In this document: positions 1 through 64,000 of the stretch, piece after piece
Numbering within the stretch: the stretch's first letter is position 1
How the letters are laid out: each line of letters opens with the position of its first letter
Assembly (NCBI GenBank): GCA_044368015.1
Contig: JBIPLF010000004.1
Span: forward strand, 246-64,245
DNA length: 64,000 bases
Direction of reading: 5' to 3'
Origin: Rickettsiales bacterium
Lineage (GTDB): Bacteria > Pseudomonadota > Alphaproteobacteria > Rickettsiales > RI-342
Translations under genes and position numbers: made by a program
The notes under the pieces: model-generated
Told to the model about the DNA's origin: nothing
Database searches by the model: none
What the model saw: only the letters and a program-made list of their open reading frames with translations

Positions 1-47
1 TGCCCCCCGGCCCGCATGAAACCGGGCGCGAAGTGTAAGATACAACG

Positions 48-1562
48 ATGACCCCTCCCCTCGTGCTCTGCATCCTGGATGGCTGGGGCTGCTCGCATGG
101 CGGCCCGCATGACGCAATTGCGCTGGCTCACACTCCGCATCTGGACCGTCTGATGGCGACCTGCCCCCATGCGCGGCTCGCCACCTCTGGTCTGGCGGTG
201 GGGCTGCCGGAAGGGCAAATGGGCAATTCCGAAGTGGGACATATGACGATCGGCAGTGGCCGGGTGGTGATGCAGGAACTCCCCAAAATCGACTGCGCCA
301 TAGCGGATGGCTCGCTGGAACGCCTGCTTGCACCGCATCTGGCGCAAATTCCCGCAGGCAACACGCTGCATCTGCTGGGGCTACTCTCTCCCGGTGGGGT
401 GCATGCGCATCAGGATCACCTGCTGGCCGTGGCGCGCATCGCCGCCGCTCATGGCGTGCGGGTGGCGATTCATGGCTGGACGGATGGCCGCGACACGCCG
501 CCACAATCAGCGCTTAGTTATGTCACCGCGTTTGATCGGGCCATCGCCGCACTCCCCGGCGTGCGGTTGGCAACCCTCAGCGGGCGTTACTACGCGATGG
601 ATCGTGATAACCGCTGGGATCGGGTGGAAAAAGCCTGCCGCGCCATGGTGTTGGCTGAAGGCCCCCGCGCCGCCTCGGCGGAGGCCGCTATTGCGGATGC
701 CTATGCCGCAAACCTCACCGATGAATTCATCCCCCCCGTAGTGCTTGGCGAGTATGTGGGGATCGCCCCCGGTGACGGGCTGATGATCGCCAATTTCCGT
801 GCCGACCGGGTGCGGCAGATCGGGCAGGCGCTTTGCGATCCTGCGTTCGATGCCTTTCCCCGCACGCCTTTGCAATGGAGTTGTGCGCTCAGCATGACCG
901 ACTATTCCGAAGCGCATCGGGCGTGGTTTACCCCCCTCTTCCCGCCGGAATCCCTCACCGGATTGCTGGGCGAAGCGATTGCGGGGGCAGGGTTGCGTCA
1001 GCTCCGCATTGCCGAAACGGAGAAATACGCGCATGTGACCTTCTTCTTCAATGGCGGGCGCGAGGCGGTGTTTCCGGGAGAAGAGCGGATTATGGTCCCC
1101 TCCCCGCGCATCGCCACCTACGATCTGCAACCGGAAATGTCGGCGGAAAGCGTCACCGATCGCCTGATCGAGGTGCTGGAGCGCAAAGCCACCGATGTGG
1201 TGATCGTCAATTACGCCAATGCCGATATGGTAGGGCATACGGGTGACCTCGCCGCCGCCATACAGGCGATTGAAGCGGTGGATCGCTGCATCGGTAGGCT
1301 ATGCGCGGCTGTCGATGCGGCTGGAGGGGTGCTGCTCATCACCGCCGACCACGGCAATGCCGAAACCATGTGGGACGAGGCGGAACGCTGCCCGCACACG
1401 GCGCACACCACCGGGCCAGTGCCATTGATCGCGGCGGGAAAACTCCCCGCAGGCTGCCGACTACACGATGGGGGCCTTTCGGATATCGCCCCCACGATGC
1501 TGCATCTGCTCGGCATCCCCGTTCCCGAGGAGATGACGGGGCGTGTGTTGTGGGAAGTGTAA
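48..1562 (+). CDS. gpmI: 2,3-bisphosphoglycerate-independent phosphoglycerate mutase
   Basis: 504-aa ORF. LCILDGWG N-terminus, NSEVGHMTIGSGR site and ADHGNAE near the C-terminus are iPGM hallmarks. Confidence 0.95.
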   Translation: MTPPLVLCILDGWGCSHGGPHDAIALAHTPHLDRLMATCPHARLATSGLAVGLPEGQMGNSEVGHMTIGSGRVVMQELPKIDCAIADGSLERLLAPHLAQIPAGNTLHLLGLLSPGGVHAHQDHLLAVARIAAAHGVRVAIHGWTDGRDTPPQSALSYVTAFDRAIAALPGVRLATLSGRYYAMDRDNRWDRVEKACRAMVLAEGPRAASAEAAIADAYAANLTDEFIPPVVLGEYVGIAPGDGLMIANFRADRVRQIGQALCDPAFDAFPRTPLQWSCALSMTDYSEAHRAWFTPLFPPESLTGLLGEAIAGAGLRQLRIAETEKYAHVTFFFNGGREAVFPGEERIMVPSPRIATYDLQPEMSAESVTDRLIEVLERKATDVVIVNYANADMVGHTGDLAAAIQAIEAVDRCIGRLCAAVDAAGGVLLITADHGNAETMWDEAERCPHTAHTTGPVPLIAAGKLPAGCRLHDGGLSDIAPTMLHLLGIPVPEEMTGRVLWEV

Positions 1563-2905
1563 TGCAGCATCATGTAACACCCCCTCCCTATCCCTCCCCC
1601 GCCTTGCGGGAGAGGGGACCGGATGCAGCTTCGCGCCCTACAACCAACGTTGCTTGGATGAGAGGTCTTTCCTCCGGTCCCCTCTCCCGCTTTAGCGGGG
1701 GAGGTTGGAGGCAGTGCCTCCAAGGGAGGGGGTGGCTCCTTAGAAAGGGGACTCTGTTCTGTTGGATACTCACCCTCCCCCTCGCCTCCCTTGCCGCCGA
1801 CCCCAAAGACCAACTGGAAGCGGTGCAGGAAGCGATTGAGGACGCCAAAGAAGCCCGCGAAAAACACGCCGAGGAACGCGCCAAACAGCAGGAGATGCTG
1901 GAAGCGCTGCAACATACCGCCGTGGAAAGCGCGGCACAGCTCCGGTTGCTGGAAGCCGAAATGGCCCATACCGACAGCGCCTATGCGGAATCGGTACGCG
2001 AGACCGAACGCGCCGAGGAAGCGCTGGGGATGCAACGCAAAGAGCTGGAGGCGCTCGCCACCGCCATGCTGAAATTTGCGCGCACCCCGCCGGAAGTCGT
2101 GCTCGCCATGCCGGGAGAATCCGATACCGCCATCCGTGCGGCGGCCGTACTGGATACGCTGGTGGAGGAACTCCACACCCAAAGCGACGATCTGCACGAT
2201 AAACTCGCCGAACTCGCCGTCCGCAGGCAGGAGCAATCCCGCGTGAAGGAAAAGGTGGAAGAAGAGGTGGCGGAGTTGAAAAAACAACAGGAACGCCTCT
2301 CCGAAGATTTGAACAAACGTCAGGCCCTGTTCCGTTCTCTCAATGAGGAACTCGCCACTCAGGAGGCAAAGCTCGCCAAGCTCTCGGCGCAATCTACCTC
2401 GCTGATGGATCTGATCGCCAATCTGGAGAAGGAACGGGAAGCAGCCGAGAAAGCGGAAGCCGCACGTCCCTCCCCTCCCAAAGCCGGACGCCGCCTGCCA
2501 CTCACAAGCGAAGCCTTTCTGGATCGCAAGGGCAAATTGCTACTGCCGGTTTCCGGGAAAAAACTCACCGGTTTTGGCGCTACGGATAGCAGTGGCCGCA
2601 CCAGCAAAGGCGTGTCCTTCCGCGTGCCGCGTAAAGGACGGGTGGTCGCGCCGTTTCAAGGGGAGGTGGTGTATACCGGCCCGTTCATGAGTTATGGCAA
2701 GATCGTGATTTTACGCCACAGTGATGCATATCATACACTGATCGCCGGGCTTGACCGGATTGAAGTCGCATCCGGACAGTTTGTGTTGGAGGGCGAGCCG
2801 CTTGGTGCTATGGGTGGAGGAGAATCCGGCTCTGCCGTCGCCTATCTGGAACTTCGGAAACACAGTAAACCGATGGATCCTTCCGGGTGGTTTGCAGGGC
2901 TTTAA
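1562..2905 (+). CDS. M23 peptidase / murein hydrolase activator, EnvC-like (coiled coil + LytM domain)
   Basis: Long Glu/Ala/Lys-rich coiled-coil region, then a C-terminal LytM/M23 core (GKIVILRHSDAYHTLIAGL...GEPLG). Signal-like LFCWILTLPLASLAA. Start is ambiguous: ATG 1562 overlaps the gpmI stop (TAATG), and the alternative ATG 1658 lies inside the palindromic element. Confidence 0.8.
   Translation: MQHHVTPPPYPSPALRERGPDAASRPTTNVAWMRGLSSGPLSRFSGGGWRQCLQGRGWLLRKGTLFCWILTLPLASLAADPKDQLEAVQEAIEDAKEAREKHAEERAKQQEMLEALQHTAVESAAQLRLLEAEMAHTDSAYAESVRETERAEEALGMQRKELEALATAMLKFARTPPEVVLAMPGESDTAIRAAAVLDTLVEELHTQSDDLHDKLAELAVRRQEQSRVKEKVEEEVAELKKQQERLSEDLNKRQALFRSLNEELATQEAKLAKLSAQSTSLMDLIANLEKEREAAEKAEAARPSPPKAGRRLPLTSEAFLDRKGKLLLPVSGKKLTGFGATDSSGRTSKGVSFRVPRKGRVVAPFQGEVVYTGPFMSYGKIVILRHSDAYHTLIAGLDRIEVASGQFVLEGEPLGAMGGGESGSAVAYLELRKHSKPMDPSGWFAGL
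1578..1734. repeat. GC-rich palindromic element, family A (CCCTCCC...GGGAGGG arms with CTCTCCC-N-GGGAGAG hairpins)
   Basis: Left arm cccctccctatccctcccccgccttgcgggagaggggaccgga and right arm tccggtcccctctcccgctttagcgggggagg...gggagggggtg are inverted copies. Near-identical arms recur at 49865-50003. Confidence 0.85.
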
Positions 2906-2929
2906 CGCAGCATCTTACCCGTGTATTGT

Positions 2930-4291
2930 ATGAAACGCACTCCGCTCCTCCTCTCGCTTCTGCTTCTTGGCGCTTCTCCTCTGGCGTTTGCCGCTCCGCA
3001 ATCCACTCCTGTTCCCAAGCAGGATATGGATACCTATCGCCTACTGGATCTCTTCGGCACCGTGTTTGAAGAGGTGAAGGGCGAATATGTGGAGGAAGTC
3101 ACCGATAAAAAACTGATCGAAGCCGCGCTCAACGGCATGTTGACCGAACTCGACCCGCATTCCAGCTACCTCACGGCAGATGCATTCGAGGAAATGCGCG
3201 TGCAAACCAAGGGTGAATTCGGCGGGCTGGGCATTGAAGTCACCATGGAAAACGGCCTCGTGCGCGTGGTATCCCCCATCGACGATACCCCCGCCTATAA
3301 TGCAGGGGTGCAGGCAGGCGATTACATCAGCCATATCGACGACGAACCGGTGATGGGACTCAACCTCTCCGATGCCGTCGAAAAAATGCGCGGCAAACCG
3401 GGCAGCACCATCAAGGTGACGATCCTACGCGAAGGCGCGAGCGAGCCGATCGACATCTCCATGCAGCGCGCGGTGATTACCATCAAAAGCATCCGCTCAC
3501 GCACCGAGGGCGATGTGGGGTATGTGCGCATTACCTCCTTCTCCGAACAAACCTATGACGGCATGAAAAAAGCCATTGAGGATGTGCGGAAGGAAATTGG
3601 CCCGGACATGAAAGGCATTGTGCTGGATCTGCGCAACAATCCCGGCGGCTTGCTGGATCAGGCGATTGCCGTGTCCGATGCCTTTCTGGAGCGTGGCGAG
3701 GTGGTCTCCACCCGTGGCCGCAGCCCGGAAAGCATCCGCCGTTACAATGCCAAACCGGGTGACCTGATCAATGGCTTGCCGGTGGTGGTTCTGGTGAATG
3801 GTGGTTCGGCCTCCGCATCGGAAATTGTCGCCGGAGCGTTGCAGGATCATCACCGCGCCATCGTGCTGGGTAGCAAGAGCTTCGGGAAAGGGTCCGTGCA
3901 AACCGTGATTCCGCTCGGCGAGTACGGCGCGATGCGCCTGACCACCGCCCGCTATTACACGCCTTCCGGTCGGTCGATTCAGGCGGAAGGGATCGTCCCG
4001 GATATTGATGTCGAACCCGCCAAAGTGGTGCCGGTGGAACAGGAAAACCGCAAGGAATCCGACCTGCGCGGCAGCCTCAAAAACACCGACAAGCTGCTGG
4101 AAAAAGCCGAGGAACTCCACGGCAAACCCGACCCGGCCAAAACCGATAAAGATAAAAAAGACGGGAAGGATAAATCCGACAGCAAAGCAGAGAAAGACGA
4201 TCTGAAATCGCAGGAGGACTACCAGCTGCAACGGGCGCTGGACCTCCTCCACGCCATTGATCTGTATGAGCGGTTGAGGAAACAGACATAG
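2930..4291 (+). CDS. ctpA: carboxyl-terminal processing protease (S41 family, PDZ domain)
   Basis: Signal peptide MKRTPLLLSLLLLGASPLAFA, PDZ segment, LDLRNNPGGLL and GSASASEI catalytic-region motifs. ATG 2930 preferred over GTG 2921. Confidence 0.9.
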   Translation: MKRTPLLLSLLLLGASPLAFAAPQSTPVPKQDMDTYRLLDLFGTVFEEVKGEYVEEVTDKKLIEAALNGMLTELDPHSSYLTADAFEEMRVQTKGEFGGLGIEVTMENGLVRVVSPIDDTPAYNAGVQAGDYISHIDDEPVMGLNLSDAVEKMRGKPGSTIKVTILREGASEPIDISMQRAVITIKSIRSRTEGDVGYVRITSFSEQTYDGMKKAIEDVRKEIGPDMKGIVLDLRNNPGGLLDQAIAVSDAFLERGEVVSTRGRSPESIRRYNAKPGDLINGLPVVVLVNGGSASASEIVAGALQDHHRAIVLGSKSFGKGSVQTVIPLGEYGAMRLTTARYYTPSGRSIQAEGIVPDIDVEPAKVVPVEQENRKESDLRGSLKNTDKLLEKAEELHGKPDPAKTDKDKKDGKDKSDSKAEKDDLKSQEDYQLQRALDLLHAIDLYERLRKQT

Positions 4292-4332
4292 GGAGGCCCT
4301 CGACTGCCTTTTTCTTCACCGGGAGGAAAGAA

Positions 4333-4460
4333 CCCTCTCCCTTTGGGAGAGGGCAGGGTGAGGGAAAATCTTACCCCCTCCCGGTCTCGCTGTCGCGACT
4401 CGGCGGGCTACGCTCGTCTCACGCGGCTCGCCTCCCTCCCCCGCTTCGCGGGAGAGGGGA
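4333..4460. repeat. GC-rich palindromic element, family A composite
   Basis: ccctctccctttgggagagggcagggtgaggg hairpin plus the module ccccctcccggtctcgctgtcgcg...ctacgctc...cctccctcccccgcttcgcgggagagggga. The second module recurs at 17191-17254. Confidence 0.8.
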
Positions 4461-4511
4461 AATTAGGGCGGCCATCTGTTGCGGTTTGTCTCATTACTCG
4501 GAGGGAATCCA

Positions 4512-5273
4512 ATGTGCAAAGGTATCAATTCCATGTCTAGACACACTCATCAATCCGGCTTCACCCTTGTGGAGCTTTCCATTGTTCTCGTGATCATCGG
4601 CCTGATTCTGGGTGGGGTGATGGTAGGCCGCAGCATGATCCGCTCGATGCAGGTCAACCGCGTGGCGTCCGACCTCGAGGCCTATGTGGCAGCCGCTCAG
4701 ATGTTCGTGGACAAATATCAGGGACTACCGGGGGACATCACCAACGCCACGACGTTTTGGGGAGCCACCGTAGCGAATGGGAATGGCAATGGGCAGTTGG
4801 ATGCTGCGGGCGCTGTGAGTACGGCTGGCGAGTTATTCGGTGCGTGGGAGCAGATGGCACTGGCCGGGCTGATTAAGGGTAAATATAGCGGACTTGCTGG
4901 GGCAGGAGGTGTGCAACATGCCGTGCCGGGCACCAATGCGCCGAAAGGTTCTCTCTCTGCAACGGTTTTTGCATGGCTGTACAGAGGAATGCAGTCTGCT
5001 AGTGGCAGTTATTATGATGGGTACCTTGGAAATACGATATGGTTTGGCACAGCAAATACGGCAGATGTCCCTTATACTGCTGCACTTACTCCCGGTGAAG
5101 CGTATGCTATCGACCTCAAGATAGATGATGGTGTGCCGGGTACAGGGAACCTACAAACACAATGGAATGTCAATACCTGCAACACCGGCACCGCGTCCAC
5201 TGGCCCTACCTCCACCTATCTTACCACCTCCACCGCTGTTACATGCTTCCTCATATTCAAAACCGGATTGTAA
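4512..5273 (+). CDS. prepilin-type N-terminal cleavage/methylation domain protein (type IV pilin / pseudopilin-like)
   Basis: Leader ending in Gly, then FTLVELSIVLVIIGLILGG (class III signal peptide). GGAGGG lies 7 nt upstream of ATG 4512; ATG 4533 is also possible. The 3' half is visibly AT-richer. No pil/gsp neighbours. Confidence 0.7.
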   Translation: MCKGINSMSRHTHQSGFTLVELSIVLVIIGLILGGVMVGRSMIRSMQVNRVASDLEAYVAAAQMFVDKYQGLPGDITNATTFWGATVANGNGNGQLDAAGAVSTAGELFGAWEQMALAGLIKGKYSGLAGAGGVQHAVPGTNAPKGSLSATVFAWLYRGMQSASGSYYDGYLGNTIWFGTANTADVPYTAALTPGEAYAIDLKIDDGVPGTGNLQTQWNVNTCNTGTASTGPTSTYLTTSTAVTCFLIFKTGL

Positions 5274-5285
5274 CTGCTCCTTCCT

Positions 5286-6491
5286 ATGCCTGTATCACTG
5301 AACCACCTCATTCCTCGCAATCTCCCGCTGATCCTATGGGGGGGGATGGTGCTGGCGCTGGCCAGTATTTCGCTGTTGCAGTTTCTCAAACTCTCCGACG
5401 TACGCAGCGAGGCACAAACGCTTGCGTTTGATCAGGGGCAGCGGCTGGAATTCAACCTCTCCACCGGTGAGGTGAAGGGATTGGTGGTCGCCACCACCAC
5501 CACGAAAGCGCCGGAACCCGCCAAGCCCGCCCCGGCCAAACCAGAGCATCACACGGAGGCCACGCCGCATACCGAACATGCGGAACCGGTGGCGGAAGCC
5601 CCCCCGGCCGCAGTGCAGGAGCCTCGCTATGAGCGCTACGCCCGCCCCTTTATGGGCACGGAAGGAAAACCCCGCATTGCGATTATCGTCAGCGGACTGG
5701 GACTCAGCAAACACACCACCTTGCTGGCGCTGACCCTACCGCAGGATGTCACGCTCAGTTTTTCCCCCTATGCCAGCAACCTCTCGGCCTGGATTCCGCA
5801 GGCGCGCACCGCCGGATATGAGATATTGGTGAATATCCCCTTGCAAACCGAGGGGTTTCCGCTGGACGATCCCGGCCCGCAAGCCATTCTGATGGATCAC
5901 GATACCGCACGGGTGGAAGAACGCCTCTCATGGGCAACCACGCAGGTGGCCGAAGCGGTGGGTTACCTCACCCCCGGCGACGAAGTGATTACGCAGGATG
6001 CCGGGGCGGCGAAACGTTTGCTGGAATCGGTACAGAAAGAGCAGGCGATGCTGATCGTCGGGCGTACCGAACAGCCACCGGAGGTCCGCGATCTGGTGGA
6101 GGATATGGGCGTGCACACCCTGCTTTCAGATGTGCGGCTCGACGACACTGCCTCTGCCAACGCCATCGACGCGGCGTTGCAATCGCTGGAAGCCACAGCC
6201 AAAGAGCGCGGATATGCGGTGGCGATCGCCCGCCCCTATCCGGTCACCATCGAACGCTTAAAACTCTGGCTTGCGCAACTCCCCTCGCGTGGCATAGAAC
6301 TGGCCCCAGTCAGTGCGCTTTCGATGAGTCCCGCCTCGCCAGAAGCACCCGCCAGCCCTCCTACTCCAGAGACACCGCATGTCCCAGAAGCCCCGCAATC
6401 TCCCGCCGTCCCCGCCGCGCCAGCCTCCCCTCACGCCTCCGAAGAAGCTGTACCGGCCGTGCGTGGGCATCATGCTGCTGAACACCCGTAA
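5286..6491 (+). CDS. divergent polysaccharide deacetylase family protein (YibQ-like) with N-terminal TM helix and Pro-rich linker and tail
   Basis: TM helix, Pro/Ala/Glu-rich linker, then a core with RIAIIVSGLGLS...LPQDVTLSFSPY resembling YibQ-type proteins. The Pro-rich C-terminal tail overlaps the rppH ORF. Confidence 0.7.
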   Translation: MPVSLNHLIPRNLPLILWGGMVLALASISLLQFLKLSDVRSEAQTLAFDQGQRLEFNLSTGEVKGLVVATTTTKAPEPAKPAPAKPEHHTEATPHTEHAEPVAEAPPAAVQEPRYERYARPFMGTEGKPRIAIIVSGLGLSKHTTLLALTLPQDVTLSFSPYASNLSAWIPQARTAGYEILVNIPLQTEGFPLDDPGPQAILMDHDTARVEERLSWATTQVAEAVGYLTPGDEVITQDAGAAKRLLESVQKEQAMLIVGRTEQPPEVRDLVEDMGVHTLLSDVRLDDTASANAIDAALQSLEATAKERGYAVAIARPYPVTIERLKLWLAQLPSRGIELAPVSALSMSPASPEAPASPPTPETPHVPEAPQSPAVPAAPASPHASEEAVPAVRGHHAAEHP

Positions 6492-6903
6492 CCAGATTTT
6501 CATTGCCCAGCGCCGCGATGCCTCCAGCCATGCCTGGCAGATGCCGCAGGGAGGGATCGACCATGGCGAAGAACCGCGTATGGCTGCACTCCGCGAGTTA
6601 AAAGAGGAAACCAGCATCACCGAGGTGGAAATTCTGGAAGAGCATCCGGAATGGCTCTCCTATGACCTGCCGAAAGACCTGCAACGCACCCTGTGGCGTG
6701 GGCGATTCGCCGGGCAGCGGCAACGCTGGTTTGCGCTGCGTCACCTAGGCACCGATTACGAGATTCAGATTGAGACCGCGCATCCGGAATTCCGCAACTG
6801 GCGCTGGGCGCATCCAGAGGAATTGCCGCCGCTGGCCGTGCCCTTCAAACGCGAGATTTACCGTCAGGTGGTAGAGGATTTCCGCCATTTGTGGCAAGGG
6901 TAG
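6379..6903 (+). CDS. rppH: RNA pyrophosphohydrolase (NUDIX)
   Basis: YRPCVGIMLLN start of the fold and Nudix box GGIDHGEEPRMAALRELKEETS. The 5' 113 nt overlap the preceding ORF, so the start is uncertain. Confidence 0.85.
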   Translation: MSQKPRNLPPSPPRQPPLTPPKKLYRPCVGIMLLNTRNQIFIAQRRDASSHAWQMPQGGIDHGEEPRMAALRELKEETSITEVEILEEHPEWLSYDLPKDLQRTLWRGRFAGQRQRWFALRHLGTDYEIQIETAHPEFRNWRWAHPEELPPLAVPFKREIYRQVVEDFRHLWQG

Positions 6904-6914
6904 CCACAGAAAGA

Positions 6915-8054
6915 CTACCGTTCCAAAAACCCGCGCACCACGCGGAAGAATTCCGGCTCTTCCAGCAAAAAGGCATCATGGCCTTTGGAGGTGGTGACTT
7001 CCACAAAACTTACCTCGGCGGCGACGGCGTTCAGCGCATGAACCACCGCCCGCGATTCGGAGGTGGGAAACAACCAATCGCTGGAGAAGGAAACCAGACA
7101 GGTGCGCGGTGTTTCCTTGGAAAAAACGCGGCTGAGCGCACCTTCGCCATGTTCGGCGGCGAGATCGAAATAATCCACTGCGCGGGTGATGTAGAGGTAA
7201 CTGTTGGGGTCAAAACGGCTGACAAACGCCGCTCCCTGATGCCGCAAATAGCTCTCCACCTGAAAATCGGCGTCAAATCCATAGGTAACGCTCTCGCGGT
7301 TCTGCAATTTACGTCCGAATTTATGATGCAACGCATGGTCAGACAGATAGGTGACATGGGCGGCCATCCGCGCCACCGCGAGTCCACGAGCAGGGAAGGA
7401 TTGCGTGTCATAATAATGCCCCTCCTGCCAGTCGGGATCGGCGAGGATCGCCTGCCGCCCGATCTCATGGAAGGCGATATTCTGCGCCGTATGCCGTGCG
7501 GCGGTGGCAATCGGCATGGCGGCGTTCAGCCGTTGCGGAAAACGCGCCATCCATTCCAACACCTGCATCCCCCCCATGGAGCCACCCATCACGCAGTGCA
7601 GTCGTTCAATCCCCAGATGATCCAGCAGCAACGCCTGCGCTTTTACCATATCGGCGATGGTCAGCACCGGACATTCCATGCCATAGGGTTTGCCGGTTTC
7701 GGCGTGCGGCGTTTTCGGTCCCCAGGATCCCATGCAGCCACCCAGCACATTGCTACAGATGACGAAATAACGGTCAGTATCGACGATTTTCCCCGGCCCC
7801 ACCAGCGATTCCCACCAGCCGGGCTTTCCCGTCACCGGATGGGTAGACGCCACATACTGATCGCCCGTGAGTGCGTGGCAGATGAGAATCGCGTTGGATT
7901 TAGCGGTGTTCAGCGTGCCATAAGCCTGATACGCCACCGGGATATTGTTTACCTCGGCCCCGCATTCCAGCTTCAGCGGCGAGGCAGTGGCAAGCAGGGC
8001 GATCTCCCCCACTTCGACATGGCGATAATCCGGCCCAAAGGGGAGTGTGACCAT
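6915..8054 (-). CDS. metX: homoserine O-acetyltransferase
   Basis: 379 aa, alpha/beta hydrolase with GGSMGGMQ nucleophile elbow. N-terminal LKLECGAEV...PVAYQAYG pattern is typical of MetX. Confidence 0.9.
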
Positions 8055-8059
8055 CCCGC

Positions 8060-8527
8060 CTACTCCCAGCTTTCGGCTTCATAGGCGCCGAAAAACTCTC
8101 CCTTGCGAATCCAGCCGCGCACTTCCTGCACTTCGGCTCGGCACCAGCGCGGCAGGCAGCCGAGCAATACGCCTGTCACCCCGCGTTCCAACCGCACCAC
8201 GGGGGCGGCGTTTTCGTCGGCAAAACGGCGGAGCGTTGCCACATCCACCGAAACGCTTAAGGTGCGACGCCCCGTCAACAGCGCGTGATGCACCCAGCCG
8301 GTATCGCCTTCTGGGTCGCGCACGCGCCGCCACTCACCCAGCTCGTCGATGATCTCTACCGGCAACCCCGGCTTCTGATAGGTCCAGACGATGGGATACT
8401 GGTTGCCCGGCCCGGCCCGTAAATTCGCCTCCGCCGGGCGGATGCTGGCAAAACGCGGCAGCGGCAACGTCCCCGCCCACAGGATGGAAGGGAAAAGCAG
8501 CAGCAACAGTAACGGGATCAAACGCAT
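8060..8527 (-). CDS. SH3-like domain protein (DUF1058 type), secreted
   Basis: Signal peptide [18 protein letters not shown], then two SH3-like segments ([27 protein letters not shown]...[15 protein letters not shown]). Confidence 0.7.
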
Positions 8528-8609
8528 GCAGGCATAAAACCGCAGCTTGCGCCTCGCGGCAATAGATTTCTGTTATACTTTCCCCGTGGGATGCGCTAAA
8601 GTGCATGGC

Positions 8610-8897
8610 ATGAAACGTTTCACCGTCCCCTGCGATTTCGGCGGCAAGGTTGCGCCCTTTCACATCTATATCGGCGAGCCAAACCCAAAGAATCACCCGT
8701 TGCAGCATCAGGCGCACTGGCTTTCCAAGGAGCGCGGCGGCACCATTCCGCAGGAAGTGATGGATAGTTTCGAGAAACTCCACAAAATCTCGCAGGAGCA
8801 TGGTGTGTCGTTTGAGGAACTCTGCGTCTACGCATTAGGCGCGGCGAAGGGCGCCCCCCCTCCCGGCGGTATCGATCCGTCCAAATTAAATGGCTAG
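8610..8897 (+). CDS. conserved hypothetical protein (resembles DUF2610 family)
   Basis: MKRFTVPCDFGGKVAPFHIYIGEP...HPLQHQAHWLSKERGGTIPQEVMDSFEKLHKI matches my recollection of this small proteobacterial family. ATG 8610 chosen over the upstream alternative start. Confidence 0.45.
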   Translation: MKRFTVPCDFGGKVAPFHIYIGEPNPKNHPLQHQAHWLSKERGGTIPQEVMDSFEKLHKISQEHGVSFEELCVYALGAAKGAPPPGGIDPSKLNG

Positions 8898-8920
8898 AAC
8901 GGTACGAAACGTTGTGTATC

Positions 8921-9008
8921 CGTCATTGCGAGGAGCGTAGTGACGAAGCAATCCAGCCTTCTTCATGTTTCTGGATTGCCGCGCTCCCTGCGGTCGCTCG
9001 CAATGACG
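8921..9008. repeat. palindromic element, family C (cgtcattgcgagg...agcaatcc / ggattgc...cgcaatgacg)
   Basis: Outer arms cgtcattgcgag / ctcgcaatgacg and inner arms gcaatccag / ctggattgc. A partial copy lies at 27107-27147. Confidence 0.8.
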
Positions 9009-9079
9009 TTCGTGGCAGGTAACCGCACAACGAAAACACGACAGCAACAGGTTACAGCCCATCATGATAGCGATAATGG

Positions 9080-9691
9080 ATGACACGCTCTAAACGCACC
9101 CCCGCTCCCCGCACCGCCGCGACGGATGCAACCGCCTGCCACTGGCCGGAATGCGGGCTGGCGGGCGATCATCCCGCCCCCAAATCGCGGGGGAGCCTGG
9201 AGGAAGGAGGCAGTCGCCATGCCGGCCCTCCCCATAGCCGCCCCAACGAATTCCACTGGTTTTGCCTGGAACATGCCAGAGAATACAATAAACGCTGGGA
9301 TTTCTTCTCCGGCATGGATGGCGAAGCCATTGACGCCTACCGCAAAGAAGCGCTGATTGGGCACCGTCCCACCTGGAAATCCGAATCCCGCGCCGCGTCC
9401 TCCGTTCCCTTACATGAAAAACTGGAAAGCGTACTGGAGCAATTTTTGCGTGGCGAGGACATCCCCCCCCGTGCCGCGCCACCGGAAATCCCCGTCAAGG
9501 AGCGAGAGGCACTCGCCGTGCTGAATCTGGGATGGCCGGTGACGCTGGCGGATGTCAAAACCCGCTACAAGCAACTGGTGAAACAATACCATCCGGATAC
9601 CAACCCACAGGCCACCGCCGAAGATGCTGATATGTTCAAACGCATCAGCACGGCCTATCAGCTATTGAGAAAATGCGAGCTGTTGCGGTAA
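9080..9691 (+). CDS. J-domain (DnaJ-like) protein
   Basis: C-terminal J domain with VKTRYKQLVKQYHPDTN (HPD motif). N-terminal Cys/His region CHWPEC...FHWFCLEHAREYN. Confidence 0.75.
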   Translation: MTRSKRTPAPRTAATDATACHWPECGLAGDHPAPKSRGSLEEGGSRHAGPPHSRPNEFHWFCLEHAREYNKRWDFFSGMDGEAIDAYRKEALIGHRPTWKSESRAASSVPLHEKLESVLEQFLRGEDIPPRAAPPEIPVKEREALAVLNLGWPVTLADVKTRYKQLVKQYHPDTNPQATAEDADMFKRISTAYQLLRKCELLR

Positions 9692-9746
9692 CCCTCTGTT
9701 AAACAAACCCTGTTTTACTCGTTGCAAACCACATCAGGAGCCACCC

Positions 9747-10565
9747 ATGAACACCATCACCGACCATCCCGCCCCCTTTATCAGCGGTTTTGCCGTTTTG
9801 CTGGCGCTGGCGCTGTTTGCGGTTGTTGCGTTTATGGCGGCTCCCTTTCTGGCGGTTCCCATCTGTGCGGTGTTGCTGGTGGTGTGCTCCTCTGGTTTTA
9901 CCATCAACGAACCGAACGAAGCGCGGGTGGTGACTTTCTTCGGCAAATATATTGGCACGCTGAAAGCCAACGGATTTCTGTTTACCATCCCCTTCACCAG
10001 CAAGACCAAAGTGCCACTGAAACTGGTGAATTTTGTCACCGATCAGTTGAAGGTCAACGACCTGCACGGCAACCCGATTGAGATCGGCGCGGTGGTGGTA
10101 TGGCGCGTGGCCGATGCCGCGCAGGCCGCGTTCAATGTGGATGATTACGCGGCCTTTGTGGGGTATCAGAGCGACAGCGCCATCCGGGCCATTGCGGCGC
10201 ATTACCCCTATGATGCAGAGGGCGAGACCTCCCTGCGCGGGAATATCGACGAAATCGCCGAGAAACTCAAAGAAGCCCTGCAATCCAAATTGGCCGTCGC
10301 GGGGCTGGTGATTGAGGAAACACGGCTGAGCCACCTTGCCTATGCGTCGGAAATTGCGGCGGCAATGCTGAAACGCCAACAGGCCATGGCGATTTTTCAG
10401 GCACGGCAATATCTGGTGGAAAATGCATTGGCGATTATCGACAAGGTCATCGCCCATTTTGGGGATACCATCTCCAACGATAAAAAGGCCGATCTGATCA
10501 ACAGCCTGCTCGTCACCATGACATCCGACAAGGAATCGAGCCCCGTACTGAATCTGGGGAAATAG
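9747..10565 (+). CDS. SPFH/band-7 domain membrane protein
   Basis: Two N-terminal TM helices followed by an SPFH-like core (VVVWRVADAAQAAFNVDDY...AIRAIAAHYPYD) and a coiled-coil tail. Confidence 0.75.
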   Translation: MNTITDHPAPFISGFAVLLALALFAVVAFMAAPFLAVPICAVLLVVCSSGFTINEPNEARVVTFFGKYIGTLKANGFLFTIPFTSKTKVPLKLVNFVTDQLKVNDLHGNPIEIGAVVVWRVADAAQAAFNVDDYAAFVGYQSDSAIRAIAAHYPYDAEGETSLRGNIDEIAEKLKEALQSKLAVAGLVIEETRLSHLAYASEIAAAMLKRQQAMAIFQARQYLVENALAIIDKVIAHFGDTISNDKKADLINSLLVTMTSDKESSPVLNLGK

Positions 10566-10602
10566 CGGTTGATGCTGGCGTTGTGGCGGCTATGATGCCC
10601 GC

Positions 10603-11523
10603 ATGGACTCATCCCGTTTTCGCGTCTTCCTGCATAAGCTGGAAAAGCTCACCCACACCGACTTCCCCTTCCGTGGCGACGATGCCTCGCGTCTGCTGCC
10701 CTGGATGATGGGGTTTCTGGCTTATCTCGCCATGCTGTTTGGGGTGTTGGGGATGAATCTGGACGATCGCTTCACCCATTGGCGGGAGGAACGTACGGCA
10801 AGCCTCACCGTGCAGATCATCGCCAGCCATGGGGATCTGGAAAACCGTACCCAAACAGCCCTCGCGCAGTTGCGCAGTACGCCCGGACTCACCGGCGTGC
10901 GGTTACTGGAACGCAAAGAACTGCAAACGCTGCTTTCCCCCTGGCTGGGCGATCAGGCGGGGATTTACGATGTGCTGCCCCTCCCCGCTGTGATTGAAGC
11001 AAGCCGTACCGATCCCGCACTGGACGCCGAGGAGCTGGAAGAACGGCTGGAAAAAGCCGTGCGCGGCGTGGTGGTGGACGATCACCGCGACTGGATCGAG
11101 CAACTGGCCTCCACCATTCGCTCCACCCGCTGGTTGGTGACACTGCTCACCCTTGGCGTGGGGGCGGTGGCGGTGGCGATGGTGGTGTTTGCCACCCGTA
11201 CCGAGCTGGATATGCATACCCGCACCCTATTACTGCTCCAGAGTTTCGGCGCCAAACGCGCCTATATCGCCCGGCAATTTCAGATGAATGCCCTGCTGCT
11301 GACCCTCAAAGGGGCGGTGCCGGGCGTGATTCTCGCGGTACTCAGTGTGCTGGCGCTGCATCTGGTGGCGGGGCAGGTGGATACACCGGTTGCGTCGCTT
11401 TTTGCGCTCTCCTGGGGGCATGTGTTGTGGTTTTTCTGGGTGCTGCTGGCGGCAAGCGGCATGGCGTTTGTGGCGGCTTACAGCGCCGTGAACCGGGTGC
11501 TGAAACGCCGTGATTTATTGTAG
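10603..11523 (+). CDS. ftsX: cell-division ABC permease FtsX-like
   Basis: 306 aa with FtsX topology: TM1 near residue 40, a ~120-aa periplasmic domain, and three C-terminal TM helices. No ftsE upstream. Confidence 0.65.
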   Translation: MDSSRFRVFLHKLEKLTHTDFPFRGDDASRLLPWMMGFLAYLAMLFGVLGMNLDDRFTHWREERTASLTVQIIASHGDLENRTQTALAQLRSTPGLTGVRLLERKELQTLLSPWLGDQAGIYDVLPLPAVIEASRTDPALDAEELEERLEKAVRGVVVDDHRDWIEQLASTIRSTRWLVTLLTLGVGAVAVAMVVFATRTELDMHTRTLLLLQSFGAKRAYIARQFQMNALLLTLKGAVPGVILAVLSVLALHLVAGQVDTPVASLFALSWGHVLWFFWVLLAASGMAFVAAYSAVNRVLKRRDLL

Positions 11524-11653
11524 ATGGGACTGTAAAATTCGTCAGGGCGTAGCGAAAATTCCGGGTTTCGAGAACCGGAAGTTCCAGTGTATTCAACATA
11601 CATGAAAGCCGGAAGCGCAGAAACCCTGTATTTGCAGCAAGCCATGGTAGAAT

Positions 11654-12238
11654 ATGACAGCACCATCTAACTTTATCCTCGCCTCCGCCTCTCCCATCCG
11701 GGCGCAGATGCTACGTGAGGCCGGATGCGTGTTTGACGTCATTGCCGCCCCCGATAGTGCAGAAGAAGCCACCAAATCCACGCTTGCAGATGCCCCTCCG
11801 CCAGAACGGGCGCGGTTACTGGCCATTGCCAAGGCGAAAGCCGTCAGCCTCACCCACCCGGAACGGCTGGTAGTGGGGGCGGATCAGGTCTGCGCGTTGG
11901 GGAAGAATATCCTCTCCAAACCGGGATCGCGGAAACGGGCGACCCAGCAATTACAGGCACTTTCCGGACAGACACACCACCAGCATAGCGCGGCCTGTAT
12001 CCTGCGCAATGGCGAGCTGCTGTGGTCGGAAGTCGCCACCGCCCACCTCACCATGCATCCCCTGTCGCTCACGGCAATCACCGACTATCTCGACCGCGAC
12101 CAGCCCTTTGGCTCCTGCGGCAGCTACCGGTTCGAGGGGACGGGCAAGGCGCTCTTCAGCCGTATCGAGGGAGATGCCTTCACCATTCAGGGACTTCCCT
12201 TGATTCCCCTGCTTTCTGCGCTACAAAGGGTGGCATGA
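11654..12238 (+). CDS. maf: Maf-like nucleoside triphosphate pyrophosphatase
   Basis: [15 protein letters not shown]-terminus and GSYRFEG / IQGLP C-terminal motifs. Stop overlaps the mutS start (ATGA). Confidence 0.85.
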
Positions 12239-14991
12239 AACCCGCCACCACCCTTCCTTCTGACACCACCCCCATGATGCGGCAATATCTGGGGATTCGT
12301 GAGCAGTATCCCGATTGCCTGCTCTTCTACCGCATGGGCGATTTCTACGAGTTGTTTTTTGAGGATGCCGTACGCGCCGCCGACGCGCTGGATATTGCGC
12401 TCACCAAACGCGGCCAGCATTTGGGAGAGGAAATCCCGATGTGCGGCGTGCCGGTGCATAGCCATGAAAACTACCTGCATCAACTGATCGCCAAGGGCTT
12501 CCGTGTGGCCATTTGCGAGCAGATGGAAGACCCACGCGAGGCCAAAAAACGCGGGGCGAAATCGGTGGTGGCCCGCGATGTGGTGCGGATCGTCACCCCC
12601 GGCACCCTCACCGAAGAAGGGTTGCTGGATGCCAAAGCCTCCAACTACCTGCTGGCGCTGGCGGAGATGCGCGGCCAGTTTGCCTGTGCCTGGCTGGAGC
12701 TTTCCACCGGAGCCTTCCGCGCCCGACTGGTAGAGGAAGCTCAGATTCTGGAACTGCTGGCACGCCTCCGCCCGGCGGAGATTTTGCTATCGGAATCGCA
12801 TATCGGCAAGACTCCCTCCACCGCTTGCGGGGGAGGGTTGGGGAGGGGGTGTCAGGAACATCCTGTCTCTACAAACACCCCCCACCTAACCTCCCCCCGC
12901 AAGCAGGGGGAGGAACTTTCGGGCTTCGCCCTTATATTGGAAGAATGGAAAGAAAAACTCCAATTCCACTCACCCGCCTTTTTCCATCCCGTGCAGGGTG
13001 GCGAGCGTCTAAAACGCCTGTTTGGGACGGCGACGCTCGACGCATTCGGCAGTTTTGAGCAACCGGAAATCGCGGCACTCGGCGCGCTGGTGCAGTATGT
13101 GGAACTCACCCAGAAAGGCGCCCTCCCCCAGCTGCTCCCCCCCGTGCGTGAGGTGGTCGGTTCCACCATGGCGATTGACGCCGCGACCCGCAAAAGCCTG
13201 GAACTCACCCACACCCAGCAAGGTACGCGCAAGGGAAGCCTGCTCGACGCAATCGACCGCAGCGTGACATCCGCCGGGGCGCGGCGGTTGCAGGACTGGC
13301 TTTCCGCCCCGTTGACGCTGCTTGCCCCCATTCAGGCACGGCAGGAGGCGGTGGCCTATCTGCTGGAAACGCCGGAACTCCGCACCCGCCTGCGCGAGAT
13401 TCTGCGTCGCAGTCCGGATCTCGAACGCGCCCTCGCACGGGTGGGGCTGAACCGCGCCAGCCCGCGGGATTTGGTCAGTATCCGCGATAGCCTAGAACGG
13501 GCGGGCGGGCTTGAAGCTCTCCTCGCCTCGCCGCGTTTGCCAGAGCATAGCCGGTTATTGGCGGAAACCGTGACGCATCTTTCCGGCCATGCGCCGCTCG
13601 TCACCACCCTGCACCGCGCCCTGAAACCAGAGGTGGGGCCGTTCGCCCGCGAGGGGCATTTTATCGCGGAAGGGTATCACCCGGAACTGGATCGGCTGCG
13701 GAGTTTGCGCGATGATAGCCGTCAGCTCATCGCCCGGTTGCAAGCGCGGTATGTGGGCGAGACGCAAATTCCCTCACTGAAAATCCGGCATAACAACATC
13801 GTTGGCTATTATATTGAGATCACCGCCACGCATCAGAAAAAGGTGCCTGAGAGTTTCATCCACCGCCAAACGCTGGCGAGCGCCATGCGCTTCACCACCC
13901 CCGAACTGGTGGAGCTGGAACGGCAGATTCAGGATGCAGGCGAAAAGGCGCTGGCCGTGGAGCTGGAGATTTTCGAGGCCCTGCTGGGTACGATCCGCGA
14001 GGCCTTCGCTCCCATCCGGAAGGCGGCAGAAGCCATGGCACGGCTGGATGCCTGTGCGAGCCTCGCCGAACTGGCGCAGGAGCAGCGCTACGTCAAGCCA
14101 CACCTCACCGACGATGCGCGGTTTTGCATCACGCGGGGGCGCCACCCGGTGGTAGAGCAGGTGCTTGCGGGTGATGCTTTCATCGGCAACGATACCCGGC
14201 TTTCCGAGGAAAGCCATGTATGGCTGCTCACCGGCCCCAATATGGCGGGTAAAAGCACCTTTTTGCGGCAAAACGCGCTGATCGCCATTCTGGCGCAAAT
14301 GGGGAGTTTCGTCCCCGCCGACCATGCGGAAATGGGCCTCGTGGATCGCGTCTTCAGCCGGGTAGGGGCCAGCGACGATCTCGCGCGCGGGCGTTCCACT
14401 TTCATGGTCGAGATGGTGGAAACGGCGATGATTTTACATCAGGCGACCGACCGCTCCCTGGTGATTCTGGACGAAATCGGCCGGGGAACCGCCACCTATG
14501 ACGGGCTGGCGATCGCCTGGGCGACGCTCGAACATCTGCATCAGGTCAACCGGTGCCGCACCCTGTTTGCCACCCATTACCACGAACTAACGGCACTCAC
14601 CGAGCGGTTGCCGAGGCTCGCCTGCCACACCATGCGCGTGCGCGAATGGCAGGGCGGGATTGTCTTTCTGCATGAGGTCATCCCCGGTGCGGCGGATCGC
14701 TCTTACGGGTTGCATGTGGCACGTCTTGCCGGGCTTCCGGCACCGGTGCTGGCACGGGCCGAAACCATTCTGCAACAGTTGGAATCCAAAGAAGCCGGAA
14801 GTGCCGCAGCCCGTGTGGCGGAGTCCCTTCCCCTGTTTGCCTTCGCGGAAACGCAAAGCGCCCCGCCGCCTGCGCCTCCTTCGGCACTGGAACAACAACT
14901 CGCGGCGCTGGATGTGGATAACCTCACCCCCCGCGAAGCACTGGAGTGGTTGTACCGTCTTAAAGGGCCACTCTCCACACAGCCTGCGTAA
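12235..14991 (+). CDS. mutS: DNA mismatch repair protein MutS
   Basis: [34 protein letters not shown] mismatch-binding N-terminus, Walker [24 protein letters not shown] 12235 chosen; the ORF-track start 12022 overlaps maf. Confidence 0.95.
12813..12912. repeat. GC-rich palindromic element, family A, in frame inside mutS
   Basis: tccaccgcttgcgggggagggttggggagggggtg and caccccccacctaacctccccccgcaagcagggggagg are inverted arms. Translated as ...[33 protein letters not shown]... Confidence 0.8.
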
Positions 14992-15095
14992 AAACCGCTA
15001 CCCGGCAGCGATATTTCTTTACATTCAGGTGCTTTGTCTCTACAGAAGCCCCCCTGTATTGACGCAGATATCACGACTATTCATCAGGATGTTTC

Positions 15096-16922
15096 ATGCA
15101 ACTTCGCAATCTGGCGATTATCGCCCACGTTGACCACGGTAAAACCACCCTCATCGACCAAATGCTGCGCCAGAGCGGCGCGTTTCGTGTAAACCAGCAA
15201 GTGGCTGAGCGGGTGATGGATTCCAACGATCTGGAAAAGGAACGTGGGATTACGATTCTCGCCAAATGTACCTCCATCACCTGGAATGATACCAAGCTCA
15301 ATATCATCGACACCCCCGGCCACGCCGATTTCGGTGGCGAGGTGGAGCGCGTGCTGACCATGGTGGATGGCGTGCTGCTGCTGGTGGATGCCGCCGAAGG
15401 CCCCATGCCGCAAACCAAATTCGTGCTTTCCAAAGCGCTCGCGCTAGGACTCCGTCCGATTGTGGTCATCAACAAGGTGGACCGCGCCGACGCCCGCGTG
15501 GAAGAAGTGCATGACGAAGTGTTTGATCTCTTCGTCTCGCTGGATGCCAATGACGACCAGCTCGATTTCCCAACTCTCTACGCATCGGGCCGCAATGGCT
15601 GGGCCGCCACCAGTCTGGAAGCCCCGCGTGAGCACCTCCATTGCCTGTTCGATCTGATGATTCAACACGTTCCCTCGCCGAAAATTGAGGCCGCAGGAAC
15701 GCCCTTCGGGATGCTCGCCACCATTCTGGAATCCGACAATTATCTGGGGCGGATGCTCACCGGCAAAGTCTATGGCGGCGAAATCACCCTCAACGCTCCG
15801 GTCAAAGTGATGCGTCTGGACGGCACCATCGCCGAACAGGGACGCTTAAGCAAATTGCTGGCGTTTCAGGGGATTGAACGGGTGCCGGTAGAGCGTGCCG
15901 AGGCAGGAGACATCATCGCCATCGCCGGGCTGGAAGATGCCAGCGTATCGGACACCATCTGCGCACTGGAGCGGGAAATCCCCATCCCCTCCACCCCTAT
16001 CGACCCGCCAACCATGGCGATCACCATTAACGTGAACGACTCCCCACTCGCCGGGACGGAAGGCACCAAAGTGACCTCGCGCATGATCCGCGACCGTCTG
16101 TTCAAGGAGGCCGAGGGCAATGTGGCGATCAGCGTCCGCGAGAACGAAGCCAAAGACGCGTTCGAGGTCGGTGGACGCGGCGAGCTGCAACTGGGCGTGC
16201 TGATCGAAACCATGCGCCGCGAAGGGTTTGAACTCTCGGTATCCCGTCCCCGCGTGCTGATGCAAAAGGACGAATCCGGTAATGTGCTGGAACCGATCGA
16301 AGATGTGCAAGTGGATGTAGACGAGGAATATAGCGGGATTGTGGTAGAAAAACTCTCCATCCGCAAAGGCGATCTCACGGAAATGCGTCCCTGCGGTGCC
16401 GGAAAGCTGCGGCTGAAATTCCTCATCCCCTCGCGTGGGCTGATTGGCTATCGCGGCGAATTCCTCACCGATACCCGCGGTACGGGGGTACTGACGAGCC
16501 TCTTCCACAGCTATGCGCCCTATAAGGGCGATATCCCCGGACGTCGCAACGGGGTGCTCATCTCCAACAGCACGGGGATTGCCGTCGCCTACGCCTTGTG
16601 GAATCTGGAAGATCGCGGTTTCATGTTCATCCAGCCACAGATCAAAGTGTATGAGGGGATGCTTATCGGTCAGCATACCCGCGACAATGATCTGGAAGTG
16701 AACCCGCTGAAGGGCAAGCAGCTTACCAACATCCGCGCCGCCGGAAAGGATGAGGCCGTGCGCCTTACCCCTCCGCGTGAGATGACGCTGGAACAGGCGA
16801 TGTCCTACATCAACGACGATGAGTTGGTGGAAGTCACCCCCAAATCCATCCGCCTGCGGAAGAAAACCCTCTGCCCGAATATGCGCAAACGCGAGAGCCG
16901 GGCGGGTAGCGGCGGGGCGTAG
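15096..16922 (+). CDS. typA: translational GTPase TypA/BipA
   Basis: NLAIIAHVDHGKTTL G1 motif, DTPGHADF, NKVD. 608 aa with the EF-G-like domain order typical of BipA. Confidence 0.95.
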   Translation: MQLRNLAIIAHVDHGKTTLIDQMLRQSGAFRVNQQVAERVMDSNDLEKERGITILAKCTSITWNDTKLNIIDTPGHADFGGEVERVLTMVDGVLLLVDAAEGPMPQTKFVLSKALALGLRPIVVINKVDRADARVEEVHDEVFDLFVSLDANDDQLDFPTLYASGRNGWAATSLEAPREHLHCLFDLMIQHVPSPKIEAAGTPFGMLATILESDNYLGRMLTGKVYGGEITLNAPVKVMRLDGTIAEQGRLSKLLAFQGIERVPVERAEAGDIIAIAGLEDASVSDTICALEREIPIPSTPIDPPTMAITINVNDSPLAGTEGTKVTSRMIRDRLFKEAEGNVAISVRENEAKDAFEVGGRGELQLGVLIETMRREGFELSVSRPRVLMQKDESGNVLEPIEDVQVDVDEEYSGIVVEKLSIRKGDLTEMRPCGAGKLRLKFLIPSRGLIGYRGEFLTDTRGTGVLTSLFHSYAPYKGDIPGRRNGVLISNSTGIAVAYALWNLEDRGFMFIQPQIKVYEGMLIGQHTRDNDLEVNPLKGKQLTNIRAAGKDEAVRLTPPREMTLEQAMSYINDDELVEVTPKSIRLRKKTLCPNMRKRESRAGSGGA

Positions 16923-17030
16923 GGAGTTAGCTATCTTCAGGTTAGGGACAAATACGTGGCTCGTAAGTGTTTATCCCATCTGTGTAGGCGTTGATAATAT
17001 AGTATTTTCAAATGATTGCCAGGCTCTCTT

Positions 17031-17254
17031 CACCCCTCCCTTGATGGGAGGGGTCGGAATCGTTGACGATTCCGGGGGAGGGTGTCATCCTGAGCGTAGC
17101 GAAGGATCCCTCAGTTTACATAAACCTATCCGTGCTTCGTAAACGGAGAGATCCTTCGGGGATGCATCCTCTCATGATGACCACCCCCTCCCGGCCTCGC
17201 TGGCGGTTCGCTACGCTCACGCCGCTCGCCGACCTCCCCCATCAAGGGGGAGGT
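17031..17254. repeat. nested composite: family A arms enclosing a family B element (17084-17180)
   Basis: cacccctcccttgatgggaggggtcggaatcgttgacgattccgggggagggtg, then gtcatcctgagcgtagcgaaggatccctc...gagagatccttcgggg...catgatgac, then ccaccccctcccggcctcgctgg...cccccatcaagggggaggtg. Confidence 0.85.
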
Positions 17255-17349
17255 GAAATACGCGAGGCCGTCTGGAAAACAATCGAAAATGCTATAGGAT
17301 CATAATGCAAGTGTTGTGGATATCTGCGAAGGTACCTCCCTCGCACTAC

Positions 17350-18582
17350 TCACTGCCCTTCCATCTGCGATGCGATGTACCCACTGACGGCTGCCATGGC
17401 GTCGCACACCCGATCCAGTAGCTCAGCTTTGTGGTGGTCCGCTGCTTCCCAGGCGATTTCGGCCTGTTTGCACTGTTCGGAGAGGGCAAAGGCCCCCAGA
17501 TTAGCGCTGGCCCCTTTGAATTTATGCGCCGCCGCCTTCCATGCCGCCTGATCTCCTGTTTGCAACGCCTGACGCAGGCTTTGGATGTTGATGTCTGCCT
17601 CGGAGAGAAACAGTTCAAAAATCTCGGCCTCTGCCTCCCGGTCGCCATCGGTGAACAGCCGTAAATGCTCCATATCCACCGGAGCCGTGGAGGGTGATGC
17701 AGGGGGCAATTCCTGCGCCAAAGCTTGGGCGTTTTGCGTGGCTGGAATCCACTGATTGAGGACTCCAATGAGTGTCTCTGGCTTGACCGGCTTGGTGATA
17801 TAGTCGTCCATACCGGCGTTTAGGCAGGTCTCCCGGTCGCCGATCATGGCGTTGGCGGTCATGGCGATGATCGGTACATGGCTGGTGCCGTCCTGTTCCT
17901 GCAAACGTACGGTGTGGGTGGCGGTGTAGCCGTCCATCTCTGGCATCTGGCAATCCATCAGCACCAGATCATAGGCCTGCAAGGTTATTTTATCCAGGGC
18001 CTCCTGCCCATTTTCGGCGGTATCGACCTGTGTGATGCCCAGTTTTTTGAGTAGCTTCAACAGGAACATCAGGTTGATGGGATGGTCATCCACCGCCAGA
18101 ATCCGGGCATCGGTGCGGAAACGTGCCTCCCGCGTTTCGGTGTGCGTGCGGACAGGTGCTTCCGTTACAAAACACACCTCGCCGCTGGGAACTTCCATCG
18201 GAATGCGGAGGGTAAAACAGGAGCCCTTCCCGGCTTCGCTGGTCACGGTGATGGTACCGCGCATCAGCAGGGCCAGTTCGCGGCTGATGGCCAGCCCCAA
18301 CCCGGTACCCCCGTATTTGCGGGTGGTGGAGGCATCGGCCTGCGTGAATTTCTCGAAGATGGTATCCAGTTTGTTTTTGGGAATACCGATGCCGCTATCC
18401 CGCACATGCACCAGCATCTGGTGATCCTCGTCGGTTTCCACTTCGATCCTCACCCCGCCCTTTTCGGTGAATTTCAACGCATTGCTAATCAGGTTGCGGA
18501 TGATCTGCTGGATGCGGGTGCAGTCCCCCATCAATAGCGGCGGAAGGGCTGGGGAGAGGCTCAAATCCGCGTTGCCTGGCAA
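17350..18582 (-). CDS. hybrid sensor histidine kinase, C-terminal fragment (HATPase_c + REC + HPt)
   Basis: N-box [14 protein letters not shown]-boxes RDSGIGI / [10 protein letters not shown], receiver [11 protein letters not shown]...[13 protein letters not shown]...KP, HPt [14 protein letters not shown]. The ORF-track start is a TTG artefact, and the frame continues from 18485..19366 after a frameshift. Confidence 0.8.
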
Positions 18583-19366
18583 GCGGGTGAAACAGGCGAT
18601 GCAGCCCGTCGAAGAGATCCTGCGTGTGATACAGCGTGTGTTCCAGCGTTAATCCACCGGATTCCACTTTGGAGATATCTAAAATATCATTCAGCAATTC
18701 GAGCAGTTGTTCACCGGACTGATGAATGGTCTGGATCATCTCCTGTTGTTCGTCTGGCAGTCCTGCGTCCAGCAACAAGCGCGAAAGCCCCAGCATCCCA
18801 TTCATCGGGGTGCGGAGCTCATGGCTCATATTGGCCAGAAAACGGCTTTTAGACTCGCTGGCGCTTTCGGCTTTCTCACGCAGGGTGTTGGCTTCCAGCA
18901 GATGCTCTTCCAGTTCCAGCATCGTGGCTTCTGCCCGCATGGTGGCAAGTTTGAGCTTGCGGGTGTTGCGTTGCTGTTCGCTGATATCGCGGATCAGGGT
19001 CAGGGCACCCACCGCCGCTCCCCGCTCCAGCAGGGGGAGGATTTTATACTCAAACCAGCGATGTTCACGCTGGGCAGAGGCAGGTTTTTCAAGCGTGGCG
19101 ACGAAGGGGCGATGGGGGGGCGTGAGTAGGTCATGGGTGTCTTCCTCCAGCTTCATCAAATCGTCATTGTTCAGAATGGCAGGGTCCCACCCCTCCAGCG
19201 GCAAGGCTCGCAGCGCTTGCCCGACCACCTGTCCCGGACGTTTGGCACCGATCAGCTCCAGATACATGGCGTTGCATCCTGCCACCCGTCCGGCTGCGTC
19301 TGTCCAATAGACAGCGCTTGGCAGGGTGTTAACTATCAGGGAGAAGGTGGAATCGGAGAATGGCAT
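18485..19366 (-). CDS. hybrid sensor histidine kinase, N-terminal fragment (PAS + HisKA)
   Basis: Cytoplasmic PAS-like region and H-box [18 protein letters not shown]. The ORF runs out of frame about 100 nt before the ATPase fragment begins. Confidence 0.8.
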
Positions 19367-19451
19367 GGCACGTCCTTGATCAATGCTATGTTTTCGGCTT
19401 GCTTGACGCTTGCATCATCCCTTTTCCCTGCCGCTTGCGGCAACGGTTCTA

Positions 19452-19545
19452 CCCCCTCTCCCTCTGGGAGAGGGTCGGGGTGAGGGGGGACTTAACTCGT
19501 CCCTCACCCGGCGCTGCGCGCCACCCTCTCCCGGAGGGAGAGGGA
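19452..19545. repeat. GC-rich palindromic element, family A
   Basis: ccccctctccctctgggagagggtcggggtgaggggg ... ccctcacccggcgctgcgcgccaccctctcccggagggagaggg. Confidence 0.8.
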
Positions 19546-19579
19546 ATCAGGCCGCTCCATGAAGAAAACACAAGTTAGG

Positions 19580-19948
19580 TCACCGGTTCAGCACATCGTC
19601 CCGCGTGGTGGCGACAATCGCAAGCGCCTCGTCGATCATCGGAGCGTCAACGCCCAATTCCTGCAACGTGGCCACCAGATGACCTGCCACACGGTCGAAA
19701 TGCACGTCGGAAAGACCGCGTTTTACCAATCCAAAATGCGCGGTGCGTAAATGCTGCCCCTCGTAATGGTGTGGCCCGCCGAACGCCATGGTGATGAAGG
19801 CCGTCTGACTGGCACGGAGCCTTGCCATATCCACATCCTCAAAGAAGGGGATGAGCAGCTCGTCCTCCAGAATTTTTTCGTAGAATCGTACCACTGTGGC
19901 TTTCACCGCGTCGCGGCCCCCTAAACGCTCGAACAAACATCCGCTCAT
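19580..19948 (-). CDS. glbN: group I truncated haemoglobin (TrHbN-like)
   Basis: 122 aa. FERLGGRDAVKATVVRFYEKILED...FF...Q..F...AFGGPHHYEG..L..AH pattern of 2-on-2 globins. Confidence 0.85.
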   Translation of the reverse strand: MSGCLFERLGGRDAVKATVVRFYEKILEDELLIPFFEDVDMARLRASQTAFITMAFGGPHHYEGQHLRTAHFGLVKRGLSDVHFDRVAGHLVATLQELGVDAPMIDEALAIVATTRDDVLNR

Positions 19949-19957
19949 TGGGTTCTC

Positions 19958-20842
19958 CTATCCGTTGTTGGCACGTTGTTTGTGCTCGGACGCACAATCG
20001 CGAATGTAATGTAAAAGCACTTCCTTACGGAATGGTTTATGGACAAATCCCCGCGCTCCGTAATCGAAAGCCGTCAGGATGTTGTCCAGATACCCGTGCG
20101 AGCTGAACATCACCACATAGGCATCCTTATCGGCGGCAAGGATACGTTGCAGCACGGCAAATCCGCTTTTGTCCGGGAGATTGATATCCAGAAACACAAT
20201 ATCCGGTGCATAGAGCAGGTAGTTGCCGATCGCATCCTGCGCGGTTTCGGCGGTCACCAGCCGGTAATCGTTTTTGAGTAATTGCCCGGCAATGCGGCGC
20301 GTTACCGGATCGTCCTCCACCAGCATCACATAGGGCGGCTGACGCGTGCCTCGTTGGGTGATGTTGGCCTCCAGAATATCGGGGATCATCTCCACCCCAT
20401 CCAGCAGGCTATCGGCCGTGTGCGGGCTGCGTGCGGCAACCGTCGATGCCTTGCCCTTGGTGGCAATGAGTGTGGCCGCCGCCTGCCATTCCTGTTGCAG
20501 CGCATAGAGTTTTCGGCTGGTGATGCACCAGTCACGCGTGCGTAGCGCATTGCCCAGCAGGGTGGAAAAATCGGCAAACACCTGCTTTTCAACATGGCGG
20601 CCCATCAGGATCACGTCACCGTCGCTGCACAGAAATCCGCAGCTATCGGTATTGTAAAACCCGACTCCAATAAGGTCCTGCAACAGCAGGTGAATCTCAT
20701 CCGGCGAGGCATGACGATCCATGTTATACGGGCGCAGGCCCACATGCTGCATGGTCCAGTTGCGCCAGGTGAGCGGATCATGCCGAATGGCCTCTGCAAT
20801 CTGGGCCAGCAATTCCGGAGCAGTTTCATAGCGTAAATACAT
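19958..20842 (-). CDS. response regulator: unassigned N-terminal domain + C-terminal receiver
   Basis: C-terminal REC (VMLVEDDPVTRR...IVFLDINLPDKSG...GARGFVHKP). The N-terminal ~150 aa have no motif I recognise. Paralogue of 20961..21839. Confidence 0.8.
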   Translation of the reverse strand: MYLRYETAPELLAQIAEAIRHDPLTWRNWTMQHVGLRPYNMDRHASPDEIHLLLQDLIGVGFYNTDSCGFLCSDGDVILMGRHVEKQVFADFSTLLGNALRTRDWCITSRKLYALQQEWQAAATLIATKGKASTVAARSPHTADSLLDGVEMIPDILEANITQRGTRQPPYVMLVEDDPVTRRIAGQLLKNDYRLVTAETAQDAIGNYLLYAPDIVFLDINLPDKSGFAVLQRILAADKDAYVVMFSSHGYLDNILTAFDYGARGFVHKPFRKEVLLHYIRDCASEHKQRANNG

Positions 20843-20890
20843 GGTATCTTCCTTCCTGTTGGCACTTTTTTATATGTGTCTTCATCTTCT

Positions 20891-20939
20891 CATCCTGAAC
20901 CCGGAGGGGTCGGAATCGCTTGCGATTCCGGGGGAGGTG
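20891..20939. repeat. short family A fragment (ggaggggtcggaatcgcttgcgattccgggggaggtg)
   Basis: Same ggtcggaatcg-N-cgattccggggg hairpin as at 17054-17080. Confidence 0.75.
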
Positions 20940-20960
20940 AACCACACAGAACCTCCTGAA

Positions 20961-21839
20961 CTATACGGTTTGTTTGGCGCGCAGATGCGGCGAACGCTGA
21001 ATGGATTCTTCCAGCTTCAGCCGGGTGAAGGGCTTGCCAACAAACCCCTTGGCCCCCATTTCCACGGCGCGCATAATGTTGGCGCGGTCGCCATTGCCAC
21101 TCAACATAACGATATAGGCATCCGGATCGATTTCGCGGAGGCGGGCAAGCAACTCAAACCCGTTGACGTCCGGCAGGTTGATATCCAGAAACAGGACATC
21201 AGGTGCCTGCGTGACATACAATGGCAGGGTGTTGTCCCCGCCATCTGAGAGTACCAACGCATAGGTTTCCGGCAGGGCTTTCCCCACCAGCTTGCGGGAG
21301 AACGCATCGTCCTCGATCACCATCACCGTGACGCGATCGCGGTTGCGGCGACGCTCGGCGAGGGTGGCAATCAATTCCGCCCGCAGGGGAGAGCGTAAAA
21401 TATCCTGTTTGCGGCGGGCACTGTTTTCCTGCGCTTTGGCGATCTGTACTTCCTGCGTCACGGCTTCCTGCGCGGCAATCTGTGCTTCGGCCAGCGCACG
21501 CAGCGGGCTGTAGCTGCGCTCAATGTCATGGAGCATGGCCAGTGAGGCAATCGGCCAGATGAGCAGATCGGAAAAACGGGCTACAATTGTTTCATAACTG
21601 CGAAAACGAATGGTTTCAGCCAGCAGGAGCACATCGCCATTGGTGAAAAAGAATGCCTGAAGCGACGGATCGTCAATCTCATTTTGCAACGCGGTAGCGA
21701 GGAGTTCCGGGGTGATGCTGTGGCGTTGATCGCAGGTTGAGAAGCGGAAATGCAGCACCCTTCCCGGTGTGCGTGCATGGTGCCAGCTATCCAGTGTCTG
21801 GCGGAAGGTACGTTCGGCATGGTCGGTGATGGTCAACAT
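20961..21839 (-). CDS. response regulator: unassigned N-terminal domain + C-terminal receiver
   Basis: C-terminal REC (VMVIEDDAFSRK...VLFLDINLPDVNG...GAKGFVGKP). N-terminal domain is paralogous to 19958..20842 and to the N-terminus of 59860..61083. Confidence 0.8.
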   Translation of the reverse strand: MLTITDHAERTFRQTLDSWHHARTPGRVLHFRFSTCDQRHSITPELLATALQNEIDDPSLQAFFFTNGDVLLLAETIRFRSYETIVARFSDLLIWPIASLAMLHDIERSYSPLRALAEAQIAAQEAVTQEVQIAKAQENSARRKQDILRSPLRAELIATLAERRRNRDRVTVMVIEDDAFSRKLVGKALPETYALVLSDGGDNTLPLYVTQAPDVLFLDINLPDVNGFELLARLREIDPDAYIVMLSGNGDRANIMRAVEMGAKGFVGKPFTRLKLEESIQRSPHLRAKQTV

Positions 21840-21886
21840 ATCGCTTCTCTCTGCACTTGCTTGCGGTTGGTTCGCCCTTCCTTAAG

Positions 21887-21902
21887 TGCAGCGCCCGTGC
21901 CA
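21887..21902 (-). promoter_or_regulatory. sigma-54 (-24/-12) type promoter candidate
   Basis: Minus strand reads TGGCACGGGCGCTGCA, against consensus TGGCAC-N5-TTGCA (one mismatch, correct GG/GC spacing). It lies 48 nt upstream of the start codon at 21839, next to a divergent GAFTGA activator gene. Confidence 0.5.
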
Positions 21903-21962
21903 GAGTCATTTAATTTTACATATCAATATATTGACCGTGTTGCGCCGCGCAAAAACCATCCA

Positions 21963-22019
21963 TTAAGCGTTTGATAATGAAACGCCTTTATCCTGAGCGT
22001 TGCAAAATGAAACGCTTAA
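21963..22019. promoter_or_regulatory. tandem imperfect palindromes (candidate activator binding sites)
   Basis: aagcgtttgataatgaaacgcc and gagcgttgcaaaatgaaacgctt: two copies of AGCGTT-N9-AACGC, 60-115 bp upstream of the sigma-54 motif. The outer 10-mers ttaagcgttt / aaacgcttaa are perfect inverted repeats. Confidence 0.4.
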
Positions 22020-22034
22020 GGGTGATCCATCCCC

Positions 22035-23432
22035 ATGTCCGACCGTATTCTCTTGGTGGAAGATGACCGTACCCAACGGCTGATGACGCAGCGTTTGTGC
22101 GAGAAGCTGATGGGGTGCACGGTGCTGACCGCGTCGCATGGGTTGGAGGCGATCGGCACGCTGGAGATGGAAGAAGATATTGCTCTCGTCCTCATGGATG
22201 TGCAGATGCCGGTGATGGATGGGCTGACGGCGCTCAAAAAAATCCGTGCCCGCCATGCGGAACTGCCGGTAATCATGCTCACTGGCTCCAGCCAGCCGGA
22301 CGATATCGTCGCCGCGATGCGGGCGGGCGCGACGGATTTCCTCCCCAAACCGGCGGATCCGGAGCGGTTGCGGGTTTCCATTCAGAACGCATTGCGGTTG
22401 CAGGCGCTCGCCCGCGAGGTAGCGCGGCTCAGTCGCGGACAAGGAGAGGCGATTGGCTTCCGCGACCTCATCGGGCATGACAAGGGACTCGCCGACATCA
22501 CCCGCATGGGACGCAAAGCGGCGTTTGCATCCATCCCGGTGCTCATCAGTGGCGAAACCGGTACGGGGAAGGAGATGGTCGCCCGCGCCATCCATGGCGA
22601 AAGCCCCCGCGCTCGCGGGCCGTTTGTGGCGGTGAATTGCGGGGCGATCCCGGAAAAACTGGTGGAAAGCACCCTGTTTGGCCATGAAAAAGGCGCCTTT
22701 ACCGGAGCGATTGCCAAGGCGCTCGGTAAATTCCGCGAGGCCGATGGCGGAACGATCTTCCTCGACGAGGTAGGCGAGCTGCCGCCGGAAGCGCAGGTGA
22801 AACTGCTGCGCGTGCTTCAACAACACGAGGTGGAGCCGGTGGGGGCCGGGCGCACGGTGCCGGTCAATATCCGGGTGATTTCCGCCACCCATCGCGACCT
22901 GCGCGAGGATGTCGCATCCGGGCGCTTCCGCGAGGATCTCTATTTCCGGCTGCATGTGCTGTCGCTCGCCATGCCGCCGCTGCGCGAGCGGGCGGAGGAT
23001 ATTCCCCCACTGGCCAGCCATTTGCTGGACCGCTTTGCCACCAGCGATCGGCTACCCTTCAAACGCCTGTCACCGGAAGCGAAAGCATTACTGCAACGCT
23101 ATGACTGGCCGGGCAATGTGCGCGAACTGGCCAACACCCTGCACCGGGCGCTGGTACTCTCCGAACATGAGGTGCTGGAAGCCACCGATTTCCCCGAATG
23201 CCACCGCACCCCCTCACGGATGGAATCTCTGCCTGCCCTATCCGGGGGAGCATCCCCCTCCACTCCCCTGTTCCTCAATGCCGATGGCACGCTGAAACCC
23301 TTGCGCCAACTGGAGGAAGAAGCGATCCGCTTTGCCCTCTCCCACACCAAGCAGAACGCCACACAGGCCGCCGCTGCGCTGGGTATCGCCAAATCCACGC
23401 TGTATCGGCATTGGGGGAAAGAGACACTGTGA
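22035..23432 (+). CDS. sigma-54-dependent response regulator (NtrC family: REC + AAA+ + Fis-type HTH)
   Basis: REC (ILLVEDD...[13 protein letters not shown]...KP), Walker A GETGTGKE, intact GAFTGA, C-terminal [19 protein letters not shown]. Confidence 0.9.
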
Positions 23433-23457
23433 ACCGCAAGGGAATGACTACGCAACC

Positions 23458-23529
23458 TCCCCCCACTCCTTCACCCGCGCCAGATGCATAAAATCCGAAT
23501 GCGGCGGGCGGCGGTCGGGTGTGGGGCAG
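23458..23529. repeat. direct repeat copy 1 (duplicate of the addB 3' end)
   Basis: 72 bp identical to 23988-24060 except for one C fewer in the leading C-run. Confidence 0.9.
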
Positions 23530-23706
23530 ATTCTACGAAAATATTCGTAACGACGCGTAAAGCATTGGCCCCAAGGTGATTTGACTTCAGTGTTTCACCG
23601 TATTGTCACAAAACACACATGTGCCTGTCACAGTCTGTAGGCAGAGTGCGCATGGTTAGTTACTTAGCCTACAATGCGTAAAAATCACAGAAAAGGAGAT
23701 CAAGTA

Positions 23707-23943
23707 ATGCCAATTCGCGCCGTGCTTCCCACTGCCGACCAAGCAGAAGGAATGGAAATCTATTACGCTATGACAGAGGTTCTGCCAACAAATATTACGG
23801 ATGGTATTTCTTACGCTACTGGTTATCAGCTGACTTGGAGCGATGATCATCTGCCTGATGGATCTACCAAGGAGACAGCGGGCAAACATATACAACGGTA
23901 TATAGAAGAGAAAGCCAAAAAGATTGGTATTGCCATGGGGTAG
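23707..23943 (+). CDS. hypothetical small protein (78 aa) carried by the insert
   Basis: AAGGAG lies 7 nt upstream of ATG 23707. No recognisable motif. The ORF-track start 23674 is also possible. Confidence 0.4.
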   Translation: MPIRAVLPTADQAEGMEIYYAMTEVLPTNITDGISYATGYQLTWSDDHLPDGSTKETAGKHIQRYIEEKAKKIGIAMG

Positions 23944-23984
23944 AGTCCGTTTTGGAGGGATTTGATCTCTGTTGTCGAATCCCC

Positions 23985-26900
23985 TCATCCCCCCCACTCC
24001 TTCACCCGCGCCAGATGCATAAAATCCGAATGCGGCGGGCGGCGGTCGGGTGTGGGGCAGGAGAGATAGGGCGTTTCCGGATCGTCAAACGCAGCAATGA
24101 GTGCCTGCACGCCCGCTTCCGCCTCCCGAATCAGCGTTGGGTGTTTCTCGGGTTTAGGGGTTAGGTATTCCACCACATCCTCACGTCCGTGCAACTTCCA
24201 GTAGGAGGTGGTGAAACTCAGGGGAAGCTCTGGTAAGTCTGCAAACCCGGCTTTGGCGGCAATCAACGCTTCCAGTGTCAATTGGCAGGCAACGCCCTGA
24301 TCAATCTTCTTCTGACTGGGGAGCAGACCAGTTTTGTAATCAATGCAGGCGAGTTCCCCCGTGGAAGGCGCATATTCCAGCCGGTCGGCCTTGGCGCTTA
24401 GCGTAAACGGCCCGGCGGACGCTGCCCATTGCCAGGTGCCGGTGCATTCGCTGAAAAGCTGCAACCCCGTGGCACGCCGCGCTGCGTCTTCCTCCACAAA
24501 CCAGTGGAGAATCTGCATCAGCCGTGGCCACCAGAAATGCCGAATCGCCGGACGTTCCAGCAGTTTCCCCAGTTGGGACGCGGCCTCCTGCTCCATCCAT
24601 GCGATCCGCGCATCGGGAGAAAGTGAAGGAAACGCCAGCGCATAACCCTCCAGAATCGCATGGAGTATCTGCCCGAATTGCAGATGGCTGGGGTCGAGAT
24701 CGAGTTCCTCCAACGCCTTGAGCTTGAGGATTTTCGACGCATAGAGGCTATAGGGATCGCGCAGTAACAGCTCAATTCGCGTCGCCGAAAGTGACCGTGG
24801 CCGCAGGCCTACCGGAGGGCAAGCCGCCACCGGTGCAAGCGGTGTCACGGTTTTCGGTTGGTCCAGCTGCGCCACCCATGCGGGGAAATGCGCGGTACTC
24901 CCCCTCTCCCTGTGGGAGAGGGAGGGGTGAGGGAAATCTGAATCCTGAACTCCGCACTCTACACTCTGCAATCCCCCCACCACCTCCACTCGCTGCCACC
25001 AACGCGAGGGGATGGCCGGGCTTCCCCCCTGTTTGCGGGCGCGGGTGAGGATTACCTCCGGCAGTGCCATCAGGGTAGCAACATCATAGGCCGAACGACC
25101 AATTTCCTCCGTCGTGTCCGGCAACCCCAGCTTCACGCGCATCGGACGGCTGAGCCAGGGGTCGGCCTCTGGCAATGCGGGCCAGGTGCCCTCGTTCAAC
25201 CCGGCCAGAATCACCCGATCGGCCCGTTGCAACCGCGCCTCAATGGGGCTTAGAATCCGCAGCCGTGGATGCCGATGGTAGGGCGCGTGGTAGCTCTCCT
25301 TGCTCATTAATTGCTGCAACACGGCGGCATAATGGCGACCATCCAGCGTAAAATGCTCCTCGGCGGCATCCCACAACGCCTCGCACCACCGGCTGCTGGC
25401 ATGTCCGGTATCCTCGGCCCACAGCCGCTCGGCACCGGGTGCGACATCGCTACTGGCGAGCGCCTCAGCGGCGCGCAGATGCGTCTCCCACAGATCACGC
25501 AGCCTCACCGACCGGGCGGCAAGCAGGCGCGTCAATGGCTCCAGCGCCGCATGGATACGGTCGAACCAGACGCGCATTTCCGGTTCGTCGTGCTGAGCGG
25601 AGCGAAGCATCTCGCCACTTGCTCCAAAGGTTTGTCGCGATGAGAGATCCTTCCGCTTCGCTCCGCTTTGCGTCAGGATGACATCCCGCCACCCCTCCAA
25701 CGTATGAGGCCGCAACCCCCGCAAGGTGTGGATTTCCAGCCTCCGCGCCATGCGACGACAGGCGGCAGGCGTAACCCCCACCACCGCCATCGGGTGTTTG
25801 AGAAGCGCCAGAAACGGCACCGGCGAGAGCGGATCACCCGCCAACTCCACCACCAAACGCAGAAACACCATGGAGGGCAGCGCGGCCACCGGCACCCCAG
25901 CGGAATCGTCCAACTCCACCCCATAGCGTGCCAGCGAGGCAATCACCCGACGCGCCAGCGCCCGATCCGGCGTGACGAGCATCGCCGTCTTGCCGGGGGT
26001 TTCCAACGTTTCGCGCAGCATCATGGCAATGCCAAGCGCTTCGTCCTGGGGGGTGGGGAAGACAGGGTTCAGGATTCGGGATTCAGGGGTCAGAAGTTTT
26101 TCCGTCCCTCTTTCTGAATCCTGAATCCTGAGCCCTGAACCCTGATGCCACGCCTCACTCACCGCTGCTGGCCGCATCACCTCGGCGATCCAGCGGGTGC
26201 GGGGTGATAGCGGCGAGGCACCCGGAAACAACGTCACCGCCTCACGCGGGAGGTTGAGCAGCTCCAGCAGGTTTTTCAGCGCATATTGCGGGTGACCGGG
26301 GGCAATGGCTTTCCAGTAATCGGCATCGCTTTCCTGATCGAGCGGCGGCAGCACCAGCATCCCTTCCGGCATCCGGGCGATGCAACGCAGCAGCCGCGCC
26401 GTGGCGGGCTGACTGCCGGTAGACCCCGCCGCCACCAGCGGAAAGGCGGGCGGATGCGCCTCCCAATGCGCCACCAGCGCCCGCAATTGCCGGTTGCGGC
26501 GATCCACCGGGTCCAGAAAACCAGATTCCTGCACGATCTTCGGCCAATGTTCGGTGAGGATGCTTAAAAACCCCACCACCTCCTGCCAGTGATGCGACAG
26601 ATGCTCCGGTGCCAGATCGCGCAGCTTACTGGTGTCGCAATCATAGCGTTGCCAATCATCCAGCAGACTCGCCAGACTATCGGCCAGCAGCAGCGCGTGG
26701 TCGTGACGGCGAATCGCCTGCGGCAGCGCGCCCTGCCAGCGTTCAATCAGTTGCGCGAGGAGGAATTGCCGGGTCAGCAGCGGAATCGCCGGAGGCAGCG
26801 GCGCAATCTCTTCCAGAATCGCGGCGAGGCTCCCTTCCTGCTCGATATCCCCCAGCGCCGCCATGCGCGGCAGCAGCAGGGGCCGCCCCTCGCTCACCCG

Positions 26901-27056
26901 CACAAAGGCTTCGCGCAACGCCGGAACCGCTCGCTGCGTGGGCAGCAGCACCAGCGTCCGGGCCAGCAACTCGGCCTCGTCCTGCGTGCGATGGATCAAC
27001 CCACGCGCCAGCGTTTCCAGAAATGCCACGCCTGCGGGGATGGTCGTGCAATGCAT
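23985..27056 (-). CDS. addB: double-strand break repair protein AddB (alphaproteobacterial type)
   Basis: 1023 aa. N-terminus TIPAGVAFLETLARGLI and C-terminal PD-(D/E)xK nuclease region ADRLEY...CIDYKTG are typical of alpha AddB. Three palindromic elements are read through in frame. No addA downstream. Confidence 0.85.
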   Translation of the reverse strand: MHCTTIPAGVAFLETLARGLIHRTQDEAELLARTLVLLPTQRAVPALREAFVRVSEGRPLLLPRMAALGDIEQEGSLAAILEEIAPLPPAIPLLTRQFLLAQLIERWQGALPQAIRRHDHALLLADSLASLLDDWQRYDCDTSKLRDLAPEHLSHHWQEVVGFLSILTEHWPKIVQESGFLDPVDRRNRQLRALVAHWEAHPPAFPLVAAGSTGSQPATARLLRCIARMPEGMLVLPPLDQESDADYWKAIAPGHPQYALKNLLELLNLPREAVTLFPGASPLSPRTRWIAEVMRPAAVSEAWHQGSGLRIQDSERGTEKLLTPESRILNPVFPTPQDEALGIAMMLRETLETPGKTAMLVTPDRALARRVIASLARYGVELDDSAGVPVAALPSMVFLRLVVELAGDPLSPVPFLALLKHPMAVVGVTPAACRRMARRLEIHTLRGLRPHTLEGWRDVILTQSGAKRKDLSSRQTFGASGEMLRSAQHDEPEMRVWFDRIHAALEPLTRLLAARSVRLRDLWETHLRAAEALASSDVAPGAERLWAEDTGHASSRWCEALWDAAEEHFTLDGRHYAAVLQQLMSKESYHAPYHRHPRLRILSPIEARLQRADRVILAGLNEGTWPALPEADPWLSRPMRVKLGLPDTTEEIGRSAYDVATLMALPEVILTRARKQGGSPAIPSRWWQRVEVVGGLQSVECGVQDSDFPHPSLSHRERGSTAHFPAWVAQLDQPKTVTPLAPVAACPPVGLRPRSLSATRIELLLRDPYSLYASKILKLKALEELDLDPSHLQFGQILHAILEGYALAFPSLSPDARIAWMEQEAASQLGKLLERPAIRHFWWPRLMQILHWFVEEDAARRATGLQLFSECTGTWQWAASAGPFTLSAKADRLEYAPSTGELACIDYKTGLLPSQKKIDQGVACQLTLEALIAAKAGFADLPELPLSFTTSYWKLHGREDVVEYLTPKPEKHPTLIREAEAGVQALIAAFDDPETPYLSCPTPDRRPPHSDFMHLARVKEWGG
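23988..24060. repeat. direct repeat copy 2 (functional addB 3' end)
   Basis: Starts immediately after the addB stop codon complement (23985-23987) and encodes the last ~24 codons of addB. Confidence 0.9.
24900..24950. repeat. family A hairpin plus family D-like tail, in frame in addB
   Basis: ccccctctccctgtgggagagggaggggtgaggg followed by aaatctgaatcctgaac. Translated on the minus strand as ...VQDSDFPHPSLSHRERGS... Confidence 0.75.
25586..25682. repeat. family B palindromic element, in frame in addB
   Basis: cgtcgtgctgagcggagcgaagcatctc...gagagatccttccgcttcgctccgctttgcgtcaggatgac. Same architecture as 17084-17180 and 40197-40301. Translated as ...SGAKRKDLSSRQTFGASGEMLRSAQHDE... Confidence 0.8.
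26063..26144. repeat. family D palindromic element (gattcagg / cctgaatc repeats), in frame in addB
   Basis: cagggttcaggattcgggattcaggggtcag ... ctgaatcctgaatcctgagccctgaaccctg. Translated as ...GSGLRIQDSERGTEKLLTPESRILNP... Confidence 0.8.
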
Positions 27057-27106
27057 GAGGAAAGCAGCCAGAAATCAGGATTTAGGAAGCAGCAGAACGC
27101 TACAAG

Positions 27107-27147
27107 CGGAGTGAAGCAATCCAGCACAGGAAGCGCTCTGGATTGCC
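27107..27147. repeat. partial family C element
   Basis: gcggagtgaagcaatccag...ctggattgcc shares the inner hairpin of 8921-9008. Confidence 0.5.
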
Positions 27148-27154
27148 ATGTGAT

Positions 27155-28267
27155 CTATCGCTTCCGCTTGGCTTGCAGATGAAACCGCACGGTTACGGCG
27201 TCGGCCACCACTTCGGTGGTTTGCCATGCCCCCTGCCCCACCCCGAACGCATTGCGGGAAAGCGGCACTTCGCCGGAAACGAATGCATCGGTGGCGGTGT
27301 ATTTCTCCAGCACGAAGGGCAGCGTCACCGGCACGGTACGGTCACGGATGGTGAGTTTACCCTCTGCCTGAAACAGGTTTCCCCCCAGTTTGGTGATCTC
27401 GGTAGATTCAAAACGCGCCTCCGGAAACACCTCGCTGGAGAACCAGTCCGCCAGTTTCAGGGTGCTCATCACTTCGGGGTTCAGGGCTTCCAGGCTGTTG
27501 ATATCCACCACCACAGTGATTTCGCTTTGATCCAGATGCTCCGGATCAAATGCAATATCATAATTCACATTGCGGAAACTCCCCAGCACCGGAGCGTTGT
27601 TCTGTGTTGCCACAAAGGCGAGCTCGCTATGCTCTTCCTGCACCTCCCAATGCGGCAGCTTGCGGGATTCCCCCGCGATAGAAGTCAGTGGAAACAGCGC
27701 CCACGTTACCAGCAGCATTTTCAGCGGCAGCATCCGCCGCAGCACGCCGTCTTTCAGCATCGCGTGATGGTAAAGTGCCGCCAGCACATGCAGATGGATC
27801 AACACCAGTAGCCCCCATGCCATCAGCTCATGTGCTTCGCCAAACAGCTCCTGCGCTTCCTTGGATGGCGCAAATAACAGAGGCAGGGTAATGCCCCAAT
27901 TGTACAGCGCCACGGGAAATCCGGCAGCGGTGGAGAGCAGATAACCCGAAAGTGGAATGGCAATCATGAGTCCATAGAGCGCCCAGTGCGCGGCATCCGC
28001 AGCCTTGCGTTGCAGTGGAGCCATGCTGCTGGGGTGCGATGGCACCACCGAAACTACCCGCCACAGCAACCGTGCAACGGCGAGCGCCAGCAGCAACATG
28101 CCTGTTGCCTTGTGCCAGCCGATTAGCGCCAGTTTTTGCGGCCCGAAGGGGAGGTCTTCCATATAAATCCCCACCGCCAGCATGGCGATGATGGCAATCG
28201 CCATACCCCAATGCAGGAGCATGGCGATCCACCCATAGCGTAATTCAGAGTTATTGAGCTTTATCAT
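27155..28267 (-). CDS. cytochrome b561-family membrane domain fused to a YceI-like domain
   Basis: The N-terminal half has four TM helices with conserved His (LLHWGMA..., WHKATG..., HWALYG..., LHVLAALYHH). The C-terminal half is YceI-like (VDINSLEALNPEV...FPEARFEST...GKLTIRD). ATG 28267 is preferred and overlaps the yceI stop. Confidence 0.75.
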   Translation of the reverse strand: MIKLNNSELRYGWIAMLLHWGMAIAIIAMLAVGIYMEDLPFGPQKLALIGWHKATGMLLLALAVARLLWRVVSVVPSHPSSMAPLQRKAADAAHWALYGLMIAIPLSGYLLSTAAGFPVALYNWGITLPLLFAPSKEAQELFGEAHELMAWGLLVLIHLHVLAALYHHAMLKDGVLRRMLPLKMLLVTWALFPLTSIAGESRKLPHWEVQEEHSELAFVATQNNAPVLGSFRNVNYDIAFDPEHLDQSEITVVVDINSLEALNPEVMSTLKLADWFSSEVFPEARFESTEITKLGGNLFQAEGKLTIRDRTVPVTLPFVLEKYTATDAFVSGEVPLSRNAFGVGQGAWQTTEVVADAVTVRFHLQAKRKR

Positions 28268-28856
28268 TGGCTTGTTCCAGTTTCTCGCCTTGCAGATTGC
28301 CTTCCACTTCGATATCCAGATGCACCACATCACCCACACCGGGTGTGCCATAGCTCATCCCGAAATCCGAACGTTTGAAGGAGCCGGTTGCCGAGAATCC
28401 AGCCGTTGAGCGCTGCGAGAAGGGATTCTTGCCAATTTTATTCAGCTCCACCTGCAACTCCACCGGTTTGGTAACGCCAAGCAGGGTCATGTTCCCTTTC
28501 ACCTCGGCCTTGCCCTCGCCGGTCTTCTTCACCCCGGTGCTAACAAATTTCGCCTCCGGCATGGCGGCGACGTTAAAAAAGTCTGCGCTTTTCAAATGTT
28601 CGTCAAATTTCGGGATGCCGGTCACGATGCTGGCGGTTTTGATGAGCACCTCCACCGAGCTTTTTTCAGGGGCGTCCATATCCAGCGTGAACTTTCCGCT
28701 GACATCCGCGAACTTCCCGGAAGGAGAGGAAAAACCAAAATGGTCGGCCTTCCACACGACATTCGTATGGGTGGGGTCCAGCTCATAGGTAAAGCTTTCC
28801 GCCGAAGCGTTAAAAGCCAAAAGGCTAACCATGAAAGAAAACAACAGGATACGCAT
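28251..28856 (-). CDS. yceI: YceI family periplasmic protein
   Basis: Signal peptide MRILLFSFMVSLLAFNASA, then YELDPTHTNVVWKADHFGFS...GKF and a YceI-type beta-barrel pattern. GGAGG lies upstream of ATG 28856. Confidence 0.85.
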   Translation of the reverse strand: MRILLFSFMVSLLAFNASAESFTYELDPTHTNVVWKADHFGFSSPSGKFADVSGKFTLDMDAPEKSSVEVLIKTASIVTGIPKFDEHLKSADFFNVAAMPEAKFVSTGVKKTGEGKAEVKGNMTLLGVTKPVELQVELNKIGKNPFSQRSTAGFSATGSFKRSDFGMSYGTPGVGDVVHLDIEVEGNLQGEKLEQANDKAQ

Positions 28857-29206
28857 AGAAGGACCTCCAAGAGTGGTGAAAACAACACGCTCCCTTACGC
28901 ATATCAGGAATACGGGAAAAAGGAACACAACTTTTGATTGATATTTCGGTTGCTCGCACCATATAGTTGAGTGCACCACAACCAGCAGGAAGCGACGTCT
29001 ATGCTACGTGCCTTTGTTTCCCTCACAATGCTGCTCCTAAGCCCAGGCGTCCTGCTGGTTGTGGCGCTCACGCGCCTGTTTTGCCGCAAAAGCCCGATGC
29101 GCGACAGCCCTGCTCCCACTCGCCGATGCAACCCGACGCCACGGCGTGGTTTTATAGCCGTTAGCCAGTAGCCTATTCTTAACATTCCTGCGCTATCCTC
29201 CTGAAG

Positions 29207-30418
29207 GTGAGCGCAGAGATTCCCACCACATGGAAGGACGCCGTGGAGCGGTTTACCGCCTTTCCCGATGCGCACACCCGCGAGGCTCTGGCCACCGCCT
29301 ACACGGATCACACCACCCGGCATCCCACCGATGCCCATCGCCATCTGCTGCATTACCTGCGGATGCGCGTTACGAACGAACCCGCACAACGCTATCTGGT
29401 AGAAGGCAGCCTGTCCAACCACGTCATTGCGGAACATCTGGCCCCTGCCATTCTGGTATTGGCGGAGATCACCCAAAATGCCGCTCCCTCCGTGCAGGAG
29501 GCCCTGAAAGCGGGGGAGAAAGTCCATCTTGTCAGCAACGAAACCCCTCTCAGCCATCGCATGGCACCGGCGGGGATGAGTCATTCGGACAAACACCTGC
29601 TGGGTCTTTTCTTACCGTATGATCTAACCTCACCGCTGGTCGCCATTCAGGCGCAATTCACACAGGAAGCGCCCAATAAGGAGCTACCGGATCTGCGTAT
29701 CTCACACATGCTGACCACCCCGCCGCAAACGCTCAAACAACCCAACACCTGCTACTTCTACTCGATCAGCAATCTGGTGATGGATCGCAGCGATGTCCCT
29801 GAAGCGGTGAAGAAAACCAAAGCCTATCACGAACTCATTATCCGCTCGGCGGAAACCCTTTCCGGCCATTTGGGGGAACCTGCTCCAAAAGGCTTGCCTG
29901 AGGGGCTGAAACCGGTTCAAAACCACGGCATTGAACGCGCCTGCACGCTCTCGCCTCTGCGCTCCACCCTGCAAGGTCAGGAAGGATTTGCCGAATGGAT
30001 GCACGCACATCACCCGGAGATTAAAACCGAGTACCTTCAGCAATCGCCCCATGCCGCCAAAGCCTGGGGGCTTTACTATCTGGGGCAGGAAGGCATCAAG
30101 GGGAGCAACACGCCGAATTTGGTCGCGCATATCCACTGCAGAAATGGCGCGGAAGTCAGAGGGTTTATTCCGGGCGCCGAAGATACGGAGCAGGGCAAAC
30201 GGGGAGCCGCCGGCCTGATGGTCTCCTATGAATACCCGCTGGACGAACGCACAAGGCGTCAGAATCAATCGGTATACCGCACAAAAAGCGTTCCCGTTTC
30301 ACGAAGAGCCGAACAGGAAGACCAACTAGCGCGGGATCACATGCACGGCGAAGCAGGCAAGGGACTCCCCCCCATTGCCGTCACGCTGCAAGAGAACAGA
30401 AAACGGCTCAGTGCATAG
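29207..30418 (+). CDS. divergent malonyl-CoA decarboxylase (MCD) family protein
   Basis: FYSISN, TLSPL and HCRNGAEV...GLMVSYEYPLDE...NQSVY resemble the conserved MCD motifs (FYSISN, TLSPIPGF, FHLGNGA...GIMVNYLYxL...NHEAY). The rest is highly divergent. GTG start. Confidence 0.5.
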   Translation: MSAEIPTTWKDAVERFTAFPDAHTREALATAYTDHTTRHPTDAHRHLLHYLRMRVTNEPAQRYLVEGSLSNHVIAEHLAPAILVLAEITQNAAPSVQEALKAGEKVHLVSNETPLSHRMAPAGMSHSDKHLLGLFLPYDLTSPLVAIQAQFTQEAPNKELPDLRISHMLTTPPQTLKQPNTCYFYSISNLVMDRSDVPEAVKKTKAYHELIIRSAETLSGHLGEPAPKGLPEGLKPVQNHGIERACTLSPLRSTLQGQEGFAEWMHAHHPEIKTEYLQQSPHAAKAWGLYYLGQEGIKGSNTPNLVAHIHCRNGAEVRGFIPGAEDTEQGKRGAAGLMVSYEYPLDERTRRQNQSVYRTKSVPVSRRAEQEDQLARDHMHGEAGKGLPPIAVTLQENRKRLSA

Positions 30419-30431
30419 GGAAAAAACAGGC

Positions 30432-30508
30432 TGGCGGTCCCGGCGCGATTCGAACGCGCGACCTTTAGATTCGGAATCTAACACTCTATCCAGCTGAGCT
30501 ACGGGACC
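30432..30508 (-). tRNA. tRNA-Arg (anticodon CCG)
   Basis: The reverse complement ggtcccgtagctcagctggatagagtgttagattCCGaatctaaaggtcgcgcgttcgaatcgcgccgggaccgcca folds as a 77-nt cloverleaf. It has a 7-bp acceptor stem, GTTCGAAT T-loop and encoded CCA. Confidence 0.9.
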
Positions 30509-30545
30509 GCAGAGGGCGTAGTCATACACAGTATGCGGGTGGCTT

Positions 30546-31007
30546 TCAACCCTTCTGCATCACGATCGCATCCACAGGCTTACCGCCCTGCCGATAATAG
30601 CCCGTGCGGCGGGCGATTTCCTGAAATCCACATTGTTGATAGAGCACGATCGCCGGTTGATTGGTCACGGCGACCTCCAAAAAACAACGGGTTTCCGGGT
30701 GCCTCGCCTCCATTGCCGCCAGCAATTGCCGGGCGATCCCCTGCCGCTGCTGCGAGGGATCGACCGCCAGAGTCAGAATCTCCACCTCATCCAGAAGGGC
30801 GCGGTACAAGAGAAACCCAAGCGGTATCCCCTCACGCTCTGCCACCAGCAACACACTTCCCAACTGCGCCGCAAAACGCTTGAGCGCCGCTGCGTCCCAC
30901 GGGTCGTCCGGCATCGCACGCGCATGGAGCGATGCGAGGAACGAAAGGTGTTGCGTGTCCTCCAGGCTGCGGATGGTAAAAAACTCAGGCATGGGATGGA
31001 AATACAT
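30546..31007 (-). CDS. rimI: GNAT N-acetyltransferase, RimI-like
   Basis: Acetyl-CoA site LAVDPSQQRQGIARQLL and C-terminal LYQQCGFQEIARRTGYY, typical of ribosomal-protein-alanine acetyltransferases. Confidence 0.65.
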   Translation of the reverse strand: MYFHPMPEFFTIRSLEDTQHLSFLASLHARAMPDDPWDAAALKRFAAQLGSVLLVAEREGIPLGFLLYRALLDEVEILTLAVDPSQQRQGIARQLLAAMEARHPETRCFLEVAVTNQPAIVLYQQCGFQEIARRTGYYRQGGKPVDAIVMQKG

Positions 31008-31199
31008 GTGGCATTAACACTATCTCCTTTGAAACGCGCTGTGACGAGGAAAGCGTGCGAAGCAAGCGCCCGCAGAACCGGAATGTACATTTTGGTACAT
31101 GAGGATTTGAGGACAATTGCGCCAAGCAGATTTCCCGCCACAGTAGCGTTACGAAGGAGATATATTGACTTCTTTCCTGTTTAGGGCGGGTATAGGCTC

Positions 31200-32990
31200 A
31201 TGTCTATCGCCCATTCATCGCCTACGGCTCCTCTTGTTGCGGCCACGCTGCCGCTGCTGATGCAACAGATCTTCTCCGGCCGTGCCGATCAGCTTACCGA
31301 GGCCGAAGCCGAAATCACCCGTTTGCTGGCCGCCCATGGCGACGACCCCGACTTGCTCCATGCCTGTGGATTGATTCACCAACAGCGCGGCGAATGGTCG
31401 CAGGCGCGTGAATGGCTGGAACGTGCGGTAGCACTCCTCCCCCAGCACCCTGCCTATCGCTGCAATCTGGGCGCGACACTCCGCAAACTTGGCGAGGTGG
31501 ACGCCGCGATCGCCCAGTATCAGGAAGCCATTCGTCTGAAGCCGGACATGGCCGACGCGCATTTTAATCTGGGTAATGCCTACCGCGAGCAGGAACATCA
31601 CCGCGAAGCCGCAACCGCCTATCAGGCCGCGCTGGCCATCAAGCCCGACTATCTGGGCGCGCATAACAATCTGGGATTGAGCCTTGGGGCATTGGAAGAC
31701 TGGCAGGCTGCATCGCAGCATCTGCTGATTGCCCTGCAACATCGCCCGGAACTGCTGGAAACACGGGTGATGCTGGCCTCTGCCCTGCGCGAGCTGGGCA
31801 GTACGGAACGCTCCCGTGAGCAATGCCATCTGGCGCTGCGCTATGATCCTGCCTACGTGCCTGCACATCTGCAACTAGGCGCCATTGAGCGCGAAGTCGG
31901 CAATATGGAGGCCGCCAAGACGCATTTCAATGAGGCCTTGCGGCTGGACCCCGACTCGGTTTCCGCCCATTACCATCTGGCGAGCATCACCAAAACCACC
32001 GAGGAAGATCGCCCTCGCCTGCAGCATCTGGAGGCCATGAGTACGGATACCACCCTCACCGTGCGTGCCAAAAGCAGCCTGCATTTTGCGCTCGGCCGCA
32101 TGTATCACGACCTCAAGGAATACGAACCCGCCTTCCGGCATTATCAGGAGGGCAATCGCGTCTACCGCACGCTCTTAAACGTCGATCGCGCCGCCTATAC
32201 CCGCTTTATCGACGGGCTGATCGCCACCTACACGCCGGAATTTTTTGCCCGCACCGCCGGGTGGGGCAGCGACTCACACATGCCGATTCTGATTGTGGGG
32301 ATGCCGCGATCCGGCACCACGCTGGTAGAGCAGATCATCTCCAGCCACTCGCAGGTGTTTGGTGCGGGCGAGCTAAACGCCCTGAACGCCCTGCACCGGC
32401 CGATCGCCAAACTGATTGGCTCACCCGACGAACCCTACCCCAACTGCATGGAACATCTAACGCCTGAAATCGCGCAGAGCCTTGCCCAGACCTATCTCGA
32501 CCATCTGCATAAGCGCTCCGGCGGGGCCGAGCGGGTGACGGATAAAATGCCCGCCAACCTGATGAATCTGGGACTCATCGCCACGCTCTTCCCCCGTGCC
32601 AGTGTGATTCGCTGCATGCGCGATTATGAGGATAACGCCCTTTCCATCTTTTTCCAGAAATTCGCCACCGGCAACGAATTCGCCTTTGACCTAGCCGACA
32701 TCGCCTTCTGGTTTCAGGAAACCAATCGCCTCTATGCGCACTGGAAGCAGGTGCTACCCATCCCGATCTTTGAGGCCCATTACCGGCAGATGGTACGGGA
32801 ACCGGAAGTGCAAGCCCATGCGCTGCTGGAATTTTGCGGCCTGCCCTGGGAGGATGCCTGCCTGGATTTCCAGCACAACACCCGCAGCGTCCGCACCGCC
32901 AGTGTGTGGCAGGTGCGTCAGCCTATCTACACCAGCTCGCTGGAGGGGTGGAAACGCTACGAGCCATGGCTGGGTGGGCTGTGGGAATAG
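31200..32990 (+). CDS. TPR-repeat protein with C-terminal sulfotransferase domain
   Basis: About 8 TPR units (AxxxYxxAlxlxP periodicity), then a PAPS-binding 5'-PSB motif VGMPRSGTTLVEQ. Confidence 0.8.
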   Translation: MSIAHSSPTAPLVAATLPLLMQQIFSGRADQLTEAEAEITRLLAAHGDDPDLLHACGLIHQQRGEWSQAREWLERAVALLPQHPAYRCNLGATLRKLGEVDAAIAQYQEAIRLKPDMADAHFNLGNAYREQEHHREAATAYQAALAIKPDYLGAHNNLGLSLGALEDWQAASQHLLIALQHRPELLETRVMLASALRELGSTERSREQCHLALRYDPAYVPAHLQLGAIEREVGNMEAAKTHFNEALRLDPDSVSAHYHLASITKTTEEDRPRLQHLEAMSTDTTLTVRAKSSLHFALGRMYHDLKEYEPAFRHYQEGNRVYRTLLNVDRAAYTRFIDGLIATYTPEFFARTAGWGSDSHMPILIVGMPRSGTTLVEQIISSHSQVFGAGELNALNALHRPIAKLIGSPDEPYPNCMEHLTPEIAQSLAQTYLDHLHKRSGGAERVTDKMPANLMNLGLIATLFPRASVIRCMRDYEDNALSIFFQKFATGNEFAFDLADIAFWFQETNRLYAHWKQVLPIPIFEAHYRQMVREPEVQAHALLEFCGLPWEDACLDFQHNTRSVRTASVWQVRQPIYTSSLEGWKRYEPWLGGLWE

Positions 32991-33150
32991 TTTTTTTGCA
33001 TTCCTTTGCTATTTTGTCACACTTCTCCGTTAGGCTTGCCTCTTAGTAGGCGGTTGGAGCGAGTAGCAGGTGCATGATGCCACCTGTTATTTTAGAGTGT
33101 GGCGGTGAGTGTTAATGATTTGCTATCTATTTGGTGGTTAGTGTACACAG

Positions 33151-33870
33151 ATGTCAGGGACCATAGGTAAACGAGCGAAGCCGAAAGGCAAAAAGCGCCT
33201 AAGCAATATCGGTGGACCGCTGGATGAACAGCGGAACTGGTATCAGGATCGCTATCAGTATGCTCTGGTACAGCGGAACGTGCTGGCCATGGTTGCGCTC
33301 CTTTCGTTGTTTATTGCCTTGTTTGCAGCCATTACCTCTTCGCAGCTATCGCCGCAGAAGTCGGTGAAACCCTTTATTATCCAGATTGATGATAAAACCG
33401 GGATTACGCAGGCCGTTGACCCTCAAAAGTATCAGGAAATCAGCGCAAATGAGTCATTGAAACGCTATTTCATTGCCCAGTATATCCGTGCCAGAGAAAC
33501 CTACGATCCGGCAACCAATTCGCACGACATTGAATCAGTTCGGGTCATGTCATCACCGGAAGTGTTCGAGGGGTACAAGGAGTATATATCGCCCAAAAAC
33601 CCGGAAAGCCCGGTCAACCTCTTTGAAGATAAATCTAAGCGGGTGATTCGCTTTAAATCTCTTACTTTCCTGATGCCAGACGTCGCACAAGCCCGCATCA
33701 GCGCGGTTGTGCAGGGGGACAAAGAGCGTAAATATCCAGAGGAGCACCGGATAGTGGTCGTAAAATTTGAGTTTGTTAAACTTGACCTGAATCTGCAGGA
33801 GCGGTTGATTAATCCTCTCGGATTCAGGGTTGTCAGTTACCGCGAGAGCGAGGAGATCATATCCCAATGA
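33151..33870 (+). CDS. virB8: type IV secretion system protein VirB8
   Basis: WYQDRYQ, a single TM helix and YFIAQYIRARETYD are VirB8 family signatures. AT-richer than the flanks. Confidence 0.85.
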   Translation: MSGTIGKRAKPKGKKRLSNIGGPLDEQRNWYQDRYQYALVQRNVLAMVALLSLFIALFAAITSSQLSPQKSVKPFIIQIDDKTGITQAVDPQKYQEISANESLKRYFIAQYIRARETYDPATNSHDIESVRVMSSPEVFEGYKEYISPKNPESPVNLFEDKSKRVIRFKSLTFLMPDVAQARISAVVQGDKERKYPEEHRIVVVKFEFVKLDLNLQERLINPLGFRVVSYRESEEIISQ

Positions 33871-34697
33871 AGCATCTCATAGCCATTTGTCTGTCGGTTC
33901 CGTTGCTTTTAGCAGCCCAGCTCACGCATTCTGCCCACGCGCAGGAGATGCTGCTCCCTGCTGTTTCTGCTCCGGTTGTATCGGATAGCCGTATTCGAAC
34001 GCTGGTGTATAACCCAAACGAGGTATACAAAATCGTTGCCCACTACGGGTATCAGTCCAACATTGAGTTTGGCGTGCGCGAAGATATCCAGACGATTTCC
34101 CTAGGCGATCAGGTAGCATGGCAGGTAGTGCCATCCGGACGCTTCCTGTTCATTAAGCCGATGGAATCGCAGGCTCGCACCAACATGACTGTGGTCACTT
34201 CCAAGCATGTCTATCAGTTCGATTTGACCGCTCGCCCGGCAGAGAATGCAGTAGACGAAGAGCTCTCTTATGTGATTCGCTTCTTTTACCCAGAAGCCGG
34301 CACTCAGAACCCAACTCCAGCGCCATCCTATGCCGAGCCTGCACTCCCTCAGCCATCTGCACCGCTTGCGACCAATATCGCCATGGCGTCCCCTTCGCCC
34401 TCTCCAGCGATTGGTGGGGGGACCCCTTCCTACAATTTCCAGTACACGCTTTCGGGCCGGACCGCTTTTGCACCCGAACGGGTGTTTGATGATGGTACTC
34501 ACACTTATTTTCAATTCTCCAGCGGCACCATTCCTCAACTTGCAACCGTGGATGCGCAGGGCAAGGAACAACCCCTGCAATACAATGATACGGGGGATTA
34601 TGTCGTTGTCCCCACCGTCGCAAGCCAGTTCACGTTGCGTTATGGCGGCGGTTTGGTCTGCGTCTTTAACGAAACCATGCAGCCGGGCAGGATGTAA
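33867..34697 (+). CDS. virB9: type IV secretion system protein VirB9
   Basis: Signal peptide, then IRTLVYNPNEVYKIVAHYGYQSNIEF...TNMTVVTSKHVYQFDL (VirB9/CagX/TrbG pattern). ATGA overlap with virB8. Confidence 0.85.
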   Translation: MKHLIAICLSVPLLLAAQLTHSAHAQEMLLPAVSAPVVSDSRIRTLVYNPNEVYKIVAHYGYQSNIEFGVREDIQTISLGDQVAWQVVPSGRFLFIKPMESQARTNMTVVTSKHVYQFDLTARPAENAVDEELSYVIRFFYPEAGTQNPTPAPSYAEPALPQPSAPLATNIAMASPSPSPAIGGGTPSYNFQYTLSGRTAFAPERVFDDGTHTYFQFSSGTIPQLATVDAQGKEQPLQYNDTGDYVVVPTVASQFTLRYGGGLVCVFNETMQPGRM

Positions 34698-34702
34698 TCG
34701 CC

Positions 34703-35893
34703 ATGGTAGACTCCCCTCCAGAATTTGACGCCATAGAGCAGGAAGAGGATTCCTCCTCGCTTGATAAACGCAAAACGGTTGTTTCTGCGGCCCCCAATCG
34801 CACGTTGTTGATTCTTGCGATCGTCGGTGCCGCGTTTATTTTCTTCCTGTACCTGATCTTTAGCGGCGGGGACAAGAAGGAAAAAGAGCTGGTGGATGAC
34901 GCACTGAAGGCACAAAAAGTAGGCGATAAAGACGCAGACGCCTTACCTCCGCCTATAGCAGCCCCTCTTCCGCCGCCACCGCCGCCGCCGCCACCGCCGC
35001 CGCCTCCACCGCCGCCGGTTTCTCCGGATCAGGCTGGCTTTGATGCTGTGGATCCGAATTTGGATGCACGTCGGGCACGTCTCAAATCTGAAATGATGGT
35101 GGTGGGCGGATCCATTTCTGATAAAGCCTCCAAGGCATTCTCCGGTAAATCGGAAGATAAAAAGGAAGTCGTCTCCACCCCAGACGACCCCAACAGCAAA
35201 TTTGCGGAATCGGTCTATAAAACAGAGGCCGAGCAGGCTGAAGCCACCAGTATTGGCGACCTGGATCGTACCATTGCCGAAGGCAAGGTGATTGATATTG
35301 TGTTGGAAACAGCGATCAACACTTCGTTACCCGGAACGCTGCGCGCCATTGCTGCCCGCGATATTTATGCAGAACAGGGCCGCAATATCCTGATTCCAAA
35401 AGGGTCGCGGATGATTGGCAAATACAACACAGCGGTACGTCGTGGACAAAACCGTGTCTATATTGTGTGGACACGCCTCATCCGTCCGGATGGCATCGAT
35501 GTCCCCATTCAGTCGGAGGGGACCGATCAGCTCGGTCGCTCCGGTACAGAGGGCATTGTGGATGCAAAGTACATGGAGATCTTCTCCAGCGCGCTACTGG
35601 TCAGTGCTGTGACCATCGGTGCGGCCTACGGGGTGGAACAGATTGTGGATGATCCTCAAACCACGCGCCGCCGTTTCAGTGATGGTAGCAGCGAACAGAA
35701 CGGCTCGCCCACTGCCTTAGCGGCTCAGGACAATCTGGAGCGTATCGGCAAAACCGCCACCTCACTGATCGAAGAATTTATTGATCTACGACCGGTGATC
35801 CATATCCCTCAGGGCACGCAGATGAAAATCTTCGTAAACCGGGATCTGGTATTTCCAGAGAGCATCCTGAACCGTGTGCGCGTGATTCCATGA
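34703..35893 (+). CDS. virB10: type IV secretion system protein VirB10
   Basis: N-terminal TM helix, 16-Pro tract, and a C-terminal TrbI/VirB10 barrel (GKVIDIVLETAINTSLPG...ILIPKGSRMIGKY). Confidence 0.85.
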   Translation: MVDSPPEFDAIEQEEDSSSLDKRKTVVSAAPNRTLLILAIVGAAFIFFLYLIFSGGDKKEKELVDDALKAQKVGDKDADALPPPIAAPLPPPPPPPPPPPPPPPPVSPDQAGFDAVDPNLDARRARLKSEMMVVGGSISDKASKAFSGKSEDKKEVVSTPDDPNSKFAESVYKTEAEQAEATSIGDLDRTIAEGKVIDIVLETAINTSLPGTLRAIAARDIYAEQGRNILIPKGSRMIGKYNTAVRRGQNRVYIVWTRLIRPDGIDVPIQSEGTDQLGRSGTEGIVDAKYMEIFSSALLVSAVTIGAAYGVEQIVDDPQTTRRRFSDGSSEQNGSPTALAAQDNLERIGKTATSLIEEFIDLRPVIHIPQGTQMKIFVNRDLVFPESILNRVRVIP

Positions 35894-36885
35894 GTTTTAC
35901 TGCTCTTGAAACCTACCTTGCGCCACTGGAAGCCCTGTTTGCGATGGAAGGGGTGACGGAGATTTCCATTAACCGCCCACTGGAAGCCTGGGTGGAGCAA
36001 TATGGGGAGATGTCTTACCACGCCATTCCGCAATTTGACCTCGACCATCTGAAATCGCTCGGCCGCCTGATTGCGCAATCCACCGAACAGATGATCAGCG
36101 AAGAACGCCCGCTGCTCTCGGCCACACTTCCGGCCGGGTTCCGTATTCAGGTGGCTTTCCCACCCGCATGCGAGCCGCGCACGGTGTGTATGTCCATCCG
36201 CAAACAAACCATTCTGGATTTCGATCTGGATAGGTACGAAGCGCTGGGTGCTTTCGAAATGACCGCCGTCAGCAAGCAGGACAATAAGGTAGACCTTGAG
36301 CTGCGTGATCTGCTCAATAAGGGGGAAATCAAAGCCTTCCTGATTAAGGCGGTGCGGGCACGCAAAAACATGATCATCAGCGGTGGTACTTCGACCGGTA
36401 AAACCACCTTCCTCAACGCCGTGCTGAAAGCCATTCCGGAGAAGGAACGCATCATCACCTGCGAGGATGCCCGCGAGGTAGAGCTAAAACATATTCCCAA
36501 CCGCGTGCATCTGTTGGCCTCACGCGGGGATCAGGGGCGTGCTCAGGTGACCATGCAAGATCTCATCGAGGCCTGTTTGCGCTTGCGTCCGGATCGTATC
36601 ATCGTGGGTGAGTTGCGCGGGAAGGAGGCCTTCAGCTTTCTGCGGGCCGTGAATACCGGCCATCCAGGGTCCATCACCACCATCCACGCCGATGCCCCCA
36701 TGCTGGCGATTGAGCAACTGGTGCTGATGCTGATGCAGGCGGGTATGGGCATCATGCGTGATCAGATTATTGCCTATGTAAACAACGTGATTGATATTGT
36801 GGTCCAGCTGAAACGCGGCGATAAAGGACGTCGCTTCGTGTCCGAAGTGTTCTTTAACGATGGACTGCAACAAGGATTTCATTGA
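35890..36885 (+). CDS. virB11: type IV secretion ATPase VirB11
   Basis: Walker [54 protein letters not shown]. Confidence 0.9.
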
Positions 36886-36887
36886 TC

Positions 36888-37724
36888 ATGACTCAGGTCG
36901 CCGTTGGTTCCCTTACCATCGCCAATCATCTGCCGTTTGTGTTGCTGGCGGGTCCCTGCCAGATGGAATCCCGCGACCACGCTTTCATGGTGGCCGGGCA
37001 ATTAAAAGAAATCACCGAAAATCTGGGGATAGGGCTGGTTTACAAAAGCTCTTTCGACAAGGCTAATCGTACCAGCCTGCATAGCCAGCGCGGCATTGGT
37101 ATGGAAAAAGCGCTATCGGTGTTTGAAGCGATCAAAAAAGAGCTGCACCTCCCCGTGATGACCGATGTGCACGCGCCCGACCATTGCGCCGAAGTGGCCT
37201 CGGTGGTGGATGTATTGCAAATTCCGGCGTTCCTGTGCCGTCAGACCGATCTGCTGGTTGCCGCCGCCCAAACCAAACGCGCCATCAACATCAAAAAAGG
37301 GCAGTTTCTGGCCCCGTGGGATATGCGCCATGTGGTACAGAAAATGCGCGATTCCGGGAATGATCAGGTAATGGTGTGCGAGCGCGGCGCCAGTTTTGGC
37401 TACAACACGCTGGTCACCGATTTCCGATCTCTGCCCATTATGGCGGAAACCACCGGTCAGCCGGTAGTGTTCGACGCCACCCATTCCGTGCAGCAACCCG
37501 GAGGCATGGGCGGTGCATCGGGTGGTGAGCGGCGCTTTGTCCCCATCCTTGCCCGTGCGGCGGTGGCGGTGGGGATTGCAGCCATTTTTATGGAAACGCA
37601 CGAAAATCCGGATGCTGCCCCCAGTGACGGCCCTTGCATGGTACCGCTGGCGGATATGCCCAATTTGCTGGCTGATTTACAAGCACTGGACCGCCTGACC
37701 AAAGCGCGTGCCGTCGCCGCATGA
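36888..37724 (+). CDS. kdsA: 3-deoxy-8-phosphooctulonate (KDO-8-P) synthase
   Basis: [35 protein letters not shown] lies 2 nt after the virB11 stop. Confidence 0.9.
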
Positions 37725-39493
37725 GCACGCTCGCGCACCATCATCTGGAAGGGGTGCGCCGCTGGATGCAACAGCACGGATTGCATGCCTATCTGCTGCC
37801 GGTGAATGACGCGTTTTTCAGCGAATACCCCCCCGCCAGCGAGCGTCGTCTGGAATGGCTCACCGGTTTTAGCGGATCGGCCGGGATGCTCGCCATCACC
37901 GCGCAGAAAGCCCGCCTGTTTGTGGATGGGCGCTACACGCTTCAGGCGGCAAACGAAGTCGATTCCCATTTCTTTGAGGTGGTCAACAGTGCCTCCCTAC
38001 AACCGGAGGTCTGGTTGCGGGATGTACTGTCGCCGGGGATGCAGGTGGGGCTTGACCCCACACTTTTCAGCATACGCAACGAACGGCGCATCCGGCATGC
38101 CCTCAAAGAAGTGCGGATTGCCACCCTCTCCATTCCGGAAAACCCGATCGACCTCTTATGGCAGGACCGCCCTGCCCCGCCGCACAGTCAGGTGGAGGTG
38201 CATCCCATCACCTATAGCGGCAAGATTGTGCCGGAAAAACGCACCGATCTCTCCTGCCTGCTACAGGAACGCCACGCCCATGCCCTGTTTATCGCCGCGC
38301 CGGATTCGGTGAACTGGCTGCTGAATATCCGGGGACGCGACGTGCCCCATACGCCGATCGCGCAACTTCATGCGATGTTGTACATGTCTGGCGAGGTCGC
38401 ATTGTTTGCAGAGAGCGACCGTATTCCAGAGGATGTACGCGAGCATCTGGGGGGTGCGGTGCATCTGCATGATCCATCGGAATTGCAACAAAAGCTCGCC
38501 GATATGGCCGGGGAGCGGGTATGGGTGGATGACGCCCATACCAGCGCATGGATCAAGCAGATGTTAAAAGACGTCAAAGCCTGCATTCTGTACGATCCTG
38601 ACCCTTGTCAGGCGATGAAGGCCGTCAAGAATCCCATCGAGCTGGAGGGGATGCGCAACGCCCATCGGCGCGACGGAGTGGCGCTCACCCGCTTTCTACA
38701 CTGGCTGGAGCAGCAAGTAACAGCGGGCGCGCCGCTCTCGGAATTATCGGTGGCAGAGCGGCTCGAAGCTTTCCGCCGTGAGGATCCCCTGCTGCGTGAT
38801 CTAAGCTTCCCCACCATTGCCGGGTTTGGCGCCAACGGGGCGATTGTCCATTACCGGGCGAGTGAGGCCTCCAATCAGGCCATCCGCGCTCCGGGGTTGC
38901 TGCTGCTGGATTCCGGCGGTCAATACCTGAACGGCACCACGGATGTCACCCGCACCATCGCCATTGGTACGCCCAGCGAGGAACAGAAACACGCCTATAC
39001 CACGGTGCTGAAAGGCCATATTCAACTGGCCATGGCCATATTCCCGCAAGGAACCTGCGGCTCGCAACTGGATGTGCTGGCGCGTGACCCGCTCTGGCGC
39101 GCCGGGATGGATTACGATCACGGCACCGGCCATGGGGTTGGCTGTTATCTGAGCGTCCATGAAGGGCCGCAACGCATTTCCAAACGGGGGGGCGATGCGC
39201 CGCTGGAAGCGGGGATGATCCTCTCCAACGAGCCGGGTTATTACCGGGAAGGCGCGTTTGGCATCCGGCTCGAGAATCGGGTGTCGGTGGTGCCTGCCCC
39301 CCTCCGGGGCTTTCTGGCGTTTGAAACCCTGACGCTCGCGCCGCTGGACCTCTCTCTGATCCTGTCGGAATTACTCTCGCCGGAAGAGAAACGCTGGGTT
39401 CGCGACTACCATCAACGGGTCTATAGCCTGCTGGCCGATCACCTGCCCCACGACACCGCGCAGTGGTTGGAACAGATCGCTCGCCGGAGCTAA
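37721..39493 (+). CDS. pepP: Xaa-Pro aminopeptidase (M24B, aminopeptidase P family)
   Basis: 590 aa with metal-ligand motifs [25 protein letters not shown] overlap with kdsA. Confidence 0.8.
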
Positions 39494-39575
39494 AAACTAC
39501 AACACGCCGCGATCATTTAACCGTTTTGTAAGAAAAACCATGCTATACTGATAGTGAACAGTATAGGTATCTTCT

Positions 39576-39875
39576 GTGGAAATACACAGCACCGAACCAA
39601 GACTATATATTAACGACTTTCGACTCACCACAGCCGAAATTCTCTACCGCCTCCCCGATTACCCGCTGATTCTGCAAACCTTCCTGTGGCAGGATATGGA
39701 TCTGCCACCGGAATTTCCGCAGCTCAAGCAGTTTCTGTGCTTCTGGGAACGCAGTCTGGACGGGAAACTCTACGAAGTGCGCGTGGTGAGCAGCGACATC
39801 CCCCCCCGCGAATCCGTGCGGTGCGGATCGGTGTGGAATGTCGCCGCCCCGGAGAGCCTGTTTAGTTACCACTAG
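39576..39875 (+). CDS. usg: Usg family protein
   Basis: LTTAEILYRLPDYPLILQTFLWQDMDLPPEFPQLKQFLCFWERSLDGKL closely matches alphaproteobacterial Usg proteins. GTG start. Confidence 0.75.
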   Translation: MEIHSTEPRLYINDFRLTTAEILYRLPDYPLILQTFLWQDMDLPPEFPQLKQFLCFWERSLDGKLYEVRVVSSDIPPRESVRCGSVWNVAAPESLFSYH

Positions 39876-39898
39876 GCACCAGCGATCCTATCCCTGAA

Positions 39899-40096
39899 TT
39901 AAGGGGTATGTTCCTCTAGCGCTAACACCACGTCGAGTGCTAGAGCTATCTGCTTATTACTGTATCCAGGGCCAACCGATTGAGCTATTTGATCAGCTAG
40001 CTTCTGATCTGGCTGGATGGGCAAACCACTATCTACTGCCGTTTTTACCAAGCTAGCTATCTGTAGTGCTTCATTACGTTCCTGTTGTGTAGGCAT
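39899..40096 (-). CDS. hypothetical small protein (65 aa), AT-rich
   Basis: ATG 40096 is preceded by GGAAGGGA. The upstream part of the 132-aa track ORF is a read-through of the repeat at 40197-40301. No recognisable motif. Confidence 0.3.
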   Translation of the reverse strand: MPTQQERNEALQIASLVKTAVDSGLPIQPDQKLADQIAQSVGPGYSNKQIALALDVVLALEEHTP

Positions 40097-40196
40097 TGGC
40101 TTTCCCTTCCGATGTTCTTTGATGTAGGCGAGGGAAGGTGCCCCACGGATGTGTCTTTTTTTTTTCAAGCTGATGACACTTTTATGACAATGTGGG

Positions 40197-40301
40197 GCAT
40201 GCTGAGTGAAGCGAAGTATCTCTCCGCTTGGAATGATGTGACAGATGCCTTGTTCTGTTGAGAGATGCTTCCCCTTCGCTCCACTCAGCGTCAGCATGAC
40301 G
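40197..40301. repeat. family B palindromic element
   Basis: gcatgctgagtgaagcgaagtatctctc...gagagatgcttccccttcgctccactcagcgtcagcatgacg. Confidence 0.8.
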
Positions 40302-40345
40302 TAACACCACTAGCCACCAGCCACCACATCCGCTATACCCACCCT

Positions 40346-41377
40346 ATGCGGGTGCTTACCATCATGTTGGGGCGCGGGCTGGGTGGCATTGAACAAGCCT
40401 TTGTCGACCAGGCGGAAGCGCTTCAGGCCGTGGGATGCGAGGTGTTATCGGTCACCGATAGCCGCGCACAGATTCGTACGGTTCTGGATCGGCGGTTTCT
40501 CCCCTATCGCACGCTGCGGCAGCATGGCCCGTGGGACCCGCTCGCGGTGGTGTATCTCAAACGATTGATTGCCGATTTTCGCCCGCAGGTGGTGGTGGTG
40601 CATGGCAATCGCGCACTGGGGTTTGCGGCGCGCATCCATCCCCGACCCTGCCCGATTGTGGCGGTGGCGCACAACCCTTGGGTAAAACGCTTTCCCAAAG
40701 CCGATGGCTGCATTGCCATTACCCCGGAGATTGCTGAGCATCTTCAGCGGGCGGGGGTGCAGGCGGAACGGATTTTCGTGGTGCCGAACATGATTGCCAT
40801 CGACCCGCAGATGTGGCTGCCGATGCGTGGCTGGCATCAACCGCCGGTGATTGGCGCGCTGGGGCGGATGGTGGGGAAGAAAGGCTTTTCCACCTTCATC
40901 CATGCGTTGGGGATGCTGCGGAATCACGATGTACCCTTCCAGGCGATGCTGGCGGGTGATGGTCCGGAACGGGCGGCGCTCGAAGCACAGGTCGCCAAAT
41001 TGGGCCTTCAGCATCAGGTGCAGTTTGTCGGCTGGATTGAGAACAAACACACCTTCTTTGAAAATATCGACGTGTTTTGCCTTCCCTCCTGGCAGGAGCC
41101 GTTTGGTATTGTGCTGCTAGAGGCGATGCGCGCCGGTGTGCCGATTGTTGCCACCCGTTCCGGTGGGCCATCCTACATTCTGGAGCATCAGCACACGGCA
41201 CTCCTCACCGCCGTGGGAGATGCCGCGCAACTCGCCGATGCGCTGGAGGCCATCCTCACCCATCCGGATGAGGCGCTGAGTTTAGCGGAAAACGCCTACC
41301 ACACCGTGTGCGATCGCTATGCCGTGGAGATAGTGGCGGAGGAATTGCTCCATGTGTTGCAGCGGGTGGTGCAATGA
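40346..41377 (+). CDS. glycosyltransferase family 4 (GT-B)
   Basis: MRVLTIMLGRGLGGIEQ N-terminus and EX7E region SWQEPFGIVLLEAMRAGVPIVAT. Confidence 0.8.
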   Translation: MRVLTIMLGRGLGGIEQAFVDQAEALQAVGCEVLSVTDSRAQIRTVLDRRFLPYRTLRQHGPWDPLAVVYLKRLIADFRPQVVVVHGNRALGFAARIHPRPCPIVAVAHNPWVKRFPKADGCIAITPEIAEHLQRAGVQAERIFVVPNMIAIDPQMWLPMRGWHQPPVIGALGRMVGKKGFSTFIHALGMLRNHDVPFQAMLAGDGPERAALEAQVAKLGLQHQVQFVGWIENKHTFFENIDVFCLPSWQEPFGIVLLEAMRAGVPIVATRSGGPSYILEHQHTALLTAVGDAAQLADALEAILTHPDEALSLAENAYHTVCDRYAVEIVAEELLHVLQRVVQ

Positions 41378-43545
41378 GCAAAAAACGCTCCAAAAAACCT
41401 CAAAAACCCTCGGTTCGGATGCGTAAATTACGTGCCCGTTTTGCGGTGGCCTTTGTGGTGTTTGCGGTGCTTTCCTCGGTGACGAGCTACCTGCTGCTGA
41501 CCCAACACACCGATTTTAGGGGCCTGCAAAACGGTCTGGTGCCGCTGCTCGTGGGGATTAACCTGCTGTTTTTGCTGGTGCTGACCATCATCATCTTCCG
41601 GCGGATTGTGCGGCTGGTGGTGGCCCGTAAAAAGGGGTCGGCAGGTTCGCGGCTGCATACGCGGATTGTCACCATGTTCAGCGTGGTGACAATCGTTCCC
41701 GCCATTGTGGTGTCGGTGTTTTCGGTGATGTTCTTCACCATGGGCGTGAAATCCTGGTTTGAAACCAAGGTCAGCACCGCGCTGGAGGAATCGGTGGCGG
41801 TGGCGGAGGCCTACCTGAAAGAGCATAAGGAGGGGTTGCGCGCCGACGTGTTGGCGATGGCGATCGACCTCAACCGCGAATCCTACTGGATCACCACCGA
41901 CCCGCGGATGCTCAATCAATTCGTGTCGCAACAGGTGGTGATGCGTTCGCTTGCCGAGGCGATTGTGTTTCAGCCCGGACGGGTGCTGGCGCGCTCCAGC
42001 CTCAGTTTTGAGCTGGCCTTTGAGCAAATCCCCGAGGAACTCATCACCCGCGCCGCCGCCGGAGAGGTGGTGCTCATCACCAATGAGAGCGAAGACCGGA
42101 TGCGCGCACTGGTGCGTCTGGAAGGGTTCATCAACAGCTTTCTGCTGGTGGAACGGTTTGTCGATCCGCGGGTGATCCACCATATGGAAGCCACCCACGG
42201 CGCGGTGGCGGAGTATCACGACATTCAGAAGCAAATCTCCCATTGGGAACGGCGGTTTATCTTCGCCTTTGCGGTGATGGTGCTGATTCTGCTGCTTGCC
42301 TCCATCTGGTACGGGATGGTGTTTGCCAACAAGCTGGTGCGGCCGATCGGGCAGCTTTTCAACGCAGCGGAACGGGTGCGGGCGGGGGATTTTCGTGTCA
42401 AGGTGAAGGAGTCCTCCAAGCAGGATGAGCTTTCGGAGTTCACGCGCGCCTTTAACAAAATGATCCAACGCCTTGAACAACAACGCGAAGGCATCGTAGA
42501 AGCCAACCGGCAGCTCGATGCCCGGCGGCGCTTCACCGAAGCGGTGCTGGCGGGGATGTCCGCCGGGGTGATTGCGCTGGATGGCAATGGCTGCGTCACC
42601 CTGTCCAACCGTTCGGCGATGCAATTACTGGAGATGGACGTGCAGCAGGTGCAGGGACGATTCCTCTCCATGCTGGTGCCGGAAATGGAGGCCTTGTTGC
42701 TCTCCGCCCAGAGCAAACCGGGTAGCGTCGCCCAGCAGGATGTTGAGGTGCGGCGCGGCAGCGCGGGGCGGCAGGTGCTCAATGTACGCATCAGCAGCGA
42801 GGAGCGCGATGGTGAAATCACCGGCTATGTGGTGACGTTCGACGATGTGACGGAACTCCTCTCCGCGCAGCGCAAAGCGGCATGGGCGGGGGTAGCGCGC
42901 CGGATTGCGCATGAGATCAAAAACCCGCTGACGCCCATTCAACTTTCCGCCGAGCGGCTGAAACGCAAATATGCAGGTCAAATCACCGAAGACCGCGACA
43001 CCTTCATCCGTTATACCGACAACATCACCCGCAATGTGGGGAATATCGGCAAAATGGTGGAGGAATTCGTCGCCTTTGCGCGGATGCCGCAACCGGTCTT
43101 TGCGCCGGAGGATATCGGCGCGATCCTGCGCGATGTGGTGGCGGGCGAGCGGTTGGCGCATCCTGGCATCACCTATCGGCTCGCCCTGCCAGACGCGCCC
43201 GTGATGCTGCAATGCGATGCCGGGCAGATGAGCCAGTGCCTCATCAATATTCTAAAGAATGCCGCAGAATCACTTGAAGAACAAGGAAACATTCTACAGG
43301 AAATTGCGCTGAGCGTCACCTCAGACACGCAGATTGTGCATCTGGAGATTCAGGATACCGGCCCCGGCTTTCCGGAGGAATTGATGGGTAAACTCACCGA
43401 ACCCTACATGACCACCCGTGCAAAGGGTACGGGGTTGGGGCTGGCGATTGTCAGCAAAATCATACAAGACCATCACGGCACGCTGACCCTCGCCAACCGT
43501 TCCGACGGCCACGGCGCGCGGGTGGAAATCACCCTGCCGGTGTAG
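41374..43545 (+). CDS. ntrY: sensor histidine kinase NtrY-like (multi-TM + HAMP + PAS + HisKA + HATPase)
   Basis: Four N-terminal TM helices, HAMP, PAS, H-box RRIAHEIKNPLTPIQLSAERLKRKY, G-box [22 protein letters not shown] overlap with the GT4 gene. No ntrX follows. Confidence 0.8.
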   Translation: MSKKRSKKPQKPSVRMRKLRARFAVAFVVFAVLSSVTSYLLLTQHTDFRGLQNGLVPLLVGINLLFLLVLTIIIFRRIVRLVVARKKGSAGSRLHTRIVTMFSVVTIVPAIVVSVFSVMFFTMGVKSWFETKVSTALEESVAVAEAYLKEHKEGLRADVLAMAIDLNRESYWITTDPRMLNQFVSQQVVMRSLAEAIVFQPGRVLARSSLSFELAFEQIPEELITRAAAGEVVLITNESEDRMRALVRLEGFINSFLLVERFVDPRVIHHMEATHGAVAEYHDIQKQISHWERRFIFAFAVMVLILLLASIWYGMVFANKLVRPIGQLFNAAERVRAGDFRVKVKESSKQDELSEFTRAFNKMIQRLEQQREGIVEANRQLDARRRFTEAVLAGMSAGVIALDGNGCVTLSNRSAMQLLEMDVQQVQGRFLSMLVPEMEALLLSAQSKPGSVAQQDVEVRRGSAGRQVLNVRISSEERDGEITGYVVTFDDVTELLSAQRKAAWAGVARRIAHEIKNPLTPIQLSAERLKRKYAGQITEDRDTFIRYTDNITRNVGNIGKMVEEFVAFARMPQPVFAPEDIGAILRDVVAGERLAHPGITYRLALPDAPVMLQCDAGQMSQCLINILKNAAESLEEQGNILQEIALSVTSDTQIVHLEIQDTGPGFPEELMGKLTEPYMTTRAKGTGLGLAIVSKIIQDHHGTLTLANRSDGHGARVEITLPV

Positions 43546-43560
43546 CGGACCGGAGACGCA

Positions 43561-44844
43561 CTACGCCGCCAACGCACTCTTACGTTGCTCAATCCGTGCT
43601 TCAATCTCCGGACGGAAATGGCGGATAAGCCCCTGAATCGGCCAGGCGGCGGCATCGCCGAGTGCACAGATCGTATGCCCTTCGATCTGTTTGGTGAGCG
43701 CATGGAGCTGGTCGATCTCCGCCAGTTCAGCATCGCCTCGCACCATGCGATCCATGATGCGTGACAGCCACCCGGTTCCCTCGCGGCAGGGGGTGCATTG
43801 CCCACAGGATTCATGCATGTAGAATTTCGAGAGCCGCGCAATCGCCCGCACAATATCGGTGGATTTATCCATCACAATCACCGCCGCCGTTCCAAGACCG
43901 GACTGCACGGCGCGCAGCGAATCGAAATCCATCAGCACCGTATCGCAGGTGGTTTTAGGCAACACCGGCACCGAGGAACCGCCGGGGATGACGGCCAGCA
44001 GATTATCCCATCCACCGCGCACCCCGCCCGCATGTTTTTCAATCAGTTCCTTAAGCGGAATGCCCATTTCCTCTTCGACATTGCAGGGCTTATTCACATG
44101 GCCGGAAATGCAGAACACCTTGGTTCCGGTATTGTTGGGGCGGCCGATTTTCGCAAACCACTCCGCTCCACGCCGCAGAATCGTCGGCACCACGGCGATA
44201 CTCTCCACATTATTGACGGTGGTGGGGCATCCCCACACCCCGCAGGCGGCTGGGAAAGGCGGCTTCAGACGCGGCTGTCCCTTTTTGCCTTCCAGGCTTT
44301 CGATCAGCGCGGTTTCCTCGCCACAGATATAGGCCCCTGCCCCGCTATGGACGTAGATATCGAAGTCGAACCCGCTGCCGCAGGCATTCTTGCCGATCAG
44401 TTTCGCCGCATAGGCCTCGTCGATGGCGGATTGCAGCGCCAGAATCTCCTGATAAAATTCCCCGCGCACATAGATATAGGCGGCTTTGGCGCGGATCGCA
44501 AAACCCGCAATCAGGCAACCTTCCACTAATTTATGCGGGTCGTGACGCATCATGTCACGGTCTTTACAGGTACCCGGCTCGCCCTCATCGGCATTGACCA
44601 CCAGATAGGAAGGCCGCCCGTCCGACTGCTTGGGCATGAAGGACCATTTCATCCCGGTGGAGAACCCCGCCCCTCCGCGACCGCGCAGGCCCGAAGCCTT
44701 CACCTGATCGATGATCCATTCCTGCCCCTTGGTGAGAATCTCTTTAGTGCCATCCCAATCACCACGCGACTTCGCAGCCTGAAGGCCCGCGCTCGCCTGC
44801 CCATAGAGATTGGTAAAAATACGATCGGAATCGGAAAGAGCCAT
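43561..44844 (-). CDS. nuoF: NADH-quinone oxidoreductase subunit F (51-kDa, FMN/NADH-binding)
   Basis: [19 protein letters not shown] site and the 4Fe-4S motif [12 protein letters not shown]. Confidence 0.95.
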
Positions 44845-44877
44845 AAACGCACTTCTTGGTTAAGAAAAATGTACCAG

Positions 44878-45135
44878 CTAACGTAACACCCATTCACCGG
44901 TTTCACGGATGGCAGCGTACATGGCATCTGGGGCGAGATCAACTCCTCCCGGCCATGTCACGGCTCCGCCCTCAATATAGGCCTCTGCAAATGTGGCGGG
45001 ATTCCTCAAACTGGCAAAAACACCCGTCAGATGCGAAGGCTCAAAACGTACGACCCCCCTCGTTCCATCCAGAAAAGAGACCTGAAGCTCAAGGGGGGGG
45101 GACACCATTATTTCACGTACATCCCAATACATCAC
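44878..45135 (-). CDS. DUF2442 domain protein
   Basis: 85 aa. The C-terminal GGAVTWPGGVDLAPDAMY resembles the DUF2442 signature. GTG 45135 or ATG 45132 start, 1 nt after the preceding stop. Confidence 0.65.
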   Translation of the reverse strand: MMYWDVREIMVSPPLELQVSFLDGTRGVVRFEPSHLTGVFASLRNPATFAEAYIEGGAVTWPGGVDLAPDAMYAAIRETGEWVLR

Positions 45136-45136
45136 T

Positions 45137-45409
45137 CTACTCCAGTGGGGGAACGGGTTTTGGAAGCTGTTTCGCCTGACAGCAAGCCCAGTTGTCCAAC
45201 AGCTCCTTCTGATGCAATTCAGCCCAATCCATGATCAGTTCTTGTGCACGACGGGGCACATTGCCTTCGATACATCTTAAATTTTCAATGTCAAATGTCG
45301 CTTTATGACCACCATATTCCGCGTGGAAGTGTGGCGGAGCATGATCGTTAAAGAACATCCGGATCACAATACCAAAGAATTGGCTGATAGTGGGCATCGT
45401 TTTTTCCAA
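45137..45409 (-). CDS. DUF4160 domain protein
   Basis: MPTISQFFGIVIRMFFNDHAPPHFHAEYGGHKATF matches the DUF4160 N-terminal signature. The likely real start is ATG 45397, since the track start 45409 is TTG. Confidence 0.7.
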   Translation of the reverse strand: MEKTMPTISQFFGIVIRMFFNDHAPPHFHAEYGGHKATFDIENLRCIEGNVPRRAQELIMDWAELHQKELLDNWACCQAKQLPKPVPPLE

Positions 45410-45655
45410 TCATGAGGGCAATCCGTTTTCATCATACCCCAGTATTTCGTCCGGAGAGCGTGGATCCAGTACAGGAAGGGCTGCACACTCCGCTCCAATC
45501 GCCAGAATCCGCCGGATGCGCTCTTTCCGCCCCTCCTCTTCCTGAATGCTTTTCGTCAAGGCTTCTTCGATCGCCTGCTCCACGGAAATACCACGCATGA
45601 TCGCCAACGCCTCTGCCATTTTTGGAATGGCTGGGTTCTCGATATGGAGTTCCAT
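45410..45655 (-). CDS. vapB: VapB-type antitoxin, Rv0623/PSK-operon transcription factor family
   Basis: 81 aa. The layout (N-terminal ribbon region, charged linker, C-terminal ECAALPVLDPRSPDEILGYDENGLPS) parallels M. tuberculosis VapB30-type antitoxins. Starts 1 nt after the nuoE stop. Confidence 0.75.
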   Translation of the reverse strand: MELHIENPAIPKMAEALAIMRGISVEQAIEEALTKSIQEEEGRKERIRRILAIGAECAALPVLDPRSPDEILGYDENGLPS

Positions 45656-45656
45656 G

Positions 45657-46292
45657 CTATTTCACCTCTTTAAGCGTCGTGCGGCCGCCTTCGGGTGCCG
45701 AAGTCTGACGATCCACCTGCGGGCCGGGTTTGGGCAGCGTCCCCTGTTTCAGGCTATCGAGAATCTTGACCGTGGTTTCGGCGGTTAGGTCCTCGTAGAA
45801 CTGGATGTAGTTGGCATCGTCGGCGTCGTGATGGTTGATCTGCATCATGGGTGCATTGACGCAGGCCCCCAGACATTCCACCTCTGCGAGGGTAAATTTG
45901 CCGTCGCCCGTCGTTTCGCCGGGCTGAATACCGAGATGCCTCTCACAGGCCTCCATCACCTGATCCGACCCACGCAGCCAACAGGGCGTAGTGGTGCAGA
46001 CCTGCACAAAATGCGTACCCACAGGCGCCAGATTATACATGCTGTAGAAACTGGCCACTTCGTACACGCGGATATAGGGCATCCCCAGCATCTCGGCGAT
46101 GGTGTCCATCGCGGCGCGGGGAATCCAGCCGCCATGCTGGCGTTGCGCCAAGTCGAGCAGCGGCATCACTGCGCTTTGCTGAAACCCTTCCGGGTATTTG
46201 GCAATGAAATGCTCCGCCCGCTTTAGGTTTTCAGGCGTGAACGCGAAGGTACGGGGTTGCTCAAAAGCAGCTGGGGCAGCGGAATGGGCCAT
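45657..46292 (-). CDS. nuoE: NADH-quinone oxidoreductase subunit E (24-kDa, 2Fe-2S)
   Basis: Thioredoxin-like fold with the Cys pattern VCTTTPCWLRG ... ECLGACVNAP. Confidence 0.95.
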   Translation of the reverse strand: MAHSAAPAAFEQPRTFAFTPENLKRAEHFIAKYPEGFQQSAVMPLLDLAQRQHGGWIPRAAMDTIAEMLGMPYIRVYEVASFYSMYNLAPVGTHFVQVCTTTPCWLRGSDQVMEACERHLGIQPGETTGDGKFTLAEVECLGACVNAPMMQINHHDADDANYIQFYEDLTAETTVKILDSLKQGTLPKPGPQVDRQTSAPEGGRTTLKEVK

Positions 46293-46356
46293 GAATTCAC
46301 CTAATGTTCAAACATTCGCGCCACTATGCCGGGTTCGATCGCGCTTTTCAAGTGCG

Positions 46357-47343
46357 CTACACCAACCCCACCCGCTGATGCACCGCCTGCATGGTTTGTG
46401 CTGCAATCGGCCGCACACGGTCGAGGCTTTTTTGCAACACCGACCGCACGTAAGGCTGGTCGTCCTGCAACCGGCGCATCTCCGCCGTAATAGGCGAGAG
46501 GGTCGCCACGGCAAGCTCGGTCAATGCCTCTTTGAACTTGGAGAAGTTATAGGAAGCAAACTGCGCTTCCACCTCTGCACGCGGCAAATCCGCGAGCGCA
46601 GCGTAAATCGTCAGCAGATTCGAGGCCTCCGGACGGGTTTGCGGATCATATTGCATCCCCTCCAGCATATCGGATTTCGCCTTGCGGATTTTCAGCGCAA
46701 TCGTGTCTGCATCGTCGGTGAGGTTGATCCGCGCATAGTCAGAGCTGTCCGACTTGCTCATCTTCTTCGTGCCATCGCGCAAACTCATGACCCGTGCGGC
46801 CTGACTAAGGATCATCGGCTCCGGCAGCGGGAAATACTCCTCTCCCACGGCGCGGTTAAAGGCCCCGGCGATGTCGCGCATCAGTTCGATATGTTGTTTT
46901 TGATCCTCACCCACCGGCACATGGGTCCCGTGATACAGCAGCACATCTGCCGCCATCAATACGGGATACGCATACAACCCCAGCGGTGCTTTTTCCTTAT
47001 CCTTCCCCGATTTTTCCTTGAACTGCGTCATGCGGTTGAGCCAGCCAATCGGCGTATGGCAGTTGAATATCCAGGCCAGCTCCGCGTGCCCACTCACGGC
47101 CGATTGCGGAAAAATCGCGCTTTTTTCGGGGTTGATCCCGCAGGCGATGAAGGCCGACGCGGTTTCCAGTACGCTTGCCCGCAGCGCGTCCGGATCCTGC
47201 GGCACGGTGATCGCGTGCAGATCCGCCATAAACACCAGACATTCTTTCTCGTGCTGCAAGGCCACCGTGGGACGAATCATCCCCAGATAATTCCCCAAAT
47301 GCAGATGCCCGCTGGGCTGCACCCCCGATACGATACGTTGCAT
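46357..47343 (-). CDS. trpS: tryptophan--tRNA ligase
   Basis: VSGVQPSGHLHLGNYLG (HIGH region) and KMSKSD. ATG 47343 is preceded by GGAGG. Confidence 0.9.
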   Translation of the reverse strand: MQRIVSGVQPSGHLHLGNYLGMIRPTVALQHEKECLVFMADLHAITVPQDPDALRASVLETASAFIACGINPEKSAIFPQSAVSGHAELAWIFNCHTPIGWLNRMTQFKEKSGKDKEKAPLGLYAYPVLMAADVLLYHGTHVPVGEDQKQHIELMRDIAGAFNRAVGEEYFPLPEPMILSQAARVMSLRDGTKKMSKSDSSDYARINLTDDADTIALKIRKAKSDMLEGMQYDPQTRPEASNLLTIYAALADLPRAEVEAQFASYNFSKFKEALTELAVATLSPITAEMRRLQDDQPYVRSVLQKSLDRVRPIAAQTMQAVHQRVGLV

Positions 47344-47395
47344 GATACCTCCCCTTTTCAGGCTTCGTTTAACCGAAAGGCTTTCCCACAGCAAC

Positions 47396-47424
47396 CTTGT
47401 ATCTTCCCTTTCCTAACCCTATAT
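47396..47424 (+). promoter_or_regulatory. sigma-32 (RpoH)-type heat-shock promoter candidate for lon
   Basis: CTTG (47396-47399), 18-nt spacer, CCTATAT (47418-47424). This matches the alphaproteobacterial CTTG-N17/18-CYTATNT pattern, 32 nt upstream of the lon ATG. Confidence 0.45.
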
Positions 47425-47455
47425 TAGGATTTCCATGCCAGAGTGAAGGAATCCT

Positions 47456-49864
47456 ATGACCGAATCCGCCCTGCAACGTTACCCGCTGCTGCCGTTACGC
47501 GATATTGTCGTGTTTCCGAGCATGATCGTGCCCCTGTTCGTGGGACGCGAGAAGTCCGTCAAGGCGCTGGAGGATGTGGTGCGCACGGATAAGAAAATCC
47601 TGCTCGTCGCGCAACGCAACGCCAATCAGGATGATCCCGGTCCCAAGGATTTATACCGCGTGGGGACGCTCGCCAGCATCCTGCAACTGCTGAAACTCCC
47701 CGATGGCACGGTGAAAGTGCTGGTGGAAGGGCTGGAGCGCAACAAGATTGTCGAATATCTGGAAGCCCCCGGCTACTACGCCGTCCACGCAGAAAAACTG
47801 CATGATGCATCGGGCAGCGCAGAAGATGTGCAGGCGCTTACCCGCTCGCTGATGGCGCGGTTTGAGGAATATATCAAGCTCAACAAGAAGATTCCGCCGG
47901 AAGTGCTGGGCGCACTGAATCAGGTAGAAGATGCCGGAAGGCTGGCCGATACCATCGTCTCACACATGGCGCTCAAAATTCCGGACAAACAGCAGGTGCT
48001 GGAGCTTTCGGACATCGCCAAGCGGTTGGAGAAAGTCTACGGCTTTCTGGAGAGCGAAATCAGCGTGCTCAACACGGAGAAACGCATCCGTTCCCGCGTC
48101 AAGCGCCAGATGGAGAAAACCCAGCGCGAATATTATCTGAATGAGCAGATGAAAGCGATTCAGAAAGAGCTGGGCGAAACCGAGGAAGGCAAAGACGAAT
48201 ACAGCGAGCTGGAAGACAAGATCAAAAAAACCCGCATGACCAAAGAGGCGAAGGACAAAGCCAAAGCGGAGATGAAAAAACTCCGCACCATGAGCGCGAT
48301 GTCGGCGGAAGCCTCGGTGATTCGTAACTATCTGGAATGGCTGGTGAGCATTCCGTGGAAGAAATTCTCCCGCGTCAAGAAAGACCTGCGCGAAGCCCAA
48401 AGCGTGCTGGATCACGACCATTACGGGCTGGAAAAGGTCAAGGAACGGATTCTGGAGCATCTGGCCGTGCATCAACGCACCGGCGCGGTGCAGGGGTCGC
48501 TGCTATGCCTTGTCGGCCCTCCAGGTGTAGGAAAAACCTCGCTGGCACGCTCTATCGCACGGGCCACGGGCCGCAAATATGTGCGGATGTCTCTTGGTGG
48601 TGTGCGGGACGAAGCCGAGATTCGCGGCCATCGCCGCACCTATATCGGCTCCATGCCGGGGAAAATCATCCATAGCATGAAGAAGGCCGGAGCCTCTAAC
48701 CCGCTGTTACTGCTGGATGAAATCGACAAAATGGGGCATGATTTCCGGGGCGACCCGGCCGCCGCCCTGCTGGAGGTGCTGGACCCTGAACAAAATAAGG
48801 AATTCAGCGATCACTATCTGGAAGTGGATTACGACCTCTCCAATGTGATGTTCATCTGCACGGCGAACTCGCTGAAAATGCCGCGTCCGCTGCTCGACCG
48901 GATGGAGATCATCCGCCTTTCCGGTTACACGGAACGCGAGAAGGTGGAAATCGCCAAGCGCCACCTCATCGCCAAGCAACGCAAAGAACATGGGGTGAAG
49001 GAAGGCGAACTGACCATCACCGAAGACGCCCTGCGCGACACCATCCGCTACTATACCCGCGAGGCGGGAGTGCGGAATCTGGAACGGGAACTTGCCAAAC
49101 TCTGCCGTAAAACGGTGCGGGAAATCCTGTTAGGCGGTACGCAGCATGTGACGATCACGGCGGAGAATCTCAGTGAATATCTGGGCGTGCGGAAGCATAA
49201 TTTCGGCGTGGCAGAGCTGGAAGATCTGGTGGGCGTCACCACCGGCCTTGCCTATACCGAGGTCGGCGGCGACCTGCTACAAATTGAAGCGGTAACCGTT
49301 CCCGGCAAGGGCAAGCTCACCATCACCGGACAGTTGGGCGAAGTGATGCAGGAATCCGCGCAGGCGGCAATGAGCTTTGTGCGCTCGCGCTGTCTGGATT
49401 TTGGCATTATTCCACCGGAATATCAGAATGTGGATATCCACGTCCATGTTCCGGAAGGCGCGGTGCCGAAGGACGGCCCCTCGGCGGGTGTCGCCATGAC
49501 CACCACGATTGTTTCCGTGCTCACCGGCATTCCGGTGCGGAAAAACGTGGCCATGACGGGCGAGATCAACCTGCGCGGCGCGGTGACCGCCATCGGCGGC
49601 TTAAAGGAGAAGCTCCTCGCGGCGCTGCGTGGCGGCATTGATACCGTGCTGATCCCTCAGGAGAATGTGAAAGACTTGGAGGACATCCCCGATGAGGTCA
49701 AAAACGGCCTGACCATCATCCCTGTGCTCACGGCAGAGGAAGCGCTGAAAATCGCCCTCTCCCGTCCCTTTGAGCGCCGGGAATGGACCCCTCCCCTGCC
49801 CGCGATCCCGCTCGCCGCCATCGCGGAGGAAGAGGCGGATGACGAGGTGCGGCGGAAGCATTAG
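47456..49864 (+). CDS. lon: ATP-dependent protease Lon
   Basis: LON N-domain, Walker A GPPGVGKTS, catalytic Ser motif PKDGPSAGVAMTT. Confidence 0.95.
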   Translation: MTESALQRYPLLPLRDIVVFPSMIVPLFVGREKSVKALEDVVRTDKKILLVAQRNANQDDPGPKDLYRVGTLASILQLLKLPDGTVKVLVEGLERNKIVEYLEAPGYYAVHAEKLHDASGSAEDVQALTRSLMARFEEYIKLNKKIPPEVLGALNQVEDAGRLADTIVSHMALKIPDKQQVLELSDIAKRLEKVYGFLESEISVLNTEKRIRSRVKRQMEKTQREYYLNEQMKAIQKELGETEEGKDEYSELEDKIKKTRMTKEAKDKAKAEMKKLRTMSAMSAEASVIRNYLEWLVSIPWKKFSRVKKDLREAQSVLDHDHYGLEKVKERILEHLAVHQRTGAVQGSLLCLVGPPGVGKTSLARSIARATGRKYVRMSLGGVRDEAEIRGHRRTYIGSMPGKIIHSMKKAGASNPLLLLDEIDKMGHDFRGDPAAALLEVLDPEQNKEFSDHYLEVDYDLSNVMFICTANSLKMPRPLLDRMEIIRLSGYTEREKVEIAKRHLIAKQRKEHGVKEGELTITEDALRDTIRYYTREAGVRNLERELAKLCRKTVREILLGGTQHVTITAENLSEYLGVRKHNFGVAELEDLVGVTTGLAYTEVGGDLLQIEAVTVPGKGKLTITGQLGEVMQESAQAAMSFVRSRCLDFGIIPPEYQNVDIHVHVPEGAVPKDGPSAGVAMTTTIVSVLTGIPVRKNVAMTGEINLRGAVTAIGGLKEKLLAALRGGIDTVLIPQENVKDLEDIPDEVKNGLTIIPVLTAEEALKIALSRPFERREWTPPLPAIPLAAIAEEEADDEVRRKH

Positions 49865-50003
49865 CCCCCTCCCTGTCCCTCCCCCGCGTTGCGGGAGAGG
49901 GGACCGGAGGGAAAGCCTCTCCTGATACACATACGCTGATCGTAGAGCGCGATGGTGCATCAGGTCCCCTCTCCCGCAACGCGGGGGAGGGACAGGGAGG
50001 GGG
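49865..50003. repeat. family A element with perfect 41-bp inverted arms
   Basis: ccccctccctgtccctcccccgcgttgcgggagaggggacc (49865-49905) is the exact reverse complement of 49963-50003. It starts 1 nt after the lon stop. Confidence 0.9.
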
Positions 50004-50047
50004 TAAATTTCACTTGCTTCAGTCCATGAGACTCGCAGAATAACGCC

Positions 50048-51157
50048 ATGCGACTTTCCTTCACGCTTTCGCGTTATCTGACGTTTCAGTTCCTGCTCTA
50101 TGCGGGCATGGTGCTGTGCGTGGGGACGCTGCTTGGCTTCCTGATCGACATGGTAGAGCTGATGCGCCGGGGGACCAGCCATCAGGGCATTGAATCGCTC
50201 GCGCTGGTGAAGCTGGCGCTGTTCAAGCTGCCGCAGATGATCCAGCTCGTCATGCCCTTTGCGATGCTGATTGGTAGCATCGTGTTTCTCGCCAAACTCT
50301 CCAAATCGCATGAGTTGATTGTCATGCGCTCCGCAGGAGTGTCGGTGTGGCAATTCCTGCTGCCCGCAGCGGGGGGGGCCTTTGCCATCGGCCTTTTCAC
50401 CGTGCTGGTGTTCAACCCCTTCGCCGCGAGCCTGCTTTCGCGCTATGAGCAGGAGGAAGGCAAACTGCTGGAAGGACGGGCCAGCCTGCTGGCCATTTCG
50501 GAATCTGGCCTGTGGCTACGCGAGCGCGAGGTCAGCGGCGAGCGCGTGCGGGCGGAAGTGATTCTCCACGCGCTGCGCGCCACCCAACCGGACATGCGCC
50601 TCACCGATGTGATTCTGTTTGTGTTCGATGCTGAAGGGCATTTCCAACGGCGGTTTGATGCGAAAGAAGCCGAACTTCGCCCCGGTAAATGGGTGTTAAC
50701 GCAGGTGCTCGCCACCGCAGCGGATGCCCCAGCCGAACGCATGGCGAGTCTGGAACTCCCCACCAAACTCACCCGCGAACAGGTGCAGGATAGTTTTTCC
50801 TCGCCCGAAACCCTGTCGGTGTGGAAGCTCTCGCCCTTTATTGAAATGCTGGAGGATGCGGGATTCTCCGCCACGCGCCACCGGCTGTATCTGCACCGGT
50901 TGCTTTCCCAACCCTTTCTGCTGGTGGCGATGGTGTATCTGGCCGCCGTGTTCGCCCTGCACTCTCCCCGCTCTCAAAGCGCGGGACTACTGGTGTCATT
51001 AGGAATCGCCGCCGGGTTTCTGGTGTATTTCCTCACCGATATCGTCCACGCGCTGGGGCTTTCCGGCACGCTTCCCGTCTGGGTGGCGGCATGGACCCCG
51101 CCGCTCACCGTGCTGCTGATGGGGGCCGCCATGCTGCTGCATCAGGAGGATGGGTAA
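50048..51157 (+). CDS. LPS export ABC permease, LptF/LptG (YjgP/YjgQ) family
   Basis: TLSRYLTFQFL N-terminus, three TM helices, a ~130-aa periplasmic domain, then three TM helices. No partner permease is adjacent. Confidence 0.7.
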   Translation: MRLSFTLSRYLTFQFLLYAGMVLCVGTLLGFLIDMVELMRRGTSHQGIESLALVKLALFKLPQMIQLVMPFAMLIGSIVFLAKLSKSHELIVMRSAGVSVWQFLLPAAGGAFAIGLFTVLVFNPFAASLLSRYEQEEGKLLEGRASLLAISESGLWLREREVSGERVRAEVILHALRATQPDMRLTDVILFVFDAEGHFQRRFDAKEAELRPGKWVLTQVLATAADAPAERMASLELPTKLTREQVQDSFSSPETLSVWKLSPFIEMLEDAGFSATRHRLYLHRLLSQPFLLVAMVYLAAVFALHSPRSQSAGLLVSLGIAAGFLVYFLTDIVHALGLSGTLPVWVAAWTPPLTVLLMGAAMLLHQEDG

Positions 51158-51220
51158 CCTCTGCTGAAGAAGGCAGGATAGCAGGTGCATCCTGCCTGTC
51201 GATGCGCTATAGACACACCC

Positions 51221-52498
51221 ATGCACCTCCCCCGGCTTCTCACCGCGCAATTTCTTCAGCAGATCATCGCAGAAGGCAGGAGCTTCGACGCCCTGCGTCT
51301 GGAAGATACCCGTTTAGGCGGATTAGCACCCCGCGACCGCGCCTGGGTACAGCGGGTGTTGCTCACCGCCCTGCGGCGCCATGGCGAGCTGGATGCCTTA
51401 CTCGCCGCCCGCCTTTCTGCACAAAACTTTAAGGGGAGGGCCAGTCTGTTTCCCTGGTGTCTGCGGGTTGCGTTGACGGAAGCATTGTGGCTCGCCCACC
51501 CCACCCATGCGGTGGTGGCGGAATGGCGGAAAATCCTCCATGCGCAACGAATGCCGGGGCTTGGCGGGTTGCTGCACGGGGTCATCAGCAAAGCCATGGC
51601 CGATCCTCCACCCCCACAGCCGCAGCGGAATCTGCCGGTATGGCTCGCCACGCGCTGGCAGACGCAATATGGCACCGAAACCGCCACTGCCATGGCCGCG
51701 ATGCTACTCACCGAAGCCCCGCTGGACCTCTCCCTACGCGATGCGACTCCTGACCCCGCCCTGCTGCCGGAAGGGATGCTGCTCCCCACCGGTGGCTTAC
51801 GTTGTGAATCCTCCGCACCTATCCACACGCTGCCCGGTTATGCCGAAGGAGCATGGTGGGTGCAGGATGCTTCCGCGACCCTGCCCGTGCAGATGCTCGG
51901 CGATGTGCGGGGCAAGCGGGTGCTGGATCTCTGCGCGGCCCCCGGTGGCAAAACCATGCAGCTTGCAGCACGGGGCGCGGAAGTCTGCGCGGTAGATCGC
52001 TCCGCCGCCCGCATGGAACGGCTGCACGAGAATCTGCACCGCACTGGATTGGCATCACAGGTAGAGGTGGTGGTGGGTGATGCCTTGCATTTTGCCGCTA
52101 CCCATCCCTTCGACGCGGTATTGCTGGACGCGCCTTGCAGCGCCACGGGGATTCTGCGTCGTCACCCGGATTACCTGTGGGGGAAAACGGACAGCCTGAT
52201 CGACGAAATGGCCGCGTTACAGCAGGAGTTGATCCGCGCTGCGGTGGCCCATCTGCGACCGGGAGGGGTGTTGGTCTATGCCGTCTGTTCGTTGGAGCGG
52301 GAAGAAGGCGAAGCGCAGATGGAGTGGATCGCGTTGGAAGGCTTGCCTCTTGAGCCGTTCCCGATTGCCCACTGCCTTCCCGCCGACTGCGCGGAGTGGA
52401 TATCCAATGATAATAGCCTGCGGATATTGCCCCATTACTGGCAGGAGCAGGGAGGCATGGACGGTTTCTTTGCTGCCGCGTTCATCAAAACGCCATAA
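51221..52498 (+). CDS. rsmB: rRNA cytosine-C5 methyltransferase, RsmB/NOL1/NOP2/Sun family
   Basis: SAM site VLDLCAAPGGKT, catalytic DAPCSATG and YAVCSLEREE motifs. ATG 51221 preferred over GTG 51185. Confidence 0.75.
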   Translation: MHLPRLLTAQFLQQIIAEGRSFDALRLEDTRLGGLAPRDRAWVQRVLLTALRRHGELDALLAARLSAQNFKGRASLFPWCLRVALTEALWLAHPTHAVVAEWRKILHAQRMPGLGGLLHGVISKAMADPPPPQPQRNLPVWLATRWQTQYGTETATAMAAMLLTEAPLDLSLRDATPDPALLPEGMLLPTGGLRCESSAPIHTLPGYAEGAWWVQDASATLPVQMLGDVRGKRVLDLCAAPGGKTMQLAARGAEVCAVDRSAARMERLHENLHRTGLASQVEVVVGDALHFAATHPFDAVLLDAPCSATGILRRHPDYLWGKTDSLIDEMAALQQELIRAAVAHLRPGGVLVYAVCSLEREEGEAQMEWIALEGLPLEPFPIAHCLPADCAEWISNDNSLRILPHYWQEQGGMDGFFAAAFIKTP

Positions 52499-52530
52499 AA
52501 CTGCCATAGAATAGGCACAAAACAACAAGA

Positions 52531-53754
52531 ATGAAGCCTGTCATGGAATCCGCTTCGGGCGCAGATATTTCCTTTTTCATTACGACCCTTGCCTATCAGC
52601 ATCCGGAATGGGTCATCCACACCCCCGATGGCGATCTGCGCATTACGCGTACAAAAGGAGCCGTGCTGCTGAATGGTGAGGCTTTCCCATCCGATGGGCT
52701 GACGCTTCCCTCTCCGGCGCAGTTTGAATTACGCGATCAGGATCTCACCTTTGACGTGGACCTGCCACCCGGCACCAGGCTGACCGCGTCAGGGCAGGTC
52801 TCTCTGCCGGGACATCCGGTGACAGAGGCCGATCAACGCCCCTCCGGGTTGAGCTATCTCTTATCCGGGGAAGCCGAAACCCCGGGGATTTATTTTGCAG
52901 GAACGCATCTGAACGGTTCCAGTCTGGACGCCGTGTATCAAACCTGGGACGATTTGAACGATGTGCTGCCGTTTATCCCCGTTTCCCTGTATCAGCCGGG
53001 ATCGCTTGGCGATGGCGTTCTGGAAGCCGTATGGGTTACCCATCAGGCACGCAAGCACACCGCTAGCAACCTCTTCACCATTGCCGGGCATTCGCTGGGG
53101 GGCTGCATTGCGGAAACCGCATTTGCGCTGGAAACATTGAATGATATCGAACGTGCCTTGCAGCTTCCCCTCACGGGACAATATGCCTGCTATCAGGAGC
53201 TGGAACGTTTCTACATGAAGGACCCAGATGCCCTGAGCGTTGCAAACCTAAACCGTTTTCTGCGCACCAACCTTGCAGAGCGCTGCGCTGCGATTGAAGC
53301 GGCCCTGCCTTCTGATGCGCTGGATGCGTATTTTACGGAACATCCGCTGCGGGCGCATCTGTTTGAAAGTCTGGGAAGCACGGAAACACTCGCCGCCATG
53401 GGTATGTCCGATGCCGTAATCGACACCGTACGCCACCGTGCCGATACCAGTGGAAGTCTGGCGCTGGATATCGCAGAGAGCGTGTTTCAGTATCGCGGAC
53501 TCACCCAGCCCCACATTACCAGCAATCGTCAGGTGATTTCCCTCAGCTATTTTGCCGATCCTATCGGCGCGCATATGCCGCCAGAATTATTAGCGGCTGT
53601 TGCAGGAATGGAAGGCAGCACCCTCAGCATTACCCCGCACATACCAAGCTGGAGAGATTGGACACGGGAGGCCATCGACACCAGCGCAACCTGGCTGGGG
53701 CATATCCCCGGTACTATTGCCAAATTACCGGTTGGCTCTTTCTGGTCACGCTGA
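52531..53754 (+). CDS. hypothetical protein with lipase-type nucleophile elbow (alpha/beta hydrolase-like)
   Basis: Only recognisable feature is the FTIAGHSLGGCIAE (GHSLG) motif mid-protein. No signal peptide. Confidence 0.35.
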   Translation: MKPVMESASGADISFFITTLAYQHPEWVIHTPDGDLRITRTKGAVLLNGEAFPSDGLTLPSPAQFELRDQDLTFDVDLPPGTRLTASGQVSLPGHPVTEADQRPSGLSYLLSGEAETPGIYFAGTHLNGSSLDAVYQTWDDLNDVLPFIPVSLYQPGSLGDGVLEAVWVTHQARKHTASNLFTIAGHSLGGCIAETAFALETLNDIERALQLPLTGQYACYQELERFYMKDPDALSVANLNRFLRTNLAERCAAIEAALPSDALDAYFTEHPLRAHLFESLGSTETLAAMGMSDAVIDTVRHRADTSGSLALDIAESVFQYRGLTQPHITSNRQVISLSYFADPIGAHMPPELLAAVAGMEGSTLSITPHIPSWRDWTREAIDTSATWLGHIPGTIAKLPVGSFWSR

Positions 53755-53765
53755 AGAAGCGTCCC

Positions 53766-54692
53766 TTACGCCGCCACCAGTTTGCGAAACACATCCTCCA
53801 GCGACGGCTCCTGCGTGGCGATATCCTGAATGGTGATGCCCGCATCCTCCACCTGTTTCAGCAAGGCCTGAATCCGCTGTTCGGTCGGCAGGTAGCGGAT
53901 CACCAGCCGCCCTTCCTGATCCAGTTCCGGGGAGAGGGAAGCAAGCGCAGGCGGCACCTCTGTGAGTGACGCCATGGCCTGCACCACCAGCCGCTTGTCG
54001 TTGAAGCGCTGCATCAGTTGTTTCTTCGGCTCGCGCACAATCACTTCGCCATGGTTGATGATAGCGATCTCGTCGCAGAGCTGTTCGGCTTCCTCCAGAT
54101 AATGGGTGGTAAGCAGCACCGTGGTGCCTTGCGCATTCAACCCGCGCACATAGTTCCACAATTGGGTGCGCAGCTCTACATCCACCCCGGCGGTCGGTTC
54201 GTCCAGAATCAGTACCCGCGGGCTGTGTACCAATGCTTTCCCCACGAGCAGACGCCGACGCATCCCACCCGATAACCGCCGCGAGGGGGTATCGGCCTTG
54301 TCCGTCAGCCCCAGCGCTTCGAGGATTTCATCCGTCCGCCGCTGCGCTTTCGGGACGCCGTAATAGCCTGCATGGATGTCCAGCGCCTCGCGGGCGGTGA
54401 AAAACGTATCCACGATCAATTCCTGCGGCACCACCCCAACGCTGCACCGCGCCGCCCGCATTTCACGTTCGATGTCATGACCGCAGACGCGCACCTCACC
54501 GCTGGTTTTGGTGACGAGTCCTGCAATGATGTTGATGAGGGTCGATTTCCCCGCGCCATTCGGCCCCAACAGCCCGAAAAACGCGCCGGGACGGATTTGG
54601 AGGTCAATGCCCTTCAGCGCTTCCTTCGCCGGGGATTTTTTCGTAGCACGGTAGGTTTTGCGGAGCGCGCAGATATCAAGGGCTGGGTGCAT
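53766..54692 (-). CDS. ABC transporter ATP-binding protein (ABC-2/DrrA-like)
   Basis: Walker A GPNGAGKST, signature LSGGMRRRL, Walker B VLILDEPT. ATG 54692 preferred. No permease gene is adjacent. Confidence 0.85.
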   Translation of the reverse strand: MHPALDICALRKTYRATKKSPAKEALKGIDLQIRPGAFFGLLGPNGAGKSTLINIIAGLVTKTSGEVRVCGHDIEREMRAARCSVGVVPQELIVDTFFTAREALDIHAGYYGVPKAQRRTDEILEALGLTDKADTPSRRLSGGMRRRLLVGKALVHSPRVLILDEPTAGVDVELRTQLWNYVRGLNAQGTTVLLTTHYLEEAEQLCDEIAIINHGEVIVREPKKQLMQRFNDKRLVVQAMASLTEVPPALASLSPELDQEGRLVIRYLPTEQRIQALLKQVEDAGITIQDIATQEPSLEDVFRKLVAA

Positions 54693-54715
54693 GGGAGTTC
54701 CTCTGTAGATAGTAC

Positions 54716-56914
54716 CTAACACCGCTTCACAAAATCCTGAAGCATGCGCTTGGTGCCAGCCTTCTCGAACTGGATATGCAGATGCTGCCCCTGCTGGCCC
54801 AGCACCTTTCCATAGCCGAAGGTCTCATGAAACACGCGCTGGCCGGTGTTAAATCCGCCCGCAGGTGGGAGCGTCACAGGTGACGTTTTGACACGTGGTG
54901 CACTCGCCTCACTCACAATCGCGGCGATCTGCTCGCGGCTCAGCGGTTCGGAACGCGAGGAAAGCCCTCGCGCATCAATGACTTCCAGATGCTCCTTCGG
55001 CAATTCCTGAATAAAGCGCGAAGGCAGGCTGCTCTGCCACTGGTTATAAATACGGCGGTTGGCGGCATGGCTGATCCAGGCCTGTTTGCGCGCGCGGGTG
55101 ATGCCCACATACGCCAGCCTGCGCTCCTCTTCCAGCCCCTTGCCGCCTTTTTCCTCCAGCGATTTCTGATGGGGAAACAGCCCTTCCTCCCATCCCGGCA
55201 GGAACACGCAATCGAACTCCAGCCCCTTGGCGGCGTGCAACGTCATGATGCTCACCATCGCGGTGCTGGCATCGGCATTATCCAACTCACTGACCAGACT
55301 CACATGCTCCAGAAAAGATTCCAATGTCTCAAACTCGCCTACAGCGCGCACCAATTCTTTTAGGTTTTCCAGCCGACCGGCGGCATCGGGCGTGCGCTCC
55401 GCCTGCCACATGGCGCGGTAGCCGGATTCCTCAATCACCCGCTGGATAAATTCCGCCGGGGGTTCCTCCGTGGACTTCGCCCGCCACACCTCACAGAGCC
55501 GCGCAAAATCGCGCAGCTTGTTGGCGGTACCGGCAGAAATCTCGGCATCCACCAACCGATGGGAAATCGCGTAATGGATGGAGGTCTGCGCCTGAGAGGC
55601 AATGCGTCCCAGCGCGTCCAGCGTGGTTTTGCCGATACCCCGTTTGGGCAAATTCACAATGCGCTGAAAGGCAAGATCGTCATCCGGCTGCACAATCACG
55701 CGTAGATAGGCCAGCACATCGCGGATTTCCTGCCGTTCATAGAAACGCAAGCCACCCACCACGCGGTAGGGAATGCCAAAACTCAGCATTTTTTCTTCAA
55801 AGGCGCGGGTCTGGAATCCGGCGCGCACCAGCACTGCCATATCGCTGAGCGAGGTTTTCTTGCGTTGGAGTTTGTCGATCTCCTCCGCCACCATCACGGC
55901 TTCGGCGGTATCGTCCCACAGGCTGCGCACGATGATTTTCTCGCCGCTGCCCTGTACGCTATGCAATGTTTTACCTAGCCGCTCGCGGTTATTGGCAATG
56001 AGATGCGAGGCCGCTCCCAGAATATGCTCGGTGGAACGGTAATTGCGCTCCAGACGAATGACGGCAGCCCCCGGAAAATCCTTCTCAAACTTCAGGATAT
56101 TGCCAACCTCAGCCCCCCGCCAGCTATAGATAGACTGGTCGTCATCCCCCACGCAGCAGAGGTTTTTATGGGTCATCGCCAGCAAGCGCAGCCACAGATA
56201 TTGCGCGATGTTGGTGTCCTGATATTCATCCACCAGCATGTAGCGGAATTTGCGGCTATATTCGGCCAGCACCTCCGGATGCGCTTGGAAAATCGTCAGC
56301 ATATGCAGCAGCAAATCGCCGAAATCCACCGCATTGCTGGTTTTGAGCCGTTGCTGGTATTGCAGGTACAGTTCCGGCATCCGGCGATCGGCGTAGTCGG
56401 CCTCCGGCGTACCCGCCACTTTGTCGGGCGTCAGCGCCCGGTCTTTCCAGATTTGGATGATGCTCAGACACACCCGCGCGGGCCATTTTTTATCGTCGCA
56501 CTGCCATTCCTGCATCAGTTGCTTGAGCAGGCGGTGCTGGTCGTCGGCGTCGATGATGATAAATTGCTGGCTAAGCCCCACCAGCTCCGCATGGCGACGC
56601 AGCATCCGCGAACAGAGTGAGTGAAACGTACCCAGCCACAGCCCTTCCGTTGGTTGACCGGTGATGCGCGCCACCCGCTCGCGCATTTCCTTCGCCGCCT
56701 TATTGGTGAAGGTGGTACTGAGAATCTGCGAGGGGTACGCCCTTCCCGTCCCCAGCAAATGGGCGATGCGCGTGGTGAGGACCCGCGTTTTACCGGTTCC
56801 CGCCCCGGCAAGCACCAGCACCGGTCCTTCGGTGGTTTCCACCGCCAGCCGCTGTTCGGGATTGAGACCATCGAGATAGCTCGGTTCAGCAGGCATGCGA
56901 AGCGCGTGAGACAT
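54716..56914 (-). CDS. uvrD: ATP-dependent DNA helicase, UvrD/PcrA/Rep family
   Basis: LNPEQRLAVE...AGAGTGKT motif I, DEYQDTN motif II, and the C-terminal small domain GQRVFHETFGYGKV. Confidence 0.85.
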   Translation of the reverse strand: MSHALRMPAEPSYLDGLNPEQRLAVETTEGPVLVLAGAGTGKTRVLTTRIAHLLGTGRAYPSQILSTTFTNKAAKEMRERVARITGQPTEGLWLGTFHSLCSRMLRRHAELVGLSQQFIIIDADDQHRLLKQLMQEWQCDDKKWPARVCLSIIQIWKDRALTPDKVAGTPEADYADRRMPELYLQYQQRLKTSNAVDFGDLLLHMLTIFQAHPEVLAEYSRKFRYMLVDEYQDTNIAQYLWLRLLAMTHKNLCCVGDDDQSIYSWRGAEVGNILKFEKDFPGAAVIRLERNYRSTEHILGAASHLIANNRERLGKTLHSVQGSGEKIIVRSLWDDTAEAVMVAEEIDKLQRKKTSLSDMAVLVRAGFQTRAFEEKMLSFGIPYRVVGGLRFYERQEIRDVLAYLRVIVQPDDDLAFQRIVNLPKRGIGKTTLDALGRIASQAQTSIHYAISHRLVDAEISAGTANKLRDFARLCEVWRAKSTEEPPAEFIQRVIEESGYRAMWQAERTPDAAGRLENLKELVRAVGEFETLESFLEHVSLVSELDNADASTAMVSIMTLHAAKGLEFDCVFLPGWEEGLFPHQKSLEEKGGKGLEEERRLAYVGITRARKQAWISHAANRRIYNQWQSSLPSRFIQELPKEHLEVIDARGLSSRSEPLSREQIAAIVSEASAPRVKTSPVTLPPAGGFNTGQRVFHETFGYGKVLGQQGQHLHIQFEKAGTKRMLQDFVKRC

Positions 56915-56916
56915 GA

Positions 56917-59865
56917 CTATTGCAGCAACCGCTGGGCCGAACGCTGAGAAATGGCTTCTTCCAAATCCCTTGTATCCAGACTCTTTTTCGGTTCGGAAAT
57001 ATCACCAGAGAGATTAAGCGAAAAAGGCGGTAACTCCGTGCGCTCATTCACAAGAATAGGATAGGTTGTTTGGACATTAAGCATCCAGCGTTTCAGGTCC
57101 AGAGTCGCCTGCATGGTTGCCTGCCCACTATCAGTATCCAGCAACAGGCGTGGAATCTGCATCACTCCGCCACGGATATAGCCATTACCGGTGATGTGCG
57201 GATAATGAGTATTGGAGCGCTCACTCAAGCTTAAGCGCCGCATATTCTGCAAATCTTCAAGGCTTCGAATATGTGCCAGCTTGCTGACGAATAATTGATG
57301 GCTGAAACCGGGAATGCGCACATCCCGCAAGGAGGCGTTGACGCTGCTTTCCAGCCCTCCGATCAGGGACTCAAAACTGATGCCGGAACTGCGAACGGTT
57401 CCGGCAAAACTGGCAAGCCCGGCAATCCGATCCTCTTCTGACGCGGGTAGCACAGGCTTACGCGCCATGAAATTGATGCTGTCCTGCAAAGCAGCCGCTC
57501 CTTTGGCAAGGTCTATCTGTTCCAGCAGGAACGATAAACTAAATTCCGGAATACGCCCACCAGTAAAATTTCCGGAGCATTTAAGGGTGCCGCCCAGCCC
57601 GGCCCCTTCAAGCGAGCGGATGTTCAGTGTATTCGCCGCCAGATCTCCTTGCAGACGCACATTGGTAAGGGGATGGTTTGGATGTTCCAAGATTCCAGCA
57701 GAGAGATCCAGTTTGCCATCCAGCACCGTCAGAATGCTGGTGTCGATACTGTCCTGCCGCCAGATATGGGCAAGGGTTGGTGCGAGCGATTCCACCGGCA
57801 ACTCTTTACGTTTAGCGTCAGGCAGGGCAGGCAATAACAATGACAAATCCATGCGGTTGGTGACCAGCTTTGCCGTCACAAACGGACGTTTCTCCGTCGC
57901 CTTCAGATCAATATCTCCATATAGTTGGGCACCATGCATGTTGGTGTATAGCTTATTGATCTGCAACGATCCGGGCTGCATGGAGATCTCCATCTGGGGA
58001 TCCTCCAGCGCAAATTCCTGATAATAGAGGTGATTCGCCCGCATCCGAAGATCCATCGAAAACGGCAAATGGTGCAACCATTCCAGACTGATCGGGCGAT
58101 ATTTCGCACTCAAAAAGCTCTGCTCTTCGGGAGCCAGCTCCAGCGACTTAAAAATCATTTGATTGGTCAGGTACTGGTCTGCCCGCCATTCATCCACACT
58201 GATAGTAGCGCGGATGCGAGGCAGGCTACGAGTCTCTGCTTTTGCCTGCTCCTCCTTGGAGTCCAGCAGAAGCGCTAATTCTTCCTGCCCTTTCTGGGTT
58301 CTTTTTTCTTTTTCGAGATCCGCCGGAAAACGTATCTGCAACGCGCCTGCGGCACGGGTCCCGTCCATCTCAAGCGTGGTATCGTTTAAACGTAACTCAC
58401 TCAGAGAGAGCAGCATACCGCCTTTTAGGTGATACGGCCCAAACCGCTCTTTATTCACCACGGGGATGTCCCAACCAAGCCAGGGGAAAAGTGCTCTGGC
58501 ACTACTGCCATCCAGTTCCATTTGCCCTTCAAACATCGGGCCATCAATCTGTTGGTTGACGATCCCAAAAATGGTCAAATGGCTTTTGCCCGGCAGTTCG
58601 GCAGAAGCCTGATGCAACACGACTTCACCGTCCACCAACTCAGAATGCAGCACCAGCTTGGTTGCCACATCATTCTTGTAACGCAGGGACTCAAACCCCA
58701 GCTTTAAGAATAAATCAAATGCCCCCGGAATGTGCAGCACGGCATCACGGGCATCGGTTACCACCAGCGGCACAGCCCAGCTATCGCGAATTTTTTCTTC
58801 TGCGGGTGGTGTGCGTTCCAGAAACTGGAAGAATTGATCCAGATTCACCTTGGCGTCTGCAAACTGCACCGAAAATTCTGGAACGGCTTTCAGATCAGCA
58901 TGAATACTCCCCTTGCCCTGATAAATATCCGAACGGATGTCGACATCGGAAAGACGTAACTTCTCCCCCTGCCCCACCACCTGCGCAATGAGAGCGAACG
59001 CACTGGCAGCGCTTGGTTGATACCCCTGTTTAACGCGAAGTTTGCTGGTTAGCTCCGTCACAAAACGGGGAAAATCGCTACTCTCAAAGCCAAGCTCTCC
59101 CTTTACAGAGTCACGCTTTTGCAACCCTCCCCACGCTCCGGCGAAATGCAGCTTACCAGATGGCGAGGAAAGAGAAGTCTGGACATCCCATCCTCCATCG
59201 GAAGCTTTGGTTGCGCTATGGCGCCAGACCAGTTGCAGATGATTGGCAATCTGAAATGAAAGGTCCGTGCTCAGGCTGTCCGCTGCGAGGGCGATCTCTC
59301 CCTCTACTTTGGTAGCGGAAGCCTGCCATTTGGCAAAGCGGTCCACATAATGTATAGCCCCATTATGGAGAGTTAACGGCACGGCATGCGAGGCCATGAA
59401 TGTCGCAGACCCTATACCGGTAGAGGCATCAGATGGGCCGTCCCAGTTGAAACGCTTATCCTCCGAACGCTCAAGCATCAAAACAGGGCGCTGCAACTCA
59501 ATGGCACTTGGCTTCGGATTGCCAGACAAAACCCCAAGCCACCCAAGGCGTATGCGCATTTCCTCGGCAGTGAGCATGTGATGCCGCTCACTCCAAGGCG
59601 CATTCGCTACACTGACCCCCTGAACCCGGACTTCAGGAAAGGGAAAGAAATGACTGGAAATCGCCCCGTCAATCCGGATGTCGCGCCCGGTTGAACTTTT
59701 AAACAGGCGGATGATATCTTCCTTTTTACCTTCGATATCCAGAACCATCGGCATCACAACAGGAACGGCGCACAGCAACAGGCCAACTCCGGCAAGCCAT
59801 GCAAGACGACGTTTCAAACGGTTCCATTGTGCAGAAATGATTGATCTCATGCGAGGTGTATGCAT
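56917..59865 (-). CDS. asmA: AsmA family outer-membrane biogenesis protein
   Basis: 982 aa. N-terminal TM anchor and AsmA-like start (GRDIRIDGAISSHFFPFPEVRVQGVSVAN), then a long beta-rich repetitive body. AT-richer than the window average. Confidence 0.7.
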   Translation of the reverse strand: MHTPRMRSIISAQWNRLKRRLAWLAGVGLLLCAVPVVMPMVLDIEGKKEDIIRLFKSSTGRDIRIDGAISSHFFPFPEVRVQGVSVANAPWSERHHMLTAEEMRIRLGWLGVLSGNPKPSAIELQRPVLMLERSEDKRFNWDGPSDASTGIGSATFMASHAVPLTLHNGAIHYVDRFAKWQASATKVEGEIALAADSLSTDLSFQIANHLQLVWRHSATKASDGGWDVQTSLSSPSGKLHFAGAWGGLQKRDSVKGELGFESSDFPRFVTELTSKLRVKQGYQPSAASAFALIAQVVGQGEKLRLSDVDIRSDIYQGKGSIHADLKAVPEFSVQFADAKVNLDQFFQFLERTPPAEEKIRDSWAVPLVVTDARDAVLHIPGAFDLFLKLGFESLRYKNDVATKLVLHSELVDGEVVLHQASAELPGKSHLTIFGIVNQQIDGPMFEGQMELDGSSARALFPWLGWDIPVVNKERFGPYHLKGGMLLSLSELRLNDTTLEMDGTRAAGALQIRFPADLEKEKRTQKGQEELALLLDSKEEQAKAETRSLPRIRATISVDEWRADQYLTNQMIFKSLELAPEEQSFLSAKYRPISLEWLHHLPFSMDLRMRANHLYYQEFALEDPQMEISMQPGSLQINKLYTNMHGAQLYGDIDLKATEKRPFVTAKLVTNRMDLSLLLPALPDAKRKELPVESLAPTLAHIWRQDSIDTSILTVLDGKLDLSAGILEHPNHPLTNVRLQGDLAANTLNIRSLEGAGLGGTLKCSGNFTGGRIPEFSLSFLLEQIDLAKGAAALQDSINFMARKPVLPASEEDRIAGLASFAGTVRSSGISFESLIGGLESSVNASLRDVRIPGFSHQLFVSKLAHIRSLEDLQNMRRLSLSERSNTHYPHITGNGYIRGGVMQIPRLLLDTDSGQATMQATLDLKRWMLNVQTTYPILVNERTELPPFSLNLSGDISEPKKSLDTRDLEEAISQRSAQRLLQ

Positions 59866-61083
59866 ACAGTATCATACATGCAGACGATACTGAAAAAAGC
59901 AGATTTGAAGCTGGTAGAACGCCTTTCCGATCTAGAGGAGAGTCCGGCTGGGTGGCGTTTGCTCTATTTCCCATTCAGCAAACTGCTGGAGCATCACCGC
60001 ACCCACTACCAGACCACCATTGCCATCAATCTGGTGTATGACTACCTAAAAGAGGCGGAAGGCTATGTGTTGCTCTTCCCCAACGACGACCTCTATATTC
60101 TCTGCAAAGCCGTTGCACACACGCTGATTGATAAGCTCATCTTCAGGATGCGCTACCTGTTTGCCGATGACCCTCTGGCGTACGATCAGGCGGGCAAGGA
60201 GATTCCGGAATTTTGTACGCAACATGATCTGAGCGTGGCTTGGAGCAGTTGTTATGAGGAGGCCAAAAACCACATTGCATCCCCTGCGATGGTGCGCAAA
60301 CCAAGCATGGTAGAAGAACCAAGTAGCACATTACACCCTCTGACTCCAGCACGTCTGGCATCGCTGGAAAAGGAGCTGGAATTCGCCGACCTGAGCCGTG
60401 TGATCCGCAAGCAGCCCATCTGCGCTATACGCCCTGGCAAAGACCCGGTTTCAGTTTTTGATGAACTCTATATGCATATCCCGCATCTGCGACGTCTGGT
60501 GATGGAACAGGTGGATTTCACCAGTAACCGCTGGCTTTTCCGCTATGTCACACAACTGCTGGACATCAAAGTGCTGGATATGTTGGCACGCCGCACCAAG
60601 CACATGATTCAGCGTCCCATCAGCCTCAATCTCAACATCGAGTCGGTGCTGGAAACAGCCTTTGCTCAGTTTGACCTCGCCGTGCCAAAGAGTATGAAAG
60701 CCTCCATCCTGTTCGAGATTCAGCTCGGCGATGTCTTCGCCGATATGCAGGGGTTTTTTACCGCCCGCGACCATCTGCAAAAGCAGGGCTACAAAGTGTG
60801 TATTGATGGGGTTAACTCTTCCAGCTTCCCGCATATCGATCGGCAAAGCCTGGGTTTTGATCTCGTGAAAATTCAATGGAATGCCGATGCCGCACGCGAC
60901 CTGAAAGAAGAACGCAATCAGGAACTCAAAGCTGCGGTCGAACGATGTGGCGCAAACCGCGTGATTCTGTGCCGCTGCGATACCAAAGCGGCCATCGCCT
61001 ATGGCCATGCCCTTAAGATTTACCTCTTTCAGGGACGCTATCTGGATGGCATCCTCAACCCCAACGCCAAAGTGGCGAATTAG
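59860..61083 (+). CDS. unassigned N-terminal domain fused to a degenerate EAL-like domain
   Basis: From about residue 180 the EAL fold pattern appears: KQPICAIRPGK..VSVFDELYMHI (EAL replaced by DEL), ISLNLN, ILFEIQ, KVCIDGV (DDFG lost), VKIQW, RVILCRCD (EGVE lost), LFQGRY. The N-terminus is paralogous to the REC proteins at 19958-21839. Confidence 0.5.
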   Translation: MHTVSYMQTILKKADLKLVERLSDLEESPAGWRLLYFPFSKLLEHHRTHYQTTIAINLVYDYLKEAEGYVLLFPNDDLYILCKAVAHTLIDKLIFRMRYLFADDPLAYDQAGKEIPEFCTQHDLSVAWSSCYEEAKNHIASPAMVRKPSMVEEPSSTLHPLTPARLASLEKELEFADLSRVIRKQPICAIRPGKDPVSVFDELYMHIPHLRRLVMEQVDFTSNRWLFRYVTQLLDIKVLDMLARRTKHMIQRPISLNLNIESVLETAFAQFDLAVPKSMKASILFEIQLGDVFADMQGFFTARDHLQKQGYKVCIDGVNSSSFPHIDRQSLGFDLVKIQWNADAARDLKEERNQELKAAVERCGANRVILCRCDTKAAIAYGHALKIYLFQGRYLDGILNPNAKVAN

Positions 61084-61142
61084 CCCCTGTTAGCCATGAC
61101 AGCAGGGAGCGGAATCGGCTGATCTGCCTGCACTCCCTCCCC

Positions 61143-61697
61143 TCACACCTGCATGATGTCTTTTTCTTTTTCGGCCAGCTTGGTGTCGGCCTTGGCGGTG
61201 TATTCATCGGTGATTTTCTGCACCTGCTCGCCGAGCTTGTGATGCTCGTCCTTGGCGATTTCGCCGTCTTTTTCCAATTGTTTCAGCTTGTCCATTCCGT
61301 CGCGGCGGATGTTACGCATCGCCACCTTGGCCTGCTCGGCATATTTATGCGCGACCTTCACCAGCTCCTTGCGACGTTCCTCGCTCAGTTCCGGTAATGG
61401 CACGCGGATCACAGTGCCTTCCGCCATCGGGTTCAACCCCAGACCCGCATTGCTGATGGCTTTCTCCACCGCTTTGGTCATCTGAGCATCCCAGACCTGC
61501 ACCACCAGCATCCGCGCTTCCGGCGCGTTCACCGACGCCACCTGACTGATGGGCATCATGCCGCCATAGGCTTCCACCTGCACATGTTCCAGCAGCGCGG
61601 TAGAGGCGCGTCCCGTGCGCAGGCCCGTGAGTTCCTGACCAAAGGCGTTGAGCGCCCCTTCCATGCGTTTTTTTAAATCTGCAATATCGAATGCCAT
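61143..61697 (-). CDS. frr: ribosome recycling factor
   Basis: 184 aa with the typical LxxLRTGRAS, [10 protein letters not shown] and EERRKELVK motifs. Confidence 0.95.
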
Positions 61698-61703
61698 GGC
61701 GAT

Positions 61704-62480
61704 TTATCCTCGAATGATCGTGTAGGTACCTTTGCCCTGAAGCGCATTGGCGAACGCGCCGGGCGTATGAATGGAATGCACAATGATCGGCAATTTATTA
61801 TCGCGTGCGAGCGCAATCGCCGCGCCGTCCATCACTTTGAGATTTTTGGAGAGCACCTCCGTATAGGAAAGCTCCTTATACAGCGTGGCGGTGGGATCTT
61901 TTTTGGGATCGGCGGTATACACCCCATCCACCTGCGTGCCCTTCAACAGCGCATCGCAGCGGGTCTCAACCGCCCGCAGCGCGGCCGCCGTGTCGGTGGT
62001 GAAGAAGGGATTACCCGTACCCGCCGCGCAAATCACAATCCGCCCATGCTCCAGATGCCGGATCGCCCGACGCCGGATGTACGGCTCGCACACTTCGGTC
62101 ATGGTGATGGCGGAAAGCACGCGGGTTTCCACACCCATCTGCTCCAGCATGTTCTGAATGGCGAGCGCGTTGAGCACCGTCGCCAGCATGCCCATATAGT
62201 CGGCGCTGGCACGTTCCATCCCTTGCGCGGCCCCGGAAATACCCCGGAAGATATTACCGCCGCCCACCACCAGACAGAGCTGCACGCCCAGATCATGCAC
62301 GGCGCGGATTTCCTCGCAAATACGCCGCAAGGTTTCCAGATCCTGCCCATAGCCCTGATCGCCCATCAGCGATTCGCCGGAAATTTTAAGAAGCACCCGG
62401 CGATAGGGAACGGCATTCGTAGCGGAAGTCGCGTCTTTCATGGCTTGCACGGCACCCATTGTACCCTCCTGATATTTCAT
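61704..62480 (-). CDS. pyrH: UMP kinase
   Basis: [13 protein letters not shown] and [10 protein letters not shown] motifs. The start could be an internal Met. Confidence 0.9.
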
Positions 62481-62481
62481 T

Positions 62482-62565
62482 CCCCCCCTCCCTTGATGGG
62501 AAGGGGATAGGGGTATTTTGAAGGTATCACCCCCTCCCTAACCCTCCCCCATTCAGGGGGAGGGA
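62482..62565. repeat. GC-rich palindromic element, family A
   Basis: ccccccctcccttgatgggaaggggataggggt ... caccccctccctaaccctcccccattcagggggaggg. It fills the tig-pyrH spacer and abuts the pyrH start codon. Confidence 0.8.
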
Positions 62566-62577
62566 ACAAGGCATCGC

Positions 62578-64000
62578 CTACTTCTTCGCTTTCGCAGAAG
62601 ATTTCTTCTCTCCCTCGGCTTTCGCTGCGGCGGGTTTTTTGGCTTTGGCTGCGGGTGCTGCATCAGCGGCTTCCGACTTCTCAGATTTCTCCGCCTTTGC
62701 CTTGGCTTTTCCGCCGGATTTCTTCTGCTCCTCAATCCAGTCCTTGCCTTCGTTATAGGCTTCGCGCAGGGACGGAATCGTGGCGGGCCAGTCGGTATAG
62801 GCCACCCGCTCCAGCAGATAACTCACGGCTTTATCTTCCATGATCGGACCGCGCAGTTGCTCAATATGCTCGGCCTTCTGGTAGTATTCCGCAATCTGTT
62901 TCTGCGCACCCGGATACCGGCGCAGTTGGTGCTCAATCGCCTGACGGAGATCCTGCGGCGTCACCTGCAACTGATGCTTACGGCAGAGTTCGGCGAGCAA
63001 CAGCCCCAAACGCACACGGCGTACCGCGAGCTGTTGATATTCGGCTTCCAGTTCCTCGTTCGGGCGCTGGAATTCGGGGTCTTTGCCTTCTTTGCGGGCC
63101 TCTTCCACTTCTTCCCAGATGGTGGCGAATTCGGCTTCCACCAGCCCCGGCGGCACGTCGAAGGTCATTTGCTGGTCGATATGGTCGAAGAGTTGTTTCT
63201 TCAACTGCACCCGCACCACATTCTGGAAGTCTTCGGCAATCTGCCGACGCACCATCTCCTTCAGGCCATCCACGTCTTTCTCGCCGATTTTGACGGCCAG
63301 CGCGTCGTCAATCGGCGGCACCTGCATCTCGCGCAGTTCCTGAAGGGTCACGGTGAAGATCGCCGTCTTCCCGGCGAGGTTCTTTGCGTGATATTCGGCG
63401 GGGAATGGCACGGGGAAGTCTTTGGTTTCACCGGCTTTCATGCCCAGCACGGCGGCTTCAAATTCCGGCAAAAAGCTGCCCGAACCGAGCACCAGCGGGT
63501 AACGCTCACCCTTGCCGCCATCAAAGGCCACGCCGTCGAGCTTACCGAGGAAATCAATCACCGCGACATCGGTATTCTGCGCGGCACGACCGGAGGTGAC
63601 GTCCACCGGGCGACGATGCATCTGCGCAATCCGCAGGGTGGCCTCGGCGACATCCTCGTCGCTAATTTCAAACGCCGGGCGGTCGAGCGAAATCACCGCA
63701 ATATCCAGATCCGGAATTTCCGGAAAAAGCTCCACCGTCAGATGCAGATGCACCCCGCCTTCCGGCGTGAAATGGCGATGCTCCACATAGGGCGGCATCA
63801 CCAGACGCAGGCCTTTTTCCTCGACCAGTTTCCGGCCTTCTTCCTGTTGGAGCTTGTCCAGCACTTCTTCGGTTACGGCTTCGGCATAACGTTTGCGCAG
63901 CACCGCCATGGGGGCTTTGCCGGGGCGGAATCCATCCAGTTTCACCTGGGTGCTGATCTGCATCAACCGCTCATCCACCTTCGATTGCACCGTGGCGGCG
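62578..64000 (-). CDS. tig: trigger factor (5' end beyond window) with Lys/Ala-rich C-terminal tail
   Basis: VKLDGFRPGKAPMAVLRKRY ribosome-binding region, FKBP-type PPIase middle, and C-terminal arms. The ORF is open to the window edge. Confidence 0.9.
   Translation of the reverse strand, partial: AATVQSKVDERLMQISTQVKLDGFRPGKAPMAVLRKRYAEAVTEEVLDKLQQEEGRKLVEEKGLRLVMPPYVEHRHFTPEGGVHLHLTVELFPEIPDLDIAVISLDRPAFEISDEDVAEATLRIAQMHRRPVDVTSGRAAQNTDVAVIDFLGKLDGVAFDGGKGERYPLVLGSGSFLPEFEAAVLGMKAGETKDFPVPFPAEYHAKNLAGKTAIFTVTLQELREMQVPPIDDALAVKIGEKDVDGLKEMVRRQIAEDFQNVVRVQLKKQLFDHIDQQMTFDVPPGLVEAEFATIWEEVEEARKEGKDPEFQRPNEELEAEYQQLAVRRVRLGLLLAELCRKHQLQVTPQDLRQAIEHQLRRYPGAQKQIAEYYQKAEHIEQLRGPIMEDKAVSYLLERVAYTDWPATIPSLREAYNEGKDWIEEQKKSGGKAKAKAEKSEKSEAADAAPAAKAKKPAAAKAEGEKKSSAKAKK

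Follow-up and report, generated by a model that had tools for sequence, protein, structure and literature searches.

In the window, i.e., the whole stretch of 64,000 nucleotides analysed here, four genes of a P-type (VirB/VirD4, MPF_T) type IV secretion system (T4SS) are followed on the same strand by kdsA and a pepP-like gene (Table 1). This content and order, virB8-virB9-virB10-virB11-kdsA-pepP, had been proposed in an earlier note on the same DNA and was borne out by the profile matches. The core/scaffold subunits VirB8, VirB9 and VirB10 all scored far above the Pfam cut-offs; for VirB9 and VirB10, the NCBIfam equivalog scores fell slightly below the cut-off (212 vs. 217.7 and 203 vs. 220, respectively). 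The traffic ATPase VirB11 exceeded both of its cut-offs (NF010475, 528 vs. 389; TIGR02788, 389 vs. 250).

Table 1. Features of the virB8-to-pepP block and its borders (positions in the window).
Feature	Coordinates	Strand	Length	Evidence and remarks
Intergenic region 5′ of virB8	32991-33150	+	160 bp	43.8% GC; presumed promoter region
virB8	33151-33870	+	239 aa	PF04335, 167 bits, profile positions 3-213 of 213
virB9	33867-34697	+	276 aa	PF03524, 180 bits; TIGR02781, 212 bits
virB10	34703-35893	+	396 aa	PF03743, 163 bits; NF038091, 203 bits
Tandem repeat in virB10	34970-35017	+	3 x 15-nt units	repeat search; codes for the poly-proline tract
virB11	35890-36885	+	331 aa	NF010475, 528 bits; TIGR02788, 389 bits
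kdsA (3-deoxy-8-phosphooctulonate synthase)	36888-37724	+	278 aa	NF003543, 431 bits; TIGR01362, 401 bits
pepP-like (M24 Xaa-Pro aminopeptidase)	37721-39493	+	590 aa	Creatinase_N, Creatinase_N_2, Peptidase_M24 and M24_C matches
Perfect 8-bp inverted repeat, 8-nt loop	39543-39566	.		terminator scan of both strands; 50 nt past pepP

The tight packing of these genes was read directly from the sequence, the successive junctions measuring −4, +5, −4, +2 and −4 nt, just as the earlier note had described them. ATGA overlaps join virB8 to virB9 (33867-33870), virB10 to virB11 (35890-35893) and kdsA to pepP (37721-37724); the virB9 TAA is followed by 5 nt and the virB10 ATG, and the virB11 TGA (36883-36885) is separated only by "tc" from the kdsA ATG. 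The same kdsA ATG is found in the JGI gene calls, and the KdsA N-terminus lines up with the KdsA starts of relatives; translation could alternatively begin at an in-frame TTG (36882). Since kdsA begins 2 nt past the virB11 stop, any promoter of kdsA alone would have to lie within virB11. The terminator scan detected no terminators between the genes from virB8 to pepP. Judging by these junctions and the lack of an internal terminator, the six genes would form a single transcription unit starting in the region 5′ of virB8. No match to the sigma-70 consensus was found in this region, and no ORF of at least 20 aa that fits a virB7-like lipoprotein gene. A hairpin with a T-run at the end of the gene upstream of virB8 (32964-32999) folds no better than shuffled sequences, and the inverted repeat past pepP, the fold of which is likewise not above shuffled sequence (z = −0.7), may at best mark the end of the transcription unit or an operator. 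The operon boundaries stay unproven, because neither a promoter nor a terminator was detected.

Of the 34 same-strand neighbour pairs in the window, 12 have no more than 5 nt between them, and some of these, e.g., AsmA-UvrD and GT4-NtrY, are unrelated in function, so that the tight kdsA junction is only weak evidence of functional coupling. Given that tight packing is general in this genome, co-transcription of virB8-virB11, kdsA and pepP is likely from the gene spacing, while a functional tie to lipopolysaccharide (LPS) is not implied. Co-transcription of rvh (Rickettsiales vir homologue) operons with housekeeping genes has been described for ribA-virB8 and wspB in Wolbachia and for sodB-virB3 in Ehrlichia (PMC3518464).

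No other T4SS genes accompany the block. Searched by tblastn with the relatives' proteins, the window gave no match to VirB2, VirB4, VirB6 or VirD4 at E≤0.1, in agreement with the earlier note; virB8 and virB9 occur in one copy each. Nor do the immediate flanks contain them, the case in which the note would have given up its view of the block as isolated: the Pfam-annotated gene calls of the parent 111,716-bp metagenome contig include no T4SS gene within 10 kb past each window end, which brings the span searched to ~84 kb. Such isolation fits the distribution of rvh genes over several chromosomal islets.

The local gene order is the unusual feature of the locus. In 53 of 57 related GTDB loci, virB11 is followed by virD4, and in none of the 57 by kdsA or pepP; in the window, the virB11-virD4 adjacency is lost and kdsA-pepP stands instead, so that the canonical islet virB8-virB9-virB10-virB11-virD4 lacks its last gene. 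The earlier note mentioned this absence of virD4 only in passing. The genes flanking virB blocks are not conserved among the relatives. A solitary virB11 in Deianiraea and in one environmental contig (L046), as well as a virB11 without virD4 behind it in another (L072), provide precedents for further scattering.

A virB11|kdsA junction unique among the relatives examined, in DNA from a metagenome, raises the question of a chimeric contig, in which part of a T4SS locus has been joined to kdsA-pepP from an unrelated source. The data make such an assembly artefact highly improbable. The JGI gene calls, made independently on the 111,716-bp contig, show the same order and spacing. For each of VirB8, VirB11, KdsA and TypA, exactly this protein is found on two contigs, and another strain-level contig, 81,679 bp long, exists. 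Moreover, neither the C-terminus of VirB11 nor the N-terminus of KdsA deviates from normal length, and a chimera is unlikely to give complete, normal-length frames 2 nt apart; the base composition also shifts gradually over the junction.

The four VirB proteins are all full length, with their motifs kept. According to the translation, VirB8 has a basic N-terminus, a single transmembrane helix at about residues 44-63 and a periplasmic VirB8 domain; its identity to environmental relatives amounts to 40-46%. VirB9 carries an N-terminal Sec signal peptide, MKHLIAICLSVPLLLAAQLTHSAHA, read by eye from the translation, and a Pro/Ala/Ser linker. In VirB10, a cytoplasmic N-terminus, a transmembrane helix and a poly-proline tract precede the C-terminal TrbI/VirB10 barrel domain. 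The repeat coding for the tract was reported as three overlapping 18-nt copies, CCGCCGCCACCGCCGCCG; the proline run is also seen in the alignment with R388 TrwE (7o3j), which covers VirB10 residues 9-385. For VirB11, a hexameric traffic ATPase, the alignment to Brucella VirB11 (2gza) revealed the Walker A motif GGTSTGKTT, the Asp box, the Walker B motif DRIIVGE and the His box.

This intactness bears on whether the block is an orphan remnant, in which virB4, virB6 and virD4 have been lost and the four remaining genes are decaying or have been reused in the envelope. The empty ~84 kb around the block and the disappearance of virD4 from its near-universal position would fit such a history, and a transcriptional tie to essential housekeeping genes could sustain expression without any T4SS function. 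However, none of the four ORFs is truncated, and the ATPase motifs, the transmembrane segments and the signal peptide are in place. There is also no rate acceleration in VirB8-VirB11: measured as the distance to the plasmid outgroup, the proteins rank 30/38 (VirB8), 1/38 (VirB9), 15/42 (VirB10) and 15/44 (VirB11) among environmental relatives, i.e., their branch lengths are ordinary. In the two strain-level assemblies, VirB8 and VirB11 are identical, whereas PepP differs by 2 residues. Scattering of the rvh genes is, furthermore, normal in this lineage (PMC3518464), as the solitary virB11 genes also illustrate. We therefore regard a remnant as unlikely.

We then consider the affinity of the block. 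VirB11 shares 70-74% identity with very many proteins from MAGs of uncultured organisms named "Rickettsiales/Alphaproteobacteria bacterium" and 60-62% with those of Rickettsia and Deianiraea, and the top plasmid identities are 51.6% for VirB11 and 39% for VirB10 (best among at least 5000 plasmid matches). In a VirB11 tree built by neighbour-joining, a distance method, with 200 bootstraps and only five outgroups, the plasmids separated from the rest with 100% support, the classical Rickettsiales formed a clade with 99.5%, and the window protein fell into an environmental clade (92.5%) that is sister to the classical Rickettsiales. On the question raised in the earlier note, rvh-like vs. conjugative, this tree favours the Rickettsiales side. 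Phylogenetically, the T4SS of the block is assigned to the chromosomal lineage that includes rvh. The housekeeping proteins did not make the organism's own place in Rickettsiales clear: TypA is 82% identical to that of the MAG GCA_041749475.1, 73-78% to those of Rickettsiales-labelled MAGs and 71-73% to those of cultured Rhodospirillales, and KdsA is 72-73% identical to that of Azospirillum.

The base composition of the block deviates modestly from its surroundings. The GC content is 48.9% for virB8, 54.2% for virB9, 54.5% for virB10 and 54.9% for virB11 vs. 58.1% for the window, so the statement that virB8 and virB9 are AT-richer than the flanks proved right. The GC3 values of virB8-virB10 (0.57-0.585) lie ~1.1-1.3 sd below the mean of 50 window ORFs (0.659, sd 0.069), on par with AsmA (0.562), and the GC3 of virB11 (0.654) is close to that of kdsA (0.649). 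In 46 related loci, the GC offset from the surroundings averages −2.0 points (sd 3.2) for virB8 and +3.2 (sd 3.1) for virB10; the window values are −9.4 and −3.8, respectively. The virB genes are thus AT-richer relative to their surroundings than is usual in relatives, which would be compatible with an origin in a relative of lower GC.

A recent lateral fragment might accordingly have landed upstream of kdsA, its source being either a conjugative or integrative element in decay or an rvh-bearing bacterium of lower GC. Besides this composition gap, the variable flanking genes, the lack of a close sister for the window VirB proteins among the relatives compared and a tRNA-Arg gene 2.6 kb upstream point in that direction. 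Against this, the 3′ end of the tRNA-Arg gene faces away from the block, and neither flanking direct or border repeats nor IS remnants were found around it (repeat search; gene annotation). Among the genes annotated with Pfam in the window and its flanks, none codes for a relaxase, an integrase, a replication/partition function or a coupling protein; the earlier note had rightly reported no relaxase or plasmid functions in the window. The plasmid homologues are far more distant than the chromosomal Rickettsiales-type ones, and the GC3 values stay within the native range, that of virB11 equalling that of kdsA. Taken together, these data render a recent transfer quite improbable, though one from another rvh-bearing lineage is conceivable. 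With no mobility genes, no border repeats and the tRNA-Arg gene oriented away, the block was not classified as a conjugative plasmid or an integrative conjugative element.

Most probably (we put it at about 0.72), the block comprises intact VirB8, VirB9, VirB10 and VirB11 subunits of an rvh-lineage P-type T4SS, which form one unit with kdsA-pepP, and the remainder of the system is encoded elsewhere. The four genes would supply structural and energetic subunits of the apparatus, and the virB11|kdsA junction may go back to a rearrangement of the chromosome, in a genome where unrelated genes are closely packed. VirB2/3/4/6 and VirD4 would be encoded elsewhere, as in Rickettsiales, and together the subunits would make up a working secretion machine. 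Because only ~84 kb of the genome was read, we infer, rather than observe, a dispersed but complete system. It is a known system, the rvh-like T4SS of environmental Rickettsiales relatives, and the window harbours an ordinary member with a locally unusual gene order.

A further reading, which we consider improbable, is that this lineage, perhaps together with that of L072, has dispensed with VirD4 altogether, and that its rvh-type VirB core has been wired into an essential envelope-biogenesis operon of kdsA. It is compatible with the data, as in two related lineages virD4 is missing from its near-universal place behind virB11, while the four genes have remained intact, with normal rates of evolution. 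If true, it would mean that a free-living bacterium has a Rickettsiales-type T4SS that needs no coupling protein and is made constitutively along with LPS synthesis.

The host looks like an uncultured alphaproteobacterium of ~58% GC with a free-living gene complement, which includes a protoglobin-MCP chemoreceptor, PHA synthase, homoserine dehydrogenase, EPSP synthase and many histidine kinases. The "host-interaction type" ascribed to this T4SS in the earlier note finds no support in such surroundings, and the high GC of the window, which the note treated as an anomaly, is not one, since the related environmental loci span 42-60% GC. The T4SS of such environmental relatives has been proposed to kill bacteria or to ward off protists (PMC9352585, PMC11077975). 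If the free-living basal Rickettsiales are taken as a guide, the candidate substrates would be antibacterial or anti-predator effectors.

The locus adds a data point on how the Rickettsiales-type secretion system was organised prior to obligate association with hosts and outside it. Among environmental relatives, the arrangement varies from a single contiguous virB2-to-virD4 locus to fully scattered genes. The window genome stands in between: even virB11 and virD4, whose link is conserved, are separated, and the core virB genes now appear to head an operon that includes an essential LPS gene. Should other islets exist, the genome is well suited for dating when rvh became fragmented; should they be absent, it would be a rare rvh-lineage system without a coupling protein. 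Either outcome leaves the current understanding of the T4SS mechanism unchanged.

The block bears close resemblance to the rvh islet of Rickettsia, Wolbachia, Ehrlichia and Anaplasma, with which it shares the four genes, their order and orientation and a chromosomal location among housekeeping genes; the rvh islet is set apart from virB3/B4/B6 much as the window block is isolated. However, the rvh islet ends in virD4, where the window has kdsA-pepP. The rvh systems have duplicated virB4, virB6, virB8 and virB9 paralogues and no virB5. In Rickettsia loci, an inverted virB9 paralogue lies upstream, whereas no second copy of virB8 or virB9 occurs near the block. The window host also differs from rvh hosts in its ~58% GC and free-living gene set, and identity to Rickettsia is only ~27-36% for VirB8, VirB9 and VirB10 in full-length alignments.

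The closest sequences belong to environmental "Rickettsiales bacterium" MAG loci (VirB11 70-74%, VirB10 38-56%, VirB9 31-48% over comparable lengths, VirB8 36-46%), which resemble the window in GC range, housekeeping flanks and free-living-type gene content. Many of these relatives have a single contiguous virB2-B4-B6-B8-B9-B10-B11-virD4 locus, in contrast to the window with virB8-B11 only. One of them (L003), an example of rvh-like features in environmental relatives, has two virB2 genes, virB4 and a 755-aa virB6, then virB8-B11-virD4, amid housekeeping genes and without virB5. The closest relative found, Logan contig L072 (SRR33375164_80539; VirB10 56% over 281 aa, VirB11 74%), likewise lacks virD4 behind virB11 but continues with convergent small genes and ruvA, not kdsA. 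The closest KdsA (76%) is encoded 3 nt behind pyrG on L063 from the same run; that both contigs come from one organism is our assumption. Mitibacteraceae and Athabascaceae, both free-living, belong to the environmental group (Schon et al. 2022, PMC9352585), and rvh is carried by free-living basal Rickettsiales (PMC9352585, PMC11077975).

Conjugative MPF_T plasmids (rhizobial pAt/pSym, IncN, Xanthomonas) share the protein families and the virB8-B11 order, but their VirB11 and VirB10 are at most 51.6% and 39% identical and form a separate clade (100% bootstrap), and their loci have virB5, a relaxase, a T4CP and replication/partition genes, none of which the window has. Among effector systems, the match to Brucella VirB11 (2gza) is much more distant (213 bits). 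Brucella VirB and Bordetella Ptl are VirB-type effector T4SSs that work without the coupling protein VirD4, so that a virB set devoid of virD4 can be functional; unlike the window block, both are contiguous operons that include virB4.

Direct reading of the sequence and protein-family searches showed that the six reading frames previously named in the virB8-virB9-virB10-virB11-kdsA-pepP block are real and correctly identified, as each product matched Pfam and NCBIfam models. VirB11 scored above two NCBIfam equivalog cut-offs (528 bits vs. 389 for NF010475 and 389 bits vs. 250 for TIGR02788). The junctions are also as first described: ATGA overlaps at 33867, 35890 and 37721, a 5-nt gap 5′ of 34703, and the kdsA ATG at 36888, 2 nt after the virB11 TGA, with an in-frame TTG at 36882 as a possible alternative kdsA start. 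In the order from virB8 to pepP, the spacings are −4, +5, −4, +2 and −4 nt.

Genes of the block and the RNA gene found in the window
Feature	Position	Strand	Remark
VirB8	33151-33870	+	strong Pfam/NCBIfam model match
VirB9	33867-34697	+	strong Pfam/NCBIfam model match
VirB10	34703-35893	+	strong Pfam/NCBIfam model match
VirB11	35890-36885	+	strong Pfam/NCBIfam model match
KdsA	36888-37724	+	strong Pfam/NCBIfam model match
M24 Xaa-Pro aminopeptidase (PepP)	37721-39493	+	strong Pfam/NCBIfam model match
tRNA-Arg(CCG)	30432-30508	-	sole RNA gene found in window; 3′ end directed away from block

In VirB8, a single transmembrane helix follows a basic N-terminus, VirB9 starts with a typical signal peptide, and VirB10, which can be aligned with TrwE across nearly its whole length, combines a transmembrane helix at the N-terminus with a poly-proline tract and a C-terminal barrel domain, while VirB11 keeps the Walker A, Asp box, Walker B and His box along with a normal C-terminus. 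The poly-proline tract is encoded at 34970-35017 by a 15-nt unit repeated three times in tandem, detected in the form of three overlapping 18-nt copies of CCGCCGCCACCGCCGCCG, and its length could vary between strains by slippage. The distance to the plasmid outgroup was mid-range for all four VirB proteins among 38-44 environmental relatives, thus giving no sign of relaxed constraint. With the genes intact and evolving at normal rates, the block is unlikely to be the remnant of a lost system. Nor is the virB11-kdsA junction at all likely to be an assembly artefact, because two strain-level assemblies exist (contigs of 81,679 bp and 111,716 bp) and the frames that flank the junction are complete and of normal length. 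VirB8, VirB11, KdsA and TypA are each on record on two contigs, and PepP differs between the two assemblies at 2 of its 590 residues. The window's exact 396-aa VirB10 is absent from the protein collection, and VirB10 of the other contig is equally long.

VirB11 homologues number thousands; the best non-self ones are 70-74% identical and all come from uncultured bacteria, labelled, where a label is given, as Rickettsiales, Alphaproteobacteria or Pseudomonadota bacterium (in public records, such names of MAGs are assigned by the submitters). A VirB11 scan over one genome per GTDB species yielded 57 loci, about 40 of them in environmental MAGs (64-73% identity) and the remainder in Deianiraea and several Rickettsia (60-62%). 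Among at least 5000 plasmid matches, identity reached no more than 51.6% for VirB11 (on rhizobial plasmids) and 39% for VirB10. In a neighbor-joining VirB11 tree (Kimura distances, 64 taxa, 326 columns, 200 bootstraps) with five plasmid systems added, the latter split from all else with 100% bootstrap, the classical Rickettsiales were grouped with 99.5%, and the window fell into an environmental group with 92.5%, within which its VirB11 had no supported sister (19%). On the choice raised in the earlier note between an rvh-like (Rickettsiales vir homologue) and a conjugative T4SS, VirB11 sequence comparison thus assigns the block to the chromosomal lineage related to rvh. The best matches of TypA and KdsA point no further than a deep-branching alphaproteobacterium and do not fix the placement at the order level.

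The same tree position is evidence against a degraded conjugative element. This reading is further weakened because the expected companions are missing: there was no relaxase, integrase or replication gene among the annotated genes of the window, and a repeat search for border repeats or IS remnants around the block gave only short, chance-level matches. A genomic island at tRNA-Arg(CCG), the only hit in an Rfam scan of the window, was rejected: the tRNA faces away from the block, with no integrase and no repeat. This tRNA gene is flanked by an orphan 403-aa protein (29207-30418), weakly matched by a malonyl-CoA decarboxylase C-terminal model, on one side and by a GNAT acetyltransferase on the other.

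The claim that the window holds no other T4SS genes withstood tblastn searches with VirB2, VirB4, VirB6 and VirD4 of related loci, which gave no match in the window at E ≤ 0.1. The identical VirB11 is recorded on the 111,716-bp contig, which belongs to JGI metagenome 3300059473 and is also deposited at NCBI. Gene calls with Pfam over 10 kb past each window end on this contig revealed housekeeping and signalling genes only, so that about 84 kb is free of other T4SS genes and the partners do not lie within that distance outside the window. There was no virB7-like small ORF 5′ of virB8, and chromosomal housekeeping genes (MutS, TypA, Lon, LptF/G, NuoE/F, NtrY, UvrD, AsmA) make up the other large ORFs in the window. 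A 264-aa protein (4479-5273, +), encoded at low GC3 (0.562) and matching the prepilin N-methylation motif (PF07963) weakly, is a putative type IV pilin/pseudopilin-like protein and not a T4SS pilin.

As noted earlier, AT content is higher in the virB genes than in the window as a whole (GC 48.9-54.9% vs. 58.1%). The GC3 of virB8-virB10 (0.57-0.585) lies only about 1.1-1.3 sd under the average for 50 ORFs of the window and is the same as that of AsmA. Relative to the flanks, the GC of virB8, virB10 and virB11 is about 1.6-2.3 sd below that in 46 relatives, which lends some support to a lateral acquisition of the block, but mobile-element features give none to such an acquisition, which we consider quite improbable. 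The high GC of the window, remarked on earlier, is not exceptional, the related group spanning 42-60%.

Because the junctions are tight and no convincing terminator was found inside the block, the simplest reading is that the block would be co-transcribed from the 160-bp AT-rich region 5′ of virB8. Promoter-like sites in the window numbered 5 vs. 6.1 expected from shuffles, none of them 5′ of virB8, and terminator-like sites 16 vs. 9.6 ± 3.7 in shuffles, which is not clearly above; three candidate hairpins folded no better than shuffles (z −0.1, −0.7 and −1.3). Gaps of at most 5 nt separate 12 of the 34 same-strand neighbour pairs, functionally unrelated pairs among them. Tight packing is a trait of the genome and not of the block alone, and therefore the idea that the T4SS is functionally linked to LPS (KDO) synthesis is unsupported. 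Together with subunits encoded elsewhere, the four VirB proteins would form a VirB-type envelope-spanning secretion machine.

Several other features of the window were recorded. An isolated pair of nuoF (43561-44844) and nuoE (45657-46292) on the - strand, with no other nuo genes adjoining, lies between ntrY and a class-Ib tRNA synthetase, and three small genes (DUF2442, DUF4160 and PSK_trans_fac/antitoxin-like) separate the two (~44878-45655). A hybrid histidine kinase (17350-19366, -) is apparently split into 18485-19366 (PAS + HisKA) and 17350-18582 (HATPase_c + receiver + Hpt), two ORFs in different frames that share ~98 nt. The split may be genuine, or it may stem from a frameshift or a sequencing error. 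Tandem paralogues of 294 and 292 aa (19958-20842 and 20961-21839, -) both carry a receiver domain at the C-terminus (residues 172-280), and the N-terminal half of each lacks a Pfam match. For three proteins in the range of 352-407 aa (52531-53754, +; 21963-23021, -; 29207-30418, +), a Pfam family was matched weakly or not at all; two of them, at 29207 and 52531, were named in the earlier note as candidate effectors. Directly 5′ of virB8 lies a 596-aa TPR-repeat and sulfotransferase protein (31200-32990, +), whose 33%-identical homologue directly follows virD4 in a related MAG (L028, 12850-14169, -); such proteins being common, this may be a coincidence.

Among known systems, the same-strand gene after virB11 is virD4 in 53/57 GTDB loci, and none of the 57 has a KdsA or PepP homologue within 10 kb. 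Many environmental relatives possess a single contiguous locus, virB2-virB4-virB6-virB8-B9-B10-B11-virD4, without virB5, with a large VirB6 and with housekeeping genes around, whereas the window block comprises virB8-B11 only; in other environmental relatives, the T4SS genes are split in a Rickettsia-like manner. One relative's locus (L003, 809-2397) opens with two TrbC/VirB2-family genes, the second of which, at 373 aa, contains two or more additional VirB2-like segments and thus resembles a fused tandem pilin. The virB11-virD4 link is broken in Deianiraea and in a MAG locus (L046), where virB11 stands alone among unrelated genes; in Deianiraea vastatrix (L047, 10001-11266), its 421-aa frame, ~90 residues longer C-terminally than all others compared, is flanked by uvrD and a glutamine-synthetase-like gene.

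In the closest relative found (L072; VirB10 56%, VirB11 74%), the genes that come after virB11 are convergent, with ruvA among them, and virD4 is not there, and because of this the virD4-virB11 separation may be common to L072 and the window lineage. The closest KdsA (76%) is encoded in L063, from the same sequencing run, with kdsA 3 nt behind pyrG; the two loci with the closest KdsA both lack pepP next to kdsA. The virB11-kdsA junction is absent both from the 57 GTDB loci and from the closest VirB11 and KdsA homologues, and the capture of kdsA-pepP behind virB11 seems to be confined to the lineage of the window. Housekeeping genes are described as co-transcribed with rvh islets in Wolbachia (ribA-virB8, wspB) and in Ehrlichia (sodB-virB3) (PMC3518464), and for free-living basal Rickettsiales bacterial killing or anti-protist-grazing defence has been proposed, not host manipulation (PMC9352585, PMC11077975). 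Taken together, the comparison allows us to conclude that the block is a variant order, lacking virD4 and joined to kdsA-pepP, in an otherwise known kind of rvh-related chromosomal T4SS from environmental Rickettsiales-like bacteria.

Follow-up and report, generated by a model that had tools for sequence, protein, structure and literature searches.

An isolated nuoE-nuoF gene pair split by a putative toxin-antitoxin cassette in a Rickettsiales bacterium

Background

In a 64,000-nucleotide stretch of a Rickettsiales contig (JBIPLF010000004.1; hereafter, the window), the complex I genes nuoE and nuoF stand apart from their usual neighbors and are separated from each other by three small open reading frames (ORFs). 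To which enzyme do the products of these two genes belong, and how did the genes come to be arranged in this way? An earlier note on this DNA offered two answers: either the complex I genes of this genome are dispersed, or the pair is an extra NADH dehydrogenase (diaphorase) module that serves another enzyme. There are precedents both for divided complex I clusters and for breaks downstream of nuoF, and split clusters have been reported across most clades (PMC12361115).

Results and discussion

Organization of the locus

The features of the locus are as follows.

trpS: 46357-47343, minus strand; tryptophan-tRNA ligase of 328 aa from the ATG at 47343 (TIGR00233, 307 bits, cut-off 177; Pfam tRNA-synt_1b; JGI call, 328 aa)
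trpS-nuoE spacer: 46293-46356, minus strand; 64 nt, with an AGGTGA ribosome-binding sequence ahead of the nuoE ATG
nuoE: 45657-46292, minus strand; predicted complex I 24-kDa/NDUFV2-type subunit of 211 aa with the N1a [2Fe-2S] cluster (PF01257, E-value 4e-58)
vapB: 45410-45655, minus strand; predicted orphan VapB-family antitoxin (PSK_trans_fac/Rv0623-like) of 81 aa (PF07704, 68 bits, full-length)
DUF4160 gene: 45137-45409, minus strand; putative DhiT-type toxin, with a likely start at the ATG at 45397 giving 86 aa (PF13711, 84.6 bits)
DUF2442 gene: 44878-45135, minus strand; putative DhiA-type antitoxin of 84-85 aa (PF10387, 42.4 bits, cut-off 24)
Spacer ahead of nuoF: 44845-44877, minus strand; 33 nt, AT-rich, CTGGTACATTTTTCTTAACCAAGAAGTGCGTTT
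nuoF: 43561-44844, minus strand; predicted complex I 51-kDa/NDUFV1-type subunit of 427 aa with NADH and FMN sites and the N3 [4Fe-4S] cluster
ntrY/nuoF gap: 43546-43560, no strand; 15 nt between convergent stops, the break point of the nuo cluster, with no nuoG beyond
ntrY-type sensor histidine kinase gene: 41374-43545, plus strand; 723 aa with NtrY_N, HAMP, PAS, HisKA and HATPase_c domains
lon protease gene: 47456-49864, plus strand; divergent from trpS-nuoE, with Pfam Lon domains

These ORF calls, with identities assigned by Pfam and NCBIfam, agree with the minus-strand order trpS, nuoE, three small ORFs and nuoF given in the earlier note. They agree also with its placing of the convergent ntrY stop 15 nt from that of nuoF, as ntrY ends at 43545 and the nuoF stop lies at 43561.

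Soundness of the assembly

An arrangement of this kind could be an assembly artefact, in which nuoEF and flanks of other origin were fused into a chimeric contig, and misassembly at 43546-43560 or 46293-46356 had been raised as a reason to doubt it. nuoF is indeed conserved enough for assemblers to cross between organisms. However, both junctions are crossed at 100% identity by two independent Logan contigs (run SRR27335586), which between them span the outer and the cassette junctions. One contig (L088; 44293-47044, 100% identical) runs across the trpS/nuoE junction and the cassette into the first part of nuoF; the other (L089; 40047-44091, 100% identical) carries GT4, ntrY and, past the ntrY/nuoF junction, 530 nt of nuoF. 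An example of such a crossing is seen at the end of L089, where the sequence passes into a different nuoF and 46 differences fall within the final 186 nt. The flanks are uniform in base composition, and the contig is on record at both JGI and NCBI. We regard an artefact as extremely unlikely. A strain-level dN/dS estimate from L089 was rejected, because all 46 differences lie where this contig enters another organism's nuoF.

Absence of other nuo genes from the neighborhood

The earlier note saw no nuoA-D upstream and no nuoG-N downstream of the pair. This is borne out by tblastn searches in which all nuoA-N sequences of two relatives served as queries and which detect nuoE and nuoF alone in the 64-kb window, and by Pfam scans, which find no nuo families in its other long ORFs. 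The contig is 111.7 kb in length, and gene calls in the 10 kb past each end of the window (about 84 kb covered in all) likewise include no other nuo gene.

For comparison, we retrieved 80 alphaproteobacterial nuo loci. In these, nuoD abuts nuoE in 72 of 73 loci, and nuoG lies no more than 1 kb behind nuoF in 66 of the 70 loci that have enough downstream sequence. The detached nuoE-nuoF arrangement is unusual and is not a chance pattern. A break downstream of nuoF, or a solitary nuoF, also occurs in three of the retrieved loci (L023, L051 and L066). In L008, L066 and L070, nuoE is separated from nuoF by other genes, among them one for an MscS channel (L066) and one for a DUF3298 protein (L008). 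We found no close relative that would allow a before-and-after comparison: NuoF is at most 83% identical to its counterparts in 185,579 species genomes, the nearest NuoE among 5.8 billion proteins is 72% identical, the nearest NtrY is 54% identical, and the window's proteins form singleton clusters.

NuoE and NuoF as complex I subunits

Judged by their sequences, NuoE and NuoF are orthologues of the mitochondrial/alphaproteobacterial type of complex I subunits, with no sign of relaxed constraint. Both proteins score above the cut-offs of their equivalog models (NuoF: NF010120, 833 bits, cut-off 389, and TIGR01959, 667 bits, cut-off 559; NuoE: NF005725, 243 bits, cut-off 220, and TIGR01958, 185 bits, cut-off 142). 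Among solved structures, NuoF matches plant NDUFV1 (757 bits) and the Paracoccus subunit (8qby, 722 bits), and the best match of NuoE is human NDUFV2 (230 bits), with the alignment reaching residue 209 of 211. Alignment to NDUFV1 shows the N3 motif of NuoF (ESCGQCTPC...ICALGD) and its FMN/NADH-binding motif to be intact, as are the N1a cysteines of NuoE (CTTTPC...CLGAC). When compared with 81 NuoF and 77 NuoE orthologues, none of 200 near-invariant columns is changed in NuoF and none of 30 in NuoE, and neither protein is an outlier in mean identity.

These data bear on the possibility that the pair stands alone, with the rest of complex I lost or unused, and either works as a soluble diaphorase (NADH:acceptor oxidoreductase) or feeds a different enzyme. 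The NADH modules HoxEF, FdsGB, HydBC and NfnBC share the fold and cofactor set of NuoEF and are also found away from nuo genes; matches in the PDB include NuoEF-like modules that do serve hydrogenases and formate dehydrogenases, and the roughly 84 kb covered here contain no further nuo gene. However, the HoxF, FdsB and HydB structures score only 245-344 bits against NuoF, under half of the complex I scores (720-757 bits), and NuoE is far under the cut-offs of the models for other enzymes (HoxE, 108 bits, cut-off 224; FdsG, 87 bits, cut-off 198). The full constraint on both proteins extends to a C-terminal region that NuoE has in common with NDUFV2. The stretch formed by the window and 10 kb on each side has no gene for a hydrogenase, a formate dehydrogenase or another possible partner. 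Moreover, relatives whose cluster is broken after nuoF keep nuoA-E or nuoH close by (L066 and L023). NuoE and NuoF are not Hox-, Fds- or Hyd-type modules, and we consider it unlikely that the pair functions by itself. Of the two answers in the earlier note, dispersal of complex I fits best, because the proteins are complex I orthologues without relaxed constraint and without a candidate partner nearby, and the adjoining lon gene (see below) agrees with it; the extra diaphorase module is disfavored.

A probable remnant of the lon-nuo neighborhood

The surroundings of the pair suggest where it came from. In 31 of 47 loci, lon lies 6-10 kb upstream of nuoA, and the relative with the closest NuoE retains an intact tig-clpP-clpX-lon-hup-nuoA-N supercluster. 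Since lon adjoins trpS-nuoE in the window as well, the nuoE-nuoF pair looks like a remnant of this supercluster after its fragmentation; tblastn searches indicate that the window retains four of its members, namely tig, lon, nuoE and nuoF, and no others. lon is divergent from nuoE here but co-directional in relatives, and hup is missing, so several rearrangements must be assumed. No repeats flank the cassette or the nuoEF block beyond short matches at the level expected by chance.

A complete nuoA-N operon might instead be present elsewhere, with the pair representing a duplicated or horizontally acquired second N-module. Some alphaproteobacteria have two complex I isozymes (PMC4859585). However, the pair sits beside lon, which is the ancestral nuo neighborhood, has third-position GC contents (GC3) of 0.68-0.71 that match host genes, and shows no accelerated divergence, and we regard this origin as improbable. 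Dispersal of the original genes would place the window among split complex I gene sets, such as those of Rickettsiales and of a bacteria-wide catalogue (PMC12361115), in which orthologous nuo genes occupy more than one locus. The window differs from other split sets in that it contains an isolated nuoE-nuoF pair, at about 58% GC and beside lon, with a toxin-antitoxin insert.

A putative toxin-antitoxin cassette between nuoE and nuoF

Unidentified reading frames are present between structural genes of the nqo/nuo clusters of Paracoccus denitrificans and Rhodobacter capsulatus, and the earlier note compared the three small ORFs with these. The resemblance is limited to small, co-oriented, non-nuo ORFs lying between structural genes. 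tblastn searches with the cassette proteins detected no homologues in the 80 related nuo loci, which contradicts a role as nuo-type accessory frames. Unlike the Paracoccus and Rhodobacter frames, the window ORFs appear to be toxin-antitoxin genes of foreign composition, namely an orphan VapB antitoxin gene and a DUF4160/DUF2442 (DhiT/DhiA-type) pair. Their GC3 is 0.51-0.57 (0.51 for both the DUF4160 and the DUF2442 gene) versus 0.68-0.74, or about 0.70, for neighboring genes. The cassette comprises 811 bp and is located exactly at the nuoE/nuoF translational-coupling junction.

The predicted VapB protein has the full-length VapB-family antitoxin domain of VapBC systems with PSK_trans_fac/Rv0623-type VapB. 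In those systems, vapB is followed by a gene for the PIN-domain toxin VapC, and three homologues of about 50% identity (P0126, P0129 and P0142) each have a PIN/VapC gene directly downstream. In contrast, no PIN toxin gene lies beside the window vapB, and the next gene is that for DUF4160.

The DUF4160 and DUF2442 genes are adjacent and co-oriented, and are 4 nt apart when the DUF2442 ATG is used. They share two Pfam domains, toxin-first order and tight spacing with DhiT/DhiA of Dickeya dadantii 3937 (PMC8198452), whose dhiTA genes have this DUF4160/DUF2442 order (PMC8198452; PMC12065111). Growth inhibition by the toxin, neutralization by the antitoxin and autoregulation by the complex have been shown for the Dickeya system alone (PMC8198452); for the window pair, a toxin role is predicted from domains. 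The window pair also differs in having vapB ahead of it and no room for a promoter region of its own. The DUF4160 protein scores 86.1 bits with the DhiT equivalog model NF048015, under the cut-off of 100, and is best classified as a member of the wider DUF4160 family and not as an equivalog of Dickeya DhiT.

DUF4160/DUF2442 pairs are found on plasmids of many phyla. The best plasmid match of the DUF4160 protein, at 59% identity, is on Thiobacillus pT3.2I, where the gene is followed by a DUF2442 gene and is next to rep; this one plasmid was inspected for a vapB gene upstream of a DUF4160 homologue. We considered whether the cassette is a conserved three-gene unit or a known defense system, and rejected both ideas: its DNA has no match in plasmids, PADLOC reports no defense-system match, and relatives of vapB pair with PIN genes, not with DUF4160.

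Transcription and translation across the insertion

In relatives, nuoF typically starts at or near the end of nuoE: the distance from the nuoE stop to the nuoF start is -14 to +20 nt in 72 of 77 relatives, and at most 4 nt in 56 of the 77. In the window, the slot held by nuoF in relatives is taken by vapB, whose ATG is 1 nt past the nuoE stop, the same spacing that nuoF has in two of the loci (L037 and L074). A 33-nt spacer ahead of nuoF replaces the usual overlap or 1-4-nt junction. From nuoE to nuoF, the spacing is 1 nt to vapB, 12 nt to the DUF4160 gene (likely ATG), 4 nt to the DUF2442 gene (ATG) and 33 nt to nuoF.

We found no terminator-like site on the minus strand between trpS and nuoF, and none at 43546-43560 either. 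The trpS-nuoE spacer has one weak sigma-70-like match (46351-46323), which is not significant, because the promoter scan found three sites where 2.8 are expected. Given the gene spacing and the lack of a terminator-like site, it is a reasonable inference that nuoE, the cassette and nuoF are co-transcribed, as the earlier note had proposed. Its further suggestion, that co-transcription stabilizes the cassette against loss, is speculation. Toxin-antitoxin modules have their own addiction logic.

A more far-reaching hypothesis is that nuoE and nuoF are the sole nuo genes left. Their products, though barely distinguishable from complex I orthologues, would form a free-standing NADH dehydrogenase module, and their expression would be physically wired to the toxin-antitoxin cassette, the translation of vapB being coupled to that of nuoE. 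We view this as very unlikely. If the genome does have no other nuo genes, the locus would be an instance of an N-module that has outlasted the rest of complex I.

Proposed history and its significance

The account that we favor is as follows. nuoE and nuoF would be original, functional genes that encode the NADH-oxidizing flavoprotein part of a mitochondrial-type complex I, in which NuoF would carry FMN and N3, and NuoE would carry N1a. Rearrangements in this lineage presumably broke the ancestral tig-clpP-clpX-lon-hup-nuoA-N supercluster such that nuoE-nuoF stayed beside lon, while nuoA-D and nuoG-N would have been relocated; these remaining genes are probably elsewhere in the genome. In a separate event, the 811-bp cassette, whose composition is foreign, would have been inserted precisely at the nuoE/nuoF junction. 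The five genes are most likely one transcription unit, which may begin upstream of nuoE or at trpS. The geometry of the locus suggests that vapB occupies the former coupled start site of nuoF, and that nuoF is now translated from its own start past the 33-nt spacer. Taken as a whole (dispersed complex I, nuoEF left by lon, separate insertion of the cassette and a single transcription unit), we judge this account to be probable.

The detached pair and its insert are a real but fairly ordinary outcome of genome rearrangement and gene insertion. The significance is limited: the locus clearly exemplifies how even a respiratory operon of 14 strongly conserved genes can come apart, here at the nuoD/nuoE and nuoF/nuoG boundaries. 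The two N-module genes were kept together, which agrees with the modular view of complex I. A mobile toxin-antitoxin cassette that settles on the coupling junction would take the start site of nuoF and thereby uncouple translation of NuoF from that of NuoE. Also, the locus is a caution for annotation pipelines that score the presence of complex I by clustered genes.

Other observations

ntrY is not followed by ntrX in the window. This raised the idea that the ntrY/nuoF junction represents two operons cut off at once, but the idea is weakened because the closest NtrY relative (L090) is likewise without an adjoining ntrX. An Rfam scan of the window identified one tRNA and nothing else.

A nuoE-nuoF block set apart from other complex I genes

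On the minus strand of the window, the complex I genes nuoE and nuoF are separated by a cassette of three small ORFs (811 bp). This anatomy, reported in the earlier note, agrees with ORF order and with Pfam and NCBIfam matches.

Genes in the nuoE-nuoF region
46357-47343, minus strand, trpS
45657-46292, minus strand, nuoE
45410-45655, minus strand, first cassette ORF (vapB)
45137-45409, minus strand, second cassette ORF (DUF4160)
44878-45135, minus strand, third cassette ORF (DUF2442)
43561-44844, minus strand, nuoF
41374-43545, plus strand, ntrY-type histidine kinase gene, with 15 nt between 43545 and the nuoF stop codon

The observation that neither nuoA-D nor nuoG-N accompanies the pair also stands. 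As tblastn queries, the full nuoA-N complements of Azospirillum canadense (L003) and of the relative whose NuoE is closest (L086) matched only nuoE (65-72% identity) and nuoF (80%) in the window. Pfam scans of its other long ORFs detected housekeeping genes and no nuo families, and gene calls on the 111,716-bp contig (JGI metagenome 3300059473) revealed none in the 10 kb past each window end.

The possibility of misassembly at 43546-43560 or 46293-46356, raised previously, is contradicted by two contigs of an independent Logan assembly of run SRR27335586, which match every junction at 100% identity. One (L088) corresponds to window 44293-47044, covering the 3' part of trpS, nuoE, the cassette and the 5' part of nuoF; the other (L089) corresponds to 40047-44091, and reaches from a glycosyltransferase gene through ntrY and the 15-nt gap into nuoF, of which it includes 530 nt. 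An assembly artefact is therefore unlikely. L089 departs from the window only in its final 186 nt (L089 4046-4231, window 44092-44277; 46 differences), where it crosses into another organism's nuoF. This crossing accounts for the contig stopping there, and its end is a small assembly chimera within this highly conserved gene.

Identity of NuoE and NuoF

To explain the isolation of the pair, the earlier note had offered either dispersed complex I genes or an extra NuoEF diaphorase module. The former is better supported, by complex I orthology and by adjacency to lon. NuoF exceeds the cut-offs of models NF010120 (833 bits; cut-off 389) and TIGR01959 (667 bits; cut-off 559), as does NuoE those of NF005725 (243 bits; cut-off 220) and TIGR01958 (185 bits; cut-off 142). 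Models for HoxE (108 bits; cut-off 224) and formate dehydrogenase gamma (87 bits; cut-off 198) fail. Against solved structures, NuoF scores 757 bits with mitochondrial NDUFV1 and 722 bits with Paracoccus denitrificans complex I (8qby), compared with only 245-344 bits for HoxF, FdsB, HydB and NfnB; NuoE matches NDUFV2 over nearly its full length (230 bits). In structure alignments, the FMN/NADH motifs, N3 cysteines and N1a cysteines are all present. Alignments of 81 NuoF and 77 NuoE sequences from the retrieved loci gave no sign of relaxed or redirected selection: none of the near-invariant columns is changed (0 of 200 in NuoF, 0 of 30 in NuoE), and mean identities of the window's proteins are not outliers. 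Judged by sequence, the two genes are complex I N-module orthologues, and a stand-alone NuoEF module is improbable.

Rarity of the arrangement

Our comparison set consisted of 80 alphaproteobacterial loci picked by NuoF similarity, none from a close relative, since all are at most 83% identical in NuoF. In this set, nuoD adjoins nuoE in 72 of 73 loci, and nuoG begins within 1 kb after nuoF in 66 of the 70 with enough downstream sequence. The exceptions show the same breaks recurring.

Comparison loci with divided nuo genes
L066, nuoA-E, MscS channel gene and nuoF, followed by convergent surA and greA
L051, nuoE-nuoF, followed by a convergent symporter gene and genes of purine biosynthesis
L023, nuoF alone, flanked by bamD and an O-antigen ligase gene; nuoH close by on the opposite strand
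L070, nuoE, nuoF and nuoG with unrelated genes in between (2.4 and 2.9 kb)

According to a 2025 survey, most complex I clades mix split and single-cluster gene sets (PMC12361115). The window thus represents a minority arrangement of an already known kind, and we regard the nuoE-nuoF finding as real and of low to moderate significance.

Unrelated genes between nuoE and nuoF also occur in other alphaproteobacterial MAGs: the MscS channel gene of L066 (9123-9989), which likewise has no nuoG-N after nuoF, and a DUF3298 gene in L008 (9100-9990). The L070 inserts (7660-9900 and 11300-14100) include an OmpA-like gene and others. Insertions and breaks seem to recur at the nuoE/nuoF and nuoF/nuoG junctions.

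Ancestral neighbourhood

Just upstream of nuoA, lon is found in 31 of the 47 loci with enough upstream sequence, and the relative nearest in NuoE (72% identity; 3.79-Mb contig) has the order tig-clpP-clpX-lon-hup-nuoA...N. The window retains only four genes of that set, nuoE, nuoF and the two listed here, spread over 20 kb with altered orientations.

62578-63990, minus strand, tig
47456-49864, plus strand, lon

The window lacks clpP, clpX, hup, nuoA-D and nuoG-N. Because lon still adjoins trpS-nuoE, the pair is, on gene order, most likely the original copy, still in its ancestral place, as opposed to an extra module brought in from outside; that these genes constitute an extra nuoEF copy is quite doubtful. 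The present order requires several rearrangements, of no reconstructable sequence. As a separate observation, lon and tig lie 12.7 kb apart on opposite strands, where tig-clpP-clpX-lon is the usual linkage.

A toxin-antitoxin cassette

The idea that the cassette ORFs are accessory reading frames of the nuo type did not hold: tblastn matched none of their proteins in the 80 loci, and they correspond instead to toxin-antitoxin genes. The first encodes a full-length VapB-family antitoxin domain (PF07704). Homologues approximately 50% identical each have a PIN/VapC toxin gene directly after them; no PIN gene is present at the cassette, so this vapB is an orphan antitoxin gene. DUF4160 and DUF2442 are encoded by the second and third ORFs; they have the same domains and toxin-first order as the validated DhiT/DhiA system of Dickeya dadantii (PMC8198452) and are also on record as a toxin and immunity pair of wide distribution (PMC12065111). 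Because the DUF4160 protein scores 86 bits against the DhiT equivalog model (cut-off 100), it is a family member and not a DhiT equivalog. Plasmids from many phyla carry similar pairs; the best match, at 59% identity, is beside rep on a Thiobacillus plasmid. GC at third codon positions is 0.51-0.57 in the cassette versus 0.68-0.74 in neighbouring genes (13 long window genes: mean 0.69, standard deviation 0.04), a disparity that supports a probable horizontal origin.

Insertion site and probable transcription unit

The nuoF start lies -14 to +20 nt from the nuoE stop in 72 of 77 relatives. Stop and start most often overlap by one base or stand 1-4 nt apart, the classic layout of translational coupling. 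In the window, vapB begins with an ATG 1 nt past the nuoE stop (aaagaggtgaaatag C atg), and a nearly identical context precedes the nuoF start in comparison locus L037 (aaagaggtgaaggcctga C atg). The former coupled start site of nuoF is thus held by the first cassette gene, and nuoF itself now comes after 33 nt of AT-rich spacer containing an AAGAAG motif.

Successive gaps from nuoE to nuoF measure 1, 12 (to the likely DUF4160 ATG), 4 (to the DUF2442 ATG) and 33 nt. No minus-strand terminator-like site was found from trpS to nuoF, and the sole promoter-like match, located between trpS and nuoE, is no better than expected by chance. Given this geometry, a single transcript carrying nuoE, the cassette and nuoF is the most economical reading; that co-transcription stabilizes the cassette is speculation.

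The longest inverted repeat of the region (21 nt, 76% complementary, with a perfect 9-nt core, GGTGTAGCG/CGCTACACC) has its arms at 43539-43559 and 46343-46363, at both outer edges of the nuoE-nuoF block, overlapping the stop codons of ntrY and trpS. Its position is curious; a repeat of this strength is expected by chance in 3.1 kb (22 pairs listed).

Other features of the window

At 33151-39493 (plus strand), a type IV secretion block (virB8-virB9(CagX)-virB10-like-virB11) leads directly into kdsA (DAHP_synth_1) and a gene for aminopeptidase P, with stop codons that overlap the next start codons. Operon-like packing of unrelated genes also occurs where the glycosyltransferase gene (GT4) meets ntrY, and such strings suggest a compact, heavily rearranged genome. 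The ntrY gene (41374-43545) is flanked neither downstream by ntrX nor upstream by ntrBC; its nearest relative (L090 2495-4711; 54% identity; contig 46% GC) follows dusB, likewise without ntrBC or ntrX.

A hybrid histidine kinase at 17350-19366 (minus strand) appears to be divided between two ORFs that overlap and differ in frame (PAS+HisKA, 18485-19366; HATPase_c+REC+Hpt, 17350-18582), which suggests a frameshift, pseudogene or sequencing error. The adjacent genes at 19958-20842 and 20961-21839 (minus strand) share an unusual architecture, in which an N-terminal domain of approximately 170 aa with no Pfam match is followed by a C-terminal receiver domain; being 29% identical, they are old tandem paralogues.

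Follow-up and report, generated by a model that had tools for sequence, protein, structure and literature searches.

Three-component toxin-antitoxin (TA) systems, which include omega-epsilon-zeta (with omega as the regulator), paaR-paaA-parE (with PaaR as the regulator) and the TAC chaperone systems, are defined by the recurrence of a three-gene order. DhiTA, the DUF4160/DUF2442 pair of Dickeya dadantii 3937, was described in 2021 as a type II TA system in which the toxin gene comes first and both genes are co-transcribed; the toxin DhiT halts growth in both Dickeya and E. coli, co-expression of DhiA abolishes this effect, and the promoter is repressed by DhiA and more strongly by the DhiTA complex, that is, without a third protein (PMC8198452). 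A homologous DUF4160/DUF2442 pair carried by Thermus thermophilus plasmids was reported in 2025 as a 'persistence-enhancing module' that raises plasmid persistence: in T. thermophilus, transformants were obtained with a plasmid from which the first gene was missing but not with one that lacked the second, and the same genes had no visible effect in E. coli (PMC12724237). According to the Menshen study, most DUF4160 proteins consist of this single domain and are followed by a DUF2442 gene, and DUF4160 also serves as an effector domain in the Menshen NsnC proteins, without a confident structural relative (PMC12065111). Orphan antitoxins are a recognised class too, whose members are taken for leftovers of degraded modules, for anti-addiction factors or for proteins that regulate a toxin with a gene at another locus (PMC7354431).

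The locus analysed here lies within a 64,000-nucleotide stretch of DNA from a Rickettsiales bacterium (hereafter the window), where three small minus-strand genes fill the 812 nt that separate nuoE from nuoF as open reading frames (ORFs) 1 to 3 (Table 1). An initial annotation had proposed that these genes form a new TA or tripartite module under the control of a VapB-like protein, and gave as its alternative an orphaned vapB with a separate DUF4160-DUF2442 pair as its neighbour. Our analysis points to the second of these. The block very probably consists of two unrelated TA pieces lying side by side, a complete DhiT/DhiA-type module (ORF2 and ORF3) and a VapB30-type antitoxin (ORF1) without its PIN toxin, which makes the three genes a chance juxtaposition, not a new three-gene system. 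ORF2 and ORF3 add a new and somewhat diverged pair to the known DhiTA family, in a neighbourhood that is unusual but a singleton. This reading is based on family membership, gene order, conservation of the pair, the lack of linkage between VapB and DhiT, foreign composition and a precise insertion site, all presented below, while DhiTA toxicity, neutralisation and co-repression are taken from the literature.

Table 1. Features of the nuoE-nuoF region (positions in the window).
Feature	Position	Strand	Description
nuoE	45657..46292	-	NADH-quinone oxidoreductase subunit E, 211 aa; upstream neighbour; Pfam 2Fe-2S_thioredx
ORF1 vapB	45410..45655	-	VapB30/Rv0623-type antitoxin, 81 aa; orphan, without cognate vapC
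ATGATTG over vapB stop	45407..45413	-	Possible 5' stump of lost vapC
ORF2 dhiT-like toxin gene	45137..45397	-	DUF4160, 86 aa from ATG 45397 (most likely start)
ORF3 dhiA-like antitoxin gene	44878..45132	-	DUF2442, 84 aa from ATG 45132 (most likely start)
nuoF	43561..44844	-	Subunit F, 427 aa; downstream neighbour; Pfam Complex1_51K
Sigma-70-like promoter match	46323..46351	-	Upstream of nuoE; consensus scan, 9/12 positions

The three minus-strand ORFs between nuoE and nuoF were confirmed at the coordinates given in the initial annotation, whose description of them as packed with 0-1 nt spacing holds for the nuoE-vapB gap (1 nt) but not for the other two junctions, where corrected starts leave 12 nt between vapB and dhiT and 4 nt between dhiT and dhiA. 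Called mechanically, ORF2 spans 45137..45409 with a TTG start (90 aa) and ORF3 spans 44878..45135 with a GTG start. The most likely start of ORF2 is the ATG listed in Table 1, which gives a predicted protein of 86 aa; nearly all of the 120 best ORF2 homologues have this length and begin with MPTIS, and the alignment to the NCBIfam DhiT model begins at residue 5 of the 90-aa ORF2. Likewise, ORF3 most likely starts at the listed ATG, which is preceded at a distance of 7 nt by GGAG, a plausible ribosome-binding site, and its homologues begin M-x-W-D-V. The vapB gene, which starts immediately past the nuoE stop codon, has a Shine-Dalgarno-like GAGGTG 9 nt upstream, and 33 nt lie between the dhiA stop and nuoF.

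The three-gene block is compositionally foreign. Its GC content is 0.48-0.55 against 0.59 in the flanks, and GC3 values for vapB (0.57), dhiT (0.51) and dhiA (0.51) lie below those of nuoE (0.71), nuoF (0.68) and trpS (0.72), so that both measures bear out the earlier remark that the block is AT-richer than the genes on either side. These neighbours are themselves intact: NuoE, which carries a 9-aa internal insertion, is 72% identical to the NuoE of its nearest relatives (Alphaproteobacteria, 72% or less), and NuoF is 80% identical to the NuoF of two relatives (L162 and L164). Since four relatives have a standard nuoA-N operon in which 0-10 nt separate nuoE from nuoF, the 812 nt found here represent an insertion at a gene boundary. 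The insert is absent in these four relatives, which are a small sample for the question of whether the site is a hotspot. Neither direct nor inverted repeats were present at the boundaries of the block, so that no sign of a transposon or integrase was detected. In the surroundings, one tRNA gene lies 14 kb away, unrelated to the block, and the nuoEF pair is detached from the remaining nuo genes.

ORF2 belongs to Pfam family PF13711 (DUF4160; E 5.4e-24, 84.6 bits with the cutoff at 23) and ORF3 to PF10387 (DUF2442; E 8.4e-11, 42.4 bits with the cutoff at 23.9), as the initial annotation had assigned them. The same annotation regarded both DUFs as lacking a function established by experiment, a view superseded by the work on DhiT and DhiA in Dickeya (PMC8198452) and on the similar Thermus pair (PMC12724237). 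ORF2 scores 86.1 bits against the NCBIfam model NF048015 (toxin_DhiT), for which the equivalog cutoff is 100, and no NCBIfam model matched ORF3; by these sequence measures ORF2 is a predicted family relative, not an equivalog, of Dickeya DhiT. The pair as a whole would be a distant relative of the one tested in Dickeya, and its activity here is assumed by analogy. ORF2 is 63-73% identical to the aligned 86-aa homologues and, in an alignment of 42 sequences, keeps every one of the 31 invariant residues, histidines H19, H23 and H25 of the HAPPHFH motif among them. ORF3 retains 8/8 invariant columns of its own family alignment and reaches 64% identity with the products of the genes that immediately follow the closest DUF4160 genes. 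An AF2 model of DhiT with five strands and two helices is confident (pLDDT 90.5), and DhiT found no match in PDB or BFVD by sequence or by fold; DhiA, searched against PDB both as a single sequence and as a profile, gave chance-level matches only. The invariant HAPPHFH histidines, together with the use of the domain as an effector in Menshen NsnC proteins, suggest that DhiT may act enzymatically, possibly as a nuclease. None of the three proteins matched a PADLOC model, and there is therefore no link to a catalogued defence system. Among the PHROGs, ORF2 and ORF3 match only families of unknown function, and the matches of ORF1 are marginal.

These features also bear on whether the three genes might be inert passengers, with dhiTA inactive or decaying and the block retained since removing the DNA would risk damage to the nuoE-nuoF operon. 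We regard this as unlikely. The sub-cutoff DhiT score and the lack of an NCBIfam match for ORF3 are compatible with it, as are the apparent absence of a promoter belonging to the pair and the lack of visible effect of the Thermus genes in E. coli, which indicates that activity can depend on the host (PMC12724237); yet the reading frames are intact, a plausible ribosome-binding site precedes dhiA, the invariant positions of both proteins are kept in full and the AF2 model is a confident one.

We surveyed the loci that lie nearest to the window on each side of the question, rather than taking a full census, using the best 80 of at least 573 metagenomic loci that encode ORF2 relatives, 23 viral loci with DUF4160, and the best 80 of at least 570 genome loci that encode ORF1 relatives. 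A DUF2442 gene lies directly downstream of DUF4160, on the same strand, in 73 of the 80 best metagenomic loci, and for six of the other seven the contig breaks off no more than about 150 nt from the DUF4160 gene. Across 68 loci, toxin and antitoxin identities to the pair in the window are correlated (Spearman 0.52, p 7e-6), with the closest toxins, up to 67% identical, adjoining the closest antitoxins, up to 64% identical. Judged by its sequence relatives, ORF2 with ORF3 is thus predicted to be a complete, self-contained two-gene module. The ORF2 family as a whole is widely mobile, with close homologues in Nitrospira, Cyanobacteria and Burkholderiaceae, 47 plasmid records (including Thermus, Legionella and Thiobacillus) and 23 viral contigs; on the Thiobacillus plasmid the DUF4160/DUF2442 pair lies near a rep gene.

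ORF1 falls over its full length in the Rv0623-like family PF07704 (Pfam E 1.4e-18, above the curated cut-off), and a profile of its family matches M. tuberculosis VapB30 (PDB 4xgq_B) with an E value of 9e-33, which upholds the VapB/Rv0623 family call made at the outset. Weak matches to RHH_1, CopG and Arc indicate a ribbon-helix-helix-like N-terminus in the VapB family. All 11 invariant residues of its clade are retained in ORF1, including the C-terminal LPVLDPRSPDEILGYDENGLP, and against a family HMM built without it the protein scores 104.9 bits, where the median for genome homologues is 114.5. A decayed VapB was considered and rejected on account of this score and of the retention of every invariant residue. 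To look for the missing partner, we built a VapC HMM from the 70 VapC partners of the VapB clade to which ORF1 belongs; at E <= 1, this model detected no PIN ORF in the 64 kb window, whichever frame was read, in agreement with the absence of a PIN gene noted earlier for the vicinity. ORF1 is therefore read, from sequence, as a well-preserved putative VapB30-type antitoxin that has lost its PIN toxin gene. Its intact state, which extends to the C-terminal toxin-binding motif, implies either that vapC was lost recently or that VapB still has a role, and such intact invariant residues are unlike those expected of an old functionless relic, which counts against the reading of the block preferred here.

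A possible trace of the lost toxin gene lies at the vapB stop codon itself, where ATGATTG (Table 1) corresponds to the first 7 nt of vapC (ATG ATT GTC GAT...) in two relatives (L028 and L053). The TGA stop of vapB overlaps this ATG, and a start-stop overlap of this kind is usual at the vapB-vapC junctions of the clade. The motif may possibly be a remnant of vapC, with the breakpoint directly behind it, although 7 nt are weak evidence.

The two surveys give no indication that VapB and DhiT belong together. At the 80 best VapB loci, of at least 570, the roughly 3 kb to each side of vapB contain neither DUF4160 nor DUF2442, and of the 82 candidate ORFs that start at or just after the vapB stop at these loci, 76 carry a Pfam PIN domain; at the closest named VapB relatives listed, for example in Azospirillum sp. 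TSO22-1, the order is PSK_trans_fac, then PIN. Conversely, a VapB-like ORF (E <= 0.01) was found in none of the 80 best metagenomic DUF4160 loci, 68 of which have at least 300 nt of upstream sequence, and no VapB was found in the 23 viral ones. The gene that lies upstream of DUF4160 varies widely in size among the loci surveyed. The closest DhiT homologue listed (73% identity) has DUF2442 downstream and, upstream, about 295 nt without a called gene and no VapB. The exact vapB-DUF4160-DUF2442 triple is on record for two contigs only, whose DNA is identical over their overlap, and for this organism alone; its synteny recurs in 0/183 related loci (80 VapB, 80 metagenomic and 23 viral DUF4160). 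The genome survey that the initial annotation had suggested, asking whether Rv0623-type antitoxins recurrently precede DUF4160, thus comes out negative (0/80 best VapB loci and 0/103 DUF4160 loci), the outcome that the annotation itself had set as a refutation; its proposal of a new module under VapB-like control is not borne out, the two DUFs being the known DhiT and DhiA; its alternative, an orphaned vapB next to an independent pair, is the one that the conservation of the pair in 73/80 loci and the nil linkage to VapB support.

One could still imagine that VapB acts on the DUF4160 toxin as its second or real antitoxin by means of its C-terminal tail, a mix-and-match pairing of the kind made conceivable by reviews that report cross-interactions of non-cognate antitoxins and toxins (PMC7354431), and vapB does lie directly upstream of the toxin gene, in the usual position for an antitoxin gene. 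We consider this extremely improbable. The arrangement does not recur in the loci surveyed, and the toxin has its cognate DUF2442 antitoxin beside it, intact and diverging in step with it. Moreover, the C-terminal motif of VapB is common to PIN-paired homologues and to the VapB30 of the solved VapBC30 complex, whereas the modelled DhiT fold has no match in PDB and is therefore not PIN-like.

The way in which the block is expressed appears to follow from where it sits. In a consensus scan, which may miss sites if the promoters of this organism differ, no promoter-like or terminator-like site was found on the minus strand within 44845..45656, and the sole minus-strand promoter match near the block lies upstream of nuoE (Table 1); this match is a hint only, as shuffled sequence yields no fewer sigma-70-like matches. 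Other DUF4160 genes are preceded by long, variable and often AT-rich DNA, in some cases with clear -35/-10-like boxes. Here, dhiT is preceded by just the 12 nt that follow the vapB stop, and the usual dhiTA upstream region is absent. Since this promoter/operator region seems to be missing, transcription of the three genes probably starts at the nuoE promoter and reads through into them, which would yield a nuoE-vapB-dhiT-dhiA-nuoF message.

The same observations could be turned into an argument for a genuine tripartite system, in which the VapB-like protein was recruited as a DNA-binding regulator of dhiTA and took the place of the promoter/operator region: the genes are tightly packed, with 12 nt between vapB and dhiT, the upstream region seen at other dhiTA loci is missing, VapB is fully preserved, and the N-terminus of its family is ribbon-helix-helix-like. 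Such a regulator would nevertheless have no non-coding DNA 5' of vapB to act on, given the single nucleotide after the nuoE stop, and the consensus scan found no promoter-like site upstream of vapB. The strictest conservation in VapB lies in the PIN-binding C-terminus, which would be superfluous for a pure regulator, and in Dickeya DhiA and the DhiTA complex autoregulate without a third protein. As the arrangement is also a singleton (0/80 best VapB loci, 0/103 DUF4160 loci, the triple on two identical contigs), we think a tripartite system very unlikely. Much the same low probability attaches to the more general proposition that a VapB30-like protein has been co-opted alongside DhiT/DhiA, whether as regulator or as second antitoxin, in a unit wired into nuoE-nuoF transcription; were it true, TA dosage would follow how strongly the NADH-oxidising module of complex I is expressed.

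Returning to the reading of two unrelated TA pieces, we consider it most likely that dhiTA replaced vapC immediately behind the vapB stop codon, in this genome or in that of a donor, and that the resulting 812-nt foreign block came to sit exactly between nuoE and nuoF. DhiT (DUF4160) would then be the growth-inhibiting toxin, on the assumption that this copy behaves like its relatives, and DhiA (DUF2442), encoded just downstream, would bind and neutralise it. Loss of the cassette would leave free DhiT, an addiction effect. VapB would have no partner within the block and could at most neutralise a VapC30-like toxin made elsewhere. The block would accordingly persist both because its loss frees DhiT and because the orphan VapB is harmless.

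As a new system the locus carries little weight, being a known TA family (DhiTA) next to an orphan antitoxin. It does offer a clean natural example of what appears to be toxin-gene replacement at a vapB-vapC junction, and replacements of this type create new antitoxin-toxin neighbourhoods as well as misleading 'novel modules' in genome scans. A TA pair that appears to lack its own control region and sits between complex I subunit genes is also a possible test case for the need for autoregulation. Finally, as DhiT is without a fold relative, a tractable homologue could help to find its target.

When set beside the systems described at the start, the three genes resemble three-component TA systems in being small and co-oriented and in that the first has a predicted ribbon-helix-helix-like DNA-binding fold, but differ from them in that none of the 183 related loci shows the same arrangement. 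With DhiT/DhiA of Dickeya and the Thermus module, the pair in the window shares the two Pfam domains, the toxin-first order, a spacing of a few nt and small sizes (86 and 84 aa). It departs from DhiT/DhiA in apparently having no upstream promoter/operator region of its own, in being nested between nuoE and nuoF with an unrelated antitoxin gene in front, and in its model scores (ORF2 at 86.1 against the equivalog value of 100, ORF3 without an NCBIfam match). ORF1 resembles the antitoxin of VapBC30 (Rv0623/Rv0624; PDB 4XGQ, 4XGR) in its full-length match to PF07704 and VapB30, and it has the invariant C-terminal LPVLDxRSxDEILGYDENGLP of its family; unlike in the PF07704-PIN modules, dhiT fills the toxin position and there is no vapC. 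As in other orphan antitoxins (PMC7354431), an intact antitoxin gene stands without an adjacent cognate toxin, but here the toxin gene, rather than having been deleted or decayed, seems to have been precisely replaced by a complete TA module.

The nuoE-nuoF pair, which flanks the three-gene block (vapB, dhiT and dhiA), stands alone in the window in the order trpS-nuoE-[block]-nuoF, followed by a convergent ntrY, and a tblastn search of the 64 kb with NuoA-D and NuoG-I from one relative found no other nuo genes. The nuo operon is contiguous and of usual form in four relatives, in the two closest of which it adjoins lon-hupB. In the window, lon is still a neighbour of the nuoE-nuoF region but lies on the opposite strand, and we therefore conclude that the locus of the nuo genes here has undergone rearrangement or fragmentation. 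Separately, the window's NuoE carries a 9-residue insertion (HHDA..ANYIQ, residues about 154-165) that is missing in the seven relatives compared, within a region that is otherwise highly conserved.

Around the block itself, a 27-nt direct repeat (70% identical) encodes LPKPVPP at the 3' end of dhiT and LPKPGPQ at the 3' end of nuoE; it is located away from the insertion boundaries of the block and is probably due to chance. We saw no sign that the single tRNA-Arg(CCG) gene, about 14 kb away, served as the block's integration site. Overlapping the vapB stop is an ATGATTG identical to the first 7 nt of vapC, the usual PIN toxin gene, in two relatives' vapB-vapC loci (L028 and L053), and it may be the stump of a lost vapC.

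Several dhiT homologues are preceded by AT-rich DNA in which repeated motifs occur along with boxes resembling TTGACA and TATAAT, probably an autoregulated promoter/operator that the window copy is without. On some contigs two DUF4160 genes lie near each other, which suggests that modules of the dhiTA toxin-antitoxin pair are locally duplicated or clustered.

Features of the window and of other DUF4160 loci
Feature	Location	Strand or arrangement	Detail
trpS-nuoE-[block]-nuoF region	43561..47394		
lon	47456..49864	opposite to nuoE-nuoF	
NuoE insertion	about 45800..45835		
27-nt repeat, dhiT copy	45141..45167		
27-nt repeat, nuoE copy	45712..45738		
ATGATTG	45407..45413		
tRNA-Arg(CCG)	30432..30508	minus	
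Promoter-like boxes, L085, L086, L095	about 70 nt upstream of DUF4160 start		
DUF4160 pair, L105	585..1622	tandem	each with own DUF2442 partner
DUF4160 pair, L168 (viral contig)	2384..4380	opposite strands	each with own DUF2442 partner
DUF4160 pair, L118	667..2683		single DUF2442 partner detected
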